Positions 1 through 64,000 of a stretch of DNA of 64,000 nt are shown here, piece by piece. Position 1 is the first letter of the stretch. Every line of letters starts with the position of its first letter. The notes below the pieces were generated by a model, which worked only from the letters and a program-made list of their open reading frames with translations, was not told the DNA's origin and ran no database searches. The stretch comes from Alphaproteobacteria bacterium (GTDB lineage Bacteria; Pseudomonadota; Alphaproteobacteria; Rs-D84; CACZYB01). The stretch is taken from the NCBI GenBank assembly GCA_017938435.1, contig JAGBBO010000008.1, forward strand, positions 74,525-138,524. Direction: 5' to 3'. A program made the position numbers and the translations under genes.

Positions 1-444
1 ATAGTTTCAGTGCTTTTTGCAATTTCGTGTGTTCTTAGACTTGCAAGGTTTAATGTTATGACAGGTGATGAAGAAGTGCCTGAGTATTGGCATTATTTCT
101 TTACCGGTGTTCCGGCACCTGCTGGTGCATTGATGGCACTTACACCAATTATGCTTTATACAGCGACGGATGAAAAAATCTTTACTTGCCCTTATATTTG
201 TATGGGATGGATGATTTTGGTTGCGTTGTTGATGATAAGTAGAATCCCAACATTGTCATTGAAAAAAATGACAGTAGCAAAAAACAATGTTCCTGTATTT
301 TTGCTTTGTTTCGTTCTTTTCTTGGGAATGATGTATTTTCATTTTTGGGTAACAGCATCATTTATTTGGACATTTTATATTTTGACTGTTCCATATGCTT
401 GTATTAAATTTTTGAGAATGAAGAAAAGTTTTGAGGCAAAATAA
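1..444 (+). CDS. pssA: CDP-diacylglycerol--serine O-phosphatidyltransferase (PssA-like), 5' end outside window
   Basis: C-terminal hydrophobic CDP-alcohol phosphatidyltransferase-like sequence (ARFNVM...GVPAPAGA). The frame is open to the window edge. Confidence 0.5.
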   Translation: MVSVLFAISCVLRLARFNVMTGDEEVPEYWHYFFTGVPAPAGALMALTPIMLYTATDEKIFTCPYICMGWMILVALLMISRIPTLSLKKMTVAKNNVPVFLLCFVLFLGMMYFHFWVTASFIWTFYILTVPYACIKFLRMKKSFEAK

Positions 445-809
445 TGAAACATCAATATACTGGAATCAAAAGAATTATTTCTGCATTTAAAAATTCATTT
501 GATGGTTTTTTGTATGCTGTGCGAGAAGAGGAGGCATTTAGGCAAGATTTGCTTTTGTGTGCCGTTCTTTTTGTCGTAGTTTATTTTTTACCTGTATTGA
601 AGGTGGAAAAAATAATTCTTTGTTCAGGTATGTTTTTTGTGCTTTTTGCTGAACTTACCAATTCTGGTATAGAGGCATGTATTGACAGGATTTCTCCGGA
701 ATGGCACAGTTTATCAAAGGCCGCGAAGGATATAGGAAGTTTACTTGTCCTTTTGTCTTTTATTTACCTGATTTTTGTTTGGGTAATGATTTGCTGGAAA
801 TTTATTTAA
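444..809 (+). CDS. dgkA: diacylglycerol kinase
   Basis: 121 aa with 3 TM segments and DgkA family motifs (FAELTNSGIEACIDRIS). Start overlaps the pssA stop (ATGA). Confidence 0.75.
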   Translation: MKHQYTGIKRIISAFKNSFDGFLYAVREEEAFRQDLLLCAVLFVVVYFLPVLKVEKIILCSGMFFVLFAELTNSGIEACIDRISPEWHSLSKAAKDIGSLLVLLSFIYLIFVWVMICWKFI

Positions 810-812
810 AAT

Positions 813-840
813 GAAAACCTCTTTGGAGGTTTTTGTTTTA
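813..840 (+). terminator. rho-independent terminator after dgkA
   Basis: Hairpin aaaacctctttggaggtttt followed by a T-run. Confidence 0.6.
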
Positions 841-915
841 TCTTAAAAATCAAACAAGCGTTTGAATTTTGTTTTTTTTAGTTTATTTTAATGGAATTTT
901 TTCTTTTTTTTGTTA

Positions 916-944
916 TTGACAATTTATTTTTTTTTGTTTAATAT
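916..944 (+). promoter_or_regulatory. sigma70-like promoter (TTGACA-17-TAATAT) for the 1002 ORF
   Basis: Consensus -35 with a 17-bp spacer. It is near-identical to the promoter at 49937-49964. Confidence 0.55.
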
Positions 945-1001
945 AATGAGCAAGCGATTCGAAAATGGGTCGTATAATAAGTAAAAATATGGGGGTTAAA
1001 A

Positions 1002-1583
1002 ATGAGAAAAAAGACATTTGTTGAAGAATTACATGAACCACATATTGATTTTTCTGATATAAGTGATTTTTTTATTAATACTATTCCTGGTAGTATTATA
1101 TTGGTGTTGGGTATGTTTGCAGCTGGAGTATTTGGAATATATAAATTGGCTGATAAAGGCTTTGAAAAGTTTGAGAGTAATACTACTTATGGTATAAGCG
1201 AAGCTACTATTTTAGCAAAACTTTCACAACAAGATGTTTCTGGAAATGGATATACTGTTTTTACTAAACCTATTGAAACAAAATGTGATTATGAATTTGT
1301 TTTGGATATTGATAATGATGGCGTTTATGATAAAAATAAAGATATTATTATAGAAGGTGAAAAAATACCTTTTGTAATTGCAAAAGAAAATAACAAAGCT
1401 GTTTTATTTGAACAAAAGGATAAATTAGGTGAAGTAAAAGTTAGAAAACTTATTGGGATTGTTGATAAAAATAATAAGTGTAATGTTGTTGGAGATATTC
1501 CTAGTGATAAGTATCGTGAAAAAAATGAATCTTATCAAAAAGCAAAACAACTTTTCGAAGATAACTATTTGAACCAAAGATAA
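1002..1583 (+). CDS. hypothetical membrane-anchored protein, paralog A of a duplicated cassette
   Basis: 193 aa with an N-terminal TM helix. About 40% identical to the ORF at 50032-50559 (LDIDxDGxYxKNKDI; C-terminal KNES...NQR). Has an RBS and its own promoter and terminator. Confidence 0.7.
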   Translation: MRKKTFVEELHEPHIDFSDISDFFINTIPGSIILVLGMFAAGVFGIYKLADKGFEKFESNTTYGISEATILAKLSQQDVSGNGYTVFTKPIETKCDYEFVLDIDNDGVYDKNKDIIIEGEKIPFVIAKENNKAVLFEQKDKLGEVKVRKLIGIVDKNNKCNVVGDIPSDKYREKNESYQKAKQLFEDNYLNQR

Positions 1584-1599
1584 TTTCTTTACTTTAAAT

Positions 1600-1630
1600 A
1601 AAACCCCGTCATTTGATGGGGTTATTTTTT
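1600..1630. terminator. bidirectional rho-independent terminator
   Basis: Hairpin aaaaccccgtcatttgatggggtt followed by a T-run. Sits between two convergent genes. Confidence 0.6.
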
Positions 1631-2767
1631 TACTGCGAAATTTTTACCTTCCTTTGGTAAAAGTATATAATATGAACCTTGGGCGTGTTGACGGCCAGCC
1701 TTTGAAAATGCACGTTTTCCTTTGCCCCAGAATAGGTCGGCACGAATTGCACCTTTGATTGCAGCCCCAATATCTTGGGCAACTACGGTGCGTTCGATTT
1801 TTTCACCATCGGCATCCTTTGTCGTTAAGAATAAAGGAAGTCCCAATGGAATAAATTCAGGATCAACAGCAATGCTTCGTTCAGGTGTAAGTGGAACACC
1901 CATTGCCCCAATTGGCCCTTCACCTTCTATATCTCGGAAGAATATATATCTGTCATTTTCAAGGATAAGTTTTTTTGTTTGGGTTGGATGAGAGTCGAGC
2001 CAAGCCTTTACCGAAGTCATAGAATACCCGCCTTCGGGTTTTATATTATGCCTCATTAAAATAGAACCAATTCCTTTGAATGAATAGCCGTTATTTCCAG
2101 CATATCCAATGCGGTAATATTTTCCATTCGGAGTTTTTACGACGCCGGACCCTTGGATATGAAGGAGTATTACATCAGACTGATTTTTCGCCCAGAAAAG
2201 GACAGGTGCCTTATTTCTTAACTTTCCATTTTCAATTTCACGACGGGAAAGATATTTACCACCATTTGCCGGTAAATCCGAAGGTTTTCCATAAATTGGG
2301 TTAAGGTATGAACAAGATGGTTTTATGTCACCTTCTAATTCAGTTTCATAGTAACCAGTAATAGTTCCAGTCGTAGAATTATCCATAGTTTGAACCTTGT
2401 ATGGTGCGAACCAATATTCAAAATAAGTTTTTGCCAACTCCTTTGTAATAGGGGTTTCTGGAATTGCATTACATGCGTTTTTCATAAAATCTGCAGAAAT
2501 AACAATTTGTGATGAGGCAACGAAATCACCTTCGGACATAATTTTTATACATGATTTTTTAAATGCTTCCAAAGCCTTACTTGGGTCGTCGGTTTGCCAA
2601 CCAGAAAGATCCGAAAACTTGAGTTCGGTAAGTTTCATCTTTTTTTCAGATTTTTTGAATGAAATTCGATTATCAATGCGAGATGAACGGCAGGAGCTTA
2701 GCCCTAAACAGACTATACTCACAAATTTTAAAAGATTTATTTTCTCTCCTGCCATTTGTTCCCTCAT
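1622..2767 (-). CDS. mltA: membrane-bound lytic murein transglycosylase A (MltA-like, 3D domain) lipoprotein
   Basis: Signal peptide with lipobox LGLSSC. MltA-like domain order. Confidence 0.6.
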   Translation of the reverse strand: MREQMAGEKINLLKFVSIVCLGLSSCRSSRIDNRISFKKSEKKMKLTELKFSDLSGWQTDDPSKALEAFKKSCIKIMSEGDFVASSQIVISADFMKNACNAIPETPITKELAKTYFEYWFAPYKVQTMDNSTTGTITGYYETELEGDIKPSCSYLNPIYGKPSDLPANGGKYLSRREIENGKLRNKAPVLFWAKNQSDVILLHIQGSGVVKTPNGKYYRIGYAGNNGYSFKGIGSILMRHNIKPEGGYSMTSVKAWLDSHPTQTKKLILENDRYIFFRDIEGEGPIGAMGVPLTPERSIAVDPEFIPLGLPLFLTTKDADGEKIERTVVAQDIGAAIKGAIRADLFWGKGKRAFSKAGRQHAQGSYYILLPKEGKNFAVKK

Positions 2768-2834
2768 TTCGACTTTTTTATAATATCATATTTTTGAGGT
2801 CCTTGCAACAGGGTATTTTATTTTTTTTTGATTT

Positions 2835-3566
2835 TTATAAAAAATTTTCTTTTGTAAGTTCGCCGGATATGATTTTTTTTGTTTCATTTCCGGTGTCAAG
2901 TATAAGTGCACCGGTCTTGTCCAAGCCACAAAACTTTCCTGTAAGTGTTTGATTTTGAGATGAAATATGTATTTCTTCACCAAATTTATACATATATGGA
3001 GTTATAAAAGAAATAATTTTTTCAAAATTTTCGTTATTCCTTATATTTATATTATTTATGAATTTTTCAAGTATAATTTTTGCTAAATCTGTGGGTAAAA
3101 TGTTTATTTTATTTTTGGAAAGTGCAGTTGTTGGGTAGCGTGTAAGTTCAGCTGCAGGAGAGGAATTTATATTTAATCCAATTCCTATAATTACAGAATT
3201 TTCCTCCTTTTCAATTAAAATACCACAAAGTTTTTGTTTATTAAGTAAAATATCATTTGGCCATTTTATTTTAATACTATTTTTGTTTGTATCAATTTGT
3301 TCAATGCTTTGAGCAATGGCAAGTGCAGATAAAAAGGCATATTCAGGAAGTTTTTTTTCATCATCTAGTTTTGTTAATATGGTAAAATAAAGGTTGCCTT
3401 TGGGACTTATCCATCCTTGTTTTTTTGTTGTGCGACCAGCAGTTTGAGTATCAGCGATTATGACCTTGTTTGTTAGTCCAAGTTTACATAATGTTTTGGC
3501 ATAGTTGTTTGTGCTGTCTATTGTTTCAAAGTGGATAAATTCAAATTCGTTTTTTGTTATTGTCAT
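2835..3566 (-). CDS. birA: biotin--[acetyl-CoA-carboxylase] ligase
   Basis: 243 aa with a GRxxRxW-like biotin-binding motif (TAGRTTKKQGW) and the C-terminal domain. Confidence 0.65.
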   Translation of the reverse strand: MTITKNEFEFIHFETIDSTNNYAKTLCKLGLTNKVIIADTQTAGRTTKKQGWISPKGNLYFTILTKLDDEKKLPEYAFLSALAIAQSIEQIDTNKNSIKIKWPNDILLNKQKLCGILIEKEENSVIIGIGLNINSSPAAELTRYPTTALSKNKINILPTDLAKIILEKFINNINIRNNENFEKIISFITPYMYKFGEEIHISSQNQTLTGKFCGLDKTGALILDTGNETKKIISGELTKENFL

Positions 3567-3634
3567 AATCTTGCCTTTGTTTGTTGTGTATTATGGCATA
3601 TAATGGATGTTAAATCAATTATTAACTTGAATTT

Positions 3635-3901
3635 TTGTATTTTCATAATTATCTTTTAATTATGTTAGTAAAGTTTTTAATTGTAATTATTAGAGGATAC
3701 CAAATTTTTATTTCCCCACTTTTTGGTGGTAGATATAGATGCCGATTTTTCCCAAGATGTTCGGATTATTCTATTGAAGTTTTGAAAAATTTTGGTATAG
3801 TTAAGGGCAGTTATTTAACAATAAAAAGAATTTTACGCTGTAATCCATTTTGTGAAGGGGGATATGACCCTGTACCACAAAGGAATAATGAAAGGAAATA
3901 A
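3635..3901 (+). CDS. yidD: membrane protein insertion efficiency factor YidD
   Basis: 88 aa with conserved Cys residues (FFPRCSDY...RCNPF). Lies immediately upstream of yidC. Confidence 0.8.
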
Positions 3902-3904
3902 ATT

Positions 3905-5572
3905 ATGGAAAAAAATGTGACTCCAAATATGCAAAGACCAAGTTTTTTTAAAACATTTTTGTATGTATTTTGTGTTTTTATGCTTCTTAATATGATATTT
4001 GGAAAAAAGAAAGAGGAACTTCCTACTATAAATCCAATGACTTTAACAAAAAAGGTCGAAGTTAAAAGAAATTTAATTCCTTTTGAAACAGAATCATTAA
4101 AGGGTAATTTTAATTCTGTTGGTTTAAGAGTTGATGATATAATCCTTAAAAAATATAAGGAAACTTTGGCAAAAGATTCACCAAATGTTGAACTTTTAAA
4201 ATATGTTAAAGATGAAAAAGATGATAAAGAAAAATCTTCGTATGTGGAATTTGGTTTACTTCCTGTGAGTGAAAATCAAAACTTTTTTCCAACAAATATG
4301 ACTGAATGGAAAATTGTTTCTAAATCAGATAATAAGGTTGTTTTGGAATGGACTAATTCTAAAAAAATTAAGTTTACAAGAGAACTTTCTTTTGATGAAA
4401 ATTATATGCTTACTGTTAAAGATACTGTGAAAAATAATTCGAATAAGGATGTGGAATTTTATCCTTATGCTAGGGTTGTGAAATCTCAGGATATGTATGC
4501 ACCCGTATCATCTTCTCATACAGGATTTGTCGCATATTTGAATGGAACATTAGAAGAATATAGATATGGAAAAATTGCAGATAAAAAACTTTATGAGTTT
4601 AATTCAAAGGATGGTTGGCTTGGTTTTGGTTCTGATTATTTTATGTCAATTTTGGTTCCTGATGAAAATAATCAAAGTTTTACGGCTAGGGTTTTGGAAC
4701 TTTCTGATGTTTCAATGCCAAAGACATCACAGATACGATATAAGCAATATCAAGCTGATTATGTTAGGGATGTTATAAGCGTTGCGCCGAATAAAAGTGA
4801 AACTGTTGTGTCGAGGGTATATATCGGTGCAAAAGAGTCATCAGTGATTGCAAAATATGAAAAGGAATTTTCAATTCCAAAGTTTGATTTAGTTATTGAT
4901 TATGGATACTTTTACATACTATCAAAACCATTTACAAAAATTTTAAAGTGGTTTTATGACTTTACTGGAAATTTTGGAGTAGCAATCATTTTGTTCACTA
5001 TTTTGATTAGGGCATTACTTTTCCCTATTGCTCAAAAATCATTTAAAAGTATGGAAAAAATGAAAAAGATGCAACCGGAGATGAAGCGTATTCAGGCTAT
5101 GTATGCAGGAAATAAACAAATGATGAATATGCAACTTGCAATGCTTTACAAAAAACATGGGATAAATCCGCTTTCAGGCTGTTTGCCAATGCTTGTTCAG
5201 ATACCAGTATTTTTTGCTCTTTATAAATCATTAGTAATTTCTATTGAAATGAGGCAGGCACCGTTTATTTGGTGGATAAAAGATTTATCGGCACCGGATC
5301 CAACAAGTGTGTTTAATCTTTTTGGACTTTTGCCATTTACACCATATTCATGGCTTCCACATCTTGGAGTATTGCCACTTCTTATGGGTTTAACTATGTA
5401 TATTCAACAAAAGATGCAACCAATGGTTTCAACCGATGCAACACAGGCAAAAATGATGAAATTTTTACCATTTATCTTTATCCTTATGTTCGGTGGACTT
5501 CCTAGTGGTTTGGTTCTTTATTGGACTGTTAATAATATTTTGAGTATTATACAACAAAAATATATAAAATAG
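3905..5572 (+). CDS. yidC: membrane protein insertase YidC
   Basis: 555 aa with an N-terminal TM, a periplasmic domain and the conserved C-terminal 5-TM core (GCLPMLVQIPVFFALY). Confidence 0.9.
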   Translation: MEKNVTPNMQRPSFFKTFLYVFCVFMLLNMIFGKKKEELPTINPMTLTKKVEVKRNLIPFETESLKGNFNSVGLRVDDIILKKYKETLAKDSPNVELLKYVKDEKDDKEKSSYVEFGLLPVSENQNFFPTNMTEWKIVSKSDNKVVLEWTNSKKIKFTRELSFDENYMLTVKDTVKNNSNKDVEFYPYARVVKSQDMYAPVSSSHTGFVAYLNGTLEEYRYGKIADKKLYEFNSKDGWLGFGSDYFMSILVPDENNQSFTARVLELSDVSMPKTSQIRYKQYQADYVRDVISVAPNKSETVVSRVYIGAKESSVIAKYEKEFSIPKFDLVIDYGYFYILSKPFTKILKWFYDFTGNFGVAIILFTILIRALLFPIAQKSFKSMEKMKKMQPEMKRIQAMYAGNKQMMNMQLAMLYKKHGINPLSGCLPMLVQIPVFFALYKSLVISIEMRQAPFIWWIKDLSAPDPTSVFNLFGLLPFTPYSWLPHLGVLPLLMGLTMYIQQKMQPMVSTDATQAKMMKFLPFIFILMFGGLPSGLVLYWTVNNILSIIQQKYIK

Positions 5573-5579
5573 GTGAAAT

Positions 5580-6185
5580 ATGAAGTTAAAAGATTTTTAT
5601 AAAAATAAACCTGTTTTTGTTGGAAGTTTTCCAAGTGTTATGCAAATTCCTTTTTCAAATTTAAGGGAGATTGCATTTATTGGTAGATCAAATGTTGGAA
5701 AATCATCTCTTATAAATGCTGTGTTTAATACTCCGGGGTTGGCTAAGACTTCGGCAACACCAGGAAGAACACAACAACTTAATTTTTTTAATATGCAAGA
5801 TTGTCTTATGATTGTCGATTTGCCGGGGTATGGTTTTGCAAAGGCTCCGAAAGATGTTGTGAAAAATTGGAATGATAATGTTAATACTTATTTAAAGGGT
5901 AGAGCACAACTTCGTCGTGTATTTTTACTTATTGATTGTAGGCAAGGGCTTAAACAAGTAGATTTAGATATGATGAAAATGCTTGATAATTCGGCTGTGA
6001 ATTATCAGGTGGTTCTTACTAAACTGGATAAGGTTTCTATGAAAGAAGCAGAAAAGGTTAGGGAGGATATTTCTAATATTTATAAAGAGCATGCGGCGAT
6101 GCATCCAGTGGTTCTTTTGAGTAGTAGTGAAAAAGCTATTGGATTAGACGAAATTCGCGGGGAAATTTTTGATTTGATAAAATAA
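5580..6185 (+). CDS. engB: ribosome biogenesis GTP-binding protein YihA/EngB
   Basis: G1 motif GRSNVGKSSLIN. Conserved synteny with yidC. Confidence 0.85.
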   Translation: MKLKDFYKNKPVFVGSFPSVMQIPFSNLREIAFIGRSNVGKSSLINAVFNTPGLAKTSATPGRTQQLNFFNMQDCLMIVDLPGYGFAKAPKDVVKNWNDNVNTYLKGRAQLRRVFLLIDCRQGLKQVDLDMMKMLDNSAVNYQVVLTKLDKVSMKEAEKVREDISNIYKEHAAMHPVVLLSSSEKAIGLDEIRGEIFDLIK

Positions 6186-6249
6186 TTGATGTATTATCTT
6201 GTTGTAATTATCGGATTTTTTCTTTGCTAAACTTTTATATACAAAATAC

Positions 6250-6278
6250 TTGACAAAACTAAAAATTTGTTGTAATTT
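6250..6278 (+). promoter_or_regulatory. sigma70-like promoter upstream of the OMP gene
   Basis: TTGACA, a 17-bp spacer, then TAATTT. Confidence 0.35.
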
Positions 6279-6312
6279 ATGTCTAAATTGAAATTTAAAC
6301 AGGAGAATTACA

Positions 6313-7266
6313 ATGAAAAATGCTGTTAAAAGTTTGGTTTTAATTTGGTTAGCAACTATTGCTTCACCTGTATTTGCCGAGGATTTATTTGCAAATCGTG
6401 ATGGTTTGGAGAAAATGTATATTTCCAAAAATAAGGATAGGGCGTATGATAAAAATCCTGTGGAATATAGATATATTTATGTGAAGGAAAACTATACTGA
6501 AACAGATAATGAAAAAAATAGTTTTGCTGATGATGTGGAAAAAACAAAAGAGCAAGTAGAAGAAAAGCAAGTAGAAAAAGAGGATTTGCCAAGACTTAAA
6601 AGAATTTATATTGCTGCATATGGTGGATATTTTTACACAAAAGATGATATGGTTTTTGAAGATGTGAAGAAGTGTTCAGGTGCATATAACCAATTCTTTT
6701 GTGCAGATGAAGAATCAAATCCAATAAATGTTGAATACAAAGATGATTATTTCCTTTCTGCTGCGTTTGGTATAAATTCTGCAGATATGCTTCGTTTGGA
6801 ACTTTCATATTTTCGTTTAGGCAAAGAAATTGATATGGAAGGTTTGAACGAAGTTAATGGTGTTACTCAGAAATATATTAGTGGTATTGATTTAAGAGGT
6901 GGTTCAATCAACCTTTATTTGGATTTAGTTGGTGATAGAAGACAGCCATATTTTGCTTTTGTTCCTTATCTTATGGCAGGTATTGGTGCATCACAAATTG
7001 ATCTTGATGATATTGTGTTTACAGAAGCATCTTCTTCTTATACAATTACAGGAAAAGAGCAAAGAAATAAGACTGTGATTTTGGGTGCGGGATTTACTGC
7101 TGGACTTAATAATTATATTTCTCTTGATATAGGTTATAGATTTTATAATTTTGGAAAAATTAGAACAGATGTTGGTATGAGTGATGGCGTGAATACTTAT
7201 GATGTTCAATTAGAATCTGATTTGAAAGCACATATTGCGACAATAGGTTTAAAACTACAAATATAG
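6313..7266 (+). CDS. outer membrane beta-barrel protein (Omp25/OmpA-like porin family)
   Basis: Signal peptide ending VFA. Alternating amphipathic strands with aromatic-rich segments in the C-terminal half. Confidence 0.5.
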   Translation: MKNAVKSLVLIWLATIASPVFAEDLFANRDGLEKMYISKNKDRAYDKNPVEYRYIYVKENYTETDNEKNSFADDVEKTKEQVEEKQVEKEDLPRLKRIYIAAYGGYFYTKDDMVFEDVKKCSGAYNQFFCADEESNPINVEYKDDYFLSAAFGINSADMLRLELSYFRLGKEIDMEGLNEVNGVTQKYISGIDLRGGSINLYLDLVGDRRQPYFAFVPYLMAGIGASQIDLDDIVFTEASSSYTITGKEQRNKTVILGAGFTAGLNNYISLDIGYRFYNFGKIRTDVGMSDGVNTYDVQLESDLKAHIATIGLKLQI

Positions 7267-7286
7267 TTTTCATTTTTTTGTTATTA

Positions 7287-7313
7287 AAAAGCCCTCAAAT
7301 TTCGAGGGCTTTT
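7287..7313. terminator. bidirectional rho-independent terminator
   Basis: aaaagccctcaaatttcgagggctttt. Confidence 0.65.
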
Positions 7314-7315
7314 AT

Positions 7316-7831
7316 TTATCTTGATCTTGAATTTAATTCAACAAGTTGAATATCTCGCTTTATTCTTGTTCCATCTTTTGTTATTTCAATTAGATAACCA
7401 TCGTTATCATAGTAATAATTACGATATTCAATTACGCATATTCTGTTGTCATAGTGAGGGACCCAATGTTGTTCAATGGCTCTTTTTTCTTTTGGGTTTT
7501 GTTCCTGTTTTTCAATAGCTTTGTTTTTTAAACGAATATCTTCAAGAGTTCTTAATTTATCAGAAGAAACAGAATCTTTTAATGCAATATTGGTTGCTTC
7601 TTTTAATCTTATTGCGTTGTAAGTTAATTCTTGGAAAAGTTCATCATTTGGTTGAACTTCCCAAACTTCGCGTCTTGCAATAATGAAATCAAGAGTTTCG
7701 GAAATATTTTGAATATTGTTCCATTGTTTATCAAGATTTTTATCATATCTTACGGTATTCAAATATCTTTTTGCATCAACAAGAATTTCTTCTAAATCGC
7801 GTTTTGTTATTTTAAAATCTGCCATTATCAT
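7316..7831 (-). CDS. hypothetical protein
   Basis: 171 aa, charged, no recognisable domain. Likely co-transcribed with the upstream acetyltransferase (10-bp gap). Confidence 0.5.
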   Translation of the reverse strand: MIMADFKITKRDLEEILVDAKRYLNTVRYDKNLDKQWNNIQNISETLDFIIARREVWEVQPNDELFQELTYNAIRLKEATNIALKDSVSSDKLRTLEDIRLKNKAIEKQEQNPKEKRAIEQHWVPHYDNRICVIEYRNYYYDNDGYLIEITKDGTRIKRDIQLVELNSRSR

Positions 7832-7841
7832 TATAATATCC

Positions 7842-8396
7842 TTATTTTTTTAATATTCCAAGATCATAAAGAGGTTTTAAAACTTTTTCTTTATCTCGTT
7901 TTTTAATAGGTTTTATTGGTGTGCCAGCATACACAGTCCATTCTTCGAATGGATAATTTTCAGGAACAAAACTTAATGCTCCTATTGTAACACCTTCGGG
8001 AATATGATTGTTTGGCATAACGACAGAATTTGCACCAATACCAGTGTATTTTTCCATCACAACATCACCCATTATTTCACGGACAGTAGGAACAGCATGT
8101 GTGACAAGTTCATTTACATAGTCGTTGCTTGAAAGCCAAATTTTTACACCAGATGAAAGTGATGAAAATCCCTTCATAGTAAAAGAATGTTTTCCGCCAC
8201 CACCTGCAATGGAAGTATATGGTGCAATTTCAACATAATCACCAATATTTGCTTCACAAGAAATACGACAATAATCGGCAATACGACAATGGTCGCCAAC
8301 GGTTAAAAGGTGAGGCTTTTTTAAAAGAGTGTATTCACCAAGTTCAAATTCTTTACCATAACTTTTTATTTTGCTTAAAATTTCTTCTTTATCCAT
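7842..8396 (-). CDS. hexapeptide-repeat (LbH) sugar O-acetyltransferase-like protein
   Basis: 184 aa with left-handed beta-helix hexapeptide repeats (CRIADYCRISCEANIGDYVEIAPYTSIAGGGG). Confidence 0.6.
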   Translation of the reverse strand: MDKEEILSKIKSYGKEFELGEYTLLKKPHLLTVGDHCRIADYCRISCEANIGDYVEIAPYTSIAGGGGKHSFTMKGFSSLSSGVKIWLSSNDYVNELVTHAVPTVREIMGDVVMEKYTGIGANSVVMPNNHIPEGVTIGALSFVPENYPFEEWTVYAGTPIKPIKKRDKEKVLKPLYDLGILKK

Positions 8397-8490
8397 ATTA
8401 TTCTTTCAATTATTTGTGTTTAATAGTTTTATGCTAGCTTTTTTTTAAGAGTATTGCAAATCAATTTTTTGTAATAAATAGAAATAATTC

Positions 8491-9879
8491 TTATTTTTGT
8501 TTTATCAAAAAACTGAAATGTTGAAAGTTTAAAGTGTTGGGATAATTATACTTTGAATAAACTAAAATATCACAATCATCTTGACCTTTTTTCATTTTAT
8601 TTGTTTTGGATTTGATTATATAATTTAATATATTGTTAAGATAAGCCATTTCCCAATAATCCTTTTGGGGATAACAAATTGATTTATTGGAATTATATAT
8701 TTGAGTAAGTTGACCAAGGGATTTTTCGGTATTTGTATTATAATCATTAAATTTTTTTAAATTTGCATTTTTATTCTTTATTGAGAAAAGTATTAAAATA
8801 AATAGTATTGCATATACTATCTTTTTGTATTTGATTTTATTTAAGACTATATAGATCGATGGAAGACTTACTATTAAACACAATTTATAGTAATGGTGTC
8901 CCCATTCTATACATAATATGAAAAATGAAATCATCCAAACAAAACCACATAGAGATAATGTATGTATTAAAAAATATTTATCCTTTTTTATAAGTTTCCA
9001 AAAATCATATATCCAAAGTGGAAAAAGGAAATATAAAAATTTGTTATTATAAAAAATAAAGGATAGATAGTTAAGATATTTTTGGATTGATTTTGGTTTA
9101 TCAACTTCCATATATATCCATTCTTCATTAAAATCTTTTACTACAAGTATGTAATATAAAAGTAAGAAAATTGCACAATTTGCAAAAATTCCATAGATAA
9201 AATATTTATCCAGTTTTGTTAGTTTTTTTCTGTTGAAAACTAGTTGTGCTATTGCAATAGTTATGAATATCCCTATGACTGTTTCTTTACAATAAGTTGT
9301 ATAGAACATAATAATTCCAGAAATAATGTAATATAAAGGTTTTTGTTCTTTTTGTGCCTTTATATAAGTCATTGTAAATATGATTAGTAATGTTGAAATT
9401 ATCATTTCTGCATAAACAGGTTCGTAAAAAATTTCAAATGTATAATCCGAAAATAAAAACATTATTGAAAAAACGATAAATTTATCAAATTTTACTTTTG
9501 CAAGTTGAGAAATGTATTTGGTTAAGAAATATATGCTGATAAGCAAAATTAAAAATTTTATGTTTAAAAATTGATATGTAAGAGCAAGTTTGTTCACTGA
9601 ATCTGGAAAAATTAATAAAATATTGTAGTCCAGCATTTGAAATGGTAAAAATCTTAATGCTCGACCCACATTATATTTAAATGGAAGAAATTTATCCATA
9701 AATATTGTGTTAGAAAAAAATTCGGCGGTATCTCCACTGACTGGAAAAAAATTAATGGAATTTAGGGCAAAAATGAAATAGTAAGAAAGTAAAAACATAA
9801 GAAAAATAATTCCATAATTTATTGTTTTTTCGATGTTTTTATTCTTTTTAATTAGTTTTTGTAGTTTTTTAATTTTCAT
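8491..9879 (-). CDS. polytopic integral membrane protein, possible GT-C-type glycosyltransferase or polysaccharide polymerase
   Basis: 462 aa with more than 10 predicted TM helices. Extremely Ile/Phe/Tyr-rich. Adjacent to the acetyltransferase. Confidence 0.4.
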   Translation of the reverse strand: MKIKKLQKLIKKNKNIEKTINYGIIFLMFLLSYYFIFALNSINFFPVSGDTAEFFSNTIFMDKFLPFKYNVGRALRFLPFQMLDYNILLIFPDSVNKLALTYQFLNIKFLILLISIYFLTKYISQLAKVKFDKFIVFSIMFLFSDYTFEIFYEPVYAEMIISTLLIIFTMTYIKAQKEQKPLYYIISGIIMFYTTYCKETVIGIFITIAIAQLVFNRKKLTKLDKYFIYGIFANCAIFLLLYYILVVKDFNEEWIYMEVDKPKSIQKYLNYLSFIFYNNKFLYFLFPLWIYDFWKLIKKDKYFLIHTLSLCGFVWMISFFILCIEWGHHYYKLCLIVSLPSIYIVLNKIKYKKIVYAILFILILFSIKNKNANLKKFNDYNTNTEKSLGQLTQIYNSNKSICYPQKDYWEMAYLNNILNYIIKSKTNKMKKGQDDCDILVYSKYNYPNTLNFQHFSFLIKQK

Positions 9880-10015
9880 TTCTTTCCTCGTGTCCTTTGT
9901 GATTTTAATCTATATAAATTATAAAGTAAATAATTTTTGTAATATTTAGAAATAATTCTTGTATTGAGGTTTTGTGTTATAAAGGATAGAATCTAAGAAA
10001 AAATAAGGGTTTATT

Positions 10016-10861
10016 ATGAATATGGAAAAATTTGTTAATGTCGAAATTCATCCAACATCATTTGTTGATGAGAATGCTGAAATTGGTGAAGGAACAAAGA
10101 TTGGTCCTTGGTGCATTATTGGGCCGAATGTTAAAATTGGTAAAAATAATGTTTTGAAATCAAATGTTATTATTGAGGGTAAAACTACTATTGGTGATGA
10201 TAATCTTATTCATCAATTTGTTATTATTGGGAATAAGTCACATGATTTAAAATTTACTGCGGAACAGGCAACTACTGTTACTATTGGAAATCATTGTGAT
10301 ATTAGGGAATTTACAAATATTCATGCAGGAACTCCGAATGGACCAAAGGGAACATGGATTGGCAATAATGTATTTTTGATGTCCCACACTCATATTGGTC
10401 ATGATTGTCAGGTTCGTGATGGTGCTTTGCTTTCACAGGCTACTACTTTGGGTGGTGAAGTTATTATTCAGGAAAAGGCAATTATTGGTGGTTGTTCTGC
10501 AATACATCAATTCTGTACTGTTGGAAAATATGCAATAGTTGGTGGTTGTTCAAAAATTACACAAGATGTTATCCCATTTTCAATGAGTGATGGAAATCCA
10601 CAAAGTCTTGATGGGCTTAATTTAGTTGGACTTAAAAGAAATAAATTTTCATTGGAAGATATTAGGACTATTAAAGAAGTTTATAAGGCTTTATTCATTT
10701 CAACAGAAGGTTTGTGGAGCGAGCGTTTGGAAATGGCAAAATCTGTTTATTCAGGAAAGCCAGTTGCTGATGAAATATTTAATTTCATTGAGCATGATTC
10801 AAGGCGTATAATTTGCAAACCTAGAAATAAAAATTCTTCTAGTGAAGAAAGTGCAAATTAA
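10016..10861 (+). CDS. lpxA: acyl-ACP--UDP-N-acetylglucosamine O-acyltransferase
   Basis: N-terminal hexapeptide repeats and a C-terminal helical domain typical of LpxA. Followed by lpxI. Confidence 0.8.
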   Translation: MNMEKFVNVEIHPTSFVDENAEIGEGTKIGPWCIIGPNVKIGKNNVLKSNVIIEGKTTIGDDNLIHQFVIIGNKSHDLKFTAEQATTVTIGNHCDIREFTNIHAGTPNGPKGTWIGNNVFLMSHTHIGHDCQVRDGALLSQATTLGGEVIIQEKAIIGGCSAIHQFCTVGKYAIVGGCSKITQDVIPFSMSDGNPQSLDGLNLVGLKRNKFSLEDIRTIKEVYKALFISTEGLWSERLEMAKSVYSGKPVADEIFNFIEHDSRRIICKPRNKNSSSEESAN

Positions 10862-10872
10862 AGGGGTGGTTT

Positions 10873-11688
10873 ATGCCTTTTGAATTTTCGCATATTGGAC
10901 TTGTTGCCGGAGATAAAAAATTACCTTGTTTGATTGCAAAATTTGCAAAAAAGAATAAGATTCCTTTGACTGTTGCAGGGATAAATGGTTGTGTAAATCC
11001 AGAATTATTGAAATTATGTAAAAAGGAAAATTTTAAAAAAATTTTTATTTCCGAACTTTCAAAAACTATTTCATTTTTTAAAATCAATGGTGTGGATACT
11101 GTTGTTATAGTTGGTGGAGTTAATACTGCAAAATTCAAGTTTACATTTGATTTGTTGCGTATGGCTTTTAAACTTTTGTTTATCAAAAATAAATATGATG
11201 GAATTTTGCGTCTTGTGATTTCTGAGTTTGAAAAGGCTGGTTTTAAAGTTGTTGGTATTCAGGATTTGATGCCGGAACTTTTGGTTCAAAAGGGGGTTAT
11301 GACTGATGTTTTACCATCATTAAAAAATATGGATGATGTGAAATTTGGTATTCCAGAAGCATTAAAGTTTGCATCGACTGATAAGGGACAATCTATTATT
11401 GTGAAAGATAAAAAAGTTATTGCAACGGAAAAGTTTAGTGGAACTGATGAACTTATTTCAAGGGCGTCAAAAATTAAAAATTCAAAAGGGGCAATTTTGG
11501 TTAAGGTTGTAAAACCGCAACAGGAAGTTCGGGCTGATATTCCTGTTTTGGGTGTGAATACGATAAAATCTTTGGCAAAGGCTTGTTTTGATGGTGTCGT
11601 GGTTCAGGCAAACAAAACGATAATAGAGAACAAGGATGAAGTTATTGCCGAAGCAAACAAACATAATATCTTTGTTTTGGGTGTTTAA
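10873..11688 (+). CDS. lpxI: UDP-2,3-diacylglucosamine hydrolase LpxI (DUF1009)
   Basis: 271 aa with an N-terminal GLVAGDKKLP motif. Sits immediately downstream of lpxA, as in alphaproteobacteria. Confidence 0.65.
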   Translation: MPFEFSHIGLVAGDKKLPCLIAKFAKKNKIPLTVAGINGCVNPELLKLCKKENFKKIFISELSKTISFFKINGVDTVVIVGGVNTAKFKFTFDLLRMAFKLLFIKNKYDGILRLVISEFEKAGFKVVGIQDLMPELLVQKGVMTDVLPSLKNMDDVKFGIPEALKFASTDKGQSIIVKDKKVIATEKFSGTDELISRASKIKNSKGAILVKVVKPQQEVRADIPVLGVNTIKSLAKACFDGVVVQANKTIIENKDEVIAEANKHNIFVLGV

Positions 11689-11712
11689 ATTATTTTTATT
11701 AAAGATTAAAAA

Positions 11713-11739
11713 AATTCCCCTCAATCGAGGGGATTTTTT
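11713..11739. terminator. bidirectional rho-independent terminator
   Basis: aattcccctcaatcgaggggatttttt. Confidence 0.65.
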
Positions 11740-13762
11740 ATTTTATTTCAGCTATTATTTTTTCAACGATTTTTTCAGGAGTAAATCCAAACTTTTCCTG
11801 TAAATCTTTTGCTGGGGCAGATGCACCGAATGTATCAATTCCAATATTTATTTCAGCATATTTTGACCAACCGAATGTTGAACCAGCTTCGATTGAAACG
11901 GTAATTGTTTCATCATCAATTATACTTTGTTTGTATTCATCAGATTGATTTTCAAACAAGTTCATTGATGGCATAGATACCACGCGAGCATTTATATTGT
12001 GTTTTTGCAATAGGATTTTTTGAACTTCTATGGCTGTTGCAACTTCGGTTCCGGTTGCGATTATTGTCATAAGTTTTTCTTTTCCCTTTGCAAAATCACT
12101 TATTACATAAGCACCAAGAGCAGTTTTATTCTCGTTCGTTGCATCTGTCCTTAATAATGGTGCAGATTGACGAGAAAATAAAAGAACAGTTGGTTTTGAG
12201 TTTTCATTTATTGCAATTTGCCATGCTTCGGTTGCTTCTATTGCATCGGCAGGGCGAATCACATTTACATTTGGAGTTGCACGAAGGCTTGCTAAATGTT
12301 CTATTGGTTGATGAGTTGGGCCGTCTTCTCCGATAAAGAAACTGTCGTGAGTGAATACATATACGACACCTTGTTTCATCAATGCAGAAAGTCTTAATGC
12401 AGGTTTTAAATAATCAAAAAATGTAAAGAATGTCGAGCCAAAAGCCTTTATTCCAGAAAGTGACAAACCATTCATTGCACATGCCATTTCGTGTTCACGA
12501 ATACCATAATGAATAAAGTTTCCTTCGAAATTATCTTTTGTTATATCCTTTGTATTTTTATTTTTTACAACGGTTGGACCGGATAAATCTGCGGTTCCAC
12601 CAATAAGATTTTGTATATGAGGAACTATTTCTTCTAAAATAATGCCGTTTGCATTACGAGTTGCTTTTGAAAAATTATCTTTTACAAATTTTTCCTTTAA
12701 AGATAAAATTATATTATCAATATTGGATGTAGTTATTTTTGAGATAAGTTTTAAAAATTCTTTTTTATCAGAAGATAGTTGTTCAACTTTTTCATTCCAA
12801 ATTTTTGCATCATTATCAAATTTATGACCTATTTCATTCCAAGAAGATAAAATTTCTGATGGAATTTCAAATGGTGTTGTTGGATAGTTTACCATTGTTT
12901 TTGCTTCGTAAACTTGGTCTTCGGAAAGTGGTGAACCGTGAACAGAAGCAGAATTTTCAACAGGTTTATATCCATGACCAATTACAGTGTGAACATCAAT
13001 GAATACAGGCTTATCAGATGATTTTGCCATTTCAAGAACAGAATCAATTTCTTCGATATTATAGCCATCTTTTATTTCAAAAATATTCCAATTATTAGCC
13101 TTGAATCTTTCCTTCATATTAACAGAATTTGCGATATTTGCATTTCCATCAATGGTTATATTGTTATCATCCCAAAGGACAATAAGGTTGTTTAAATTTA
13201 ATGTTCCAGCAAGAGAAATTGCTTCTTCGGATACGCCTTCCATAAGACAACCATCACCTGCCAAAACATAAATTTTATTATCAATAATATTTGAGCCAAG
13301 TTTTGTTTGTTTGAATTTTTCTGCGATTGCTATACCAACAGATGTTGCAATTCCTTGACCAAGAGGACCTGTTGTCGTTTCGATACCATCCAAAAAACCA
13401 TATTCAGGATGACCAGCAGTTTTTGAATTTAGTTGTCTGAAGTTTTTTATATCTTCAATAGAAATATCCTTGTATCCACTTAAAAATAAAAGTGAATAAA
13501 GCAATGCAGAACCGTGTCCGGCTGATAAAATAAATCTATCTCTTGCTTCCCATTTGGGATAATTTACAGAAAATTTTAAATGTTTTGCAAATAGTGTTGT
13601 TGCAAGTTCGGCACATCCCATTGGAAGTCCAGGATGCCCAGATTTTGCCTTTGTAATCATATCGATTGATAGGAAACGAACGGCGTTTGCCATATTATTT
13701 AATTTTTCAATTTCTTTTTGTTGCATTTTTAACTCCTTTACTCTAATATTTCTATATAACAA
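11738..13762 (-). CDS. tkt: transketolase
   Basis: 674 aa with a ThDP-binding motif (GDGCLMEG) and the transketolase C-terminal domain. Confidence 0.9.
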   Translation of the reverse strand: MLYRNIRVKELKMQQKEIEKLNNMANAVRFLSIDMITKAKSGHPGLPMGCAELATTLFAKHLKFSVNYPKWEARDRFILSAGHGSALLYSLLFLSGYKDISIEDIKNFRQLNSKTAGHPEYGFLDGIETTTGPLGQGIATSVGIAIAEKFKQTKLGSNIIDNKIYVLAGDGCLMEGVSEEAISLAGTLNLNNLIVLWDDNNITIDGNANIANSVNMKERFKANNWNIFEIKDGYNIEEIDSVLEMAKSSDKPVFIDVHTVIGHGYKPVENSASVHGSPLSEDQVYEAKTMVNYPTTPFEIPSEILSSWNEIGHKFDNDAKIWNEKVEQLSSDKKEFLKLISKITTSNIDNIILSLKEKFVKDNFSKATRNANGIILEEIVPHIQNLIGGTADLSGPTVVKNKNTKDITKDNFEGNFIHYGIREHEMACAMNGLSLSGIKAFGSTFFTFFDYLKPALRLSALMKQGVVYVFTHDSFFIGEDGPTHQPIEHLASLRATPNVNVIRPADAIEATEAWQIAINENSKPTVLLFSRQSAPLLRTDATNENKTALGAYVISDFAKGKEKLMTIIATGTEVATAIEVQKILLQKHNINARVVSMPSMNLFENQSDEYKQSIIDDETITVSIEAGSTFGWSKYAEINIGIDTFGASAPAKDLQEKFGFTPEKIVEKIIAEIK

Positions 13763-13786
13763 TATTTTGGAGAAAAAAGCAAGAAA

Positions 13787-14227
13787 ATGAATGATAAAAT
13801 TATAATTTACACTGATGGTGCATGCAGTGGAAATCCTGGTGCAGGTGGTTGGGGAGCATTAGTTATTGAACCTACAGGAGAAACAGAACTTTATGATGGG
13901 GAGCGTTTGACCACTAATAATAAAATGGAGTTGACTGCTGTTATAAAAGCATTGGAATTTATTGGTGATACAAAGTTGCCAGTTGAACTTTGGACTGATA
14001 GTCAGTATGTGAAAAATGGTATTACAGATTGGATTAAAGGATGGAAGAAAAACGGTTGGCGAAATTCACAGAAACAACCTGTTAAAAATAAGGAATTATG
14101 GGAAAAACTTGATGAACTTTCGTCAAAGTTTGATATCTCGTGGAATTGGGTAAAAGGTCATAATGGACACCCAGAAAATGAACGCGTTGATGAACTTGCA
14201 AGAAGGGGAATTTCAGAGTTAGTTTAA
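13787..14227 (+). CDS. rnhA: ribonuclease HI
   Basis: 146 aa with RNase H catalytic residues (TDGAC...TNNKMEL...WVKGHNGHPENERVDELA). Confidence 0.9.
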   Translation: MNDKIIIYTDGACSGNPGAGGWGALVIEPTGETELYDGERLTTNNKMELTAVIKALEFIGDTKLPVELWTDSQYVKNGITDWIKGWKKNGWRNSQKQPVKNKELWEKLDELSSKFDISWNWVKGHNGHPENERVDELARRGISELV

Positions 14228-14944
14228 ATGAAGGCTTATGAATATTCTTTTGTTATAAAACGACCAGATGGAACAAGTGATGTTATTCCAGTAGAGTTTG
14301 AACGCTCAATCCGTTCTAAATCTATTAGAATAACACCGCAACTTGCAAAAAAGGTTATTAAGGTTACATACCCTGTTTATGTATTACATTCTAGGGCTGT
14401 GGATTTTTTGGAAAAACAAAAGAATTGGGTCGCAAAACAACTTGAAAAAGTGCCTGAAAAAATTACTATTGCAGATGGTTCGAAAATAACTTTTTTGGAG
14501 CATGAATATAAAATTTCACATATACCAAATGCAAGGCGTGGCGTGTGGATTGAGGATGATTATATTTTCGTTTCTGGGGATATAGAGTTTTTAAATCGTA
14601 GGGTTAAGGATTTTTTGAAGTCTGAAATGAAAAAATATTTTACTGCTAAAACTCATTTTTACGCAAAAAAAATTGGAAAAAAATTTGGAAATATTACGGT
14701 AAAAGATACTACTTCAAGATGGGGAAGTTGTGCAAGTAATGGTAATATCGCATATTCGTGGAGGCTTGGGTTTGCTCCGATTTTTGTAATAGATTATATT
14801 GTTGCTCATGAAGTTTCTCATTTAGAAGAACTTAATCATTCATATAAATTTTGGCGTATTGTAAAGGATATTTATGAAGGGGATGCAAATGAGGCTCAAA
14901 AGTGGCTTTCAAGACATGGACTTTCGTTGTATTCTATTGATTGA
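14228..14944 (+). CDS. YgjP-like metal-dependent hydrolase (DUF45/M48 family, HExxH)
   Basis: 238 aa with an HEVSHLEELNHS zinc-binding motif. Confidence 0.6.
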   Translation: MKAYEYSFVIKRPDGTSDVIPVEFERSIRSKSIRITPQLAKKVIKVTYPVYVLHSRAVDFLEKQKNWVAKQLEKVPEKITIADGSKITFLEHEYKISHIPNARRGVWIEDDYIFVSGDIEFLNRRVKDFLKSEMKKYFTAKTHFYAKKIGKKFGNITVKDTTSRWGSCASNGNIAYSWRLGFAPIFVIDYIVAHEVSHLEELNHSYKFWRIVKDIYEGDANEAQKWLSRHGLSLYSID

Positions 14945-15010
14945 TTTTTATCTTGCAAGCTGGCATTTTTAAGTCTAGAATACTCCAAGATTAACTTTTT
15001 AATTAGGAAA

Positions 15011-17590
15011 GTGAAAATGCAATTTATGGAAAATACAAGTAATGTTAAAAATGATAATGTTGTAAATGATGTTAAGAAATTGCCTGTGGAAAAAAAGAAA
15101 AAAAGTAAATTAGAAATACTTTTTATGTCGTTGTTTTTCCTTTCACTTTTCTTTTTATTTACATTTATTTTTGTATTTATGAGATATGGTGTAAATCTTC
15201 CTGATTATAACCAACTTTCGGAATATAAACCACCAGTAACAAGTAGATTTTATGCTGGGGATGGAAGTTTGCTTACTGAGTATGCGACGGAACAACGAAT
15301 CTTTGTCCCTCTTAAAGATATTCCTCCTAATTTAATAAATGCGTTTATTTCTGCAGAAGATAAAAATTTCTGGACCCATTCAGGTATTGATTTGGTTGGT
15401 ATTGCAAGGGCAGCCATTATCAATGTAAAAAATAAACTTTTGGGCGGTGGTCGAAGGATGGTTGGTGCATCTACTATTACCCAGCAAGTTGCAAAGAATT
15501 TCTTTTTATCTTCGGAGCAATCACTTACACGAAAAATAAAGGAAATTATTTTGGCGTTGAAGATGGAAAGGGCATTTTCAAAGCGTCATATTTTAACACT
15601 TTATTTTAATCAAATATTCCTTGGGTTTAGGTCGTATGGTGTGGCTGCGGCAGCTCTTAATTATTTCAATAAATCTCTTGATGAACTTACATTATCGGAA
15701 TGTGCATTTTTGGCAGCTCTTCCAAAGGCTCCGAATAACTATAATCCTATTACAAACAAAGATAGAGCGATTGTTCGTAGAAATTGGGTTTTGGATAGAA
15801 TGTTTGAGGATGGATATATTTCAGAAGAAGAAGCATTGACTGCAAAGAATGATGATATAGAAGTGAGTGAAAGTTTTATCTCTAAAAATCAAAGATATTC
15901 ACTTTATTTTTCAGAGGAAGTAAGAAAGTTTTTATCTGGTATTTATGGAGAAGAACAACTTTATAGTGGTGGTTTGGCCGTAAGAACTACGGTTAATCCA
16001 GAGTATCAACGAATTGCTACAAAAGTTTTAAGAAATGCTCTTTTGAATTATGATAAGCAAAAGGGTTGGAGGGGTGCAGAAAAGAATGTTGACCTTGATA
16101 GTGAAGAATGGCTTAACGATGAAACTATTGTTAAACAGATGGAAAAATCAGATAAAGAATTGTGGCAGATATTACTTTCTAGGGATACTTTGTCTTCTGG
16201 GTTAGAAGATGAAGGTTGGAGAAAAGCAATAGTAATTGATATTAAAAATGATGTTGCGGATATTGGACTTTCAAAGGGTGAATATGGCTTTATTTCAATG
16301 GAAAGTTTAGGTTGGTCAAAAATTTTTGTTGAAAATGGAGATGCTTTAACAATAAAACATATCTCTGATGTCTTAAAGAAAGGTGATATAATTTTTGTTA
16401 AGAAAGTAGATGGTTCTTCATCATCTTATTCATTGCAACAAATTCCTGAACTTAATGGTTCGATGGTGGTTCTTGATCCTCATACAGGAAGAATTTTTGC
16501 TATGGTTGGTGGTTTTTCATATAGTAGAAGTAAATTTAACCGTGCAACTCAGGCATATAGACAACCAGGTTCAACAATTAAACCATTTGTTTATTTGACT
16601 GCGATTGAGAATGGATATACACCATCTTCGGTTATACTTGATGCTCCGGTTGTTTTGGAAAAAGCAGATGGCGAGTTGTGGCGTCCTGAAAATTATGATA
16701 ATGCTTTTGCTGGTGAAATTACTTTGCGTAGGGCTTTGGAAAAGTCAAAAAATAATCCTACAATTCGTATTGCAAAGGATATTGGTGTAAAAACTTTCCT
16801 TAAAAACGCATTAAAATTTGGGGTATATAAAAAAGTTGATGAACCAAATCTTTCTATGGCGTTGGGAAGTGGTGATACAACACTTTTGGGATTAACTTCG
16901 GCATTCGCAAAAATTATAAATGGCGGTAAGGATATTGACACTTATATAGTGGATAGAGTGCAAGATAGAAATGGAAAAACTGTTTATAAAAATGATAATC
17001 GTGAATGTGAAAATTGTAGCAATATTGAATGGGTTGAAAATTCTTTGCCTCCGGAAGTAAAGGATGATAAAACTCAACTTTCTGATCCGGTTTCTCTTTA
17101 TCAAATTGTAAATATTTTACAAGGTGTTGTGGAAAGAGGTAGTGGTTGGAAAGCAAGGATTCCAGGTAAAACTATTGGTGGAAAAACAGGAACATCAAAT
17201 GATCAAAAGGATGTTTGGTTTATTGGTGGAACACCTGATTTGGTTGCAGGAGTTTTCCTTGGCTATGATCAACCAAAAAGTTTAGGAAATTATGCTGCGG
17301 GTGGATCGTTGGCTGCACCTGTGTTTAAGGATTTTATGGAACAAGTTTTAAAGGATAAAAAGGATATTGCGTTCCGTGTTCCAGAAGGTGTGAGTTTAGT
17401 TCGCGTAAATCGTGAAACTGGAAAACCTGCAACAGTGAATGATTCAAATTTCAATGTAGTATTAGAAGCATTTAAAGAAGGAACTGAACCATTTAATGTT
17501 GATACAGAAAAGCCTGAATCTTTTAATGAAGTTATGGAAAATGAACCTGTTAAAGAAGAAACTGAAACAAATTTTGATGGAATTTACTAA
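15011..17590 (+). CDS. mrcA: penicillin-binding protein 1A (bifunctional glycosyltransferase/transpeptidase)
   Basis: 859 aa with an N-terminal TM, a GT51 motif (EDKNFWTHSGID) and transpeptidase motifs SxxK (STIKP) and KTGT. Confidence 0.9.
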   Translation: MKMQFMENTSNVKNDNVVNDVKKLPVEKKKKSKLEILFMSLFFLSLFFLFTFIFVFMRYGVNLPDYNQLSEYKPPVTSRFYAGDGSLLTEYATEQRIFVPLKDIPPNLINAFISAEDKNFWTHSGIDLVGIARAAIINVKNKLLGGGRRMVGASTITQQVAKNFFLSSEQSLTRKIKEIILALKMERAFSKRHILTLYFNQIFLGFRSYGVAAAALNYFNKSLDELTLSECAFLAALPKAPNNYNPITNKDRAIVRRNWVLDRMFEDGYISEEEALTAKNDDIEVSESFISKNQRYSLYFSEEVRKFLSGIYGEEQLYSGGLAVRTTVNPEYQRIATKVLRNALLNYDKQKGWRGAEKNVDLDSEEWLNDETIVKQMEKSDKELWQILLSRDTLSSGLEDEGWRKAIVIDIKNDVADIGLSKGEYGFISMESLGWSKIFVENGDALTIKHISDVLKKGDIIFVKKVDGSSSSYSLQQIPELNGSMVVLDPHTGRIFAMVGGFSYSRSKFNRATQAYRQPGSTIKPFVYLTAIENGYTPSSVILDAPVVLEKADGELWRPENYDNAFAGEITLRRALEKSKNNPTIRIAKDIGVKTFLKNALKFGVYKKVDEPNLSMALGSGDTTLLGLTSAFAKIINGGKDIDTYIVDRVQDRNGKTVYKNDNRECENCSNIEWVENSLPPEVKDDKTQLSDPVSLYQIVNILQGVVERGSGWKARIPGKTIGGKTGTSNDQKDVWFIGGTPDLVAGVFLGYDQPKSLGNYAAGGSLAAPVFKDFMEQVLKDKKDIAFRVPEGVSLVRVNRETGKPATVNDSNFNVVLEAFKEGTEPFNVDTEKPESFNEVMENEPVKEETETNFDGIY

Positions 17591-17608
17591 ATATTATTAG
17601 GAGTTATT

Positions 17609-18940
17609 ATGGATTATTTTAAAATAAGAGGTGGAAAACCTTTGAATGGTGTTGTTAAAGTAAGAGGGGCAAAAAATTCAATTTTAGAGTTGATGCCAGC
17701 ATCTATTTTAACATCAGAACCTGTGATTTTGCACAATGTTCCTTGTCTTTCTGATATTGAAACATTGAAATCATTGTTGGAAAATTTTGGTTCTAAGATT
17801 GAATGGGATAAGGAAAATCATACTCTTATACTCCATACACCAAAAATTACAAATATAAAAGCTCCGTATGATATCGTTAAGAAAATGCGTGCTTCTATTT
17901 ATGTGTTGGGTGCATTGATGGGTCGATGTGGTGAGGCAAAGGTTTCTGCACCTGGTGGATGTATTATTGGTCAAAGACCGGTAAATATTCATTTGGAGGC
18001 ATTAGAGGCTTTGGGTGCAAATATTGAAATTCATCATGGATATATTGTTGGAAATGCTCCGATGGAAGATGGTAGAAAACGACTTAAAGGTGGAAAAATA
18101 AACGGTCGTGTTCGTGTTCAAAATGGGGTTAATATTACAACTCATGGTGGAACTGTGAATGCAATAGAAGCTGCTGTTCTTGCAAAGGGTGAAACGATTA
18201 TTGAATATGCTTCTTTGGAACCAGAAGTTGATGATTTGATAAATATGCTTAATTCTATGGGGGCAAAAATTACTCGTGAAAAAGATGGTGAAATTGATAT
18301 CATCAGAATTCAGGGAGTTGATGAACTTCATGGAACAGAATATTCTGTTATGCCGGATAGATTGGAGGCTGGAACTTATGCAATAGCTGGTATTATTACA
18401 GGTGGAAAAGTAGAAGTGCAAGATACTGATGTTTCAACTATGACTTGTGTTATTGATAAATTTAAATCAGCAGGGGCTAAAATTATTCCGACTGAAAATG
18501 GATTTATTGCTGATGGGGAAAACATTGATTTAAAAGCTGTGAATATTGATGTTGAACAATATCCTGGTTTCCCAACAGATATGCAATCTCAATTTATGGC
18601 ACTTATGACTGTTGCAAAGGGTTCATCTGTTTTAAAAGAAACTTTGTTTGAAAACAGATTGATGTATGTGCCTGAACTTGTTCGTATGGGTGCAAATATT
18701 GAAATACTTGGTGATAGTTTGGCAAGGTTTAATGGTGTGAAAAAACTTTGTGCTGCAGATGTAATGGCTTCGGATTTACGAAGTGGTGCGGCACTTACTT
18801 TGGCTGGACTTGTTGCTGATGGAGAAACGGTTCTTCATAGGGTTTATCACATCTATAGAGGATATGAAAATTTTGTTGAAAATTTAAGATCTCTTGGTGC
18901 GGATATTGAAGTTTGTGAAGAAGATCATATAGTGGAATAG
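17609..18940 (+). CDS. murA: UDP-N-acetylglucosamine 1-carboxyvinyltransferase
   Basis: 443 aa matching the MurA/EPSP-synthase fold. Conserved N-terminus (KIRGGKPLNGVVKVRGAKNS). Confidence 0.85.
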   Translation: MDYFKIRGGKPLNGVVKVRGAKNSILELMPASILTSEPVILHNVPCLSDIETLKSLLENFGSKIEWDKENHTLILHTPKITNIKAPYDIVKKMRASIYVLGALMGRCGEAKVSAPGGCIIGQRPVNIHLEALEALGANIEIHHGYIVGNAPMEDGRKRLKGGKINGRVRVQNGVNITTHGGTVNAIEAAVLAKGETIIEYASLEPEVDDLINMLNSMGAKITREKDGEIDIIRIQGVDELHGTEYSVMPDRLEAGTYAIAGIITGGKVEVQDTDVSTMTCVIDKFKSAGAKIIPTENGFIADGENIDLKAVNIDVEQYPGFPTDMQSQFMALMTVAKGSSVLKETLFENRLMYVPELVRMGANIEILGDSLARFNGVKKLCAADVMASDLRSGAALTLAGLVADGETVLHRVYHIYRGYENFVENLRSLGADIEVCEEDHIVE

Positions 18941-18949
18941 GGGGTAAAA

Positions 18950-19501
18950 ATGAGATGTCCTTTTTGTGCTTCGCCTGATACACAAGTAAAAGATTCCAGA
19001 GTCGCAGAAGATGGATCTTATATCAAAAGAAGAAGATTTTGTACCGAGTGTGGTTCAAGATTTACTACTTTTGAACGGGTTCAATTAAAGGATATTATGG
19101 TAAAAAAATCTAATGGAATTGTTGTTCCATTTGAACGCGAAAAACTTCTTAATTCTATAAAAATTGCATGTAAAAAGCGACCTATTTCTGACGAGCGAAT
19201 TGATAAAATTGTATCATCTATACAACGACAACTTGAAACAACAGGAGAGGGTGAAGTTTCATCGCGTGAAATTGGTAGTTTAGCAATGGAAATACTTTCA
19301 TCACTTGATATTGTTGCGTATATAAGATTTGCATCGGTGTATTATAATTTTGATACTAAAGATGATTTTTCAAAATTTATTGAAAAAATAAAAAAAGAAG
19401 TTTTGGATGAAAAAGAATCTGATGAAGTTTTAACAAAATCTTATGATAAATGTTCGTTAGATACAGATTTTAGTCCTGCTAAAAAAGATGAATTATTTTA
19501 A
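18950..19501 (+). CDS. nrdR: transcriptional repressor NrdR
   Basis: Zinc ribbon (MRCPFCASPDTQVKDSR...CTECGSRFTTFE) plus an ATP-cone domain. Confidence 0.9.
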   Translation: MRCPFCASPDTQVKDSRVAEDGSYIKRRRFCTECGSRFTTFERVQLKDIMVKKSNGIVVPFEREKLLNSIKIACKKRPISDERIDKIVSSIQRQLETTGEGEVSSREIGSLAMEILSSLDIVAYIRFASVYYNFDTKDDFSKFIEKIKKEVLDEKESDEVLTKSYDKCSLDTDFSPAKKDELF

Positions 19502-19573
19502 ACGAAAGGAAAAAAAATGATTGAAGAAAAACAAAAAACGAAAGGAAAAGAAATGATTGAAGAAAAACAAAAA
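19502..19573 (+). repeat. perfect-but-one 36-bp tandem duplication spanning the RBS and start codon
   Basis: acgaaaggaaaaRaaatgattgaagaaaaacaaaaa x2. This duplicates the MIEEKQK N-terminus. Confidence 0.8.
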
Positions 19574-20005
19574 GAATCTTTAAGAAAAACTGATAAAGAA
19601 CCAGCTCTTTCAAAGAAAGAAGTTGATGCTATTTTATCAAGTTTGTCACAATCAACACTAGAAGATTTAGAACTTTTGGATAATGATTTAACCGAAGCGG
19701 AAAAGAATGCTTTTTTAAGGGCAAGGGAAATTCGTAAATCTTTTCCAAAATACAAGATGACTCAATTTGGTATGATTGATCAAGAATTGCTTTCGAAAAT
19801 GACTTATCAATCTGTTTTAGGTGTAACTTTTTCGGATAGTAAAAAGTATAAATTAGTTAGAAAATTTAATCGTCGGATTGTTCGTAATTATATACTTTCT
19901 GCAATACTTGGTGGTTTGGTTGTTGGTGGGGCAATTATGGCACCAAAAATTAAAGATGAAATAAAAACAGCATTAGCAAAACAACATACTGAACTTTCTA
20001 GGTAA
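19517..20005 (+). CDS. hypothetical protein with C-terminal TM anchor
   Basis: 162 aa. Duplicated N-terminus and a C-terminal hydrophobic helix (ILSAILGGLVVGGAIMAP). Confidence 0.5.
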   Translation: MIEEKQKTKGKEMIEEKQKESLRKTDKEPALSKKEVDAILSSLSQSTLEDLELLDNDLTEAEKNAFLRAREIRKSFPKYKMTQFGMIDQELLSKMTYQSVLGVTFSDSKKYKLVRKFNRRIVRNYILSAILGGLVVGGAIMAPKIKDEIKTALAKQHTELSR

Positions 20006-20083
20006 TATTTTAAGAAAATATTCTTGACTATATATGAAAAATGTTTTATATTTGTTCTCATATAAAGTTGGGGGTATTTTTTT

Positions 20084-21592
20084 ATGTTAGCGAAGGTTTG
20101 GACACCGGCATTTTGTGGTATTGATGTTATAAAAGTTTCGGTTGAGGTTATGATTTCCTCGGGCTTGCCTAAGTTTGCGATTGTTGGACTTCCGGATAAG
20201 GCAATAAGTGAGGCGAAGGAGCGTATTCAATCTGCGTTTTCATCAATGGGGTTTGCATTACCTGCAAAACGGATAATTGTAAATTTGGCTCCGGCTGATG
20301 TTGTGAAGGAGGGATCTCATTTTGATTTGCCTATTGCTGTTGCAATATTGACTGCCCTTGGTGTTATACCGGAGGAGGAAGTTCAAAATTATATGATATT
20401 AGGTGAGTTGGGACTTGATGGTGTGATAAAGCCGGTTAGTGGTATTTTGCCAACTTCTATGTCTGCGTTAGCAAATAATCTTGGTATAATTTGTCCGGAA
20501 AAACAGGTGGCAGAGGCTTTGTGGGCTGGAAATAAGGATGTTATTGGTCCATCAAATCTTGTTGAATTGATAAATCATTTTAAGGGAACGCAAATTATTT
20601 CTAATTCTTCGGAACCACCTCAATTTGAACAATCGTATTCTGTTGATATGGCTGATATTAAGGGGCAGGAAATGGCAAGAAAGGCTTTGGAGATTGCTGC
20701 TGTTGGTGGGCATCATTTACTTATGATTGGTCCTCCGGGTGTTGGAAAATCAATGCTTGCATCACGACTTCCTACAATACTTCCTCCTATGACAGCGAGG
20801 GAAGCCTTGGAAATTTCCACAATAAAATCGGTTGCTGGGGAGTTGGGTGAAAATGGACTTTCTATTGTGCGTCCATTTCGTTCACCACATCATACTGCAT
20901 CGCAGGTTGCTTTGACTGGTGGTGGGTTGCATGCAAAACCAGGTGAGGTATCTTTGGCTCATAATGGGATTTTGTTTTTGGATGAACTTCCTGAATTTTC
21001 ATCACAAGCGTTGGATAGTTTGCGTCAACCACTTGAAACAGGTGTTGTGAGTGTTGCTCGTGCAAATGGGCATATAACTTATCCTGCAAAATTTCAGTTG
21101 GTTGCTGCGATGAATCCTTGTAAATGTGGGCATTTTGGCGAACCGGATTGTGAGTGTGCTATGGCTCCTCTTTGTGCGCAAAAGTATCAAAACAGGATTA
21201 GTGGACCGCTTTATGATAGAATTGATTTGACGGTTGGGGTGGAAAATATAAATCCATGGGAATTATCAAATCTTAAACCAAGTGAAAGTTCCGAAGTTGT
21301 GAAGGCAAGGGTGATAAAGGCACGCGAATTTCAAAATTTAAGGCTTAAAAAATTTTTTGGTGAAGTGGAAACATTAAATGCTCATCTTTCAGGAAGTGAG
21401 ATTGAAGAATGTGCAAATTTGTCATCGGAGGCTTTATCACTTCTTACAAAATCTGCGGAAAAATTAAAACTTTCTGCTCGTGCATATTATAAAACTATGC
21501 GTGTAGCGAGGACTGTTGCTGATATGGAATTTCGTGATGCTGTTTTACCAGGGGATGTTTCTATGGCATTAAATTTTAGAAGAAAAATTTAG
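20084..21592 (+). CDS. comM: YifB/ComM family Mg-chelatase-like AAA+ ATPase
   Basis: 502 aa with an N-terminal Lon-like domain, a Walker A motif (GPPGVGKS) and the C-terminal ChlI domain. Confidence 0.85.
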   Translation: MLAKVWTPAFCGIDVIKVSVEVMISSGLPKFAIVGLPDKAISEAKERIQSAFSSMGFALPAKRIIVNLAPADVVKEGSHFDLPIAVAILTALGVIPEEEVQNYMILGELGLDGVIKPVSGILPTSMSALANNLGIICPEKQVAEALWAGNKDVIGPSNLVELINHFKGTQIISNSSEPPQFEQSYSVDMADIKGQEMARKALEIAAVGGHHLLMIGPPGVGKSMLASRLPTILPPMTAREALEISTIKSVAGELGENGLSIVRPFRSPHHTASQVALTGGGLHAKPGEVSLAHNGILFLDELPEFSSQALDSLRQPLETGVVSVARANGHITYPAKFQLVAAMNPCKCGHFGEPDCECAMAPLCAQKYQNRISGPLYDRIDLTVGVENINPWELSNLKPSESSEVVKARVIKAREFQNLRLKKFFGEVETLNAHLSGSEIEECANLSSEALSLLTKSAEKLKLSARAYYKTMRVARTVADMEFRDAVLPGDVSMALNFRRKI

Positions 21593-21697
21593 AAAAGTGT
21601 TTTTTATAGGCCGATTGTTATTTTAATGATGTTTACAAAATAGGATTAGGAATATTGGTTTATTGTCATTTACCTTTTTATTTGTTATTTTTGTTTC

Positions 21698-22135
21698 GTG
21701 GTTTTAAAAACAAAGTTAGGAGGTAAAATGAAAAATACAATAAAATATAAATTATGTTTTTTATTTATGGCGGCAAGTTTTTTTGCAGGAAGTCAGGTAG
21801 CTATTTCTAAAAAACATATGGGAGGGTTTAAGGAAACACGAGAACCAGAGTTAGAGGCTTTTGAAATAATTTCTGTTGAGCAAGCAAAAAATGCAAAAGA
21901 TGATACTTTTGTTGTATTACAAGGTTATGTTGATAAATCTTTGGGTGATGAACGATATTTATTTAGGGATGAAACTGGCACTATTCAAATAGAAATTGAA
22001 GATAAAAAATTTCGTGGTCTTACTGTTTATCCTGATGATTTTGTGCAAATTTCTGGGGAGGTGGATAAAGGTTTATTTTCGACAACAGAAATAGAAGTTA
22101 AAAATATTTCCAAATTAAAATCTGCTAAAGATTAA
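21698..22135 (+). CDS. periplasmic OB-fold (BOF/YgiW family) protein
   Basis: Signal peptide followed by a YgiW-like sequence (ERYLFRDETGTIQIEIEDKKF). Confidence 0.5.
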   Translation: MVLKTKLGGKMKNTIKYKLCFLFMAASFFAGSQVAISKKHMGGFKETREPELEAFEIISVEQAKNAKDDTFVVLQGYVDKSLGDERYLFRDETGTIQIEIEDKKFRGLTVYPDDFVQISGEVDKGLFSTTEIEVKNISKLKSAKD

Positions 22136-22162
22136 AATTTTTTCTTATATTCCTTTTCTTTT

Positions 22163-22186
22163 TATCCCCATTTTTGGGGATTTTTA
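22163..22186. terminator. bidirectional rho-independent terminator
   Basis: tatccccatttttggggattttt. Confidence 0.6.
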
Positions 22187-22765
22187 TTTTAATGTATCGT
22201 AAAGTTTTTTAACTTCTTTTATATCCTGCCACATTTGCCATTTAGGCTTACCAACTTCGTTTGATGGGTTGCGAAGGAGGTATGCAGGATGAAATATTGG
22301 CATCATTTTAGCACCATTTGGACCATCAAACCATTTGCCATGAATTTTTGTTATTCCAAGGGTGTTTGATGGAATCATTGATGCAACTGAAACTGCTCCA
22401 CAAAGAAGAATTATTTTTGGTTTAAGTATTTCAATTTGGGCATCAAGATATTCACGGCAGGCTTGTTTTTCTTCTGGTAAAGGATTCCTATTGTGCGGTG
22501 GACGGCATTTTATAGTATTGCAAATATAAATGTTTTTTTCACGGTAAAAACCAACACATTCTAGAATTTTATCTAGTAATTGTCCGGACCGACCAACAAA
22601 TGGAGAACCTTGCAAATCTTCTTGTTCTCCAGGTGCTTCACCGATAAGCATAATTTTTGAGTTAGGTGTGCCACCTGAAAAAACAGTGTTGGTTTTTGTT
22701 TTATAAAGTGGACATTTTTTACATTGCTCACATTTGAATTTTATGTCATTTAATTCTTCAAACAT
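22184..22765 (-). CDS. udg: uracil-DNA glycosylase, family 4
   Basis: 193 aa with a GEAPGxxED motif, GRSG, and an N-terminal Cys cluster for an Fe-S centre. Confidence 0.8.
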   Translation of the reverse strand: MFEELNDIKFKCEQCKKCPLYKTKTNTVFSGGTPNSKIMLIGEAPGEQEDLQGSPFVGRSGQLLDKILECVGFYREKNIYICNTIKCRPPHNRNPLPEEKQACREYLDAQIEILKPKIILLCGAVSVASMIPSNTLGITKIHGKWFDGPNGAKMMPIFHPAYLLRNPSNEVGKPKWQMWQDIKEVKKLYDTLK

Positions 22766-22892
22766 ATTTTCCTCTTTTTCTTTGTCTATTAAAGTTTAGG
22801 AATGTTTATTTTGTTTGTAAAGTTTTATTTTATTGATTGACTATTTCTCTTTTAAATTGTAGTATTTTCAACAGTATTAGGGGGAGTATAAA

Positions 22893-25556
22893 ATGTCATC
22901 CATATCAATAATTATGCCGGTTTATAACAGAGAAAAATTTTTAGATAGAAGTGTTGGTTCTCTTATTTCTCAGACATTTAAAGATATAGAAATTATTTTG
23001 GTGGATGATGGTTCTGTTGATAATTCAGGAAAAATATTAGATAATTTTGCAAAACAAGATTCAAGGGTAAAAGTTTTTCATCAAAAAAACTCTGGTCCTG
23101 CAACTGCAAGAAATGTTGGTCTTGATAATGCAACAGGTGAATACATTATGTTTTGTGATAGTGATGACGCGTATGAACCAAATATGTGTGAGGTGATGTA
23201 TAAAACTATTTGTGAGAAACGGGCTGATTTAATTTTGTGTAGTGCAAAAAATGAGTATGGAACAGAACTTTATAAATTTAAAAAAAATTTATCTATAGTT
23301 GATGTTTTTTCAGATGTTGTATTGTGGAATAAAATTTTTAAAAAGTCGTTAATTGATAAGTATAATATAAGATTTCCTGATGGATATTTGAGTGATGATG
23401 ACTATTTTACTTTTGTGTATGCCTGTGTTTCAAAAAAGTATTATTTCACAAATAAAGTTTCATATTTTTATGTAACAGAAAATCCGGATGGTATTTGTTC
23501 TATGAGTTTAAAAAAGCCATCGAATCTTGCTGTGGAAAGTCATTTTTATGTAATAGAAGCTATTATTGATTTTTGTAAGAAAAATAATTTTTATAAAAAA
23601 TACAGAAAATATATTTATGACAAAATAAAAGAAACAGTATTTTATTTATCCTTAATAAATTACGATTATGAAAAATGTTTAAATTTATTGTTAAAATTTT
23701 TGGAAAAAACTGATTTTTCAACTAAGGAAAAAGATAAGGTTGTAAAAATCTATTCAACCTATAGACCTAGGTTGCATTATGAATATCCTGTTAAGCTGGA
23801 TAATAGTGCAAAAAATATAGTATTTTGTGTCGATTATTGTTATTTGAATTATTTATTTACCACAATAAGATCGTTGTGCAAAAATGCAAATAAACAATAT
23901 AAGTATGATGTATATATAGTTTATACAAACGGTCTTTCGTATCCATATTTTGAAAAGTTTTGGCATGAATTTGAAAAATATAAAAATATTACTTTGCATT
24001 TTTGTAATATTTCGGATTTGTATAATAAATATTGTGATGAAAAATCTTTTTATCAAGTTGGAAGAATTCCAGCCGTTGGATCGTATAGGTTGTTTTTATC
24101 AAAAATTTTTGATGGTGAAAAAATCCTTTATTTAGATAGTGGTGATATAATTGTAAATAAAGATGTTGCTGAATTTTTTAATCTTGAACTTAAAAATAAT
24201 ATTATTGCTGCGGTAAAGGATTTTGTTTTTCCAAGGATTGATTTTAAAAATACAGTTTTGGATAAAGATATGCTTTCGCCTTTTTTACAAAAGGTTGGAT
24301 ATAATGATTATGGAAATTATATAAATTCTGGGGTCCTTTTAATTAACCTTAAAGAATATAATAAATGTTTTGATGGATTTTTAAAATGTATGTATGAAAA
24401 ATCTTCGAATATGGATCAAGATATTTTAAATTATGTTATTCCAAAATCACGAATTTTGTTTTTATCGACTGCATATAATTTTCAGATAGGTTCTATTGAT
24501 TTGGTAGAAAAATTTGATAAAGAATATGCTGAATTTTATAAAAAATCTAATCTGAAAAATTCTTTTATAATTCATTATACAAGGGATAAAAAGCCATGGA
24601 AGTTTTATTTGAAATGGAATAATATTTATTTTTGGAAATATGCTTGGGTGTATTTTTTTAGATATATTTGGGTTTATAAAGATCTTAAACTTTCTGGTGA
24701 TGCAATATTATCTTTTGTTTATAATACAGGTAGTGAAAATGCAAATGTGGAAGTTGTAAAAGAACCAAGATTTTCATCAATTCGGGAAACTATGTTTGGT
24801 GAGGTTAAACACAATAATGGAATATGTGTGTGGGAGCCGTCTTTGTTTGTTAAAATGAAGGTTAGGGCAAAAGGAAATGGAAAAATTCATATAGTATTGT
24901 CTGGGACTGATAAAAAATATATATATTACAATAAATTGATTGTTAATGAGAAAGTTTTGCTTAATAAAATTCTTCCTGTAAATCAATATAATACTACTGA
25001 ATTTTTGATGCCAGTAAAAGATGGGGAAGTTATTGATTTGTATATTCAAAAATCATCGTTAAGATTTATTGGTTTTTTGAAAAGAATTGTGTTATGTATT
25101 AAACGACTTTTTGCTTCTAAAAATAAAAATTTTTCATTGAATATATTTGCTTTGAATACTCAATCTTTTGAGAATAAAGTTGACGTGTTGGATGAAAATA
25201 GAACTAATGTTTTATGGTTGGATTATCCAAAGTGGCTTTCAAATGAATGGGAAAATGGGGCCTTTATTGCAACAAAATCAAGATATTGTTCTTTTGATGT
25301 AAGGTTTATAAAGGATGGAATGTTTAAGTTAATACTTTCTACTTCGAAAGAGGATAAAATTGCGTATGTATCAAAGGTAGTTATGAATGATAATGTTATT
25401 TTAAATGGAATTTTTCCAGTGTCTTATTTCAAAAGAGTAAATCTTATGTTCCCTGTGAATAATGGGGATATAAAACGAATTAAGGTTTATGGTAAAAAGC
25501 ATAGTATTATTGGCTTTATTAAAAACTTTTTCATTAAAGAAAATTATAAAGAATAA
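22893..25556 (+). CDS. multidomain glycosyltransferase: GT2 (N-terminus) + GT8 (LgtC/RfaJ-like) + two C-terminal ~130-aa repeats
   Basis: 887 aa. GT2 motifs (IIMPVYNREKFL, VDDGSVDNS, CDSDD). GT8 motifs (YLDSGDIIV, NSGVLLINL, DQDILNYV, HYTRDKKPW). The C-terminal repeats both end in ...IGFIK. Confidence 0.75.
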   Translation: MSSISIIMPVYNREKFLDRSVGSLISQTFKDIEIILVDDGSVDNSGKILDNFAKQDSRVKVFHQKNSGPATARNVGLDNATGEYIMFCDSDDAYEPNMCEVMYKTICEKRADLILCSAKNEYGTELYKFKKNLSIVDVFSDVVLWNKIFKKSLIDKYNIRFPDGYLSDDDYFTFVYACVSKKYYFTNKVSYFYVTENPDGICSMSLKKPSNLAVESHFYVIEAIIDFCKKNNFYKKYRKYIYDKIKETVFYLSLINYDYEKCLNLLLKFLEKTDFSTKEKDKVVKIYSTYRPRLHYEYPVKLDNSAKNIVFCVDYCYLNYLFTTIRSLCKNANKQYKYDVYIVYTNGLSYPYFEKFWHEFEKYKNITLHFCNISDLYNKYCDEKSFYQVGRIPAVGSYRLFLSKIFDGEKILYLDSGDIIVNKDVAEFFNLELKNNIIAAVKDFVFPRIDFKNTVLDKDMLSPFLQKVGYNDYGNYINSGVLLINLKEYNKCFDGFLKCMYEKSSNMDQDILNYVIPKSRILFLSTAYNFQIGSIDLVEKFDKEYAEFYKKSNLKNSFIIHYTRDKKPWKFYLKWNNIYFWKYAWVYFFRYIWVYKDLKLSGDAILSFVYNTGSENANVEVVKEPRFSSIRETMFGEVKHNNGICVWEPSLFVKMKVRAKGNGKIHIVLSGTDKKYIYYNKLIVNEKVLLNKILPVNQYNTTEFLMPVKDGEVIDLYIQKSSLRFIGFLKRIVLCIKRLFASKNKNFSLNIFALNTQSFENKVDVLDENRTNVLWLDYPKWLSNEWENGAFIATKSRYCSFDVRFIKDGMFKLILSTSKEDKIAYVSKVVMNDNVILNGIFPVSYFKRVNLMFPVNNGDIKRIKVYGKKHSIIGFIKNFFIKENYKE

Positions 25557-25626
25557 GAATAAATTCTTGATATTTAAGATTATATTTATTACAATTCCCT
25601 TTATAAGGAAAAGGGGTTTTTTTATT

Positions 25627-27018
25627 ATGTCTTTTATTTTAAGTGTAATTTTTTGCTTGTTTGTTTTTGAAACACCTGTATTTGCTGAGGATGTAAAAAG
25701 TAGTGAAAATGTAAATGAAATATCGCTCAAAAGTGATAAAAAATTACAAAAAGATAGTGAAACAATTTCCCTTAATCCAATACAAATTATCAATCTTGCA
25801 AAAAAGTTTATTGAAGAAAAAAATTATGCTGGGGCAAGAATTCTTCTTACAAAATCACCATTTAATGTTAAGGAACTTGAAATAGAAAGGTTGCATTTGA
25901 TTGCAACTCTTGATGTCGTGGAAGGTAAAATTGATGATGCTATTGAAATTTATAGGTTTATTTTGGATTATCAACCAAATATTCCAAGTATTCGTTTAAA
26001 ATTGGCGGAACTTTATTTATTGCAAGGTTCTTATTATAAGGCTGATTATCATTTTAGACTTGCAGCAACAGATAAAACTTTGCCAACGGAAGTTCAAAAG
26101 AATATTGCAATGGCTCTTTATTTTGTGCGTCAAAATAAAAACTGGAATTTTTGGTTCAATTTTGGTGCTGCACCTGATAACAACATAAATAATGCAACTA
26201 ATAATAGTTATTGTTTACCTTCTACTGGCTGGTGTTCTTCTAATGATAAAGAAAAAGCTGTTGGTTTGAATGTTTCATTTGGGGGAAATTATGAATTTAA
26301 ACTTTCGGACAGGTGGCGTTTAAGAAACGAGGGAGTTGTTTATACTTCGAAATATAATAAAAGCGAATATGATGATTTATATTTAAGTTATGTTTTTGGT
26401 GGTAAATATGTTTGGCAAAGGGGAGATGTTTTCTTTGGCCCTAGTGTATCCCGTCGTTGGCTTGATCATCAGCCATACAACAGGACTTTTGGAGGAAGAG
26501 TTGATTTAGATTATGATTTTACCAAGCATCTTTCTGGTGGGATAAGTGGTTATTTTACACCTACTTATTATGATGATTATTCTGATATATTGGATGGTGA
26601 TGTTTATGGTTCAAGGGCAAGACTTTTTTATACTTTTGATTCTTCAAAATACCTTGCATTTAAAATTGGATACGAGCGTGAAAATACAAAAGATAAAAGA
26701 TATGCAAATGTGAAAAAATCTTATGCTATTGGTTTTGGAGCTGAACTTGGTTGGGGATTTTCTATGTATATAGAACCATCAATTCAATATACTGATTATA
26801 AGGATGAAAAAGCTGTAATGAGGGATTTATACGTTTATGATTATATTGTAGAGTCGGATGTGACACGCAAGTATATGCTTTCACTTTCCAATCGTAATAT
26901 AAAACTTTGGGGATTTGTGCCAACAATTACTTATGTTTATACTGATAAAACTTCAAATGTATGGCAAAAGGAATATTCAAAATCGACTGTGGAATTTACT
27001 GTTAATCAAAGATTTTAA
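25627..27018 (+). CDS. outer-membrane TPR + beta-barrel protein, candidate Slam (surface lipoprotein assembly modulator, DUF560-like)
   Basis: Start refined to the ATG at 25627 (RBS aaggaaaagg; signal peptide MSFILSVIFCLFVFETPVFA). About 140 aa of TPR-like helices, then an aromatic-rich beta-strand region ending in a terminal Phe. A TbpB-like lipoprotein lies 0.9 kb away. Confidence 0.55.
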   Translation: MSFILSVIFCLFVFETPVFAEDVKSSENVNEISLKSDKKLQKDSETISLNPIQIINLAKKFIEEKNYAGARILLTKSPFNVKELEIERLHLIATLDVVEGKIDDAIEIYRFILDYQPNIPSIRLKLAELYLLQGSYYKADYHFRLAATDKTLPTEVQKNIAMALYFVRQNKNWNFWFNFGAAPDNNINNATNNSYCLPSTGWCSSNDKEKAVGLNVSFGGNYEFKLSDRWRLRNEGVVYTSKYNKSEYDDLYLSYVFGGKYVWQRGDVFFGPSVSRRWLDHQPYNRTFGGRVDLDYDFTKHLSGGISGYFTPTYYDDYSDILDGDVYGSRARLFYTFDSSKYLAFKIGYERENTKDKRYANVKKSYAIGFGAELGWGFSMYIEPSIQYTDYKDEKAVMRDLYVYDYIVESDVTRKYMLSLSNRNIKLWGFVPTITYVYTDKTSNVWQKEYSKSTVEFTVNQRF

Positions 27019-27093
27019 TAAAATTAAGTATTGAAGAAATAAAAAAAGGTTTTGTCTTAGGCAAAACTTTTTTCTTTTTTATATATTATGAAG

Positions 27094-27183
27094 TGGCGGA
27101 TGGGGAGGGATTCGAACCCCCGGTGAAGTTGCCCCCACAACGGTTTTCAAGACCGCCGCATTCGACCGCTCTGCCACCCATCC
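27094..27183 (-). tRNA. tRNA-Ser (anticodon UGA)
   Basis: The reverse complement folds as a type II tRNA. Acceptor GGATGGG/CCCATCC, anticodon stem gcggt/accgt with loop CUUGAAA, a long variable arm, T-loop GGTTCGAAT, and an encoded CCA. Confidence 0.85.
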
Positions 27184-27236
27184 GTAAAAGATGTAGAGAT
27201 TATACAACAGAAAACTTTCTTTGTAAAGAGAAAAAT

Positions 27237-27809
27237 TTATCTTGTGATAGAATAAATTTCTGCTTGTGTTCTTGTGACAACTTCTTTTTTTTGAGATTGT
27301 TGATTTTTTACTTCGGCATAGAAATTTTCGACATACTCATAATACTTTTCAAATGTTTCAATAAATTCATCTTCTTTAATATCTTGGAACAATGATGGTG
27401 CAATATTTTTTATAAGTTTTCGTGTGCCAATGCGTGAAGAATCGTATGAAATGACTGAACGAATATTAGATATTTGTTTTTGTGAAAGGGTGGTTACTTG
27501 TTTTTGAAAATTTATATAAAGTTTAATAGAATCTTCAAGAGGAGTGATAATGTTATCGATTGTAAGATCTTTATTTGTTTTTAATTGGTTCAAATAAATA
27601 TTAATTTCTTGGATTATATTTAAGGTAATATCCAAATATATGTAACTTACTTCATTAACAAGAGTAGCATTATTAGAATTTTTCACATCGCATAAAACTT
27701 GTTTAAAATTAGTTATATCTGCAATCATTCTTTGTTTTTTAGTTTTCATTTTATACTCCAAAATTTTTATTTTTTTTGATACATTAAACAAATTAAATAA
27801 ATTTGTCAA
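27237..27809 (-). CDS. hypothetical protein (no signal peptide)
   Basis: 190 aa. Sits between the SLP gene and tRNA-Ser on the same strand. No recognisable domain. Confidence 0.45.
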   Translation of the reverse strand: MTNLFNLFNVSKKIKILEYKMKTKKQRMIADITNFKQVLCDVKNSNNATLVNEVSYIYLDITLNIIQEINIYLNQLKTNKDLTIDNIITPLEDSIKLYINFQKQVTTLSQKQISNIRSVISYDSSRIGTRKLIKNIAPSLFQDIKEDEFIETFEKYYEYVENFYAEVKNQQSQKKEVVTRTQAEIYSITR

Positions 27810-27884
27810 TAGTTTTGTTAAAAAAAAATAAAAAGGGCTGTTGGAATAACCAAAAGCCCCTTAAAGATATATGCTATAATTAGC

Positions 27885-29774
27885 TTATTTTTTCTTTGCA
27901 CCGAAGGAAATACCAAATTTAATAGATCCACTTTCACCATTTTCATCTATCCAATCATGTGTTTCACCTTGGAATTGTCCAATAACTTCGGTTGGATTAT
28001 TTGCGCCATAGTAGGCTGTTGTTAAATTCTTGTTTTGTAGAGCTGTATCTAAGTCAGTGATTTTTCCTTCATCTTCTGTCATAAAGTGCTCTTTTACATT
28101 ATCAGCAATATCTTTGTTATCAGCAGTAAATGTTGCAGATTTTATGGAGCCATTTTCTGTATCAACATTGATATCATACCAATTATCAAATTTGAATTGG
28201 ATATTTTCTGCTTTATTTTCTGCATCCTTAACAGTTAAGTCAACAGTTCCAGCCAAATCCATAGAAGAGTCGTTGCCATTATGAATATTTTCTATTACTT
28301 GACCAACGGCAGTTCCTGTAAATTTTGTTCCGTTTTCTACTTTTGTAATATCGGATTTGTAATAATCATTTCCGCCATTGATTAAGTAGTAATAATATTC
28401 GTTTTCATGAGATACAGGAATATCAAGTGTGGCTTTTACATATCCAAATTGTGTATATGATAAATTAGCACTTGCACCACCAAGGACAAGGTCATAATTT
28501 ACAACAAAGTTGTTATTTTCCTTTTCAACTTTTAATTTATAACCATTGCCAAGGTCAACGAAACCTTTATTAAAATCAGTTTCAGAAATACCTTCTAAAA
28601 GTAATTTTTTAACCTTGTCAAAGTCAGCTGAACTTTCTTCATCTTTACCAATTAACGCACTTAAAAATTCGAAATCAGCACCTTCCCAATCATCAGGTCT
28701 TGACTGATTGATATAGTTAGCAAGCTCTTCAAATTTTGTTATATTGCTAACATCTGTTTTAACATTTGCATCAGTGAATATTTGATTTGATGTAGTTCTA
28801 TCCAATACACTTGTCTTTGCTGTTCCATCTTCATTTGTTATTATATTACCGTCTTTATCATACAAAAATTCGGTTCCTGTAACACCAAGAAGAGAGTTAT
28901 CTTTATAAATGCTTAAAACATTCATCTTTGTTGTTTCAGATTTACGACCAGATACAATTTTTGTTTTTTCATCTTGTTTTAAATCTTTCAATTCAAATGT
29001 TTTTGAAATATCAGTTATACGATTATTGTTATCATATTCATATAATTTTAATTCTACAGCAACAGCATTTCCATTTTCATCAGTAACAAATTTTAATTCT
29101 GGATCTTTGTCAGCGTCGGAAGCAATAACAGCGGTTAATCCCCATTTGAAATCAGTGTCAAGTTTGAATGATTTTGCTTGGAATGTTGTTTCTTTTGCCT
29201 CAACACTTTCTTTTATTTTATCTAATTTTGAGATAAAAGTATCAAGAACTTTGTCTGCTTCTTTTGTAATATTTTCAGCTTCTTCTTTGCTAACAAAAAT
29301 AGAAACACCTTCTTTGATTACATTTGTAAGGATATCATCTTGCTTTTTTTCGGTAAATTTTTCAGCAATTTTTTCTAGTTTATCTTGTGCAGATTTAAGC
29401 CATTTTGCATAGATTTGAATAAGGTTATATTTCATTTCTGTTTCTGTTAATTCAGATGACTTTTTCCAGTTTGTAGTTGTTGCACGACGATGAGATTTTG
29501 CACTGCGATTTGTATTTTCATCAGTTGATGAGAAAATTTCATTATCTATTTCAACTATGGTATCATAGTTTGAAGTATCTATTTCATCACCGATATTTTG
29601 TTCTGCTTTTGCAATGATATCTTTTGAATTATCTTTTTCCACAGCAAGTTTTTGTTTTGATTGTTCGCGAATATTAACGGTTGTAGAACTAGGCAATGTA
29701 GAAACAGGGGAATTTCCACCACCACAAGCAGTAAGTGTTAAAAGCAATACAGTTAAACTAACTTTATTTTTCAT
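27885..29774 (-). CDS. surface lipoprotein with TbpB/fHbp-like C-terminal handle-barrel domain (candidate Slam-dependent SLP)
   Basis: 629 aa. Lipobox LTACGGGNS. Long charged coiled-coil-like middle region. The C-terminus carries the TbpB_B_D-like signatures (SYTQFGYV...YYYYLINGG...GTKFTGTAVGQV... and terminal GSIKFGISFGAKKK). Confidence 0.6.
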   Translation of the reverse strand: MKNKVSLTVLLLTLTACGGGNSPVSTLPSSTTVNIREQSKQKLAVEKDNSKDIIAKAEQNIGDEIDTSNYDTIVEIDNEIFSSTDENTNRSAKSHRRATTTNWKKSSELTETEMKYNLIQIYAKWLKSAQDKLEKIAEKFTEKKQDDILTNVIKEGVSIFVSKEEAENITKEADKVLDTFISKLDKIKESVEAKETTFQAKSFKLDTDFKWGLTAVIASDADKDPELKFVTDENGNAVAVELKLYEYDNNNRITDISKTFELKDLKQDEKTKIVSGRKSETTKMNVLSIYKDNSLLGVTGTEFLYDKDGNIITNEDGTAKTSVLDRTTSNQIFTDANVKTDVSNITKFEELANYINQSRPDDWEGADFEFLSALIGKDEESSADFDKVKKLLLEGISETDFNKGFVDLGNGYKLKVEKENNNFVVNYDLVLGGASANLSYTQFGYVKATLDIPVSHENEYYYYLINGGNDYYKSDITKVENGTKFTGTAVGQVIENIHNGNDSSMDLAGTVDLTVKDAENKAENIQFKFDNWYDINVDTENGSIKSATFTADNKDIADNVKEHFMTEDEGKITDLDTALQNKNLTTAYYGANNPTEVIGQFQGETHDWIDENGESGSIKFGISFGAKKK

Positions 29775-29954
29775 AATAAATTCCTTTTTTTTGTTTATAT
29801 TTTACCCTTTATATTGAAGAAAAAAGGGTGGTTTAATTTTCAATATCTTTTAAAAAATAAAATTGGCTATTTTTAGGAATTTTCTTGCAAAAATATTCCT
29901 TTTAATTATACTTAATTTTAAACCACCATTTAATTTATATTCTTATTTGAGAAA

Positions 29955-30147
29955 AATTATTGACAAATCAAAGACTTTGATGTATATTCTTTGCTACCGA
30001 GAAAGTAGAACTGAGTAAGGTGTCTCCCACCTGATAAGGCTCTCAGCCACCTTGAAAAAGGAATGGACTATCGGACAAACCCAAGGTAATCGCTCAATTA
30101 TCTTGTAAAATAAACCGCCCATTTGGGCATAACTAAGGAGACTAACT
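29955..30147 (+). promoter_or_regulatory. rpsD promoter (TTGACA...TATATT with embedded palindrome TCAAAGACTTTGA) and ~150-nt GC-richer structured leader
   Basis: Consensus -35 element, a palindrome in the spacer, a hairpin cgcccatttgggc, and an RBS aaggag 8 nt before the TTG start. Confidence 0.4.
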
Positions 30148-30765
30148 TTGAGTAAAAGATTAGAAACTAAACATAAACTTGACCGTCGCTATGGTGTAAA
30201 TACATGGGGTAGGGCAAAATCACCTGTTAATAAAAGAAAGTATAAACCAGGACAACATGGTCCAGTTGCTCATTCAAAAAGAACTGACTATGGAACACAG
30301 TTGTCTGCTAAACAGCTTTTGAAAGGTTATTATGGAAATATTTCTGAAAAGAAATTCCGTTCATACTATGATGAAGCTATGCGTAGAACTGGTGATACTG
30401 CAAGTGAAATTATTGCACAACTTGAATCAAGACTTGATGCAATAGTTTATCGTGCAAATTTTGTGCCAACAGTATTTGCTGCTCGTCAAGTTGTAAGCCA
30501 TGGACATATCTTGGTTAATGGAAAACGTGTAAACATTCCTTCTTACCAAGTAAAAGTTGGTGATGTTGTTACTTTGAAAGAAAGTGCAAGAAATATTCCA
30601 ATGGTTGTTCAAGCTAAAAACAACAAAGAACGCGAAGTTCCTGATTATGTATCTGTTAATGATAAATATGAAGCAACTTTTGTTCGTATTCCTACACTTG
30701 AAGAAGTTCCATATCCAGTGAAGATGGAACCAAATTTGGTTGTGGAATTCTACTCTCGTCAATAA
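30148..30765 (+). CDS. rpsD: 30S ribosomal protein S4 (TTG start)
   Basis: 205 aa with a conserved N-terminus ([17 protein letters not shown]) and an S4 RNA-binding domain. Confidence 0.9.
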
Positions 30766-30942
30766 TTGTCAGAGTGCAAAAAAATTATTCCCTGCCTATT
30801 GGTGGGGAATTTTTTTGTAAAAATATATTGACAATACAAAAAATTTGTTTATAATCTGAAAAATTATGAGTTTTTTCTTATTGATTAAACTATAAAAAGG
30901 TATATAGTTTGACAATATTTTAAATTATATGGAGAATAAAAA

Positions 30943-31278
30943 ATGAAACATTATACTAATAAAAAAATTTTTAATAATATAAATTCACAAGTAAGTAAAA
31001 CTTCGGTTGTTTCTTACATTAAAGATAATAGTTTTAAAAAAGAAAATAATTGCGAAGAGTGTAATATCTATTGTGGAAATTCAGTTGATTGCTATCCTTG
31101 TCTTTTGGCTGATGCAAAATCAAGACAAGAACTTGATACAATTATTTCAAAAAATAAAACAGAACATATTTACAAATACTTAGAAGTTCTTCAAACAAAT
31201 GCAATGTTGCATGATGATTTGGTTTCTAAAAGATTGGCAGATATTGTTGAATCTGCAATGTTTTTAAAACTTCTTTAA
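30943..31278 (+). CDS. small hypothetical Cys-containing protein
   Basis: 111 aa with a CEECNIYCGNSVDCYPC cluster. Preceded by a TTGACA..TATAAT promoter at ~30828-30860. Confidence 0.4.
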   Translation: MKHYTNKKIFNNINSQVSKTSVVSYIKDNSFKKENNCEECNIYCGNSVDCYPCLLADAKSRQELDTIISKNKTEHIYKYLEVLQTNAMLHDDLVSKRLADIVESAMFLKLL

Positions 31279-31967
31279 TCTTTTCTTGTAAGATTTAGTT
31301 TTTTCACAAGTTCGGCCGCAACAAGTTGTTCGGCCTCTTTTCTTGAGGTTCCTTCGGCCTTTGCAGTTACGCCAGTTACTGTTGCCATAACAAGAAATGT
31401 TGGTGAATGGGCAGGGCCGTTTTTGGAAATCAAAATATATTCAGGATGTGATCCATCTATTTTTTGAGTATATTCTTGTAATGTTGTTTTAAAATCTTTT
31501 ATTGGAGTTTTTGATGATTCAACTCGTTTTTTCCAAAGATGTTCAACAATACGAAATGCGGTGTCAAAATCACTATCCATTAAAATTGCACCAAGAATTG
31601 CTTCTACACAATCTGCAAGAATATTTCTGTTTTTATATCCTTGACGGCGTTGTTCTTGGGAACCGACCTCTATTAAATAAGGGAGGAATAGTTCTTCTGC
31701 TACTGATGCGCATGTTTTTGCAGATACAAGATTTGCGTGTCTGATTGCAAGAGAACCTTCATCTTCTTCGGGATATGTTTCATATAGCATTTTTGCTACG
31801 GAAAGTCCAAGAACGCGATCTCCTAGAAATTCAAGGCGTTCATTATTTTCAGATTTATCCTTTGTCACACTGGAGTGGGTAAGTGCTTTTTTATACAAAG
31901 CAACTTGATTAAATGTGTAGCCAAGTATTTTACAAAATTCTTCGTAATTCATTTCTATTTTTGCCAT
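31275..31967 (-). CDS. rnc: ribonuclease III
   Basis: RNase III signature ERLEFLGDRVLGL plus a C-terminal dsRBD. Confidence 0.9.
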   Translation of the reverse strand: MAKIEMNYEEFCKILGYTFNQVALYKKALTHSSVTKDKSENNERLEFLGDRVLGLSVAKMLYETYPEEDEGSLAIRHANLVSAKTCASVAEELFLPYLIEVGSQEQRRQGYKNRNILADCVEAILGAILMDSDFDTAFRIVEHLWKKRVESSKTPIKDFKTTLQEYTQKIDGSHPEYILISKNGPAHSPTFLVMATVTGVTAKAEGTSRKEAEQLVAAELVKKLNLTRKD

Positions 31968-31976
31968 AATAACACC

Positions 31977-32876
31977 TTATCTTATTATCTTTAATAGTCG
32001 ATTATATCTTATTGGATGGAAGTATTTCCAAAATTCCAATATATTTACAGAATTGTTGTGTGAGAAAAATATTATTTCGGCACGACCGATTAAATCTCTT
32101 TTATGAATATATCCTACTTCGTTTAAAAATCTACTATCTTCGGACATATCACGGTTATCTCCCATCATAAAAAAGTGATCTTCTGGAACAATATATTCTT
32201 TTGTATTATCAGCGATTTCATTATCACTTATTTCCAAAATTTCAAAAGATTTTCCATTTGGAAGAGTTTGTTTATATTTATTAAGTTCAATAGCTTCGCC
32301 CTGAAAATTTTTAGTATTTTTGTAAACAATAGTATATTGACTATCTTTTAATTGACGGCCGTTTAAATATAATTTTTTTGTATCTATAACAGTTAATACC
32401 TGACCTGTTACGGTATTTATTGTAAGACTGTCTGACTTTCTTAAAGAATAAGGAAGATTTATTATATAGAATTTTTCGATAAATTCGCGTTTTAAAGCTG
32501 TTCCATTTATATGCAAAATTCCATTTTTCATTTGAATTTTATCACCTGGAAGTCCAATCAATCTTTTTATGTAATTATCAGGGTGACCTTTTATTTTTTT
32601 AAAAACGATTACGTCACCAGCTTTTGGCATAGTTTCAAAAATTCGATTTTTTACAAGTGGTAAAGAAAATGGAAATGATTGTCTTGAATATCCATATGAT
32701 GTTTTTGAAACGAATAAATGATCCCCAACGAAGAGGTTTGGAATCATAGAATCAGATGGAATGTGAAATGGTTCTATTAAAAATGTTCTTATTAGTATAG
32801 CAAACAATCCAGCCCAAAGTATAGCCTTTATTGTGTCAGAAAATTCGTTTTTTATTCTTTTACTTCTTTTTGCCAT
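31977..32876 (-). CDS. lepB: signal peptidase I
   Basis: N-terminal TM. Catalytic Ser and Lys boxes (PSDSMIPNL...GDHLFV; KRLIGLPGD; GDNRDMSEDSR). Confidence 0.85.
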   Translation of the reverse strand: MAKRSKRIKNEFSDTIKAILWAGLFAILIRTFLIEPFHIPSDSMIPNLFVGDHLFVSKTSYGYSRQSFPFSLPLVKNRIFETMPKAGDVIVFKKIKGHPDNYIKRLIGLPGDKIQMKNGILHINGTALKREFIEKFYIINLPYSLRKSDSLTINTVTGQVLTVIDTKKLYLNGRQLKDSQYTIVYKNTKNFQGEAIELNKYKQTLPNGKSFEILEISDNEIADNTKEYIVPEDHFFMMGDNRDMSEDSRFLNEVGYIHKRDLIGRAEIIFFSHNNSVNILEFWKYFHPIRYNRLLKIIR

Positions 32877-33278
32877 TTAGTTTTCCTTTTCAATAATAAC
32901 AAAAGCAGTTGCAGTTGGATAGTCATCGGAAAGACTTAAATAAAAGTTTAATCCATTTCCAAAATGATTTTCAACATATTCTTTTGTTGTATTTTTTATT
33001 TTTATATAAGGTTTTCCGAGTTCGTTTGAAAGTATTTGAATATCTTTTAAATTTATACCAAAACGAAACCCAGTTCCCAATGCTTTTACAAATGCTTCCT
33101 TTGCCGCAAAAAATTTGGCGTATTTTGAAGCAAGTTGTTTAGAATTTAGTTCGCAATTTTCGTATTTTTTGAATTCTTCAATAGAAAAATATTTATCAAG
33201 AAATAAAGTAGGATGAGTCACAAGAATTTTTTCAATTCTTGGAATTTGAATTACATCTGTTCCTATTCCAATAATCAT
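32877..33278 (-). CDS. acpS: holo-[acyl-carrier-protein] synthase
   Basis: 133 aa with an N-terminus MIIGIGTDVIQIPRI and an AAKEAFVKALG motif. Confidence 0.85.
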   Translation of the reverse strand: MIIGIGTDVIQIPRIEKILVTHPTLFLDKYFSIEEFKKYENCELNSKQLASKYAKFFAAKEAFVKALGTGFRFGINLKDIQILSNELGKPYIKIKNTTKEYVENHFGNGLNFYLSLSDDYPTATAFVIIEKEN

Positions 33279-33847
33279 TTAGACATCCTTTTCTTTATCT
33301 TTTTAAGTTTCATTTCTTTGTATTCAGTTAGTGATTTGAATACAAATTTATATGTTATAATACCACTTAAAATAGCAATTATTATTCCACCCAAAAGCAT
33401 AGGGTAAAGAATTGAAGTGATATAATTACCCATAACTTCCCAATTAGAATTTGAAAACGCATTTTTTATTTCAATAATTATGTTGGAAAATGAAGCACTA
33501 TCAATAGTATCATTTGATAAGAAAATATTTCCCAATTTATAATCTGCAAACCAAATAAATGGAAAAGTTAGTGGATTTCCAACTATTGTGAAAAGCATAC
33601 TTGCAGTTAGATTTGCCTGAAATATAAAATCAAATACAACAGTTAAAATTAGTTGAAGTCCAAAAAGTGGTGTTATTGCAATAGAAAGTCCGAATGCAGC
33701 ACCAAGTGCAACAGAATGAATATCACCTTTTAATCTGAATAATCTTTTAAGTAAATATTTATATGCGCGCATCAATCCCTTTTTCGGGTGTATAAAATTT
33801 TTTAATTTTTCAAGTTTTGTTAATTCTTTTTTTCTTTTAAATAGCAT
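33275..33847 (-). CDS. DUF2062-like membrane protein
   Basis: 190 aa, basic N-terminus followed by 3 TM segments. Its stop overlaps acpS. Confidence 0.5.
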   Translation of the reverse strand: MLFKRKKELTKLEKLKNFIHPKKGLMRAYKYLLKRLFRLKGDIHSVALGAAFGLSIAITPLFGLQLILTVVFDFIFQANLTASMLFTIVGNPLTFPFIWFADYKLGNIFLSNDTIDSASFSNIIIEIKNAFSNSNWEVMGNYITSILYPMLLGGIIIAILSGIITYKFVFKSLTEYKEMKLKKIKKRMSK

Positions 33848-34298
33848 TTTCTTCCTCTGGTTTGTTGGTTTCAGGTTGAGGAAGTTCTATTTTAGGAAGG
33901 TTAGGGTCGTTTTTACATTCAAGAAGCCAAATGTCATAATTAGGATGTTCCATTGCGACAAGACTTGGGGATGATGAAAACATCCAACCAGAGAAAATAA
34001 CTTTGCCCTTTGAAACGGAATTTAATTCTTCTTTGAATGAAGTATTTGTTTCATTTACTTTTAAAAAAGCAGAGTTTTCAGGTGTTTCATCTTCTGGTCG
34101 TGTATAGCAAGAAAATACTTTTATTAAAATATTTTCAAACATTTGTTCTTCACCAACAGGAATTTCAATATCTTTTGTTTTTCCAGTCTGTTTATTTAAT
34201 GCACGAATCAAAGCCTTGTTTTGAGGAAGGTTTGTAAACGCATTTGCAATATTGGATGCAAACAAAAAAATGGCAAATAAATAAACAATCTTTTTCAT
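33837..34298 (-). CDS. secreted hypothetical protein (DUF2155-like?)
   Basis: 153 aa with a signal peptide ending ANAF. Acidic, Pro-rich C-terminus. Confidence 0.45.
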   Translation of the reverse strand: MKKIVYLFAIFLFASNIANAFTNLPQNKALIRALNKQTGKTKDIEIPVGEEQMFENILIKVFSCYTRPEDETPENSAFLKVNETNTSFKEELNSVSKGKVIFSGWMFSSSPSLVAMEHPNYDIWLLECKNDPNLPKIELPQPETNKPEEENAI

Positions 34299-34302
34299 AA
34301 AA

Positions 34303-34830
34303 CTATTCCTTTGGATTTTCCTTGAATATTAAGTCACCGATAATTTCTTCTATTGGTTTGAATGGAACGGATTTTATTTTTCCATTTGGTTTTAAAAGTT
34401 CCTTATCGTTTCCAATTTCAAGTTTTATATATTTATCCCCAATGATTCCATAAGTGGAAATTTTTGCTATGGTGTTTTCTGGAAATTTATATCTGGAATC
34501 AATAGACATCATTACATCAACAGAAAAATCATCAGGATTTAATTTTGTTTCTATAACTGAACCAACCTTTACCCCATTAACGGAAACATCAGACCCACGA
34601 GTAAGCCCACCAATAGATGCAAAATTTGTAAATAGATTATATCCAGAAATATTATTTGTTTTTGCAGTTAATATTCCCCAAATAAGGAAGTAAAACGCAA
34701 TAAACAAAATTGCAAAACCCGATATGGTTTCAAGAGGATTCTTATTTTTTGTAAGGGTTATAAAGAAATCAAAAAAAGCCTTTGAAAAATTTTCGTGAAA
34801 TTTTTTAAAATTTGTAACTTTTTTTTCCAT
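34303..34830 (-). CDS. mlaD: MlaD-like Mce-domain protein (outer membrane lipid asymmetry)
   Basis: 175 aa with an N-terminal TM and an Mce motif (GLTRGSDVSVNGVKVGSVIETKL). Confidence 0.6.
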   Translation of the reverse strand: MEKKVTNFKKFHENFSKAFFDFFITLTKNKNPLETISGFAILFIAFYFLIWGILTAKTNNISGYNLFTNFASIGGLTRGSDVSVNGVKVGSVIETKLNPDDFSVDVMMSIDSRYKFPENTIAKISTYGIIGDKYIKLEIGNDKELLKPNGKIKSVPFKPIEEIIGDLIFKENPKE

Positions 34831-34889
34831 CTTATAACCCCCACAATTATCTATATATGTTATTAAAAGTCAAAATATGTCAAAGACAC

Positions 34890-35282
34890 TTATTTTGCTT
34901 CTTGAGCTTCTTTAGCTTTTTGAGCAGAAGCAAGATCTTCAGCAATTCTTGCCTTTTTACCAAACAATGAACGTAGGTAATAAAGTTTTGCACGTCTTAC
35001 TTTACCATATTTAACAAGTTCGATTTTTGCAACATTTGGAGAATAAAGTGGAAATACTTTTTCAACACCTTCTCCAAATGAAATTTTACGAACAGTAAAT
35101 GAAGAGTTGATACCGTCATTTTTTCTTGCGATACATACACCTTCAAACATCTGTATTCTTTCATTTTTACCTTCAATAACTTTTGTGTGAACTTTTACAG
35201 TATCACCAGCCTTGAAGTTTGGAATTTTATGAGTTGATAACTTTTCAATATTTTTCTTTTCGATAAGTTTTAGTAAGTTCAT
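34890..35282 (-). CDS. rplS: 50S ribosomal protein L19
   Basis: 130 aa. The conserved L19 sequence and trmD-rplS synteny. Confidence 0.9.
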
Positions 35283-35328
35283 TTTTTTACCTTTCTTTTA
35301 ATATGTTGTTATAATACTTTATTGTTTT

Positions 35329-36045
35329 TTAAAATTCAATATCTTTTGTTAGTAAATCAGGCCTATTTTTCTTTGTTATTTCAAGAGATTTTTGATAACG
35401 CCATTCGTTAATATTTTTATGATGACCGGACTTTAATACTTCTGGAACAGGCATACCATTCCATACTTCTGGTCTTGTGTAATGTGGATATTCAAGAAGT
35501 CCATTAAGAGCAGGGCTAAAACTTTCTTCTTCAAGAGAGATACTAGACCCAAGCACATTTGGAAGTAATCTTGTAATACTATCTATTATAGGCAAAAGAG
35601 CATATTCTCCACCAGATAGAACAAAATCACCAATACTAATTTCTTGTATATTATAATATTCAATTACACGCTCATCGATACCTTCGTAATGTCCACAAAT
35701 GAAAGTTGTTTCACTTTCACAAGATAGAGTTTCAGCCATTTGTTGATTGAATACTTTACCGCGTGGAGATAGGTATATTATTGAACCTTTTGGGTTATCC
35801 TTGTTATAAACACTTTCTATTGCACGACCAAGAACATCAGGTTTTATTACTTGACCAGCACCGCCACCATAAGGAGCATCGTCAACTGTTTTATAATTAT
35901 CAGTTGCAAAATCCCTTATATTAACAATATTTAACCTAACAATATCCTTTTCAATGGCACGTTTGCAAATGGAACAATCCAATGCAGAAAATACCTCAGG
36001 AAATAAGGTTAAAATATTAGTCTGCCAACAAGTGTTCTGTGTCAA
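35329..36045 (-). CDS. trmD: tRNA (guanine37-N1)-methyltransferase
   Basis: 238 aa with a TrmD SPOUT fold (YLSPRG, GHYEGIDERV, SIGDFVLSGGE). Confidence 0.9.
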   Translation of the reverse strand: MTQNTCWQTNILTLFPEVFSALDCSICKRAIEKDIVRLNIVNIRDFATDNYKTVDDAPYGGGAGQVIKPDVLGRAIESVYNKDNPKGSIIYLSPRGKVFNQQMAETLSCESETTFICGHYEGIDERVIEYYNIQEISIGDFVLSGGEYALLPIIDSITRLLPNVLGSSISLEEESFSPALNGLLEYPHYTRPEVWNGMPVPEVLKSGHHKNINEWRYQKSLEITKKNRPDLLTKDIEF

Positions 36046-36526
36046 TTTTTAAAGTTCCTTGTTCATTATTTTGATCAATTATTGAATTTTCGTTATATGA
36101 TAAAAGTGCAGTTTTTTCCCTTCCATACAACTGTATTTCAAGGATATCACCAGCGCCATAATTAAGAATATCAACAACTTCACCAATTTCTTTTGAATCA
36201 TTATTTAATATCTTAAATCCTATAAGATCAGAAAGAAGAATTTCATCACTATCTTCATCAATAATAGATGATTTTAGTGTAAATATTTCAGTTCCTTTTA
36301 ATCCTTCGGCAGTGGTTCTATCATTAACGCCATCAATATGTGCAATTATAACATCAGAATTTCCAGCACTTCTTAATTTTATTTTAAGTTCGGAATCATC
36401 AGATTTTAATAGTGGAGTGTATGAACAAACATCGGCAGGATTCATTGTAAAAGATTTGACTTTTACATCACCCTTTATGCCATGAGCGTTCACAATTTTC
36501 CCAATTAAAACTTTATCTGATGTCAT
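36017..36526 (-). CDS. rimM: 16S rRNA processing protein RimM
   Basis: 169 aa with an N-terminal GKIVNAHGIKGDVKV motif and a PRC barrel. Overlaps the trmD start. Confidence 0.85.
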   Translation of the reverse strand: MTSDKVLIGKIVNAHGIKGDVKVKSFTMNPADVCSYTPLLKSDDSELKIKLRSAGNSDVIIAHIDGVNDRTTAEGLKGTEIFTLKSSIIDEDSDEILLSDLIGFKILNNDSKEIGEVVDILNYGAGDILEIQLYGREKTALLSYNENSIIDQNNEQGTLKIDTEHLLAD

Positions 36527-36552
36527 TTTGACCCTTTACTAATTAACCCTTA

Positions 36553-36996
36553 TTAAGCAGCAGGAGTTTCTTCTGTTGCAGGAGCTTCGGCTGGAGCAGC
36601 TTCAAATTCAGCTTTTGCTTGTTCTTCTGCTTGTTTTTTAGCTTCTTCTGCAGCAGCAAGTTTTTCAGCTAGTGCTTTTGCTCTTTCTTGTGCTTTTGCT
36701 TTTGGAAGAGGTTTTTTAGTTTGTTTTGTGTTAACAACATATTTTCCTGCTAAACCAGCATCACTTAAAAATCTTGCAACTTTATCAGTTGTTTGAGCAC
36801 CTTGTGAAAGCCAGTATTTAATTCTGTCTGCTACTAATACGATGCGTTTTTCATCTTCACGAGCAAGCATTGGATTATATGTTCCAACTTTTTCGATAAA
36901 ACTTCCATCACGAGCGTTACGGCTGTTTGCAACAACGATGTGATAGAATGGACGTTTTTTTGTTCCTTTTCTAGATAATCTAATTTTTACTGACAT
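36553..36996 (-). CDS. rpsP: 30S ribosomal protein S16 with Ala/Glu/Lys-rich C-terminal extension
   Basis: N-terminus [23 protein letters not shown]. The C-terminal low-complexity tail is typical of alphaproteobacteria. Confidence 0.9.
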
Positions 36997-37146
36997 ATTT
37001 TTATCCTTTCAGTTTTGTTTAATATATAGCAAAAAACCGATAAAGAGTGAAAACTCACCGTTTACCGTAGTCCAATTTCCCATATTCATAATATCTGGAA
37101 ATCGGAGTTATGATAGCATTATCAAATGGATAAGTCAAGAAAAATA

Positions 37147-37175
37147 AAACCTCCCTGTTGGGGGAGGTTTTATTC
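37147..37175. terminator. bidirectional rho-independent terminator
   Basis: aaaacctccctgttgggggaggtttt. Lies between convergent ends (rpsP operon start side / dsbA-like end). Confidence 0.6.
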
Positions 37176-37191
37176 TTTGTTTTCATAAATT

Positions 37192-38016
37192 TTATTTTGA
37201 TTGTTTGATTGCTTCCATCATTGCAGGAGCTTCGATGAAGCCACGGAAGAATTGATCACCGATGATGAATGCTGGTGTTCCTTGGATACCAAGTTTTGTA
37301 GCAAGTTCACGTGTTCTGATGATTTCTTCTTCAACAGCAGGATTTTCCATGTCTTTTTTAAGTTTTTCAACATCAAGACCTGCTTTCTTTGCGGCACCGA
37401 ATACAATAGCTTTTATTTGTTCATTAACATCTTTTTCTGAAGCTTTATCATTTTGTTCAGGAATCAAGTTTGTTGAGAACAATGCTTGGTGTAATTCGTT
37501 TGCTTTACCTTGCATTTGAGCTGCGATAACTGCACGTCCAGGAATTTGTGAAGGTGGGAAAATTGGGAATGATTTCAAAACAACTTTCACATCTTTTTCT
37601 TGTTCAAGAACTTCATTTAATGCAGCGTGTCCACGTTTACAGAAACCACAGTTGTAATCATAGAATTCATAGACAACAACTTTTCCATCAGGATTTCCGA
37701 CGATTGGAGCATATTTAGAATCTTCTGCAGAAATATTTTTCAATGCGTCTTTAGCAGCTTCCATTTGTTTTTTTCTTTCATTTTCTTCTAATTTTTTAAC
37801 AGTGTCTGTTAAAATTTCAGGATTGCCAATCATAGCAATTCTTACAACAGAATGAGCTGTTGTATAAATAGCAAGAAACAAAATAACGATAGGTGCAACG
37901 ATTGTTGCAAGAATTGTTGTTGATTTTTTGCTAAAAGTTTTTGTTGCAACTTTCTTTGTATAAAGAACGAAAGCAACTGTTAGTAATAAACCAATTATTA
38001 AAGTTAATGTATTCAT
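37192..38016 (-). CDS. DsbA-family thiol:disulfide oxidoreductase with N-terminal membrane anchor
   Basis: CGFC active site in a thioredoxin fold. Start refined to MNTLTLIIG (RBS ggagaaag); the longer 335-aa ORF extends into unlikely upstream sequence. Confidence 0.65.
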   Translation of the reverse strand: MNTLTLIIGLLLTVAFVLYTKKVATKTFSKKSTTILATIVAPIVILFLAIYTTAHSVVRIAMIGNPEILTDTVKKLEENERKKQMEAAKDALKNISAEDSKYAPIVGNPDGKVVVYEFYDYNCGFCKRGHAALNEVLEQEKDVKVVLKSFPIFPPSQIPGRAVIAAQMQGKANELHQALFSTNLIPEQNDKASEKDVNEQIKAIVFGAAKKAGLDVEKLKKDMENPAVEEEIIRTRELATKLGIQGTPAFIIGDQFFRGFIEAPAMMEAIKQSK

Positions 38017-38161
38017 ATTTTCTTTCTCCTTTTCTTTTTGTTTATGAAAACATAGTGATGATAGTGCTGTATTTAAAAATTGTAAAGAGTTTTTTCTCTT
38101 TTTTCTTGAAAAATTTATTGTATATGATACCTTTAGACAATAAATGAAAGTAAGGTGAATT

Positions 38162-39967
38162 ATGAAAACTCCGAAAGAAAATATTAGAAATTTTTCCATT
38201 GTAGCCCATATTGATCACGGAAAATCTACTTTGGCAGATAGACTTATTCAAAAATGTGGGGCTGTTAGTGATAGGGAAATGAAAGATCAAATCCTTGACA
38301 ATATGGATATTGAAAGGGAAAGAGGTATTACTATAAAATCCCAGACTTGTCGTCTTAATTATAAGGCAAAGGATGGAAAAATGTATCAATTAAATCTTAT
38401 TGATACACCAGGGCATGTCGATTTTTCGTATGAGGTTTCGCGTTCTCTTTCTGCGTGTGAAGGGGCTTTGTTAGTTGTTGATGCTTCACAGGGGGTTGAG
38501 GCTCAGACTTTGGCTAATGCCTATAAGGCGATAGATGCTGATTTACAAATAGAAGTTGTTTTGAATAAAGTTGATTTACCTGCTGCTGATGTGGATAGGG
38601 TTAAACAGCAAGTTGAAGATGTTATTGGAATTGATGCTTCGCAATCATTACTTATTTCTGCAAAAACAGGATTGGGTATTGATGATGTATTAGAGGCTAT
38701 TGTGACAAGACTTCCATCACCAAAAGATATGGATGATAAACCGTTAAGGGCTCTTATCGTTGATAGTTGGTATGATGTTTATTTAGGCGTTGTAATGCTT
38801 GTCAGAATTGTTGATGGTGTTATTCATAAGGGTGATGAATTTAAGATGATGTCAAATGGGGCAGGGTATAAGGCTGAACAAATAGGTGTATTTACCCCAA
38901 AAATGCAACAAGTTGATGAACTTTCATCTGGTGAAGTTGGATATATTATAAGTGGTATTAAGCAACTTTCTGATTGTAGAGTTGGCGATACATTAACTCT
39001 TATAAAAACACCAGCCGAAGAACCACTTCCTGGTTTTAAACCATCAGTGCCAGTTGTATTTTCATCTATATTTCCGGTTGATGCTTCGGATTATCCTTTG
39101 CTTAAGGAGGCAGTGGCAAAACTTGAACTTAATGATGCAAGTTTTGTGTATGAAATAGAAAATTCTCCGGCATTAGGTTTTGGTTTTAGATGTGGATTTT
39201 TAGGTCTTCTTCATATGGAAATTATAGAGGAAAGACTTGAGCGAGAATTTAATTTGGATATTATTACAACGGCACCGTCTGTGGCTTATAAATTACATCT
39301 TACTAATGGAGAAGATGTGACTTTGACTACTCCTGCTGATATGCCAGAACCTTCAAAAATAAGAAGTATGGAAGAACCTTTGGTGCGTGCAACTATTATG
39401 ACTCCTGATGAATATTTAGGGGCAATTATGAAACTTTGCACTGATAGAAGGGGAATTCAAGAAAATCTTACTTATGTAGGAAGTAGGGCTATGGTGGTTT
39501 ATAAACTTCCACTTAATGAAATAGTTTTTGATTTTTATGATAGACTTAAATCTATTAGTTCTGGTTATGCAAGTTTTGATTATGAACTTTGTGAATATCA
39601 AGAGGCTGAACTTGCAAAGGTTTCGATACTTATAAATGAGGAACCTGTGGAGGCATTATCATTTATTGCTCATAAAACGGAAGTTGAAAAACGAGGTAGG
39701 GCAATTTGTGAAAGACTTAAAACCCTTATTCCGCGTCATATGTTTAAAATTCCAATACAGGCTGCTATTGGGGGTAAGGTTATTGCAAGAGAAACTATTT
39801 CTGCGTATAGGAAAGATGTTCTTGCAAAATGTTATGGTGGTGATATTTCACGAAAAAGAAAATTGCTTGATAAACAAAAGAAGGGAAAAAAGAGGATGAG
39901 GACTTTTGGTTCTGTGGAAATTCCTCAGGAGGCATTTATACAAGCTCTTAAAATAGGTGATGATTAG
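38162..39967 (+). CDS. lepA: elongation factor 4 (LepA)
   Basis: 601 aa. GTPase motifs ([21 protein letters not shown]) and the LepA-specific C-terminal domain. Confidence 0.95.
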
Positions 39968-39975
39968 AGGTTAAG

Positions 39976-40293
39976 ATGAAGGAATATTTGGATAATAAAT
40001 TCGAAAATGTTGATGCGATAAATGGTATAAAATATTACTATTTTGGAAAGACTTATTTTATAGATAATTCGAAAATGTCACTTGCAAAGAAAAAGAAAAA
40101 TTTACTTAATATTTTGGATGAAGTGAAGCATGATATATTACTTCAAAATCCAGCTTTGAAGGCAACTAAAATTACGATAGAAGATATTATTTATAAAAAA
40201 ATTGATGCTGTGGAATTCCAGATTGAAGTAAAAAAATTTAAACCGACTAAAATAAATTTGTTTAATATTTTTTGTAGATATAGATTAAAATGA
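39976..40293 (+). CDS. small hypothetical protein (first of an overlapping pair)
   Basis: 105 aa. RBS gaggttaag. Its stop overlaps the next start (ATGA). No recognisable domain. Confidence 0.45.
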   Translation: MKEYLDNKFENVDAINGIKYYYFGKTYFIDNSKMSLAKKKKNLLNILDEVKHDILLQNPALKATKITIEDIIYKKIDAVEFQIEVKKFKPTKINLFNIFCRYRLK

Positions 40294-40589
40294 AAAATAA
40301 TTCAAATGTATATTATGAAAATTATTATTTGAGTGAATTGGATAGAATTAAAGATATAAAATCTTCTAAAAAGCGTTATAGCGAAATGCTTTCTCTTGCT
40401 CAAAAATGGGCGGATGATAAAGAAATAAAACAAAATATTACAGATACTTTTTGCCAACTTATATCAGAAATGATATTGGATAGATTAAAGCGTTATAGAC
40501 CTCTTTCTATAAAAGAGAAGATTAGAAAACATCAAATGGATAAAAAATTGAATAAAATGTATGAAGAAACAATTAGTAAAAATAAATAA
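40290..40589 (+). CDS. small hypothetical protein (second of an overlapping pair)
   Basis: 99 aa, basic, helical-looking. No recognisable domain. Confidence 0.45.
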   Translation: MKNNSNVYYENYYLSELDRIKDIKSSKKRYSEMLSLAQKWADDKEIKQNITDTFCQLISEMILDRLKRYRPLSIKEKIRKHQMDKKLNKMYEETISKNK

Positions 40590-40745
40590 TTTCAATTCAT
40601 TATTTTATTAGTGTAAGTTTTTATGAATAAAATTAAAGCAAGCGTTTGATTTTTGAAAAATATTAAAAAATTCTTGCAAATTCAAAAAGATATTCTATAA
40701 TCTTTTATAGTTTAAAAGTAAAATCGTAAATAGGAGTAGTTCAAA

Positions 40746-41513
40746 ATGGAAAATTTATCTGCAAATCTTCATGTTTTAGTAAGTGCATGTCAAAAAGTTT
40801 CAAGGTTTATGTTAAGGGATTTCGGGGAAATTGAACAACTCCAATCTTCTGTAAATGGTGCTGAAAATTTTGCATCTGCATCGAAAACAAAAATCGAAAA
40901 AATTTTAATAGAAACTCTTTTAGAAGCAAGACCAAAGTATGGGATTCTTTCTGCTACACAAGAAATAAAAGGAACAGATATTTCTCATAGATTTATTGTT
41001 AATGTTTTGGATGGTTTTGAAAATTATGTTCGTGGTCTTCCATTTTTTACAATTTCTATTGCATTACAAGAGCAAAAAAATCTTATTGCTTCGGTAATTT
41101 ATAATCCTGTGCTTGATAAAATGTATTATGCAGAAAAGGGAACAGGAACATTTGTTTCAGAATCAAGAATGACAAGAAGAATAAGAATTTCACCTAAACG
41201 CGAACTTTTCAATTCTATTATTGCAGAATCAGGCAGACTTTCTCATTTTTCAACTGCAAAAATTATTGATTTTGGTTCAATTGGGCTTTCTCTTGGATAT
41301 GTTGCATCTGGTATGATTGATGCCTTTGTTGGATTTGAAAAAAATGTATTTGATTTGGCTGCTGGGCTTTTAATTGTAAAAGAAGCTGGTGGTATTATTC
41401 GTTCTTTTGATAAGGATGGTAAAGATACAGAAGAAATTTTTGGTGCTGATATGATTGTTTGTGGAAATAGTTATTTACAATCTGAAATCAAAGGTTGTAT
41501 AATGAAAAAATAA
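40746..41513 (+). CDS. suhB: inositol monophosphatase family protein
   Basis: 255 aa with IMPase motifs (VLDGFENYVRGLPFF; FDLAAGLLIVKEAGG). Confidence 0.75.
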   Translation: MENLSANLHVLVSACQKVSRFMLRDFGEIEQLQSSVNGAENFASASKTKIEKILIETLLEARPKYGILSATQEIKGTDISHRFIVNVLDGFENYVRGLPFFTISIALQEQKNLIASVIYNPVLDKMYYAEKGTGTFVSESRMTRRIRISPKRELFNSIIAESGRLSHFSTAKIIDFGSIGLSLGYVASGMIDAFVGFEKNVFDLAAGLLIVKEAGGIIRSFDKDGKDTEEIFGADMIVCGNSYLQSEIKGCIMKK

Positions 41514-41532
41514 GACTAAAGGAGAGTTTAAT

Positions 41533-42372
41533 ATGAAAAAATTTATGTTATTTTTGAGTGCTGTTGTTACAACTTTTTCACCGGTATTGGCTGGGGAAAA
41601 TAAAAAATCAAACAAGCGTTTGAATTTTGAACTTATGGAACCTGTAAAACTTAAAAACCCGACTGCGTTGAATTGGGGATTAGAGGCTGGTGGTCCAAAA
41701 CATACCATTTATAAAAAGGTTAAACCTGCAACTATTGTTATTGAAGAAACAAAAGTTGTTGAACCTATTGTTGTGGAAACTCCTGTAAAAGAGGAAGTTA
41801 AACCAGTTGTAATTAAAACAGAAGAAAAAAAGGTTGAACCTATTAAACAAGAAAATCCTGTTGTAAATATTCCAGAGGAACCTTTTGAATTAAAAGAAGA
41901 GGCTCCTGTTGTAAAAGAGGAAAAACAAGAAATATCTCAAACAGATAAAAATATAGATGAGGCTAAAAAACTTTTGCGTGTTGCTGAGAAATTAGCAAAT
42001 TCTGTTGCAGAAGATGATGAAGTTGTTATCGAAAAGAAAGAGGTTGTGAAGCCTGTTATTGCAACAAGTTCAGAAAAACCAAGTTTCATTATCAAATTCG
42101 CAAAAGATGCAGAAGAACTTAAAAAATCTGATGAAAAAAAGATTGCTGATATGATTCCTGCAATTAAGGCAAATAGTGATGTAACAGTGAAAATTATTTC
42201 TTATTATTCTGCAAATTCAGGAAGAAATATTGCATTTTCAAGACTTTTGAATGCAAGAAAAGTTCTTCTTGAAAAAGATGTTCCTACATCACAGATTATG
42301 ATTATGGTTTTAGAAGATGAAGAAAAAAATGCTCCTAAATCAGACATATTGGAAGTATTTTTTGTTCGTTAA
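41533..42372 (+). CDS. secreted protein with Pro/Glu/Val/Lys-rich repeat linker and degenerate OmpA-like C-terminal domain
   Basis: Signal peptide ending VLA. A (V/E/K/P)n low-complexity region. The C-terminal ~100 aa resemble OmpA_C (SANSGRNIAFSRLLNARKVLL). Confidence 0.5.
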   Translation: MKKFMLFLSAVVTTFSPVLAGENKKSNKRLNFELMEPVKLKNPTALNWGLEAGGPKHTIYKKVKPATIVIEETKVVEPIVVETPVKEEVKPVVIKTEEKKVEPIKQENPVVNIPEEPFELKEEAPVVKEEKQEISQTDKNIDEAKKLLRVAEKLANSVAEDDEVVIEKKEVVKPVIATSSEKPSFIIKFAKDAEELKKSDEKKIADMIPAIKANSDVTVKIISYYSANSGRNIAFSRLLNARKVLLEKDVPTSQIMIMVLEDEEKNAPKSDILEVFFVR

Positions 42373-42391
42373 TATTTGAAAGGTTTTTAAA

Positions 42392-43369
42392 ATGATTGAT
42401 ACAGAAGTTATGTCTTTGATAAAAGATGTTTTGAAACAAGAAACAAATGCTATTGCAGCTTTGGAAAATAATTTTCCGGTTGATGCGTTTGTTAAGGTGG
42501 TTAATTACATTACAAACGATCTTACTGGAAAAATTGTTGTGACAGGACTTGGAAAGTCAGGTGATGTTGGTAAAAGATTGGCAAATACTTTGACATCTAC
42601 GGGAACAAGATCAGTTTATCTTCATTGTGTAGAGGCTTCTCATGGTGATATGGGAATTATTGCTGATGATGATTTGGTTATTGCTATTTCAAATTCTGGT
42701 GAAACAAAGGAAATGGCTGATGTTGTCAATTATACAAGAAGGTTTGGTATAAAATTGGTGGCAATTTGTGCAAATCCAAATAGTATGCTTGGTTCTCATG
42801 CTGATATAAACCTAACAATTCCAGATTTACCAGAGGCATGTTTGATTGGAAAGGCTCCTACTGTTTCGATTATACTTTTGACAACTATGGCGAACCTTTT
42901 GATTATTGCCCTTGAAAAGGCAAAAGGTTTTACATCAGAGATGTATAAAAATTGGCATCCACATGGCAAACTTGGAGCTTCTCTTTTGAAAGTATCTGAA
43001 CTTATGCATAGTGGTGATGAACTTCCTTTGGTAAAAGAAAATTCTTTGATGATGGGTGTTTTTGATGTTATGAGCAGGAAAGTTCGTTTTGGTTGTGTTG
43101 GTGTTGTTGATAATGATGGTCGTCTTGTTGGTATATTTACCGATGGAGATATCAGAAGAAGACTTTCTGAAGGTGTAAATCTTATGGAAAAAACTATTTC
43201 AGAGGTTATGGGAAAGTCACCAAAAACTATATCATCAGATAGTTTGGCTGCTGCTGCATTACTTAAAATTAACGAAAGTAAAATACAAGCATTGTTTGTT
43301 GTAGATAATGATAACAGACCTGTTGGTATTATAAGTTTCCATGATTTATTAAAAGCAGGATTAGTTTAA
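42392..43369 (+). CDS. kdsD: arabinose-5-phosphate isomerase (KdsD/KpsF)
   Basis: 325 aa with an SIS domain (VVTGLGKSGDVGKRLANTL) and tandem CBS domains. Confidence 0.85.
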   Translation: MIDTEVMSLIKDVLKQETNAIAALENNFPVDAFVKVVNYITNDLTGKIVVTGLGKSGDVGKRLANTLTSTGTRSVYLHCVEASHGDMGIIADDDLVIAISNSGETKEMADVVNYTRRFGIKLVAICANPNSMLGSHADINLTIPDLPEACLIGKAPTVSIILLTTMANLLIIALEKAKGFTSEMYKNWHPHGKLGASLLKVSELMHSGDELPLVKENSLMMGVFDVMSRKVRFGCVGVVDNDGRLVGIFTDGDIRRRLSEGVNLMEKTISEVMGKSPKTISSDSLAAAALLKINESKIQALFVVDNDNRPVGIISFHDLLKAGLV

Positions 43370-44023
43370 TTGAAAATTTTTAAAAAAATTAAAACTTATA
43401 AACGAGCTGTGCGTGTTTTATATAAAAATATGACTACGCACAGCCGTGTTGTTTTTCTTTTGAAAATTGCTTTGCCAAGTTTTATTGCTTTGTTTTTAGG
43501 GATGATTATTATTGTTCCAAATATTGATGATAAAATTAAAAATATAAAAATATCTATGCCAAGTTTGGAAAGCACAGATAAAATTTCATTCAATATGGAT
43601 AGGGCTGATTTTTATGGTCAAGGTGATGATAATACTTTATTTTCTGTGAATATCGAAAATTTTAAGGAAAATAAAGAAAATCAAGAAATGTATTTTTCAA
43701 AGATAAAGAGTAAAATATTTTTGGAAGATGGTAGTTGGATTGACCTTTCAACTGATGATGGAAATTATAAAAAAACAAAAAATATGTTTTCTATGCGTGG
43801 AAATATTTATTTGTTTGATAGTGATAATAATCAAGTTTATACAGATGAAGCTGATGTAAATCTTAAAGATATGACTGTATCTGGGGATAAAAAAATTCGT
43901 GCGATTACTCCGTTTGGAGAAATAGAAAGTGATGGCTTTTATTTCAAAAAGAACGAAGTATATCACTTTCTTGGTAAAGTGAAGGGTAATATAGATACTT
44001 CGAAAATTCAAAAATCTAAATAG
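43370..44023 (+). CDS. lptC: LPS export system protein LptC-like
   Basis: 217 aa with an N-terminal TM anchor followed by a beta-rich periplasmic domain. Sits immediately after kdsD, as in the kdsD-lptC arrangement. Confidence 0.45.
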   Translation: MKIFKKIKTYKRAVRVLYKNMTTHSRVVFLLKIALPSFIALFLGMIIIVPNIDDKIKNIKISMPSLESTDKISFNMDRADFYGQGDDNTLFSVNIENFKENKENQEMYFSKIKSKIFLEDGSWIDLSTDDGNYKKTKNMFSMRGNIYLFDSDNNQVYTDEADVNLKDMTVSGDKKIRAITPFGEIESDGFYFKKNEVYHFLGKVKGNIDTSKIQKSK

Positions 44024-45605
44024 ATTTCTTTACAATTATTGAAAGTTGACGACCTTCATCTGTAGGAGTGTTGTTTGCATAGTCTTTTGTAATAACGCTT
44101 CTTCGATAACTAAAGAATAAATCACTTTCTTTATATGTATCAAATGGCAAAATTTCAATATTTTTTATACCTTCAGCATTTAACTTCATTTTACAGAAAC
44201 CAGAACAATCGAAAAGATACTTTTCATCTTTTGGAATAAATAAACTTTCAAAATTTTCGTTTTCTTTTGTAATTTTTTCCATAAAATCTTTATCAACTTC
44301 GTATGAATTTTGTTTTAGACATGGACCTAAAACAACCTTTATATCACGAGGATTTGAACCAAAAGATTTCATTTTTTCAATAGCTGTATGCACAATATTT
44401 TTATGTATTCCTTGCCATCCACAATGAATTGCACCTATAAGGCCTGTTTTTTCATCGGAAATAAGTAGGGGAACGCAATCTGCTGTAAGTATGCCAATAG
44501 CCAAGTTAGGTTGATTTGTGATTATACCATCAACTTTCATATTTAGATATTTTTCAATATCTTTAACAGGTGTATCAATATAAATAACTTCGTTGGTGTG
44601 TTGTTGATTAACTGTGATTAAAGATGTATCAGAATTCAATCCCAAATCATTTAATAATCTATGGCGATTTTCAGCAACATTTTCCTTTGAATCTGATGTT
44701 TCAAATTTGCAATTTGCGGATGCAAAAACGCCAGATGATACACCATTTTGTCTTGTAAAAAATCTAGTTTTAATAGATTGATTTTCAAGAAATGGTGAAG
44801 AAACATATTTTTGAATAACTTGTTCCTTTTTTGATAAGTAGATTATTGCTGTTATTGATGCAAGAATCATTGGAATAGTTAAAAGTTGTCCCATTGTTAT
44901 GCCAAATTTTAAAAATCCAATTTGAGCATCTGGTTCACGAAAGTTTTCGATAATAATTCTTGCAATACCATACAAACCAACAAATGCAAATGCAGTTGTG
45001 CCGTAACGATTTTTTACGGCTTTGAATTTATGTATTACAAAAAGAATTAAAAATAAAATTAAACCTTCGCCAAATGCTTCGTAAAGTTGACTTGGATGAC
45101 GAGGAAGTCCGTCGGTGTTAGGAAAAATAATTCCTAAAGATGATAAGGTTGGTCTTCCGTAAAGTTCACCATTTATGAAGTTTGCTATACGACCAAGAAA
45201 TAGTCCAATAGGGGCAGCCATTGCAAATAAATCAGCAATTTGAAAAAATGACTTTTTATGATATCTACACCATAAAAATATTGTTGTTATTACACCAACA
45301 AGTCCGCCGTGAAATGACATTCCTCCTTCCCATATTTTGAATATATCAAGAGGGCGAGAAATATAATAACTGAAATTATAAAATAATGTATAACCAACAC
45401 GACCGCCGATAACAACACCCAAAACACAATTTGTAAATAAATCATCAAGTTCTGAATATGAAATAGCAGTATTTGTGCTATGTCTTAATATGTGTTTAAT
45501 ATAATAAAATGCAAATATAAATCCAAATATGTAAGAGAGTGCATACCAACGAATATCAAATCCTAAAATAGATATTGCAACAGGGGATATATTTGGAAAT
45601 TGCAT
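44016..45605 (-). CDS. lgt: prolipoprotein diacylglyceryl transferase (Lgt) fused in frame to a PgeF/YfiH (DUF152, Cu-oxidase_4) domain
   Basis: Residues 1-~265 form the Lgt membrane domain (GGRVGYTLFYN, WEGGMSFHGGLVG). Residues ~280-529 carry PgeF motifs (TADCVPLL...HCGWQG). The reading frame is continuous. Confidence 0.7.
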   Translation of the reverse strand: MQFPNISPVAISILGFDIRWYALSYIFGFIFAFYYIKHILRHSTNTAISYSELDDLFTNCVLGVVIGGRVGYTLFYNFSYYISRPLDIFKIWEGGMSFHGGLVGVITTIFLWCRYHKKSFFQIADLFAMAAPIGLFLGRIANFINGELYGRPTLSSLGIIFPNTDGLPRHPSQLYEAFGEGLILFLILFVIHKFKAVKNRYGTTAFAFVGLYGIARIIIENFREPDAQIGFLKFGITMGQLLTIPMILASITAIIYLSKKEQVIQKYVSSPFLENQSIKTRFFTRQNGVSSGVFASANCKFETSDSKENVAENRHRLLNDLGLNSDTSLITVNQQHTNEVIYIDTPVKDIEKYLNMKVDGIITNQPNLAIGILTADCVPLLISDEKTGLIGAIHCGWQGIHKNIVHTAIEKMKSFGSNPRDIKVVLGPCLKQNSYEVDKDFMEKITKENENFESLFIPKDEKYLFDCSGFCKMKLNAEGIKNIEILPFDTYKESDLFFSYRRSVITKDYANNTPTDEGRQLSIIVKKSI

Positions 45606-45606
45606 T

Positions 45607-46572
45607 TTATGCCTCCTTATTTTCTTTTAAACTATTTATGATAAATTTTATTGTTGGATAATAATATCCTGTTAAAAGTGTGCCAATTAACATAATTATA
45701 TAAAGTCCAGAAAGTCCGCCAATTATAGCTATTTGTAATCCTTGGGCTATCATATAAAAATTTCCGTATGTTTCAATAGTTGTATCATTTTTTTCAATAA
45801 AGAAGAAAAGGCTTGTTAGTATGCTGAAAATATAAAGCAAACTTAATGCAATTTGAGATTCTGTGAAAAAGAAGAATAACAATCCAGTTAAAGAAAATGT
45901 TATTAAACTTTTTTTAAGGAAATTTATTCCAGCAAATGTCTTTGGCTTTTTGAATAATATTTTTTTGTTCCTTAAAAACTTGAAACAAAGGAATGTTAAA
46001 ACTGTTGCATTTATTACGATTATTAACGCAAATTCAAATATTGTAAATAAATCAAGTTTTCCAGAAATACCTGTGCCTAAAACTTTTGGATAAAGGAATA
46101 AGATGAAAGATATTATAAGCAATATTATATTTAAAATGCCGGCGTATTTTACGAATATATTTGTTGTTTTTTCAATAATTCGGGTAAATTTTCTTTTTTT
46201 AAAGGATGTCAAAACCCAAACAAAAAATGCAAATACAAGCCATAAATTAAATCTATCTATTCCTGATATTAAATTAGAATTACATTCAATAGATTCTTTG
46301 TTAATACTTGGAACTTCGGTATAAGTAGAAACACCAGTCGATTTTACTTCTTCTTTTTTTTCTGGTTCTTGAACACTATCGCGTTTAAGTTCTGTTGTTT
46401 CAATATTTTCAGAATTTTCAGTAGAAATTTTTTCATTGGTTTCATTTGAAATAGTCGAATTTTCCATTATTTGAGATGGATTGTCATTCGCAATTTCATC
46501 AATATTTTGTGTAGTTTGTTGATCATCATTTTCAACAAAATTAACTGTGTAAAATGGATTGTTTTCGAACAT
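45607..46572 (-). CDS. hypothetical polytopic membrane protein with acidic N-terminal domain
   Basis: 321 aa. About 110 aa of acidic, Ser/Thr/Asn-rich sequence, then at least 6 TM helices. Its stop abuts the lgt start. Confidence 0.5.
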   Translation of the reverse strand: MFENNPFYTVNFVENDDQQTTQNIDEIANDNPSQIMENSTISNETNEKISTENSENIETTELKRDSVQEPEKKEEVKSTGVSTYTEVPSINKESIECNSNLISGIDRFNLWLVFAFFVWVLTSFKKRKFTRIIEKTTNIFVKYAGILNIILLIISFILFLYPKVLGTGISGKLDLFTIFEFALIIVINATVLTFLCFKFLRNKKILFKKPKTFAGINFLKKSLITFSLTGLLFFFFTESQIALSLLYIFSILTSLFFFIEKNDTTIETYGNFYMIAQGLQIAIIGGLSGLYIIMLIGTLLTGYYYPTIKFIINSLKENKEA

Positions 46573-46623
46573 ATTTTTCTCCTTTATAAAACTTTAAAAT
46601 ATGATATAATATAAAAGTTGTAA

Positions 46624-47376
46624 TTGCAAGAGGCAAAGATTATGAAAATAGAAATAAATACACTTTTGGGTGGAAAAGTTAAAATTGCACAGTTTGAAAA
46701 AGGGGTAAAAGTTTCATCGGATGCAGTATTACTTTCATCAATTATTGATGTCAAGTTGGCTAAAAAAATTCATAATGTTTTAGATGTCGGTGTCGGAGGC
46801 GGTGGTATTTCTCTTTGCTTACTTAAAAGATTTAATCATCTTAATGTATTAGGTATTGATGTTCAAGACGAGATGCTTTCTTTGGCAAAAGAAAGTATAA
46901 AAGTTAATGGTTTTGATATGTGTTTTTCTGTTGCAAAAGATGATATTTTGAAACCATCAAAAACTTTGAAAGATATGGAATTTGATTTAGTTATTACAAA
47001 TCCCCCTTATTATAAAGGGCATACTTCTCCTGATAAAATTAAAGCAAAAGCACATAGTGAACAAGGTCTTGATTTATCAGAATGGATAAAAATGTGTATA
47101 AAAAGACTTAGAACAGGTGGCGTTTTTGCAATGGTGCATAAGGCTGAACGAATTGATGATATAATGTTTGCTTTAAAACAAAATGGTATGGGAAAAATAG
47201 AAATAGTTTTGCTTTATTCAAAGAAAGGTGAAGCCGCAAACCGTGTTTTAGTTAGAGCAGTAAAATCATCAAAATCTCCTGCTGTGATTTACCCACCAAT
47301 AATTTTACATAGCACTAATGGTGAATATACAGATAAAGCACAATCAGTGTTGTTAGATGGTGAAAGCATAATTTAG
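46624..47376 (+). CDS. SAM-dependent N6-adenine methyltransferase (TrmN6/YfiC-like)
   Basis: 250 aa with a SAM-binding motif VLDVGVGGG and the NPPY motif (VITNPPYY). Confidence 0.65.
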   Translation: MQEAKIMKIEINTLLGGKVKIAQFEKGVKVSSDAVLLSSIIDVKLAKKIHNVLDVGVGGGGISLCLLKRFNHLNVLGIDVQDEMLSLAKESIKVNGFDMCFSVAKDDILKPSKTLKDMEFDLVITNPPYYKGHTSPDKIKAKAHSEQGLDLSEWIKMCIKRLRTGGVFAMVHKAERIDDIMFALKQNGMGKIEIVLLYSKKGEAANRVLVRAVKSSKSPAVIYPPIILHSTNGEYTDKAQSVLLDGESII

Positions 47377-47493
47377 GAATAGATTTTATTTATAGATTGT
47401 TTTTATCAAAGATTTTTTTTCTTAGTTCAAGACAATACAATGGAAAAATATGTTCCAGATGTAAAAAGAATGATTAAAAAGGTTAGGGGATGA

Positions 47494-48786
47494 TTATTTC
47501 CCCTTTATAACCTTTGCTATTACGGTTCCATCTTTTTCTATTTTTGTAATTTTTACAGGAACTATTGTATTTGATTTTATTTTATCTCCTATAATTTTTA
47601 CAAAAATATAATTTTCAGTATAACCTTGGTTATCTTTTTCAACAAGGACAGTTGTTGGCTTTCTTTTTTGCCTTTTTATAAATTTTAACTTTAATTTTTC
47701 ACCAAGAGAACGAAGTTTTTTTGCGCGTTCCTTTTTTACTTCGGTTTTGATTTGATTTGGCATTTTTGCAGCCAATGTGCCTTGTCTTATTGAATAAGGA
47801 AAAACATGAAGATGGGTTATTCCACATTTTTTTATAAGTTTGTATGTGTTTTCAAATTCTTTGTCTGTTTCACCAGGAAAACCGACAATTACATCCGCCC
47901 CTATTGCAATATTTTTTGAAATTTTATGAATTTTTTTACATAAAGTTATAATATCATCACGATTGTGACGGCGACGCATATCTGATAAAACTTTGTCATC
48001 CCCAGCTTGTATCGAAAGATGAAAATGAGGCATAAGCCTTTTATCTAATTTCATTAAGCCTAATATTTGATCGTAACTTTTTGCAGGATCAAGTGATGAT
48101 AGGCGAAGTCGTTCAAGTTTAGGAAATGTGTCTAAAATCTTTTTTACCAAACCGAATAATGATTTATCTTTTGTATCACTGCCGTATGCGGAAATATCAA
48201 CACCGGTTAAAATTATTTCCTTGTATCCTTCATGTAAAAAAGTTTTGCATTGGTTAAGAATGCTTTTTTCAGAAAAACTTTGATTTTTTCCACGGACAAG
48301 AGGGACAACACAAAATGAACAACGATTGTTGCAACCTTGTTGAATTTGAACAAAAGCCTTGGTTTTTCCATCAAATTTAAAGAGTTTATCTTGCGCTTTT
48401 ACCTCAATCATTTCAGGTGGATTTTTCAAAATTTCACCAACAAAGATGTGAGGTGCATTTTTTATTGAAAGTTTTGCAAGTTTTTTATAGTAATCAAAAA
48501 CAAGTTTTTCTTTGTTCCCTAAAATTGCAAAGATATTTTTTTCATCCTTGTAATTTTGCCATGAATTTTGAGCAGAGCAACCTGTGATGATAATTTTTTT
48601 CTTTGGGTTTTCCTTTATAATCTTATGAATTTGTTGTTTGGCTTGGCGTTCAGCCTCACTTGTCACCGCACAAGTATGAACTATTATAACATTTTTTAAT
48701 CCTGCATTTTCGGCGTGTTTGCGAATAATTTCAGATTCAAAAGTGTTTAAACGACAACCAAATGTTATAACATTTATTTTATCCAT
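47494..48786 (-). CDS. mtaB: radical-SAM tRNA methylthiotransferase, MtaB-like (MiaB/RimO family)
   Basis: 430 aa with an N-terminal MTTase domain (ITFGCRLNTFESE), a radical SAM CxxxCxxC motif (CNNRCSFCVVP) and a C-terminal TRAM domain. Confidence 0.75.
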   Translation of the reverse strand: MDKINVITFGCRLNTFESEIIRKHAENAGLKNVIIVHTCAVTSEAERQAKQQIHKIIKENPKKKIIITGCSAQNSWQNYKDEKNIFAILGNKEKLVFDYYKKLAKLSIKNAPHIFVGEILKNPPEMIEVKAQDKLFKFDGKTKAFVQIQQGCNNRCSFCVVPLVRGKNQSFSEKSILNQCKTFLHEGYKEIILTGVDISAYGSDTKDKSLFGLVKKILDTFPKLERLRLSSLDPAKSYDQILGLMKLDKRLMPHFHLSIQAGDDKVLSDMRRRHNRDDIITLCKKIHKISKNIAIGADVIVGFPGETDKEFENTYKLIKKCGITHLHVFPYSIRQGTLAAKMPNQIKTEVKKERAKKLRSLGEKLKLKFIKRQKRKPTTVLVEKDNQGYTENYIFVKIIGDKIKSNTIVPVKITKIEKDGTVIAKVIKGK

Positions 48787-48880
48787 AATTTTTTCCCTTA
48801 AAAAAATAAAAAAAACCTTGCAAAGATTTTAAGTTTAATGTAAATTATTTTCTACAACTATTATAATAGGAGTTTTTTAA

Positions 48881-49243
48881 ATGGCAAGAGTTACTGTTGA
48901 AAATTGTTTAGATAAAGTTAACGATAGATTTGAATTAGTTATTGTTGCTTCTCAACGTGCAAAGGAACTTTACAATGGTTCACCTGCTATGATTGAAAAG
49001 GATGATGATAAGAATACTGTTATTTCTCTTCGTGAAATTGAGGAAAACAAACTTAATCTTAAAAAGATAAAGGATGATGTTATCCTTGGTTTCCGTCGCA
49101 ATTTGGCTTTTAAAGATACAGAAGATGAAAATAAAGAACTTGAATTTATTGAAAAAGAAATTATGAGCGATGTTGTGTTTGAAGATGAGAATCAGGAACT
49201 TAATAATGTTTCAGAAGAGGAACTTAATACAATAGAAGCGTAA
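48881..49243 (+). CDS. rpoZ: DNA-directed RNA polymerase subunit omega
   Basis: N-terminus [30 protein letters not shown]. Confidence 0.85.
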
Positions 49244-49265
49244 AGTTTTATTTTGTTTTTCGTTA

Positions 49266-49296
49266 GAAGGCAGGGCTTTGTTACCTGCCTTTATTT
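49266..49296. terminator. bidirectional rho-independent terminator
   Basis: aggcagggctttgttacctgcctttatttttt. Confidence 0.55.
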
Positions 49297-49856
49297 TTTG
49301 AAAAAATATCGATATAAAATTGTTGTTTAAGAATTTCTTTTTCTGTTTTTGGTAAATAGAATCGAGTAAGTTTATTTATATATTGTTCCAATGTTTGTTT
49401 TTTATGCATGTGATTTTTACAAAAATTAAGTTCGTTTTTATTATAATTTATTTCATTTTTTATTGTTTCTTTTTTATTGATTAGGCGATTAAGTTCATTT
49501 TTATATTTTAATACAGATGATTTTGAAAGGGTATTTGATGGATATTTTTTGATTATTGAAATTATTTCCTTTTTTAAATTTAAAGTTTTTTGGAACAATT
49601 CAATTTCTTCAATATTGTAAATCCTATTTATGCTGGAATTTAATTCTTTTTCAAATTTATTATAGATTTGGTTTGATTGTTTTGTTTTTATATATTGAAG
49701 TTCTTTTATTAAATAAGATTTTTCTTTTTCAAGATGTTTATATTTTATATTTATAATTTTTATTTCCGATAAAAGGTTTATTATTTTGTAATAATCTTCT
49801 TTTGAAATACTATCATTTTCGATGTTTTCAATTAAAATTTTATTAAAAGTTGTCAT
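49281..49856 (-). CDS. hypothetical coiled-coil protein
   Basis: 191 aa, Lys/Glu/Asn/Ile-rich with heptad-like repeats. No domain recognised. Confidence 0.45.
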   Translation of the reverse strand: MTTFNKILIENIENDSISKEDYYKIINLLSEIKIINIKYKHLEKEKSYLIKELQYIKTKQSNQIYNKFEKELNSSINRIYNIEEIELFQKTLNLKKEIISIIKKYPSNTLSKSSVLKYKNELNRLINKKETIKNEINYNKNELNFCKNHMHKKQTLEQYINKLTRFYLPKTEKEILKQQFYIDIFSKNKGR

Positions 49857-49936
49857 TTATACCTCCATTTTGTATGGGAGAACATAAAGTAATTTATTTG
49901 AAAAATCAATAGGATAGATTTCTTTTATTTTTTTAA

Positions 49937-49964
49937 CTTTATATTATTGACAATTTATTTTTTT
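49937..49964 (+). promoter_or_regulatory. sigma70-like promoter (TTGACA-16-TAATAT), duplicate of 916-944
   Basis: About 30 nt identical to the promoter upstream of 1002. Followed by the shared UTR motif AAGCGATTCGAAAATG. Confidence 0.55.
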
Positions 49965-50031
49965 TGTTTAATATAATAATAAAGCGATTCGAAAATGAAT
50001 TGAATGATAACTAAAAATAGGGAGTTTAAAA

Positions 50032-50559
50032 ATGAGTTTAAGAGATAGAATAGAAGATTTTATATATAATGTTGATGAAATTCAAATTGCTATCTTGTTA
50101 GTTTCTCTTATTATAGGTACTGCAACTGCTATAGGTGTTTCGTCTAATAAATCTGAATTAAAAAATACTAATTTTGAAATAAAAGAAGCTCCTGTTTTAG
50201 CAAAGTTTTCAGAACAAAATATTGGGGGAAATAGTCATAGTATTTCAACAAACTATGATTATAGATTTATTCTTGATATTGATGAAGATGGTCTTTATAA
50301 CAAAAATAAAGATATTGTTATTGCTGGTGATAATATTCCTTATTACCTTTTAGAAAAAGATAATAGAATAGTTTATCTTGAAGTAACTCGTAAAGATAAT
50401 GTTCTTAGAAGATCTCCTCTTGTTGTTAAAGATAAAGAAGAGAAGTCGCATTTGGTTTCTGAAGTTGAAGATTGTTGTAATGTTAAATTTTGGAAAAAAA
50501 ATGAATCATTTAATAAAACAAACCAAATTTTTAAAGATAAATATATAAATCAAAGATAA
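50032..50559 (+). CDS. hypothetical membrane-anchored protein, paralog B of the duplicated cassette
   Basis: 175 aa with an N-terminal TM helix. Paralogous to 1002-1583. Confidence 0.7.
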   Translation: MSLRDRIEDFIYNVDEIQIAILLVSLIIGTATAIGVSSNKSELKNTNFEIKEAPVLAKFSEQNIGGNSHSISTNYDYRFILDIDEDGLYNKNKDIVIAGDNIPYYLLEKDNRIVYLEVTRKDNVLRRSPLVVKDKEEKSHLVSEVEDCCNVKFWKKNESFNKTNQIFKDKYINQR

Positions 50560-50562
50560 ATA

Positions 50563-50592
50563 AAACCCCGTCAGATGACGGGGAATTTTTTA
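50563..50592. terminator. bidirectional rho-independent terminator
   Basis: aaaaccccgtcagatgacggggaatttttt. Nearly the same hairpin as at 1600-1630. Confidence 0.65.
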
Positions 50593-52374
50593 ACCAAACA
50601 ATTTTGCAAAGAAACCTTTTTTCTGTTTTTTGGTCTTTTGCATTTTGTTTGCAGGACTTTTCTTGATAAGTTCAGTATTTTTTTGTTTTTTACTATCGTT
50701 TCTGAACTTTGTGTTTGCAGGTTCTTTTTCACGGAAATATGTTCCAAGTTTACGATCCAAGTCCATTTTTTCAAGAACAAATGATTTTTCATTTAAAATA
50801 TTATCATCGCCATTGATTATAATGCTTGTATCGTATCTTTCTTCTAATTCAAGCAAGTCATCGCGTTTTTGGTTAAGTGTATAAAGTGCGACATCTGAAG
50901 ATACAGCAACATAAATGCGTTTTGCAGTCTTTTTCAAAAGTTCCTCTTCGATATGTCTTAAAAGGTTGATAGATGCAGTTTGAACTGATGGAACAAATCC
51001 AGTGCCAAGACAATGTGGGCAAACCTTGTGTCCAACTTCTAAGAAACTTGGGCGAAGGCGTTGGCGAGAAATTTCCATCAAACCAAATTGTGAAAGTTTT
51101 GCCATTTGAACCTTTGCTCTATCTTTCTTTAATGCTTCACGCATTTTTTGTTCAACAGCTTGATTATGTTTTGGATCAAGCATATCAATAAAGTCAACAA
51201 CTACTAAACCACCCATATCGCGAAGACGAAGTTGACGACCAATTTCAATAGCTGATTCAATATTTGTTTTAAGTGCAGTTTCTTCGATATTTCTTTCTTT
51301 TGTTGCACGGCCAGAGTTAACATCTATTGCTGTTAAAGCCTCGGTTGGATTGATTACCAAATATCCACCACTAGGAAGTTTTACTATTGGGTTTTGAACG
51401 GCTTCGAGTTGAGCTTCTATTTTATTTTCTATAAAAAGAGGAGCCTTGTCATTATATTTTTTAATCTTTTTAATTTCATCAAAACCAATTTGTTTTGCAA
51501 ATTCAATAGCTTGTCTATAACCTTCATCCCCTTCAATAAGGATTTCATCAACATCCGGTTTATACATATCACGGATAGTTCTGTGAAGCAAATCACCTTC
51601 TTCGTGAATAAGGGCAGGTGCAGTAGATGCAAGTGTTGTTTTTCTTATATCATTCCAAAGGTTAATAAGATAGTTATAATCGCCAAGAATATCTTTGTAT
51701 GTTCTGTTGCAACCAGCAGTTCTTGCAATAACAGTCATACCTTCTGAAATAGGTAAATCCTTTAAAATATTTTTAAGTTCTTTTCTTTCTTCACCGTATG
51801 GAATTTTACGAGATACGCCATATTTTACTCGTTTATTACTGTTTGGCATAAGAACACAATAACGGCCAGCAAGTGAAATATAAGTTGTAATTGCGGCACC
51901 TTTGTTTCCACGCTCTTCCTTTTCCACCTGAATAAGAAGTATTTGGCCGGATTTGATAACTTCTTGTATTTTATATTTTTTAAGAAGAAGTTTTCTTTTT
52001 TCTTCGGCTTGTTTTTCAGCAATTTCATCTTCATCATCAGAAAATGTTTCAACACCAGTATCTTGGCTATTATCTTCATCTTCTTCTTCGTCAGATGATG
52101 TTATTAACAAAGCCTTTTTATCTTCTATAGGGATTTGGAAATAGTCCGGGTGTATTTCAGAAAATGGTAAAAATCCGTGTTTAACGCCACCATATTCCAC
52201 AAACGCAGATTGAAGTGAAGGTTCAACACGAATCACTTTTGCCAAATAAATATTACCCTTAATTTCCTTTTTAGTTATTGATTCTACTTCGAAATCTTCT
52301 AATATATTATTTTCTGTAATAGCTACACGAGTTTCCTCGGAATGTGTAGCATCTATCAATATTTTCTTTGTCAT
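50590..52374 (-). CDS. rne: ribonuclease E/G family endoribonuclease (short RNase E with acidic insertion in S1 domain)
   Basis: 594 aa with an N-terminal S1 domain interrupted by a Ser/Asp/Glu-rich insert. The catalytic DNase-I-like core and a Zn-link CPxCxGxG (CPHCLGTG). Confidence 0.85.
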   Translation of the reverse strand: MTKKILIDATHSEETRVAITENNILEDFEVESITKKEIKGNIYLAKVIRVEPSLQSAFVEYGGVKHGFLPFSEIHPDYFQIPIEDKKALLITSSDEEEDEDNSQDTGVETFSDDEDEIAEKQAEEKRKLLLKKYKIQEVIKSGQILLIQVEKEERGNKGAAITTYISLAGRYCVLMPNSNKRVKYGVSRKIPYGEERKELKNILKDLPISEGMTVIARTAGCNRTYKDILGDYNYLINLWNDIRKTTLASTAPALIHEEGDLLHRTIRDMYKPDVDEILIEGDEGYRQAIEFAKQIGFDEIKKIKKYNDKAPLFIENKIEAQLEAVQNPIVKLPSGGYLVINPTEALTAIDVNSGRATKERNIEETALKTNIESAIEIGRQLRLRDMGGLVVVDFIDMLDPKHNQAVEQKMREALKKDRAKVQMAKLSQFGLMEISRQRLRPSFLEVGHKVCPHCLGTGFVPSVQTASINLLRHIEEELLKKTAKRIYVAVSSDVALYTLNQKRDDLLELEERYDTSIIINGDDNILNEKSFVLEKMDLDRKLGTYFREKEPANTKFRNDSKKQKNTELIKKSPANKMQKTKKQKKGFFAKLFG

Positions 52375-52709
52375 TTTCCTTAAATCTCCAATACTTTATA
52401 TCTTTTTTATTAACAAAATTTTGTGAGTTTAGTTTATACCCAGTTGCATATTCGCAGACAAAGGTATTTTCAAAGTTAAATAAATCAAAACAGAGGACCG
52501 AAGCATTGCCATTTAATGCTTTGGTTATATTTTTAAGAAATTTTGAAATTATTTTTATCATAACAGAACCAATTTCTTTATTTTTATTTAACTGGCAACA
52601 ATTATACTTTAAAAACAAAAATTTACAAGTTTTTTTATTATTTACTTTTAATTTTTATTTTATGTTATATAATTTTATGTGAGAAGAGTTTCATTTTAAA
52701 GGTTTTATT

Positions 52710-53960
52710 GTGAAAATTTTTAGTAAAATAAAGGGTTTATTTTTTTGTTTGAGTTTTGTTTTGCTATCAAATCTAGGATTGGCAAAAAATACTGCTGTTG
52801 TGGTAAGAACAGGTATTCAACCTATGAATGTATCTAGGTTTGTTTTGGAAATGACTGAGGATACTTCTTATAAAATCCTTTATCTTGATAATCCAAAAAG
52901 AATTGTTGTGGATATTCCAGATGTTGATGTTTCAAAAGTTAAGAAAGAATCTTTGAAATCTGGGTTTATTTCAGATGTTCGTATTGGAAAATTGAATACA
53001 AAAACTTCGCGTGTAGTTTTGGATTTATCTACCCCGGCCGTGGTTAAAAAGGATTTTATACTGAAACCATTAGGAAATAATAAAAATTACAGGTTGGTTT
53101 TGGATATTGAATCTGTTTCTTTGACTGAATTTTCAAAATTTATTGGTAAAAAAGTAGAAGATGTTATTGAAGAAACTGTCGTAACTCCGGTAAAAACTAC
53201 TAATACAGTAATTACAAAGACAAAAACTACTACGACTACAACAAAGGTTAAAAAAGGAACAAAGCAAAATATTGCTGTGAAGAAAAATAATAAAAAAACT
53301 ATTGTGATTGATGCAGGACATGGTGGTAAAGATCCTGGAACAATAGGTCGAAATGGAACTTATGAAAAAGTGATTGCCCTTTCACTTGCAAAACAACTTA
53401 GGGATATTTTGGTGAAAAATCCTGATTATCGCGTAATTTTGACCCGTGATAATGATACATTTATACAATTACAGGATAGGGCAAAGATTGCAGAGCGTGA
53501 AAATGCAAATATTTTTGTTTCAATCCATCTTAATAGTAGCCCTAATAAGCAAACTCATGGATTTTCCATATATACTTTGAATGAAAAGGCAACCGATGAT
53601 GAGGCAAGAAAGATTGCGGAAAAGGAAAATGCTGCTGATTTATTGGGTATAGGTTCATTTGAAGGTTATGATAATATTACAAAAAATATTTTGGGTGATT
53701 TACTTCAAACACAGGTTAAAATTGCATCGGTTGAACTTGCAACCGAAATGGTAAATCAGGTGAAACAAGAAATTTCTTGTATTTATCAGCCTCATAGGGA
53801 GGCTCCGTTTATAGTTCTTCGTTCCTCAATTCCTTCTGTTTTGATTGAGGCAGGTTTCCTTTCCAATAAAGAAGAGGAAAAACGACTTAACCAAAAATGG
53901 TATAGGGAAAAAATGGCATATTCGTTCGCCCGTGCGATTGATAAGGTCCTTAAAGATTAG
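52710..53960 (+). CDS. amiC: N-acetylmuramoyl-L-alanine amidase with N-terminal AMIN domain (GTG start)
   Basis: 416 aa. Signal peptide, AMIN domain, Thr-rich linker, then an Amidase_3 domain (VIDAGHGGKDPG...SIHLNS). Confidence 0.85.
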   Translation: MKIFSKIKGLFFCLSFVLLSNLGLAKNTAVVVRTGIQPMNVSRFVLEMTEDTSYKILYLDNPKRIVVDIPDVDVSKVKKESLKSGFISDVRIGKLNTKTSRVVLDLSTPAVVKKDFILKPLGNNKNYRLVLDIESVSLTEFSKFIGKKVEDVIEETVVTPVKTTNTVITKTKTTTTTTKVKKGTKQNIAVKKNNKKTIVIDAGHGGKDPGTIGRNGTYEKVIALSLAKQLRDILVKNPDYRVILTRDNDTFIQLQDRAKIAERENANIFVSIHLNSSPNKQTHGFSIYTLNEKATDDEARKIAEKENAADLLGIGSFEGYDNITKNILGDLLQTQVKIASVELATEMVNQVKQEISCIYQPHREAPFIVLRSSIPSVLIEAGFLSNKEEEKRLNQKWYREKMAYSFARAIDKVLKD

Positions 53961-54030
53961 TTTTTTGGGATGATAAAGGTATTATGTTTAAACTAGATTC
54001 CAGTGTTGGGACTAAGGTAACACAAAAAAA

Positions 54031-54053
54031 TAACCCCTCCGAAGAGGGGATAT
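54031..54053. terminator. bidirectional rho-independent terminator
   Basis: taacccctccgaagaggggatat. Confidence 0.6.
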
Positions 54054-54054
54054 A

Positions 54055-55098
54055 TTATTTTCTTGTAAATGTTGTATATACATTAAGACCGCCACTTTTA
54101 CTTTTATAAAAATAAGAATCTGTATCAACGAAATTAAGTCCACCATTATGTACAGATGGATCATAGCTTCTTGGAAATTGATCCACTTCATCTTGAGAAC
54201 AATAGACTGTTACACTCCGATTTCCAAGATTATTAGTTGAAAAATCATAAGTAATAAGATAATAATCTGTAGTGCCATACCACTCTGTATCTAATGTTTT
54301 ATTAAATCCATCATTTGCCTCACTAATATATGTATAGGTTACAACAGAAGAATAAGTGTCATTCCCGTTATCGTTACATCCGCCAACCCTTCGTTTATAA
54401 GCATAAAGACTTAATTTACAATTATTACCACTTCTATAATATCCTGAGTTACATGCAAAATTACATGCATTATCTGTCCAATAACCACCGGCCTTTGTTC
54501 CGCAAGAATGACAGTCAGAACCGGTATAACCTGTATGACATGTATAACCGCAACCACTTGATGAAGACCAACCTGAATTACTTGGTTTTGAACATGCTGT
54601 ACAGGTTCCATTTGTCGTAGCAGAGCAATAATTATGTCCTGAACAAGACATAGCTTTTGATTCTGTTGTTGTTTCCGAATTTCCAGTTGGTGATGTAGAA
54701 CCTGCTTTTGTGCAATACTTTGTCACACTTCTTGTTACCGTTCCACAATTTCCACCCCATGTTCCATAATTTGTTGAAGAACAAGAACTACAACTTGATG
54801 CTCCTCTACCTGAGTATGTTCCTGCACCACAACTACTACATCCGGTTGAACCAGTTTGGTTTGCACCTTTGTTCGAGTAAGTTCCGGCGTTACATGTTGA
54901 GCAAGAACTTGCATTACCAGTTGAGTATTGACCGGCTGGACATTCCTTACATTTTTCTAATGTTCCATCACTGTAAGTTCCCGCAGCACAGCTTTGACAC
55001 ACGAACAAATATGGGTATTGCAAAGCGTGTGCATCTTGGTTTGTATATGTTGTTGCAATTGCAAAAATTGATGCAGTTGTTAGATTTCTTAACTTCAT
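54055..55098 (-). CDS. secreted Cys-rich repeat protein (CxxCxxGTYS ephrin-receptor-like / GCC2_GCC3-type repeats)
   Basis: 347 aa. Signal peptide. At least 4 tandem repeats of the C-x2-C-x-AG-T/Q-YS...C-x2-C type, plus further Cys-rich modules. The C-terminal ~120 aa are Cys-poor and Tyr/Thr-rich. Confidence 0.65.
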   Translation of the reverse strand: MKLRNLTTASIFAIATTYTNQDAHALQYPYLFVCQSCAAGTYSDGTLEKCKECPAGQYSTGNASSCSTCNAGTYSNKGANQTGSTGCSSCGAGTYSGRGASSCSSCSSTNYGTWGGNCGTVTRSVTKYCTKAGSTSPTGNSETTTESKAMSCSGHNYCSATTNGTCTACSKPSNSGWSSSSGCGYTCHTGYTGSDCHSCGTKAGGYWTDNACNFACNSGYYRSGNNCKLSLYAYKRRVGGCNDNGNDTYSSVVTYTYISEANDGFNKTLDTEWYGTTDYYLITYDFSTNNLGNRSVTVYCSQDEVDQFPRSYDPSVHNGGLNFVDTDSYFYKSKSGGLNVYTTFTRK

Positions 55099-55107
55099 AT
55101 TTTCCTC

Positions 55108-55440
55108 CTATTTTGAAATTTTTAATTTGTATTGACCTGCGGAACAATTCGATGCGCCACCCTTTACAAAATATCCTGTTGGGCATTTTGGTTTGCAACG
55201 GCGAAGTGCCGAGTCATAAACAAGGTATGTGGAATCTGCACATTTACAAGGTTGTCCTTTTATATAATCCGCCTCGAACACGCCACCACAAGTAGGGTAA
55301 CCATCGGGTGCCTGCCAATTTGGTTGATTTGTTGGAATAGGAACACAGTATTTGCTAAGTGCATTAGTGATTTGCCCGGATGTTGCGGAATATGCCGGAG
55401 CATTCGCAAGCAACAGAGCAATTAGAAGTAATTTTTTCAT
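55108..55440 (-). CDS. small secreted Cys-rich protein with the same CxxCPxGYF / CSAGQY repeat type
   Basis: 110 aa with a signal peptide (ANAPAYSA). Eight Cys residues. Lies 9 bp upstream of the larger Cys-rich gene, which has an RBS aggagg. Confidence 0.6.
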   Translation of the reverse strand: MKKLLLIALLLANAPAYSATSGQITNALSKYCVPIPTNQPNWQAPDGYPTCGGVFEADYIKGQPCKCADSTYLVYDSALRRCKPKCPTGYFVKGGASNCSAGQYKLKISK

Positions 55441-55494
55441 TCTCCCTCCATAATTTTATTTTTTTGGTTTTTGTTTGCTTTGTTTTTTCCCTTT

Positions 55495-55960
55495 ACCTCC
55501 TCAAAAGAGGGAGGGCGGAAAAACTACGAAAAATCCGCCCATGGTAGGACGAAGTAAACATGGAAAACTTCGCCCGTAAGGGAGGGTAAGAAGCGCTATC
55601 AGAATCTTACCCACAAAGTGGAATGTTAAACCAATTAAAAACATTCCTTGTTTTGCACAAAAACGCATACGCGAAATCGTTGCAAAAAATTTTGTAGTTG
55701 AAAGTTTGTTTGGATTTTTTCTTCCCGTCCTCACCGTCAACCACTTGCACCCAAGTAGCGGGGAGTTCAAGAATCACATAACGAGATTGTTTTGATTTTT
55801 AAGATTTCTCTTTGGACATATATCAAAACCTCCCCGCACGAGGCAGGGGAAATAGTGCCGTTATATGCACCATTTACTTTTGTTATGTAAGACTCTTGAC
55901 AGTCCCGCATCCATTTGGATACTTGATACAGTTTTCACCGTATCCAAATTTGATGTTAAC
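55495..55960. ncRNA. GC-elevated, hairpin-dense non-coding region; candidate structured RNA of unknown class (or decayed pseudogene)
   Basis: About 45% GC against ~30% background. No ORF longer than 89 aa. Many perfect stem-loops (GGGCGGA...TCCGCCC; GGGTAAGA...TCTTACCC; GGAATGTT...AACATTCC; CATCCATTTGGATAC...GTATCCAAATTTGATG). Confidence 0.3.
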
Positions 55961-56056
55961 CTAATAATAAAATAAAAACAAGAAATTTTTTAAATAGGGT
56001 TTATCTTGACACTTTTAGGAAAATAAAATACTCTTGTGCCAAAAGGAGTTTTTATT

Positions 56057-57085
56057 ATGCGTGTCGATTTATTTGATTTTGATTTACCTGAAAAATTTAT
56101 AGCAAAAGAACCTATGAAAAAGCGTGATGAAGCTAAATTATTACTTGTTCCTTCTTTGGAAAATAAAAAAGTAAAGGATTTGGTTGATATCTTGCCTAAG
56201 GATAGTTTGATTGTTTTTAATAATACAAAAGTTATCCCTGCAAGAATTTTTGGTGTTTGTAAGGATAGGCATTTTGAAGCCACATTACACAAAAATATTG
56301 CTCTTGATACATGGTTGGCTTTTATTAGAAATTCAAAAAAACTTCACGAAGGAGATGAAATTTCATTTGGCGATGGACTTTTGATTGGAACAGTAAAATC
56401 AAAACAAGGTGAAAGTGGTGTGGAACTTTGTTTTAACAAATCAGGGCATGAATTTTTTGATGTATTGGCAAAAATTGGAACTTTACCACTTCCTCCGTAT
56501 TTAAAAAGAGAAGTGACAAAGGAAGACTTTGAAAACTATCAAACCGTGTATGCAAAGATTGAAGGGGCAGTTGCTGCACCTACGGCTGGACTTCATTTTA
56601 CAGATGAACTTTTACAAAAATTAAAAGATAAAGGGATTGAAATGGTAGAACTTACTTTGCATGTTGGAGCAGGAACATTTCAGCCTGTGAAAGTAGAAGA
56701 TACAAAAGATCATAAAATGCATTCAGAATATGTTGTTATAACCGAAGAGGTCGCAAATAAAATAAATAATGCAAAAAAAGCAGGAAAGAAAATTATTGGT
56801 GTTGGAACTACTGTTTTAAGGTCATTAGAATCGGCTGTGGATAGTGATGGTTGGATACATCCATTTGCAAAGGAAACAGATATTTTTATTACCCCACCAT
56901 ATACTTTTAAATCTATTGATTATTTGATGACAAATTTCCATTTACCAAAATCAACTTTGTTTATGTTGGTGTGTGCTTTTGCAGGAATGGAGGAAATGAA
57001 AAAAGCGTATGAATTTGCAAAAGAAAATGATTATCGCTTTTATTCCTATGGTGATGCTTCACTTTTAAAACGAAAGGATAACTAA
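56057..57085 (+). CDS. queA: S-adenosylmethionine:tRNA ribosyltransferase-isomerase
   Basis: Start refined to MRVDLFDFDLPE. QueA motifs are present throughout (LPPYLKRE...TAGLHFT). Confidence 0.9.
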   Translation: MRVDLFDFDLPEKFIAKEPMKKRDEAKLLLVPSLENKKVKDLVDILPKDSLIVFNNTKVIPARIFGVCKDRHFEATLHKNIALDTWLAFIRNSKKLHEGDEISFGDGLLIGTVKSKQGESGVELCFNKSGHEFFDVLAKIGTLPLPPYLKREVTKEDFENYQTVYAKIEGAVAAPTAGLHFTDELLQKLKDKGIEMVELTLHVGAGTFQPVKVEDTKDHKMHSEYVVITEEVANKINNAKKAGKKIIGVGTTVLRSLESAVDSDGWIHPFAKETDIFITPPYTFKSIDYLMTNFHLPKSTLFMLVCAFAGMEEMKKAYEFAKENDYRFYSYGDASLLKRKDN

Positions 57086-59100
57086 TGGAAAATACTATAT
57101 TTTCTTTTGGTGATATAGTTAAAGTATTACTTCCAATAGCAAGTGATGGTTATGATTATATTATTCCAGAAAATATAGAAGTTTCAGTAGGTGATTTTGT
57201 TAAAGTTCCACTAAGAAATAAGTATGAAATTGGTGTTGTTTTGAAAAAAAATGATGAACCTTTATCTTATGATATTTCAAAAGTTAAAAGTATTTTTTCA
57301 AAAGTTAAAAATTATAAACTTTCTGTTTCACAGATTGAATTTATAAAAAAAGTTGCTGATTATAATTTAACTAATGTTGGCAATATTTTAAAAATGGTTA
57401 TGGGGTTTGATGAACTGTTTGATACTGTGATTCCAAGAAAGAAAAAAATTGAATACAATCCAACCTATGTTTCTCCGAAATTATCTGATGAACAGAAAAA
57501 TGCAACAGAAATTCTTTCTTCTAAATTAGATAAGGGGTTTTCGGTTACTCTTCTTGATGGAATTACAGGAAGTGGTAAGACAGAGGTTTATTTTAATGTA
57601 ATAAATGAAGCGTTAAAAAAGTCGGAAAGTCAGGTTTTGATTATGCTTCCAGAAATATCTTTGACTGGGCAATTTTTATCAAAGTTTCAAGAAAGGTTTG
57701 GAATACTTCCTGTTCTTTGGCATAGTAGCGTGACAAAGGCTCAACGACGGGATAATTGGAAAGCGGTGATGAATGGGGATGCAAAAGTTATTGTAGGAAC
57801 AAGATCTTCACTTTTTTTGCCGTATAAAAATCTTTCTTTGATAGTTTTAGATGAAGAGCATGACGGCTCATATAAACAGGAAGATGGCGTTATTTATCAA
57901 GGTCGAGATATGGCCGTTTTAAAGGCTTCTGTTGATAAAATTCCGATAATCCTTGCATCTGCAACACCTTCTATTGAAACGATAAACAATGTAAATATTG
58001 GAAAATATGGGATTGTAAAACTTACTTCTCGATTTGGTGTTGCGGTTATGCCAGAGGTTGATTTGATTGATATGCGACAGAATCAACCTGTAAAAGAATC
58101 ATGGGGAAAATCTTGGCTTTCTTCGGTTTTAGTTAAACAAATAGAAGAAAAATTATTAAATAAAGAACAAGTTATGCTTTACATAAATCGTAGAGGATAT
58201 GCTCCACTTGTCCTTTGTAGTGAATGTGGAAATAGGCTTCAATGTCCGCATTGTAATGTATATTTAACTGCACATAGTAAAGATGATACAAAATGTTGTT
58301 GTCATCATTGTGGATATTCAAGACGACTTCCTAAAGTTTGTGAAAAATGTGGTAAAGAGGATACTTGGGTTTTAGTTGGACCTGGGATAGAAAGAATCGA
58401 GGAAGAAGTAAAAAACCGTTTTCCAAATGCAAAAATTGAAACTATTTCATCAGATATAATTACTTCACAGACAAGGCTTAATGAAATAATAAGAAAAATT
58501 TCAGCAAGTGAAGTTGATATAATTATTGGAACACAAATTTTGGTTAAGGGGCACCATTTCCCAAACCTTACTTTGGTTGGCGTGGTTGATGGAGATATGA
58601 GTTTTTCATCATCGGATTTGCGTGCTAATGAAAATACTTTTCAACTTTTAACGCAAGTTTCTGGACGAGCAGGGCGTGATGTAAAAAAAGGAAAGGTTGT
58701 AATACAAACATATAATCCTGATAATTCTGTTATGCAGGCGATTAAAAATAATGATAGAGATTCCTTTGTAAAACAAGAATTAAAGGATAGAAAAGATGCG
58801 TTAATGCCTCCGTTTACGAAATTGGCTGCATTTATTTTATCATCAAAAAACAAGCAAGCATTGGAAAATTTTTGTTATGTTTTAAAACAGAAAATGCCGG
58901 TTGGAATTGATGGTATTCAGACCTATGGACCTATTGACTCTCCACTTTCATATCTTAAAAATAATTACAGAAAAAGATTTTTAATTGTTGTTGATAGAAA
59001 GATTCATATACAAGATATACTTAAAAAATGGCTTTCTATGGTAATAATACCATCAAGTGTTAAATTGAAAGTTGATATAGATCCTTATAATTTTATGTAG
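57085..59100 (+). CDS. priA: primosomal protein N' (replication restart helicase PriA)
   Basis: 671 aa with Walker A motif GITGSGKT, a DEEH box, Cys-rich zinc-binding inserts (CSECGNRLQCPHCN...CCHHCG) and the C-terminal domain. Confidence 0.9.
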   Translation: MENTIFSFGDIVKVLLPIASDGYDYIIPENIEVSVGDFVKVPLRNKYEIGVVLKKNDEPLSYDISKVKSIFSKVKNYKLSVSQIEFIKKVADYNLTNVGNILKMVMGFDELFDTVIPRKKKIEYNPTYVSPKLSDEQKNATEILSSKLDKGFSVTLLDGITGSGKTEVYFNVINEALKKSESQVLIMLPEISLTGQFLSKFQERFGILPVLWHSSVTKAQRRDNWKAVMNGDAKVIVGTRSSLFLPYKNLSLIVLDEEHDGSYKQEDGVIYQGRDMAVLKASVDKIPIILASATPSIETINNVNIGKYGIVKLTSRFGVAVMPEVDLIDMRQNQPVKESWGKSWLSSVLVKQIEEKLLNKEQVMLYINRRGYAPLVLCSECGNRLQCPHCNVYLTAHSKDDTKCCCHHCGYSRRLPKVCEKCGKEDTWVLVGPGIERIEEEVKNRFPNAKIETISSDIITSQTRLNEIIRKISASEVDIIIGTQILVKGHHFPNLTLVGVVDGDMSFSSSDLRANENTFQLLTQVSGRAGRDVKKGKVVIQTYNPDNSVMQAIKNNDRDSFVKQELKDRKDALMPPFTKLAAFILSSKNKQALENFCYVLKQKMPVGIDGIQTYGPIDSPLSYLKNNYRKRFLIVVDRKIHIQDILKKWLSMVIIPSSVKLKVDIDPYNFM

Positions 59101-59109
59101 GTTGCTTTG

Positions 59110-59138
59110 TTGACAATATACTTAAAATTTGGTATTTT
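59110..59138 (+). promoter_or_regulatory. sigma70-like promoter for recG
   Basis: TTGACA, a 17-bp spacer, then TATTTT. Confidence 0.35.
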
Positions 59139-59165
59139 AATATATGTTAACAATAAGGATTTATT

Positions 59166-61256
59166 ATGGTTGAAAGTTTGGAATATTTTTTTCAATCTCT
59201 TATACAAGTAAAAGGAGTTGGCGATAAATTTTTTCAAGGATTAAGGCGACTTTTACCTAATACAAGATTTAAAGATATTCTTTTTCATTTTCCAGTTGAT
59301 GTAATAGATAGATCATATACTTCGCAAATAATGGATGCGGAAGTAGGTAGAGTTGTAACATTAAAGGTTGATGTTTTGAAACATATTCCTGCACCATATA
59401 TTAGAGGGCGAAAAATCCCGTATAAAGTTCTTTGTAGTGATGATAGTGGTTTTATAACTTTGAATTTTTTTAATGCAGGTAATTATTTGCTAAAATCTAT
59501 GCCTGTTGGTGCAAAACTTTGCATTAGTGGAAAAATAGAAGATTTCGATGGTGGAAGGTGTATGAATCATCCTGATTATATAGTTCCAGTCAATCAATTT
59601 GAAAAAATTGCAGGTTTGGAACCTGTTTATCCACTTACCTATGCAATTACAAATAAGATGATTAGAAATGTTGTAGATGTAGTTCTTAATAATTTACCAA
59701 GGGTTCCAGAGTGGCAAAATGATGCCAATATTTCATTTACAGATTCATTGAAAATTATTCATAGACCTATTAAAAATATGGATATAGTTAAAGAGGCAAA
59801 ACGAAGAATTGCATATGATGAAATTCTTGCAAATCAATTAGTATTGGCTATTTCCAGAAATAAATTTAAAACAGAATCAGGTGCAAAAATTATCCCTTCT
59901 GGGGAATTTATTGAGCCATTTGTTAAATCATTTGGTTATGAACTAACTGGGGCACAAAAAAGAGTTTTATCTGAAGTTATGACTGATTTAAAATCGGAAA
60001 ATAGAATGCTTAGACTTCTTCAGGGAGATGTTGGTAGTGGTAAAACTATTATTGCGATGATTGCACTTCTTGCAACAGTGGAAAGTGGTGGGCAAGGGGC
60101 GTTTATGGTCCCTACAGAAATACTTGCCCAACAACATTTTGAAACATTTACAAAACTTTTAGATAAATCAGGTTTGTCGGATAAAGTTCGTATAATTCTT
60201 TTAACAGGAAAAGATAAAGGTAAAATAAAAACAGAAAAACTTTCATTACTTGAAAATGGATTGGCAAATATTGTTATTGGAACACATGCAATTTTTCAAG
60301 AAAAAGTAAAATTTAAAAATCTTTTGTTATCGGTTATTGATGAACAACATAAGTTTGGAGTTCATCAACGATTAAGTTTAACAAATAAAAATTCTGAAAA
60401 TAAATGTAATATTTTAACTATGACTGCGACTCCTATTCCAAGAACTTTGGCTATGACTTCGTTTGGTGATATGGATTTATCAATTATTGATGAAATGCCT
60501 CCAAATAGAAAAGAAGTTGAAACAAAAGTTATGAATATGAATAAAATTGATGAATTGATTCCTTCTATTGAGGGGCAAATAAATTTAGGGATTCTTAAAA
60601 AACTTTATTGGGTTTGCCCATTGGTTGAAGAAAGTGAAAAAATTGATTTATCGGATGCTATTTCAAGATATGAATTTTTGAAAACCGTGTTTGGAGATAG
60701 TGTTGCACTTATTCATGGGAAAATGAAATCTGATGAAAAAGATGAAATTATGCAAGAATTTGCAAATCCAAATGGAAAAATTAAAATTTTGGTTGCTACT
60801 ACGGTTATAGAAGTTGGTGTGAATGTTCCGGAGGCTACTTTAATGATAATAGAACATAGTGAAAGATTTGGACTTTCTTCACTTCATCAATTAAGGGGGC
60901 GTATTGGTCGCGGAGCCGATAAATCTATCTGTATTTTACTTCATTCTTCGAAAATGACTCTTGTTGCAAAAGAAAGGCTTGCCGTTATGAAGGAAACTAC
61001 TGATGGGTTTAAAATTGCAGAAAAAGATTTAAAACTTCGTGGTGCAGGGGATATTCTTGGGGTCAGACAAAGTGGGCTTGTCGATTTTAAAATTGCAAGT
61101 TTGGAAGATGATTATGATTTATTTTTGGCTGCATCACAAGATGTTAAGAATATTATTTCTATTGATATGAAAAATAATACAGAAAGGTGGCAAAATCTTA
61201 AATATTTATTACAACTATTTGAATATACAGGACAAATTAAAAATATGAAAGCATAG
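59166..61256 (+). CDS. recG: ATP-dependent DNA helicase RecG
   Basis: 696 aa with an N-terminal wedge domain and a helicase core (GDVGSGKT, DEQH, TATPIPRT). Confidence 0.9.
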   Translation: MVESLEYFFQSLIQVKGVGDKFFQGLRRLLPNTRFKDILFHFPVDVIDRSYTSQIMDAEVGRVVTLKVDVLKHIPAPYIRGRKIPYKVLCSDDSGFITLNFFNAGNYLLKSMPVGAKLCISGKIEDFDGGRCMNHPDYIVPVNQFEKIAGLEPVYPLTYAITNKMIRNVVDVVLNNLPRVPEWQNDANISFTDSLKIIHRPIKNMDIVKEAKRRIAYDEILANQLVLAISRNKFKTESGAKIIPSGEFIEPFVKSFGYELTGAQKRVLSEVMTDLKSENRMLRLLQGDVGSGKTIIAMIALLATVESGGQGAFMVPTEILAQQHFETFTKLLDKSGLSDKVRIILLTGKDKGKIKTEKLSLLENGLANIVIGTHAIFQEKVKFKNLLLSVIDEQHKFGVHQRLSLTNKNSENKCNILTMTATPIPRTLAMTSFGDMDLSIIDEMPPNRKEVETKVMNMNKIDELIPSIEGQINLGILKKLYWVCPLVEESEKIDLSDAISRYEFLKTVFGDSVALIHGKMKSDEKDEIMQEFANPNGKIKILVATTVIEVGVNVPEATLMIIEHSERFGLSSLHQLRGRIGRGADKSICILLHSSKMTLVAKERLAVMKETTDGFKIAEKDLKLRGAGDILGVRQSGLVDFKIASLEDDYDLFLAASQDVKNIISIDMKNNTERWQNLKYLLQLFEYTGQIKNMKA

Positions 61257-61263
61257 TAAAAGT

Positions 61264-61300
61264 ATTGACAAAATACTTGACAAAAACAAAATAATATATT
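61264..61300 (+). promoter_or_regulatory. sigma70-like promoter region with two TTGACA boxes upstream of the 61328 operon
   Basis: gtattgacaaaatacttgacaaaaacaaaataatatattatatta. Confidence 0.35.
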
Positions 61301-61327
61301 ATATTAAGGGTGAATTAAGGAAAAAAT

Positions 61328-62464
61328 ATGGATATAAGTGCGATAAAATATAATGATATAAAAAAGCCTATGCAACCAAATAAAATTGTGGTTGAAAATT
61401 TGTATAATAATACAAAGTATGCAGGTGTGGTTTTTGATTATATCCTTAACTTGCTTGAAAAAAGATTTAAAGAGCAGGTCGGTGGTAATTGTAAACTTAA
61501 GATGGGTCCTTTAAAAGCAGCACAAAGAGTTTATGAAAAAATAAAAGATGATGATATAAAAACTTCATCAAATGTTTTGGATTTTTTAAGAGCAACTTTT
61601 TCTTTTGATACGATAGAAGATTTATTAGATTTTGTGAATTTTACAAAAAGTTATTCTTTTACAAATGAAGATTTTAATGCAGATACTTTGAATAAAAAAG
61701 TTTTATCAAAGATAGAAAGTAGAACTAAAACAAATTTGATTCAGGCTGATAAAAATATTGGTATTGTTAATATCTATGAAAAATATGAAACTGCATTAAA
61801 TGCTTGTGAAGGAACTGATAAAGAACTTAGAGAAAAAATAAAAGAAAGAAGATCAAAAGAAGTTGAAGAATTTTCTAAAAGTTTCAACTTTTCAGAAGAA
61901 GAAATTAATTCTGAAGCTATGGCTACATTCACATCTTTTAGAAATTTTTTGAAAAATAATGAAAATCTCCCTATTGCAAATGTAGGTGTTTCAAACAGCT
62001 TTTCTTTGGGAATTGATAATGAAATAAAAACAAAATATCCTTTTTTAAAAGATAAATTAAAGGAAAGAAACAGTAATTATATGGATTTGAAATTCTATGT
62101 TTGTATTCCAATTCCTTTTAGTGAAAACAAAGATTATATGATTTGTGAAGTTATTACTACACTTAACTGTTTTGATAAAATTTACAATAAAACACATGTT
62201 TTGTTGGAACTTGAGAGGTCTGAATTTACCCCTCATAAACAAGATGATGTAACGGAAGCTGATTTTAAGGAAGGTATAAAATTAATAAAGCGTGCGATGT
62301 ATTTAGATGATGTAATTGAAAAATATAATAACGAACATCCAAATTCTATTCAGATAGTTCCTTATAAAAATGATAGGGAATATATCAATGAAACATTGAA
62401 TAAATTAGGTGATAAACTTAGTTTTTCGATGAGAATTTGCGGTTGTGAAAAATTTATGAGGTAA
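61328..62464 (+). CDS. hypothetical protein (first gene of an unknown two-gene operon)
   Basis: 378 aa, soluble. RBS aaggaaa. No recognisable motif. Ends ...CGCEKFMR. Confidence 0.5.
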   Translation: MDISAIKYNDIKKPMQPNKIVVENLYNNTKYAGVVFDYILNLLEKRFKEQVGGNCKLKMGPLKAAQRVYEKIKDDDIKTSSNVLDFLRATFSFDTIEDLLDFVNFTKSYSFTNEDFNADTLNKKVLSKIESRTKTNLIQADKNIGIVNIYEKYETALNACEGTDKELREKIKERRSKEVEEFSKSFNFSEEEINSEAMATFTSFRNFLKNNENLPIANVGVSNSFSLGIDNEIKTKYPFLKDKLKERNSNYMDLKFYVCIPIPFSENKDYMICEVITTLNCFDKIYNKTHVLLELERSEFTPHKQDDVTEADFKEGIKLIKRAMYLDDVIEKYNNEHPNSIQIVPYKNDREYINETLNKLGDKLSFSMRICGCEKFMR

Positions 62465-62468
62465 AAAA

Positions 62469-63248
62469 ATGGGTGACACATATTACATTCCTAAAATAGA
62501 AGTATCAAAAAAACAAATTAGTATTTGTCAAGATACTGATAAAAGAGAACTGTTATTTGCAAGAAATAAAACCTCTAATGGAGAATCTCCTTTGTTCTTT
62601 AAAAAAGGAGATGGTATTGACAAGTCAAAGTTAGTGGCGACTATGTCATATAAAAAAATTGGGCAAAAGTTGGCAAAGAAAATATCTTTGGTTAGCGGTT
62701 CTGACTTTTTCTATAAATATGATAAAAAAACAGGTTATTTTGATAAACAAAGAAGTTTGATAAGTCCTTTTGGTAATGAATATTCTATATATAGTATGAG
62801 TATGAAAAAATTTTATTCTGAGCTTATTGATATTTTAAAAGTTCGTTTGACATTGGGATTTATTGAAAGTGATGATAAGACACAGTCTGCTGAATACTAT
62901 TTCAGAAATGCTCATAAATATATTCTTATGCGTAAATACAATTTTAATATTGAAGAATGTATTAACTTTGTAAATACAGTTGTGGCAAGATCTTATATTC
63001 CTGAGGAATTTTATGAAGGATTTTTAGCCGAGTTTAGAAAATCATTTTATGATGGCGAATTTTCAAAGGGTGAAATTTTGGAACGAGAAACCGAAGCAAA
63101 ACTTTCTCTTATGAATGAAAAAAATGGAAAAGTTGCGTTCGATGATATGAATCTTTATACAAAAATTATAAATGATATGAGTATTGAAAAGAATGAACGC
63201 AAAATGAATATGATAAGACTTCGTGAAGAAATGTTTAAACACCATTAA
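62469..63248 (+). CDS. hypothetical protein (second gene of an unknown two-gene operon)
   Basis: 259 aa. Starts 5 bp after the preceding stop. No recognisable motif. Confidence 0.5.
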   Translation: MGDTYYIPKIEVSKKQISICQDTDKRELLFARNKTSNGESPLFFKKGDGIDKSKLVATMSYKKIGQKLAKKISLVSGSDFFYKYDKKTGYFDKQRSLISPFGNEYSIYSMSMKKFYSELIDILKVRLTLGFIESDDKTQSAEYYFRNAHKYILMRKYNFNIEECINFVNTVVARSYIPEEFYEGFLAEFRKSFYDGEFSKGEILERETEAKLSLMNEKNGKVAFDDMNLYTKIINDMSIEKNERKMNMIRLREEMFKHH

Positions 63249-63261
63249 AATAAATATATTG

Positions 63262-63296
63262 AAAAATCCCCTTAAAAAACTAAGGGGATTTTTAAT
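63262..63296. terminator. bidirectional rho-independent terminator
   Basis: aaaaatccccttaaaaaactaaggggatttttaa. Confidence 0.65.
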
Positions 63297-63311
63297 ATTT
63301 ATTGCTTTATC

Positions 63312-63995
63312 TTATTTAAGATAATATGAATTTGTAACATTCATTGCATCATCAAATTCATATACGAATGGAGATGCAGTAGGAATATTTAATTCAATAA
63401 TTTCTTCTGGTGTATATTTTGAAATATACATTTCCAAAGCACGAAGTGAATTACCATGTGCAACGACCAAAACATTTTCACCTTTTTGAAGACGTGGCAA
63501 AATTTCCTTTTCATAATAAGGAACAACACGATTAACAGTATCAAGAAGACTCTCTGCTAATGGAAGTTCTTCTGGTTTCAAATCCTTATATTTTTCATCG
63601 AATGCAGGATTGCGTTTATCATCTTTTTCCAACAATGGAGGCTTTACATCATAAGAACGACGCCAAATTTTAACTTGGTCAGCACCATATTTTTCAGCAG
63701 TTTCAGCCTTGTTCAAACCTTGCAATGCACCATAATGGCGTTCGTTAAGGTGCCAATCATGAATTTGTGGAACATTTGTAAGTTCAGCAGATTCTAATAT
63801 ATTTTTTGCTGTTTCAAGTGTGCGAGTAAGAACTGATGTATAGCAAACATCGATTTTTTCACCCTTTAGTAACGAACCAGCTTTTTTAGCTTCTTCAATT
63901 CCATTTTCAGAAAGTGAAACATCAGTCCAACCTGTGAAAAGATTTTCTTTATTCCAAACACTTTCGCCATGGCGAACTAGTATTAATTTTGACAT
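63312..63995 (-). CDS. gpmA: 2,3-bisphosphoglycerate-dependent phosphoglycerate mutase
   Basis: N-terminus SKLILVRHGESVWNKENLFTGW with the catalytic His, and the histidine phosphatase fold. Confidence 0.9.
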   Translation of the reverse strand: MSKLILVRHGESVWNKENLFTGWTDVSLSENGIEEAKKAGSLLKGEKIDVCYTSVLTRTLETAKNILESAELTNVPQIHDWHLNERHYGALQGLNKAETAEKYGADQVKIWRRSYDVKPPLLEKDDKRNPAFDEKYKDLKPEELPLAESLLDTVNRVVPYYEKEILPRLQKGENVLVVAHGNSLRALEMYISKYTPEEIIELNIPTASPFVYEFDDAMNVTNSYYLK

Positions 63996-64000
63996 TTTAT

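Follow-up and report, generated by a model that had tools for sequence, protein, structure and literature searches.

A divergent RSH synthetase-fold protein and its orphan partner form a fixed gene pair beside recG in uncultured rumen and gut Alphaproteobacteria

Enzymes of the RelA/SpoT-homologue (RSH) superfamily hold a central place in bacterial stress signalling, and in the form of toxSAS, Tas1, and CapRel they hold one in interbacterial warfare and anti-phage immunity as well. The toxSAS (FaRel, FaRel2, PhRel, PhRel2, and CapRel) are small stand-alone RSH synthetase-fold enzymes encoded in tight bicistronic operons with a cognate protein (Jimmy et al. 2020, PMC7229694; Dominguez-Molina et al. 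2024, PMC11782079), and the triphosphate- and Mg-binding residues of FaRel2 are K66, S70, K74, D90, and E145 (PMC11782079). Known (p)ppApp synthetase toxins adjoin genes for structural immunity proteins (Tas1-Tis1, Apk2-BcTis1); in Pseudomonas aeruginosa, the gene for the T6SS toxin Tas1/Apk1 is followed directly by that of its dedicated immunity protein Tis1 (6OX6). Tas1/Apk1, like many of the exported alarmone synthetases, is a secretion-system substrate whose gene sits beside an immunity gene, the Sec-type SaEAS and VpEAS carry signal peptides and have no immunity genes, and other exported members have secretion-system targeting domains (Ahmad et al. 2025, PMC12691689). RelQ and RelP (SAS1 and SAS2 of Firmicutes; 5DEC, 6EWZ) have no dedicated partner gene. 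Here we describe a gene pair, A and B, that resembles the toxSAS and Tas1-Tis1 pairs in organization and departs from them in sequence and genomic setting.

The pair lies in a 64-kb window, the whole stretch of alphaproteobacterial DNA that was analyzed, as two plus-strand open reading frames between recG (59166..61256, plus strand) and the convergent gpmA (63312..63995, minus strand). Gene A (61328..62464, plus strand) encodes 378 residues and gene B (62469..63248, plus strand) encodes a 259-residue orphan partner protein with a pI of ~9; four nucleotides (62465-62468) separate the stop codon of A from the start codon of B. The promoter region (61265..61305, plus strand) holds a tandem direct repeat, TTGACAAAA, at 61265-61273 and 61277-61285, and with it the two TTGACA boxes, at 61265 and 61277, that the first-pass annotation had pointed out. 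The second box, together with a 17-nt spacer and a TATATT -10 element (61300-61305), scores 11 of 12 against the sigma-70 consensus, higher than any other promoter-like site in the region. Upstream of A, TTGACAAAATACTTGACAAAA and the downstream ATATTATATTA are kept in six related loci (L001, L083, L085, L088, L090, and L091), with partial copies in L087 and L089; the promoter 21-mer would be expected by chance 0.02 times in the window. A second copy of the element lies at 6238-6258, and the element is shared with an unrelated outer-membrane-type (OMP-like) orphan gene, which was tested as a paralogue of A or B and is not one.

Read from the sequence, the Shine-Dalgarno of A (AAGGA, 61317..61321, plus strand) lies 6 nt 5' of the ATG and has AAGGA or TAAGGA counterparts in L001 and L083. 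That of B (GAGG, 62458..62461, plus strand) falls within the last codons of A, with GAGGT or GGAGGT kept at the A-B junction in L001, L083, L086, L089, L090, and L091, an arrangement that suggests translational coupling of B to A. A bidirectional intrinsic terminator (63262..63293), a hairpin of 13-14 pairs, serves both the operon and the convergent gpmA, and terminator-like hairpins, judged by eye, also stand 3' of B in L001, L083, L090, and L091. The sigma-70 site, the Shine-Dalgarno of B, and this hairpin bear out the earlier description of the two genes as an operon that has a promoter and a terminator of its own.

Neither A nor B found a credible match in Pfam, NCBIfam, PHROGs, or PADLOC, and Pfam PF04607 RelA_SpoT gave none for window protein A at E<=10. 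The earlier view that both proteins lack a recognizable motif therefore holds for library HMMs, but it fails for A once structure and family profiles are considered, which reveal the motif set of RSH synthetases. In a Foldseek search of the PDB with the AlphaFold2 model of A (pLDDT 78, pTM 0.78), the top 31 matches are exclusively RSH synthetase domains (RelP, RelQ, CapRel, and Tas1), led by RelP 6ewz (E=2.8e-3, probability 1.0, TM 0.56 on target), and the ranks that follow are unrelated phosphatases with a probability of ~0.1. The order of strands and helices in the model agrees with that of RelQ and reproduces the alpha/beta fold of the SYNTH domain, a nucleotidyltransferase-like five-stranded sheet with flanking helices. 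Against PDB sequences, the A family profile finds Tas1 best (6ox6_A, E=0.0019; 0.002 with the insertion described below excised) and the exported alarmone synthetase SaSAS (8vx3) second, through an E...TH.LYE..R segment. The family and Tas1 have an identical spacing, K-x7-K-x13-D-x2-R-x-T, and in both a Pro replaces the first Arg of other RSHs. A bridging member, P0059, is picked up by the A profile (E=1.3e-5) and also by Pfam RelA_SpoT (E=2.1e-4), the latter at 22 bits, under the 27-bit gathering cut-off of PF04607. By hhalign, the insertion-excised core of A is collinear with RelQ-type SAS over the whole domain, though weakly (P=0.016-0.019); with the full-length profile, alignment to a three-sequence RelQ-type profile was confined to the K...K motif (E=0.12). 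The statistical links of A to RSH are each modest (E ~2e-3; low hhalign probability). Together, the predicted fold and the family profiles identify A as a very divergent relative of RSH synthetases, closest to the Tas1/Apk1 toxSYNTH type.

The synthetase core of A is modeled in two parts. Residues 52-118 (61481..61681, plus strand) form the first half, with a strand, the helix carrying GPLK63...R67...K71, the D85-x-x-R88 strand, and a further helix. The second half, residues 214-300 (61967..62227, plus strand), contains F225, the Y251-M-D253-L-K255 strand, the E274 strand, and the T289-H290...R297 helix. Between them, a helical insertion of ~90 residues (123-209; 61694..61954, plus strand), with predicted helices at 123-159, 165-185, and 190-209, divides the core; alignment gaps indicate that it varies in length and is missing from family members of ~300 residues. 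A family-specific C-terminal helical region (residues 310-371; 62255..62440, plus strand) carries a Y-N motif in which N334 is invariant and Y333 nearly so. N-terminal KPxQP and C-terminal LCxCR motifs are also conserved in A.

Conservation was computed over 20 family members. K63, K71, D85, and R88 are conserved at 90% or more and align to Tas1 K284, K292, D306, and R309; E274, H290, R297, and F225 are invariant; and Y251, D253, and K255 again reach at least 90%. In hhalign alignments, K63, K71, D85, Y251, and E274 fall on RelQ K48, K56, D72, Y116, and E139. The Y251/D253/K255 strand aligns with RelQ Y116/S118/H120 (YxSxH), which includes the acceptor-stacking Tyr, and the Mg2+-binding acidic pair is represented by D85 and E274 (RelQ D72/E139, FaRel2 D90/E145). 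These positions of A, the counterparts of triphosphate- and Mg-binding residues of FaRel2, show complete or at least 90% conservation among the 20 members. Within RxKxxxSxxxK, K63 and K71 keep the exact 8-residue spacing, R67 stands for Ser, and Pro61 stands for the first Arg, as in the active toxin Tas1. Among the canonical residues, Pro takes the place of the first Arg in RxK, Arg that of Gly in DxxGxR, and Ile and Thr those of Gln and Arg in EiQiRT. These substitutions, the insertion that divides the core, and the family-specific invariance of F225, R297, Y333, and N334 outside the classical motifs could suit a catalytically dead or repurposed RSH-fold protein, either a pseudoenzyme or nucleotide-binding scaffold or an enzyme that transfers another group to another substrate, in which case the function of A and B would be unrelated to alarmones. 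We consider this very unlikely: ~20 divergent members keep both Lys, the Asp and Glu of the Mg site, and the Tyr on which the acceptor stacks, and active Tas1 has the same PxK and DxxR substitutions.

Among the closest described relatives, Tas1 is the best PDB match by sequence (E=0.002), has the motif P-x-K-x7-K-x13-D-x2-R-x-T in common with A, and is a Foldseek match as well, and the A-B order repeats that of an enzyme gene followed directly by a dedicated partner gene. Unlike Tas1, however, A lacks a PAAR or Rhs domain for delivery, and its surroundings show no sign of a T6SS; it has the ~90-residue insertion and a different C-terminal domain, and the pair is fixed beside recG rather than in an effector island. 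With the toxSAS, A shares equivalents of FaRel2 K66, K74, D90, and E145 and a fold match to CapRel, and the pair shares their bicistronic design, seen here in the B gene that follows A in 10 of 12 contexts with a conserved coupled ribosome-binding site. In contrast to toxSAS, A is not detected by Pfam RelA_SpoT and is acidic (pI ~6), whereas tRNA-targeting toxSAS depend on basic tRNA-binding surfaces, and the distribution of the pair is vertical and syntenic, with no mobile-element or phage context. The patchy occurrence in mobile elements and defence islands that is typical of toxSAS, though not strictly defining, is not seen for A-B. RelQ and RelP give the best structural matches (TM ~0.56-0.60 on target) and a collinear profile alignment across the synthetase domain, but they are only 8-12% identical to A, which has altered RxKxxxSxxxK and DxxGxR motifs, no evident C-terminal tetramerization helices, and a partner gene that they lack. 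The exported alarmone synthetases, represented by SaSAS as second-best PDB match, lie with A in the Tas1-like branch of RSHs; A differs from them in having a partner gene and neither a signal peptide (by eye) nor a targeting domain (by domain search). A search of supplementary lists of PMC12691689 found neither the accession of the P0006 homologue nor the inferred A accessions of two genomes.

B is predicted to have two domains, one N-terminal and beta-rich (approximately residues 9-85), the other C-terminal and helical (112-257), in a model with pLDDT 75 and pTM 0.52. The structure search that had been proposed as a check placed A among RSH synthetase domains and gave B no fold match in the PDB or BFVD. 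Its family is tiny, with 11 clusters among 5.8 billion, and a profile search with the family gained only two further distant clusters; no Pfam domain recurred when every member was scanned. B exceeds typical antitoxins in size, and its conservation equals or exceeds that of A. Compared with the known neutralizer classes (Tis1-like, pZFD with its YXXY motif, Panacea, and the SAH/Aph1 HD hydrolase), it has no fold, Pfam, or HD motif match. It differs from every known toxSAS antitoxin type and from Tis1, with 6ox6 chain B absent from its Foldseek matches, and it has none of the conserved metal-binding residues that an enzyme hydrolysing the product should carry. A PADLOC match of B to PDC-M03A (E=0.0013) occurs in just one of 13 family members and is for that reason taken as chance; a match of residues 191-230 to an Xre-type HTH regulator (4ghj) is not significant (E=0.84).

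A homologue of B lies directly downstream of A in 10 of 12 distinct A-family contexts, one of them in a 58%-GC organism; it is found 3' of A in L001, L083, L085, L086, L088, L089, L090, and L091, and the A homologues of L084 and L087 have no adjacent B. Every recovered relative (L001, L083, L084, L085, L090, and L091; recG 66-77% identical) shows recG-A-B synteny, most of these having been found by searching with A or B. Where the neighbourhood is rearranged (L001 versus L092), the A-B pair remains with recG and gpmA moves off; the genes that adjoin gpmA in L092 were tested and are not paralogues of A or B. The first-pass annotation had taken the pair for an insertion between recG and gpmA. 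The comparison does not support this: no relative found has recG directly beside gpmA, no mobile-element genes lie near A-B, no copy was found in the viral contigs, phages, and plasmids searched, and, as far as sampling allows, the pair is core in all relatives recovered, a distribution that the annotation had itself set against its reading. A recG-based scan of genome contigs reached 41% identity at best, with A or B at none of 80 loci.

Full-length orthologues of A and B are conserved in at least eight genomes, and both genes are under purifying selection (dN/dS 0.28 for A and 0.14 for B, against 0.14 for recG; dS 0.6-1.0). This conservation and these values refute the idea, which has practically no probability left, that A and B arose by chance or are frames in decay within AT-rich spacer DNA. 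Their low GC content (26-28% versus 31-34% in neighbouring genes) and the empty library domain scans would fit such frames; the confident predicted folds and the conserved promoter, ribosome-binding sites, and terminator, like the selection values, would not. Between the window and L001, identity is 45% for A and 52% for B, versus 77% for recG, 89% for priA, and 89-90% for queA, so that the rate of divergence of A is two to three times that of its neighbours, and B also outpaces them. The related sequences come from rumen and gut samples. The pair is old and has become fixed in a clade of uncultured, low-GC Alphaproteobacteria from rumen and gut; it is not a recent insertion. In holding a housekeeping position across deep divergence, with no mobile-element context, it is unlike typical TA and defence loci.

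We propose that A and B make up a chromosomally fixed, toxSAS-like module of a pyrophosphokinase and its cognate neutralizing or regulatory partner, a reading that we hold at even confidence. A would act in the cytoplasm as a divergent RSH synthetase, binding ATP-Mg2+ through K63, R67, K71, D85, and E274 and passing pyrophosphate on to the 3'-OH of an acceptor positioned against Y251, most likely a purine nucleotide, which would give a (p)ppApp- or (p)ppGpp-type product; A may be toxic. B, apparently coupled to A in translation, would be the cognate protein partner and most likely bind A and neutralize or gate it, in the manner of Tis1 with Tas1 and of type II antitoxins with toxSAS. The strong conserved promoter would drive the module, which has been inherited vertically beside recG in its low-GC lineage; this inheritance argues for a domesticated, fixed toxin-immunity or abortive-infection pair of toxSAS type rather than a mobile island. 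The earlier suggestion of a defence system or effector pair is in part sustained, as the closest known relatives are conflict-system enzymes (the T6SS toxin Tas1/Apk1 and the toxSAS of TA and anti-phage modules), the operon is self-contained, and its genes diverge faster than their neighbours; the parts left unsupported are the motif-less A, the inserted island, secretion signals, and a PADLOC assignment, no defence model having matched consistently.

The same genomic behaviour accommodates a non-toxic role, which we regard as possible but on the unlikely side. A would then be a lineage-specific small alarmone synthetase serving the cell's own physiology, for example through a stringent-like or a DNA-damage or replication-stress signal in view of its fixed position after priA-recG, and B would be a regulator, scaffold, or effector rather than an antidote. 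Consistent with this are the strictly vertical, syntenic position in a core neighbourhood, the purifying selection on both genes, a strong conserved promoter whose element recurs at the unrelated outer-membrane-type gene, the basic and well-conserved B, and the acidity of A, unlike tRNA-binding toxSAS; no long RSH gene was found within the 64-kb window. A homologues that occur without B are also hard to reconcile with an unconditionally toxic enzyme. However, divergence at two to three times the rate of neighbouring genes is unusual in a housekeeping regulator, the closest sequence relatives of A are toxins (Tas1 and SaSAS) rather than RelP or RelQ, and tight coupling to a dedicated, co-diverging partner is a hallmark of toxin-immunity pairs. 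More speculatively, and with low probability in our estimation, A-B could be, in place of a selfish toxin-antitoxin module, a new kind of fixed nucleotide-signalling system linked to priA-recG, in which A makes a (p)ppApp- or (p)ppGpp-like nucleotide on a cue sensed through B. B, basic and of novel fold, would be the sensor or effector and might, for example, bind the tandem TTGACAAAA, and the system would supplement or replace classical Rel/SpoT in these reduced gut Alphaproteobacteria. On this reading, an A homologue fused to ankyrin repeats (P0062, below) hints at deployment of the same enzyme in or against eukaryotic cells.

Whichever role applies, the A family is invisible to curated Pfam, NCBIfam, and PADLOC models and has probably been missed by HMM-based RSH surveys. 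The family has an unusual insertion inside its catalytic domain and a partner of no matched fold. If active, A would widen the sequence space of pyrophosphokinases, B would add a new class of neutralizer or regulator, and the pair would be a rare toxSAS-like module that has settled stably in the chromosome of an uncultured gut lineage and passes on by vertical descent. The pair would bear on how conflict systems become domesticated; its practical consequences are modest pending activity.

A might instead be an exported effector, in line with the secreted effector pair of the first-pass annotation: a specialized secretion system would deliver it to rival bacteria or to the cells of a eukaryotic host, protist or animal, and B would protect or escort it. 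This would follow the precedent of Tas1/Apk1 and the many exported alarmone synthetases secreted from loci with adjoining immunity genes (PMC12691689), and would suit bacteria from rumen and gut samples. We nevertheless judge it quite improbable. By eye, neither A nor B has an obvious N-terminal signal peptide, and A is modeled to begin with a short disordered segment followed by a helix, with no apparent Sec signal. Pfam searches detected no PAAR, Rhs, LXG, MuF, DUF4157, or XopAD-type targeting domain in A, secretion-system genes are absent from the window and from all related loci, and the chromosomal position beside recG is fixed. The conserved KPxQP and LCxCR motifs would be compatible with export. 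So would a distant family member, P0062, in which ankyrin repeats are fused N-terminal to an A-like domain. A PADLOC match to PDC-M72A in P0062 is confined to the ankyrin region.

We identify gene A (61328–62464, + strand; 378 aa), the first gene of a two-gene operon, as very probably a genuine but highly divergent RelA/SpoT homologue (RSH) synthetase-fold protein of a Tas1-like branch, with an apparently intact predicted active site. Its homologues are extremely rare: a word-seeded search yielded 7 clusters among 5.8 billion, and HMMER, run exhaustively with a family profile on 1.84 billion representatives, recovered no more than 22 proteins. The AlphaFold2 model of A is confident (pLDDT 78, pTM 0.78), and its Foldseek hits 1–31 against the PDB are exclusively RSH synthetase domains, namely S. 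aureus RelP, B. subtilis RelQ and YwaC, streptococcal small alarmone synthetases (SAS), the tRNA pyrophosphokinase CapRel, and the T6SS toxin Tas1. Of these, the top-ranked match has E=2.8e-3, probability 1.0, and a target-normalised TM of 0.56–0.60; beyond rank 31, hits are to unrelated proteins with probability ~0.1. Sequence evidence independent of this fold result comes from searching 177,635 PDB sequences with a 20-member A-family HMM, which matched the Tas1 toxin domain (6ox6_A, E=0.0019), aligning 'plKekeRieeKl...ilDivRatv' of A with 'PIKSRERAMQKI...IKDLARNTI' of Tas1 at identical spacing. The second match was the exported alarmone synthetase SaSAS (8vx3), via 'cEvi....TH.LYE..R', and both proteins remained the top two PDB matches when the insertion described below was excised from the profile. 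A distant family member, P0059, is matched by the A profile at E=1.3e-5 and by Pfam RelA_SpoT at a sub-threshold E=2.1e-4.

At the equivalent positions of FaRel2, the ATP triphosphate is held by K66, S70, and K74, Mg2+ by D90, and the adenine is contacted by E145 (PMC11782079). Comparison by hhalign of the excised A core with a small RelQ-type profile (RelQ, 100% identical to PDB 5DED, plus two streptococcal SAS sequences) gave a weak alignment (P=0.016–0.019) that is collinear across the whole domain and pairs K63, K71, D85, Y251/D253/K255, and E274 of A with K48, K56, D72, Y116/S118/H120, and E139 of RelQ. Across the 20-member alignment E274, H290, R297, and F225 are invariant, and conservation is at least 90% at K63, K71, D85, R88, Y251, D253, and K255. 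A departs from canonical RSH enzymes in that the first Arg of RxK is Pro and the Gly of DxxGxR is Arg, both changes being common to A and Tas1, and in the loss of Gln and Arg from the 'EiQiRT' strand. That A is a pseudoenzyme or performs other chemistry is, in our estimate, very unlikely. A three-helix insertion (residues 123–209, ~90 aa) splits the core into two halves, varies across the family, and is missing from ~300-aa members. The N-terminus carries a conserved KPxQP motif, and the family-specific C-terminal helical region a conserved Y333-N334 pair, of which N334 is invariant. The distant member P0062 (971 aa) is a fusion of N-terminal ankyrin repeats with an A-like domain that retains every catalytic motif; a codon-like composition very rich in AT suggests that this protein comes from a eukaryote, giant virus, or intracellular bacterium.

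The operon lies between recG (59166–61256, +) and the convergent gpmA (63312–63995, −), with queA and priA upstream of recG. Gene B (62469–63248, +; 259 aa) starts 4 nt after the A stop, and its Shine-Dalgarno sequence (GAGG) falls within the final codons of A, which itself has AAGGA. Two TTGACA boxes, one at 61265 and one at 61277, lie in the 71-bp recG–A spacer, in which no terminator was found; the latter box, with a 17-nt spacer and TATATT, agrees with 11/12 sigma-70 consensus positions, is the top promoter-like site of the region, and marks a strong promoter. Downstream of B, a 13–14-pair hairpin with A and T runs on its flanks (63262–63293) is scored as a terminator in either direction. 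These ORFs, promoter site, and bidirectional hairpin bear out the proposal of the first-pass annotation that the pair is an operon with its own promoter and terminator. GC content is 26–28% in A and B versus 31–34% in neighbouring genes.

The promoter element, comprising the 21-mer TTGACAAAATACTTGACAAAA and the following −10 region ATATTATATTA, is conserved 5' of A in relatives whose RecG is only 66–77% identical, and partial copies precede the remote homologues of loci L087 and L089. A second copy in the window, TATACAAAATACTTGACAAAA (6238–6258, 2 mismatches), lies upstream of an unrelated orphan (6313–7266, +; 317 aa) with a signal peptide and outer-membrane-protein-like sequence. Because the element also precedes this orphan, and the chance expectation of the 21-mer is 0.02 per window, its sequence may represent either a strong promoter architecture typical of the lineage or an operator in common.

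A and B form a unit. A B homologue lies directly downstream of A in the related loci L001, L002, L083, L085, L090, and L091, the last a GCA_016648615 contig, and likewise in the more remote L086 and L088 and in the 58%-GC L089; loci with the pair recurrently have a Shine-Dalgarno sequence embedded in the 3' end of A, and a hairpin resembling a terminator 3' of B. In L084, the A-like P0053 (499–1797; 432 aa) directly follows recG with no B, carries an additional C-terminal ~100 aa, and has a convergent dnaE downstream; the partner may have been fused or lost. L087 encodes P0059 (293 aa) alone, between a HAD gene and gyrA. Downstream of A-B in L085 (2394–4052) are a 252-aa protein with no Pfam hit, Cys/His-rich as judged on its first 60 residues only, and an ADP-ribosylglycohydrolase gene.

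The first-pass annotation had also regarded the operon as an orphan island inserted into a housekeeping neighbourhood, a view the comparisons do not uphold. The order queA-priA-recG-A-B is kept in every relative recovered, most of them sampled through A or B. Identities to the window for queA, priA, recG, A, and B are 89 (90 by BLASTP), 89, 77, 45, and 52% in L001, where gpmA is not adjacent; 87, 83, 72, 37, and 43% in L083, whose locus does not include gpmA; and 85, 80, 66, 42, and 55% in L091, with gpmA at 94%. L090, a contig ending in priA, gives 84% (partial), 69, 41, and 54% for priA, recG, A, and B, with gpmA not detected; L084 and L085 each start with the RecG C-terminus. Sampling through gpmA was independent of A and B, and the GpmA cluster (at least 90% identical to that of the window) covers genomes of several types. 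In contigs of the window species (L095–L098) the order is rpiB-gpmA-B-A-recG-priA, and the pair is near gpmA in L091 and the contig carrying the homologue P0006. In the L001-type genome, gpmA (96% identical) instead adjoins comEC and a Cys-rich secreted protein (L092–L094), and an IMP dehydrogenase-family (PF00478) gene comes after recG-A-B; we infer from shared samples that L001 and L092 are one genome. The pair therefore travels with recG, and the downstream flank is the variable side. Beside gpmA, L092 (5886–8035; also L093 and L094) encodes comEC and Cys-rich secreted proteins of 329 aa and 115 aa, with recA, lexA, and two HTH_3 genes further along. In L083, a 245-aa HD/HD_5-domain protein (3031–3768) is inserted between priA and recG.

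Between L090 and L091, the closest pair with DNA, identities are 83% for recG, 74% for A, and 79% for B, with dN/dS of 0.14, 0.28, and 0.14, respectively (dS 0.6–1.0). These sequence comparisons indicate that A and B are orthologous, vertically inherited, functional genes, with roughly two-fold weaker constraint on A. Both evolve under purifying selection and diverge fast. No integrase, transposase, or tRNA lies beside A-B, and no copies were found in IMG/VR viral contigs, GenBank phages, or PLSDB plasmids. Relatives lacking the pair could be missed by this sampling, since most were found via A or B and an unbiased recG scan of genome contigs found no close genomes.

B is a true orphan representing a new protein family. 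Even with a profile query, its homologues form only 9–11 clusters in 5.8 billion proteins, and no PDB sequence match was found. Its AlphaFold2 model (pLDDT 75, pTM 0.52; 1/5 models good) predicts a beta domain at the N-terminus and a helical one at the C-terminus, for which Foldseek found nothing significant in either the PDB or BFVD. Because its invariant residues are mostly aromatic, aliphatic, or Lys, with no HD, Nudix, or other metal-site signature, B has the look of a binding protein, not of an SAH/Aph1-type enzyme that hydrolyses the product. B is basic (pI 9.0–9.5) versus the mildly acidic A (~6).

We propose that A would bind ATP-Mg2+ and transfer pyrophosphate to the 3'-OH of an acceptor, putatively a purine nucleotide, generating (p)ppApp or (p)ppGpp. 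This acceptor is favoured over tRNA because of the acidic pI of A and its affinities to Tas1 and SaSAS. B may then bind A and block or gate it, the enzyme-neutraliser arrangement known from Tas1-Tis1, Apk2-BcTis1, and the antitoxins of toxic SAS (toxSAS). A-B may be a toxin-immunity or abortive-infection pair, a reading we hold to be about evenly balanced. The fixed position in the core genome, B's size and conservation, and the A homologues without B (L084, L087) speak for a non-toxic signalling role, which is possible but clearly the less probable reading. The ankyrin-fused P0062 would fit A being a secreted effector; however, neither a targeting domain nor secretion genes were seen, and we consider this unlikely. 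The conflict-system flavour ascribed earlier to the operon is partly borne out, through homology. Pfam, NCBIfam, PHROGs, and PADLOC gave no credible match for A or B.

A-B may work like the toxSAS/Tas1 modules. It lacks the known antitoxin type, mobile or patchy distribution, and curated-model recognition of that class. Within the RSH synthetase superfamily we assign A to a subfamily that is new and highly divergent, and we regard A-B as a novel take on the 'RSH enzyme plus cognate protein' theme. Neither the A accessions inferred for two genomes nor the accession of the homologue P0006 were found in the searched supplementary lists of a 2025 survey of Tas1-like enzymes; no description of the A-B family was found in the searchable literature, an absence that is not proof of novelty. 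In an uncultured gut lineage, the pair thus offers a new, cleanly defined RSH-like family together with its novel partner, and its predicted function is amenable to testing.

The window RecG and GpmA sequences are deposited exactly as MBP3615630.1 and MBP3615633.1, and related contigs derive from cattle-rumen and other gut metagenomes. The remainder of the window is housekeeping (yidC, engB, transketolase, PBP1, aroA, lepA, lgt, RNase E/G, amiC, queA, priA, recG). A single 529-aa ORF (44016–45605, −) joins prolipoprotein diacylglyceryl transferase (Lgt) to a C-terminal Cu-oxidase_4 (YfiH/PgeF-like) domain and looks like a gene fusion. Five more sizeable ORFs, which had no Pfam domain at the thresholds applied, may also be orphans specific to the lineage: 27885–29774 (−, 629 aa), 8491–9879 (−, 462 aa), 54055–55098 (−, 347 aa), 50032–50559 (+, 175 aa), and 49281–49856 (−, 191 aa). 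A fused GT2+GT8 glycosyltransferase (887 aa) and the surface lipoprotein assembly modifier SlipAM (509 aa) are encoded at 22893–27018, where the glycosyltransferase ORF overlaps the start of the SlipAM ORF by ~70 nt.
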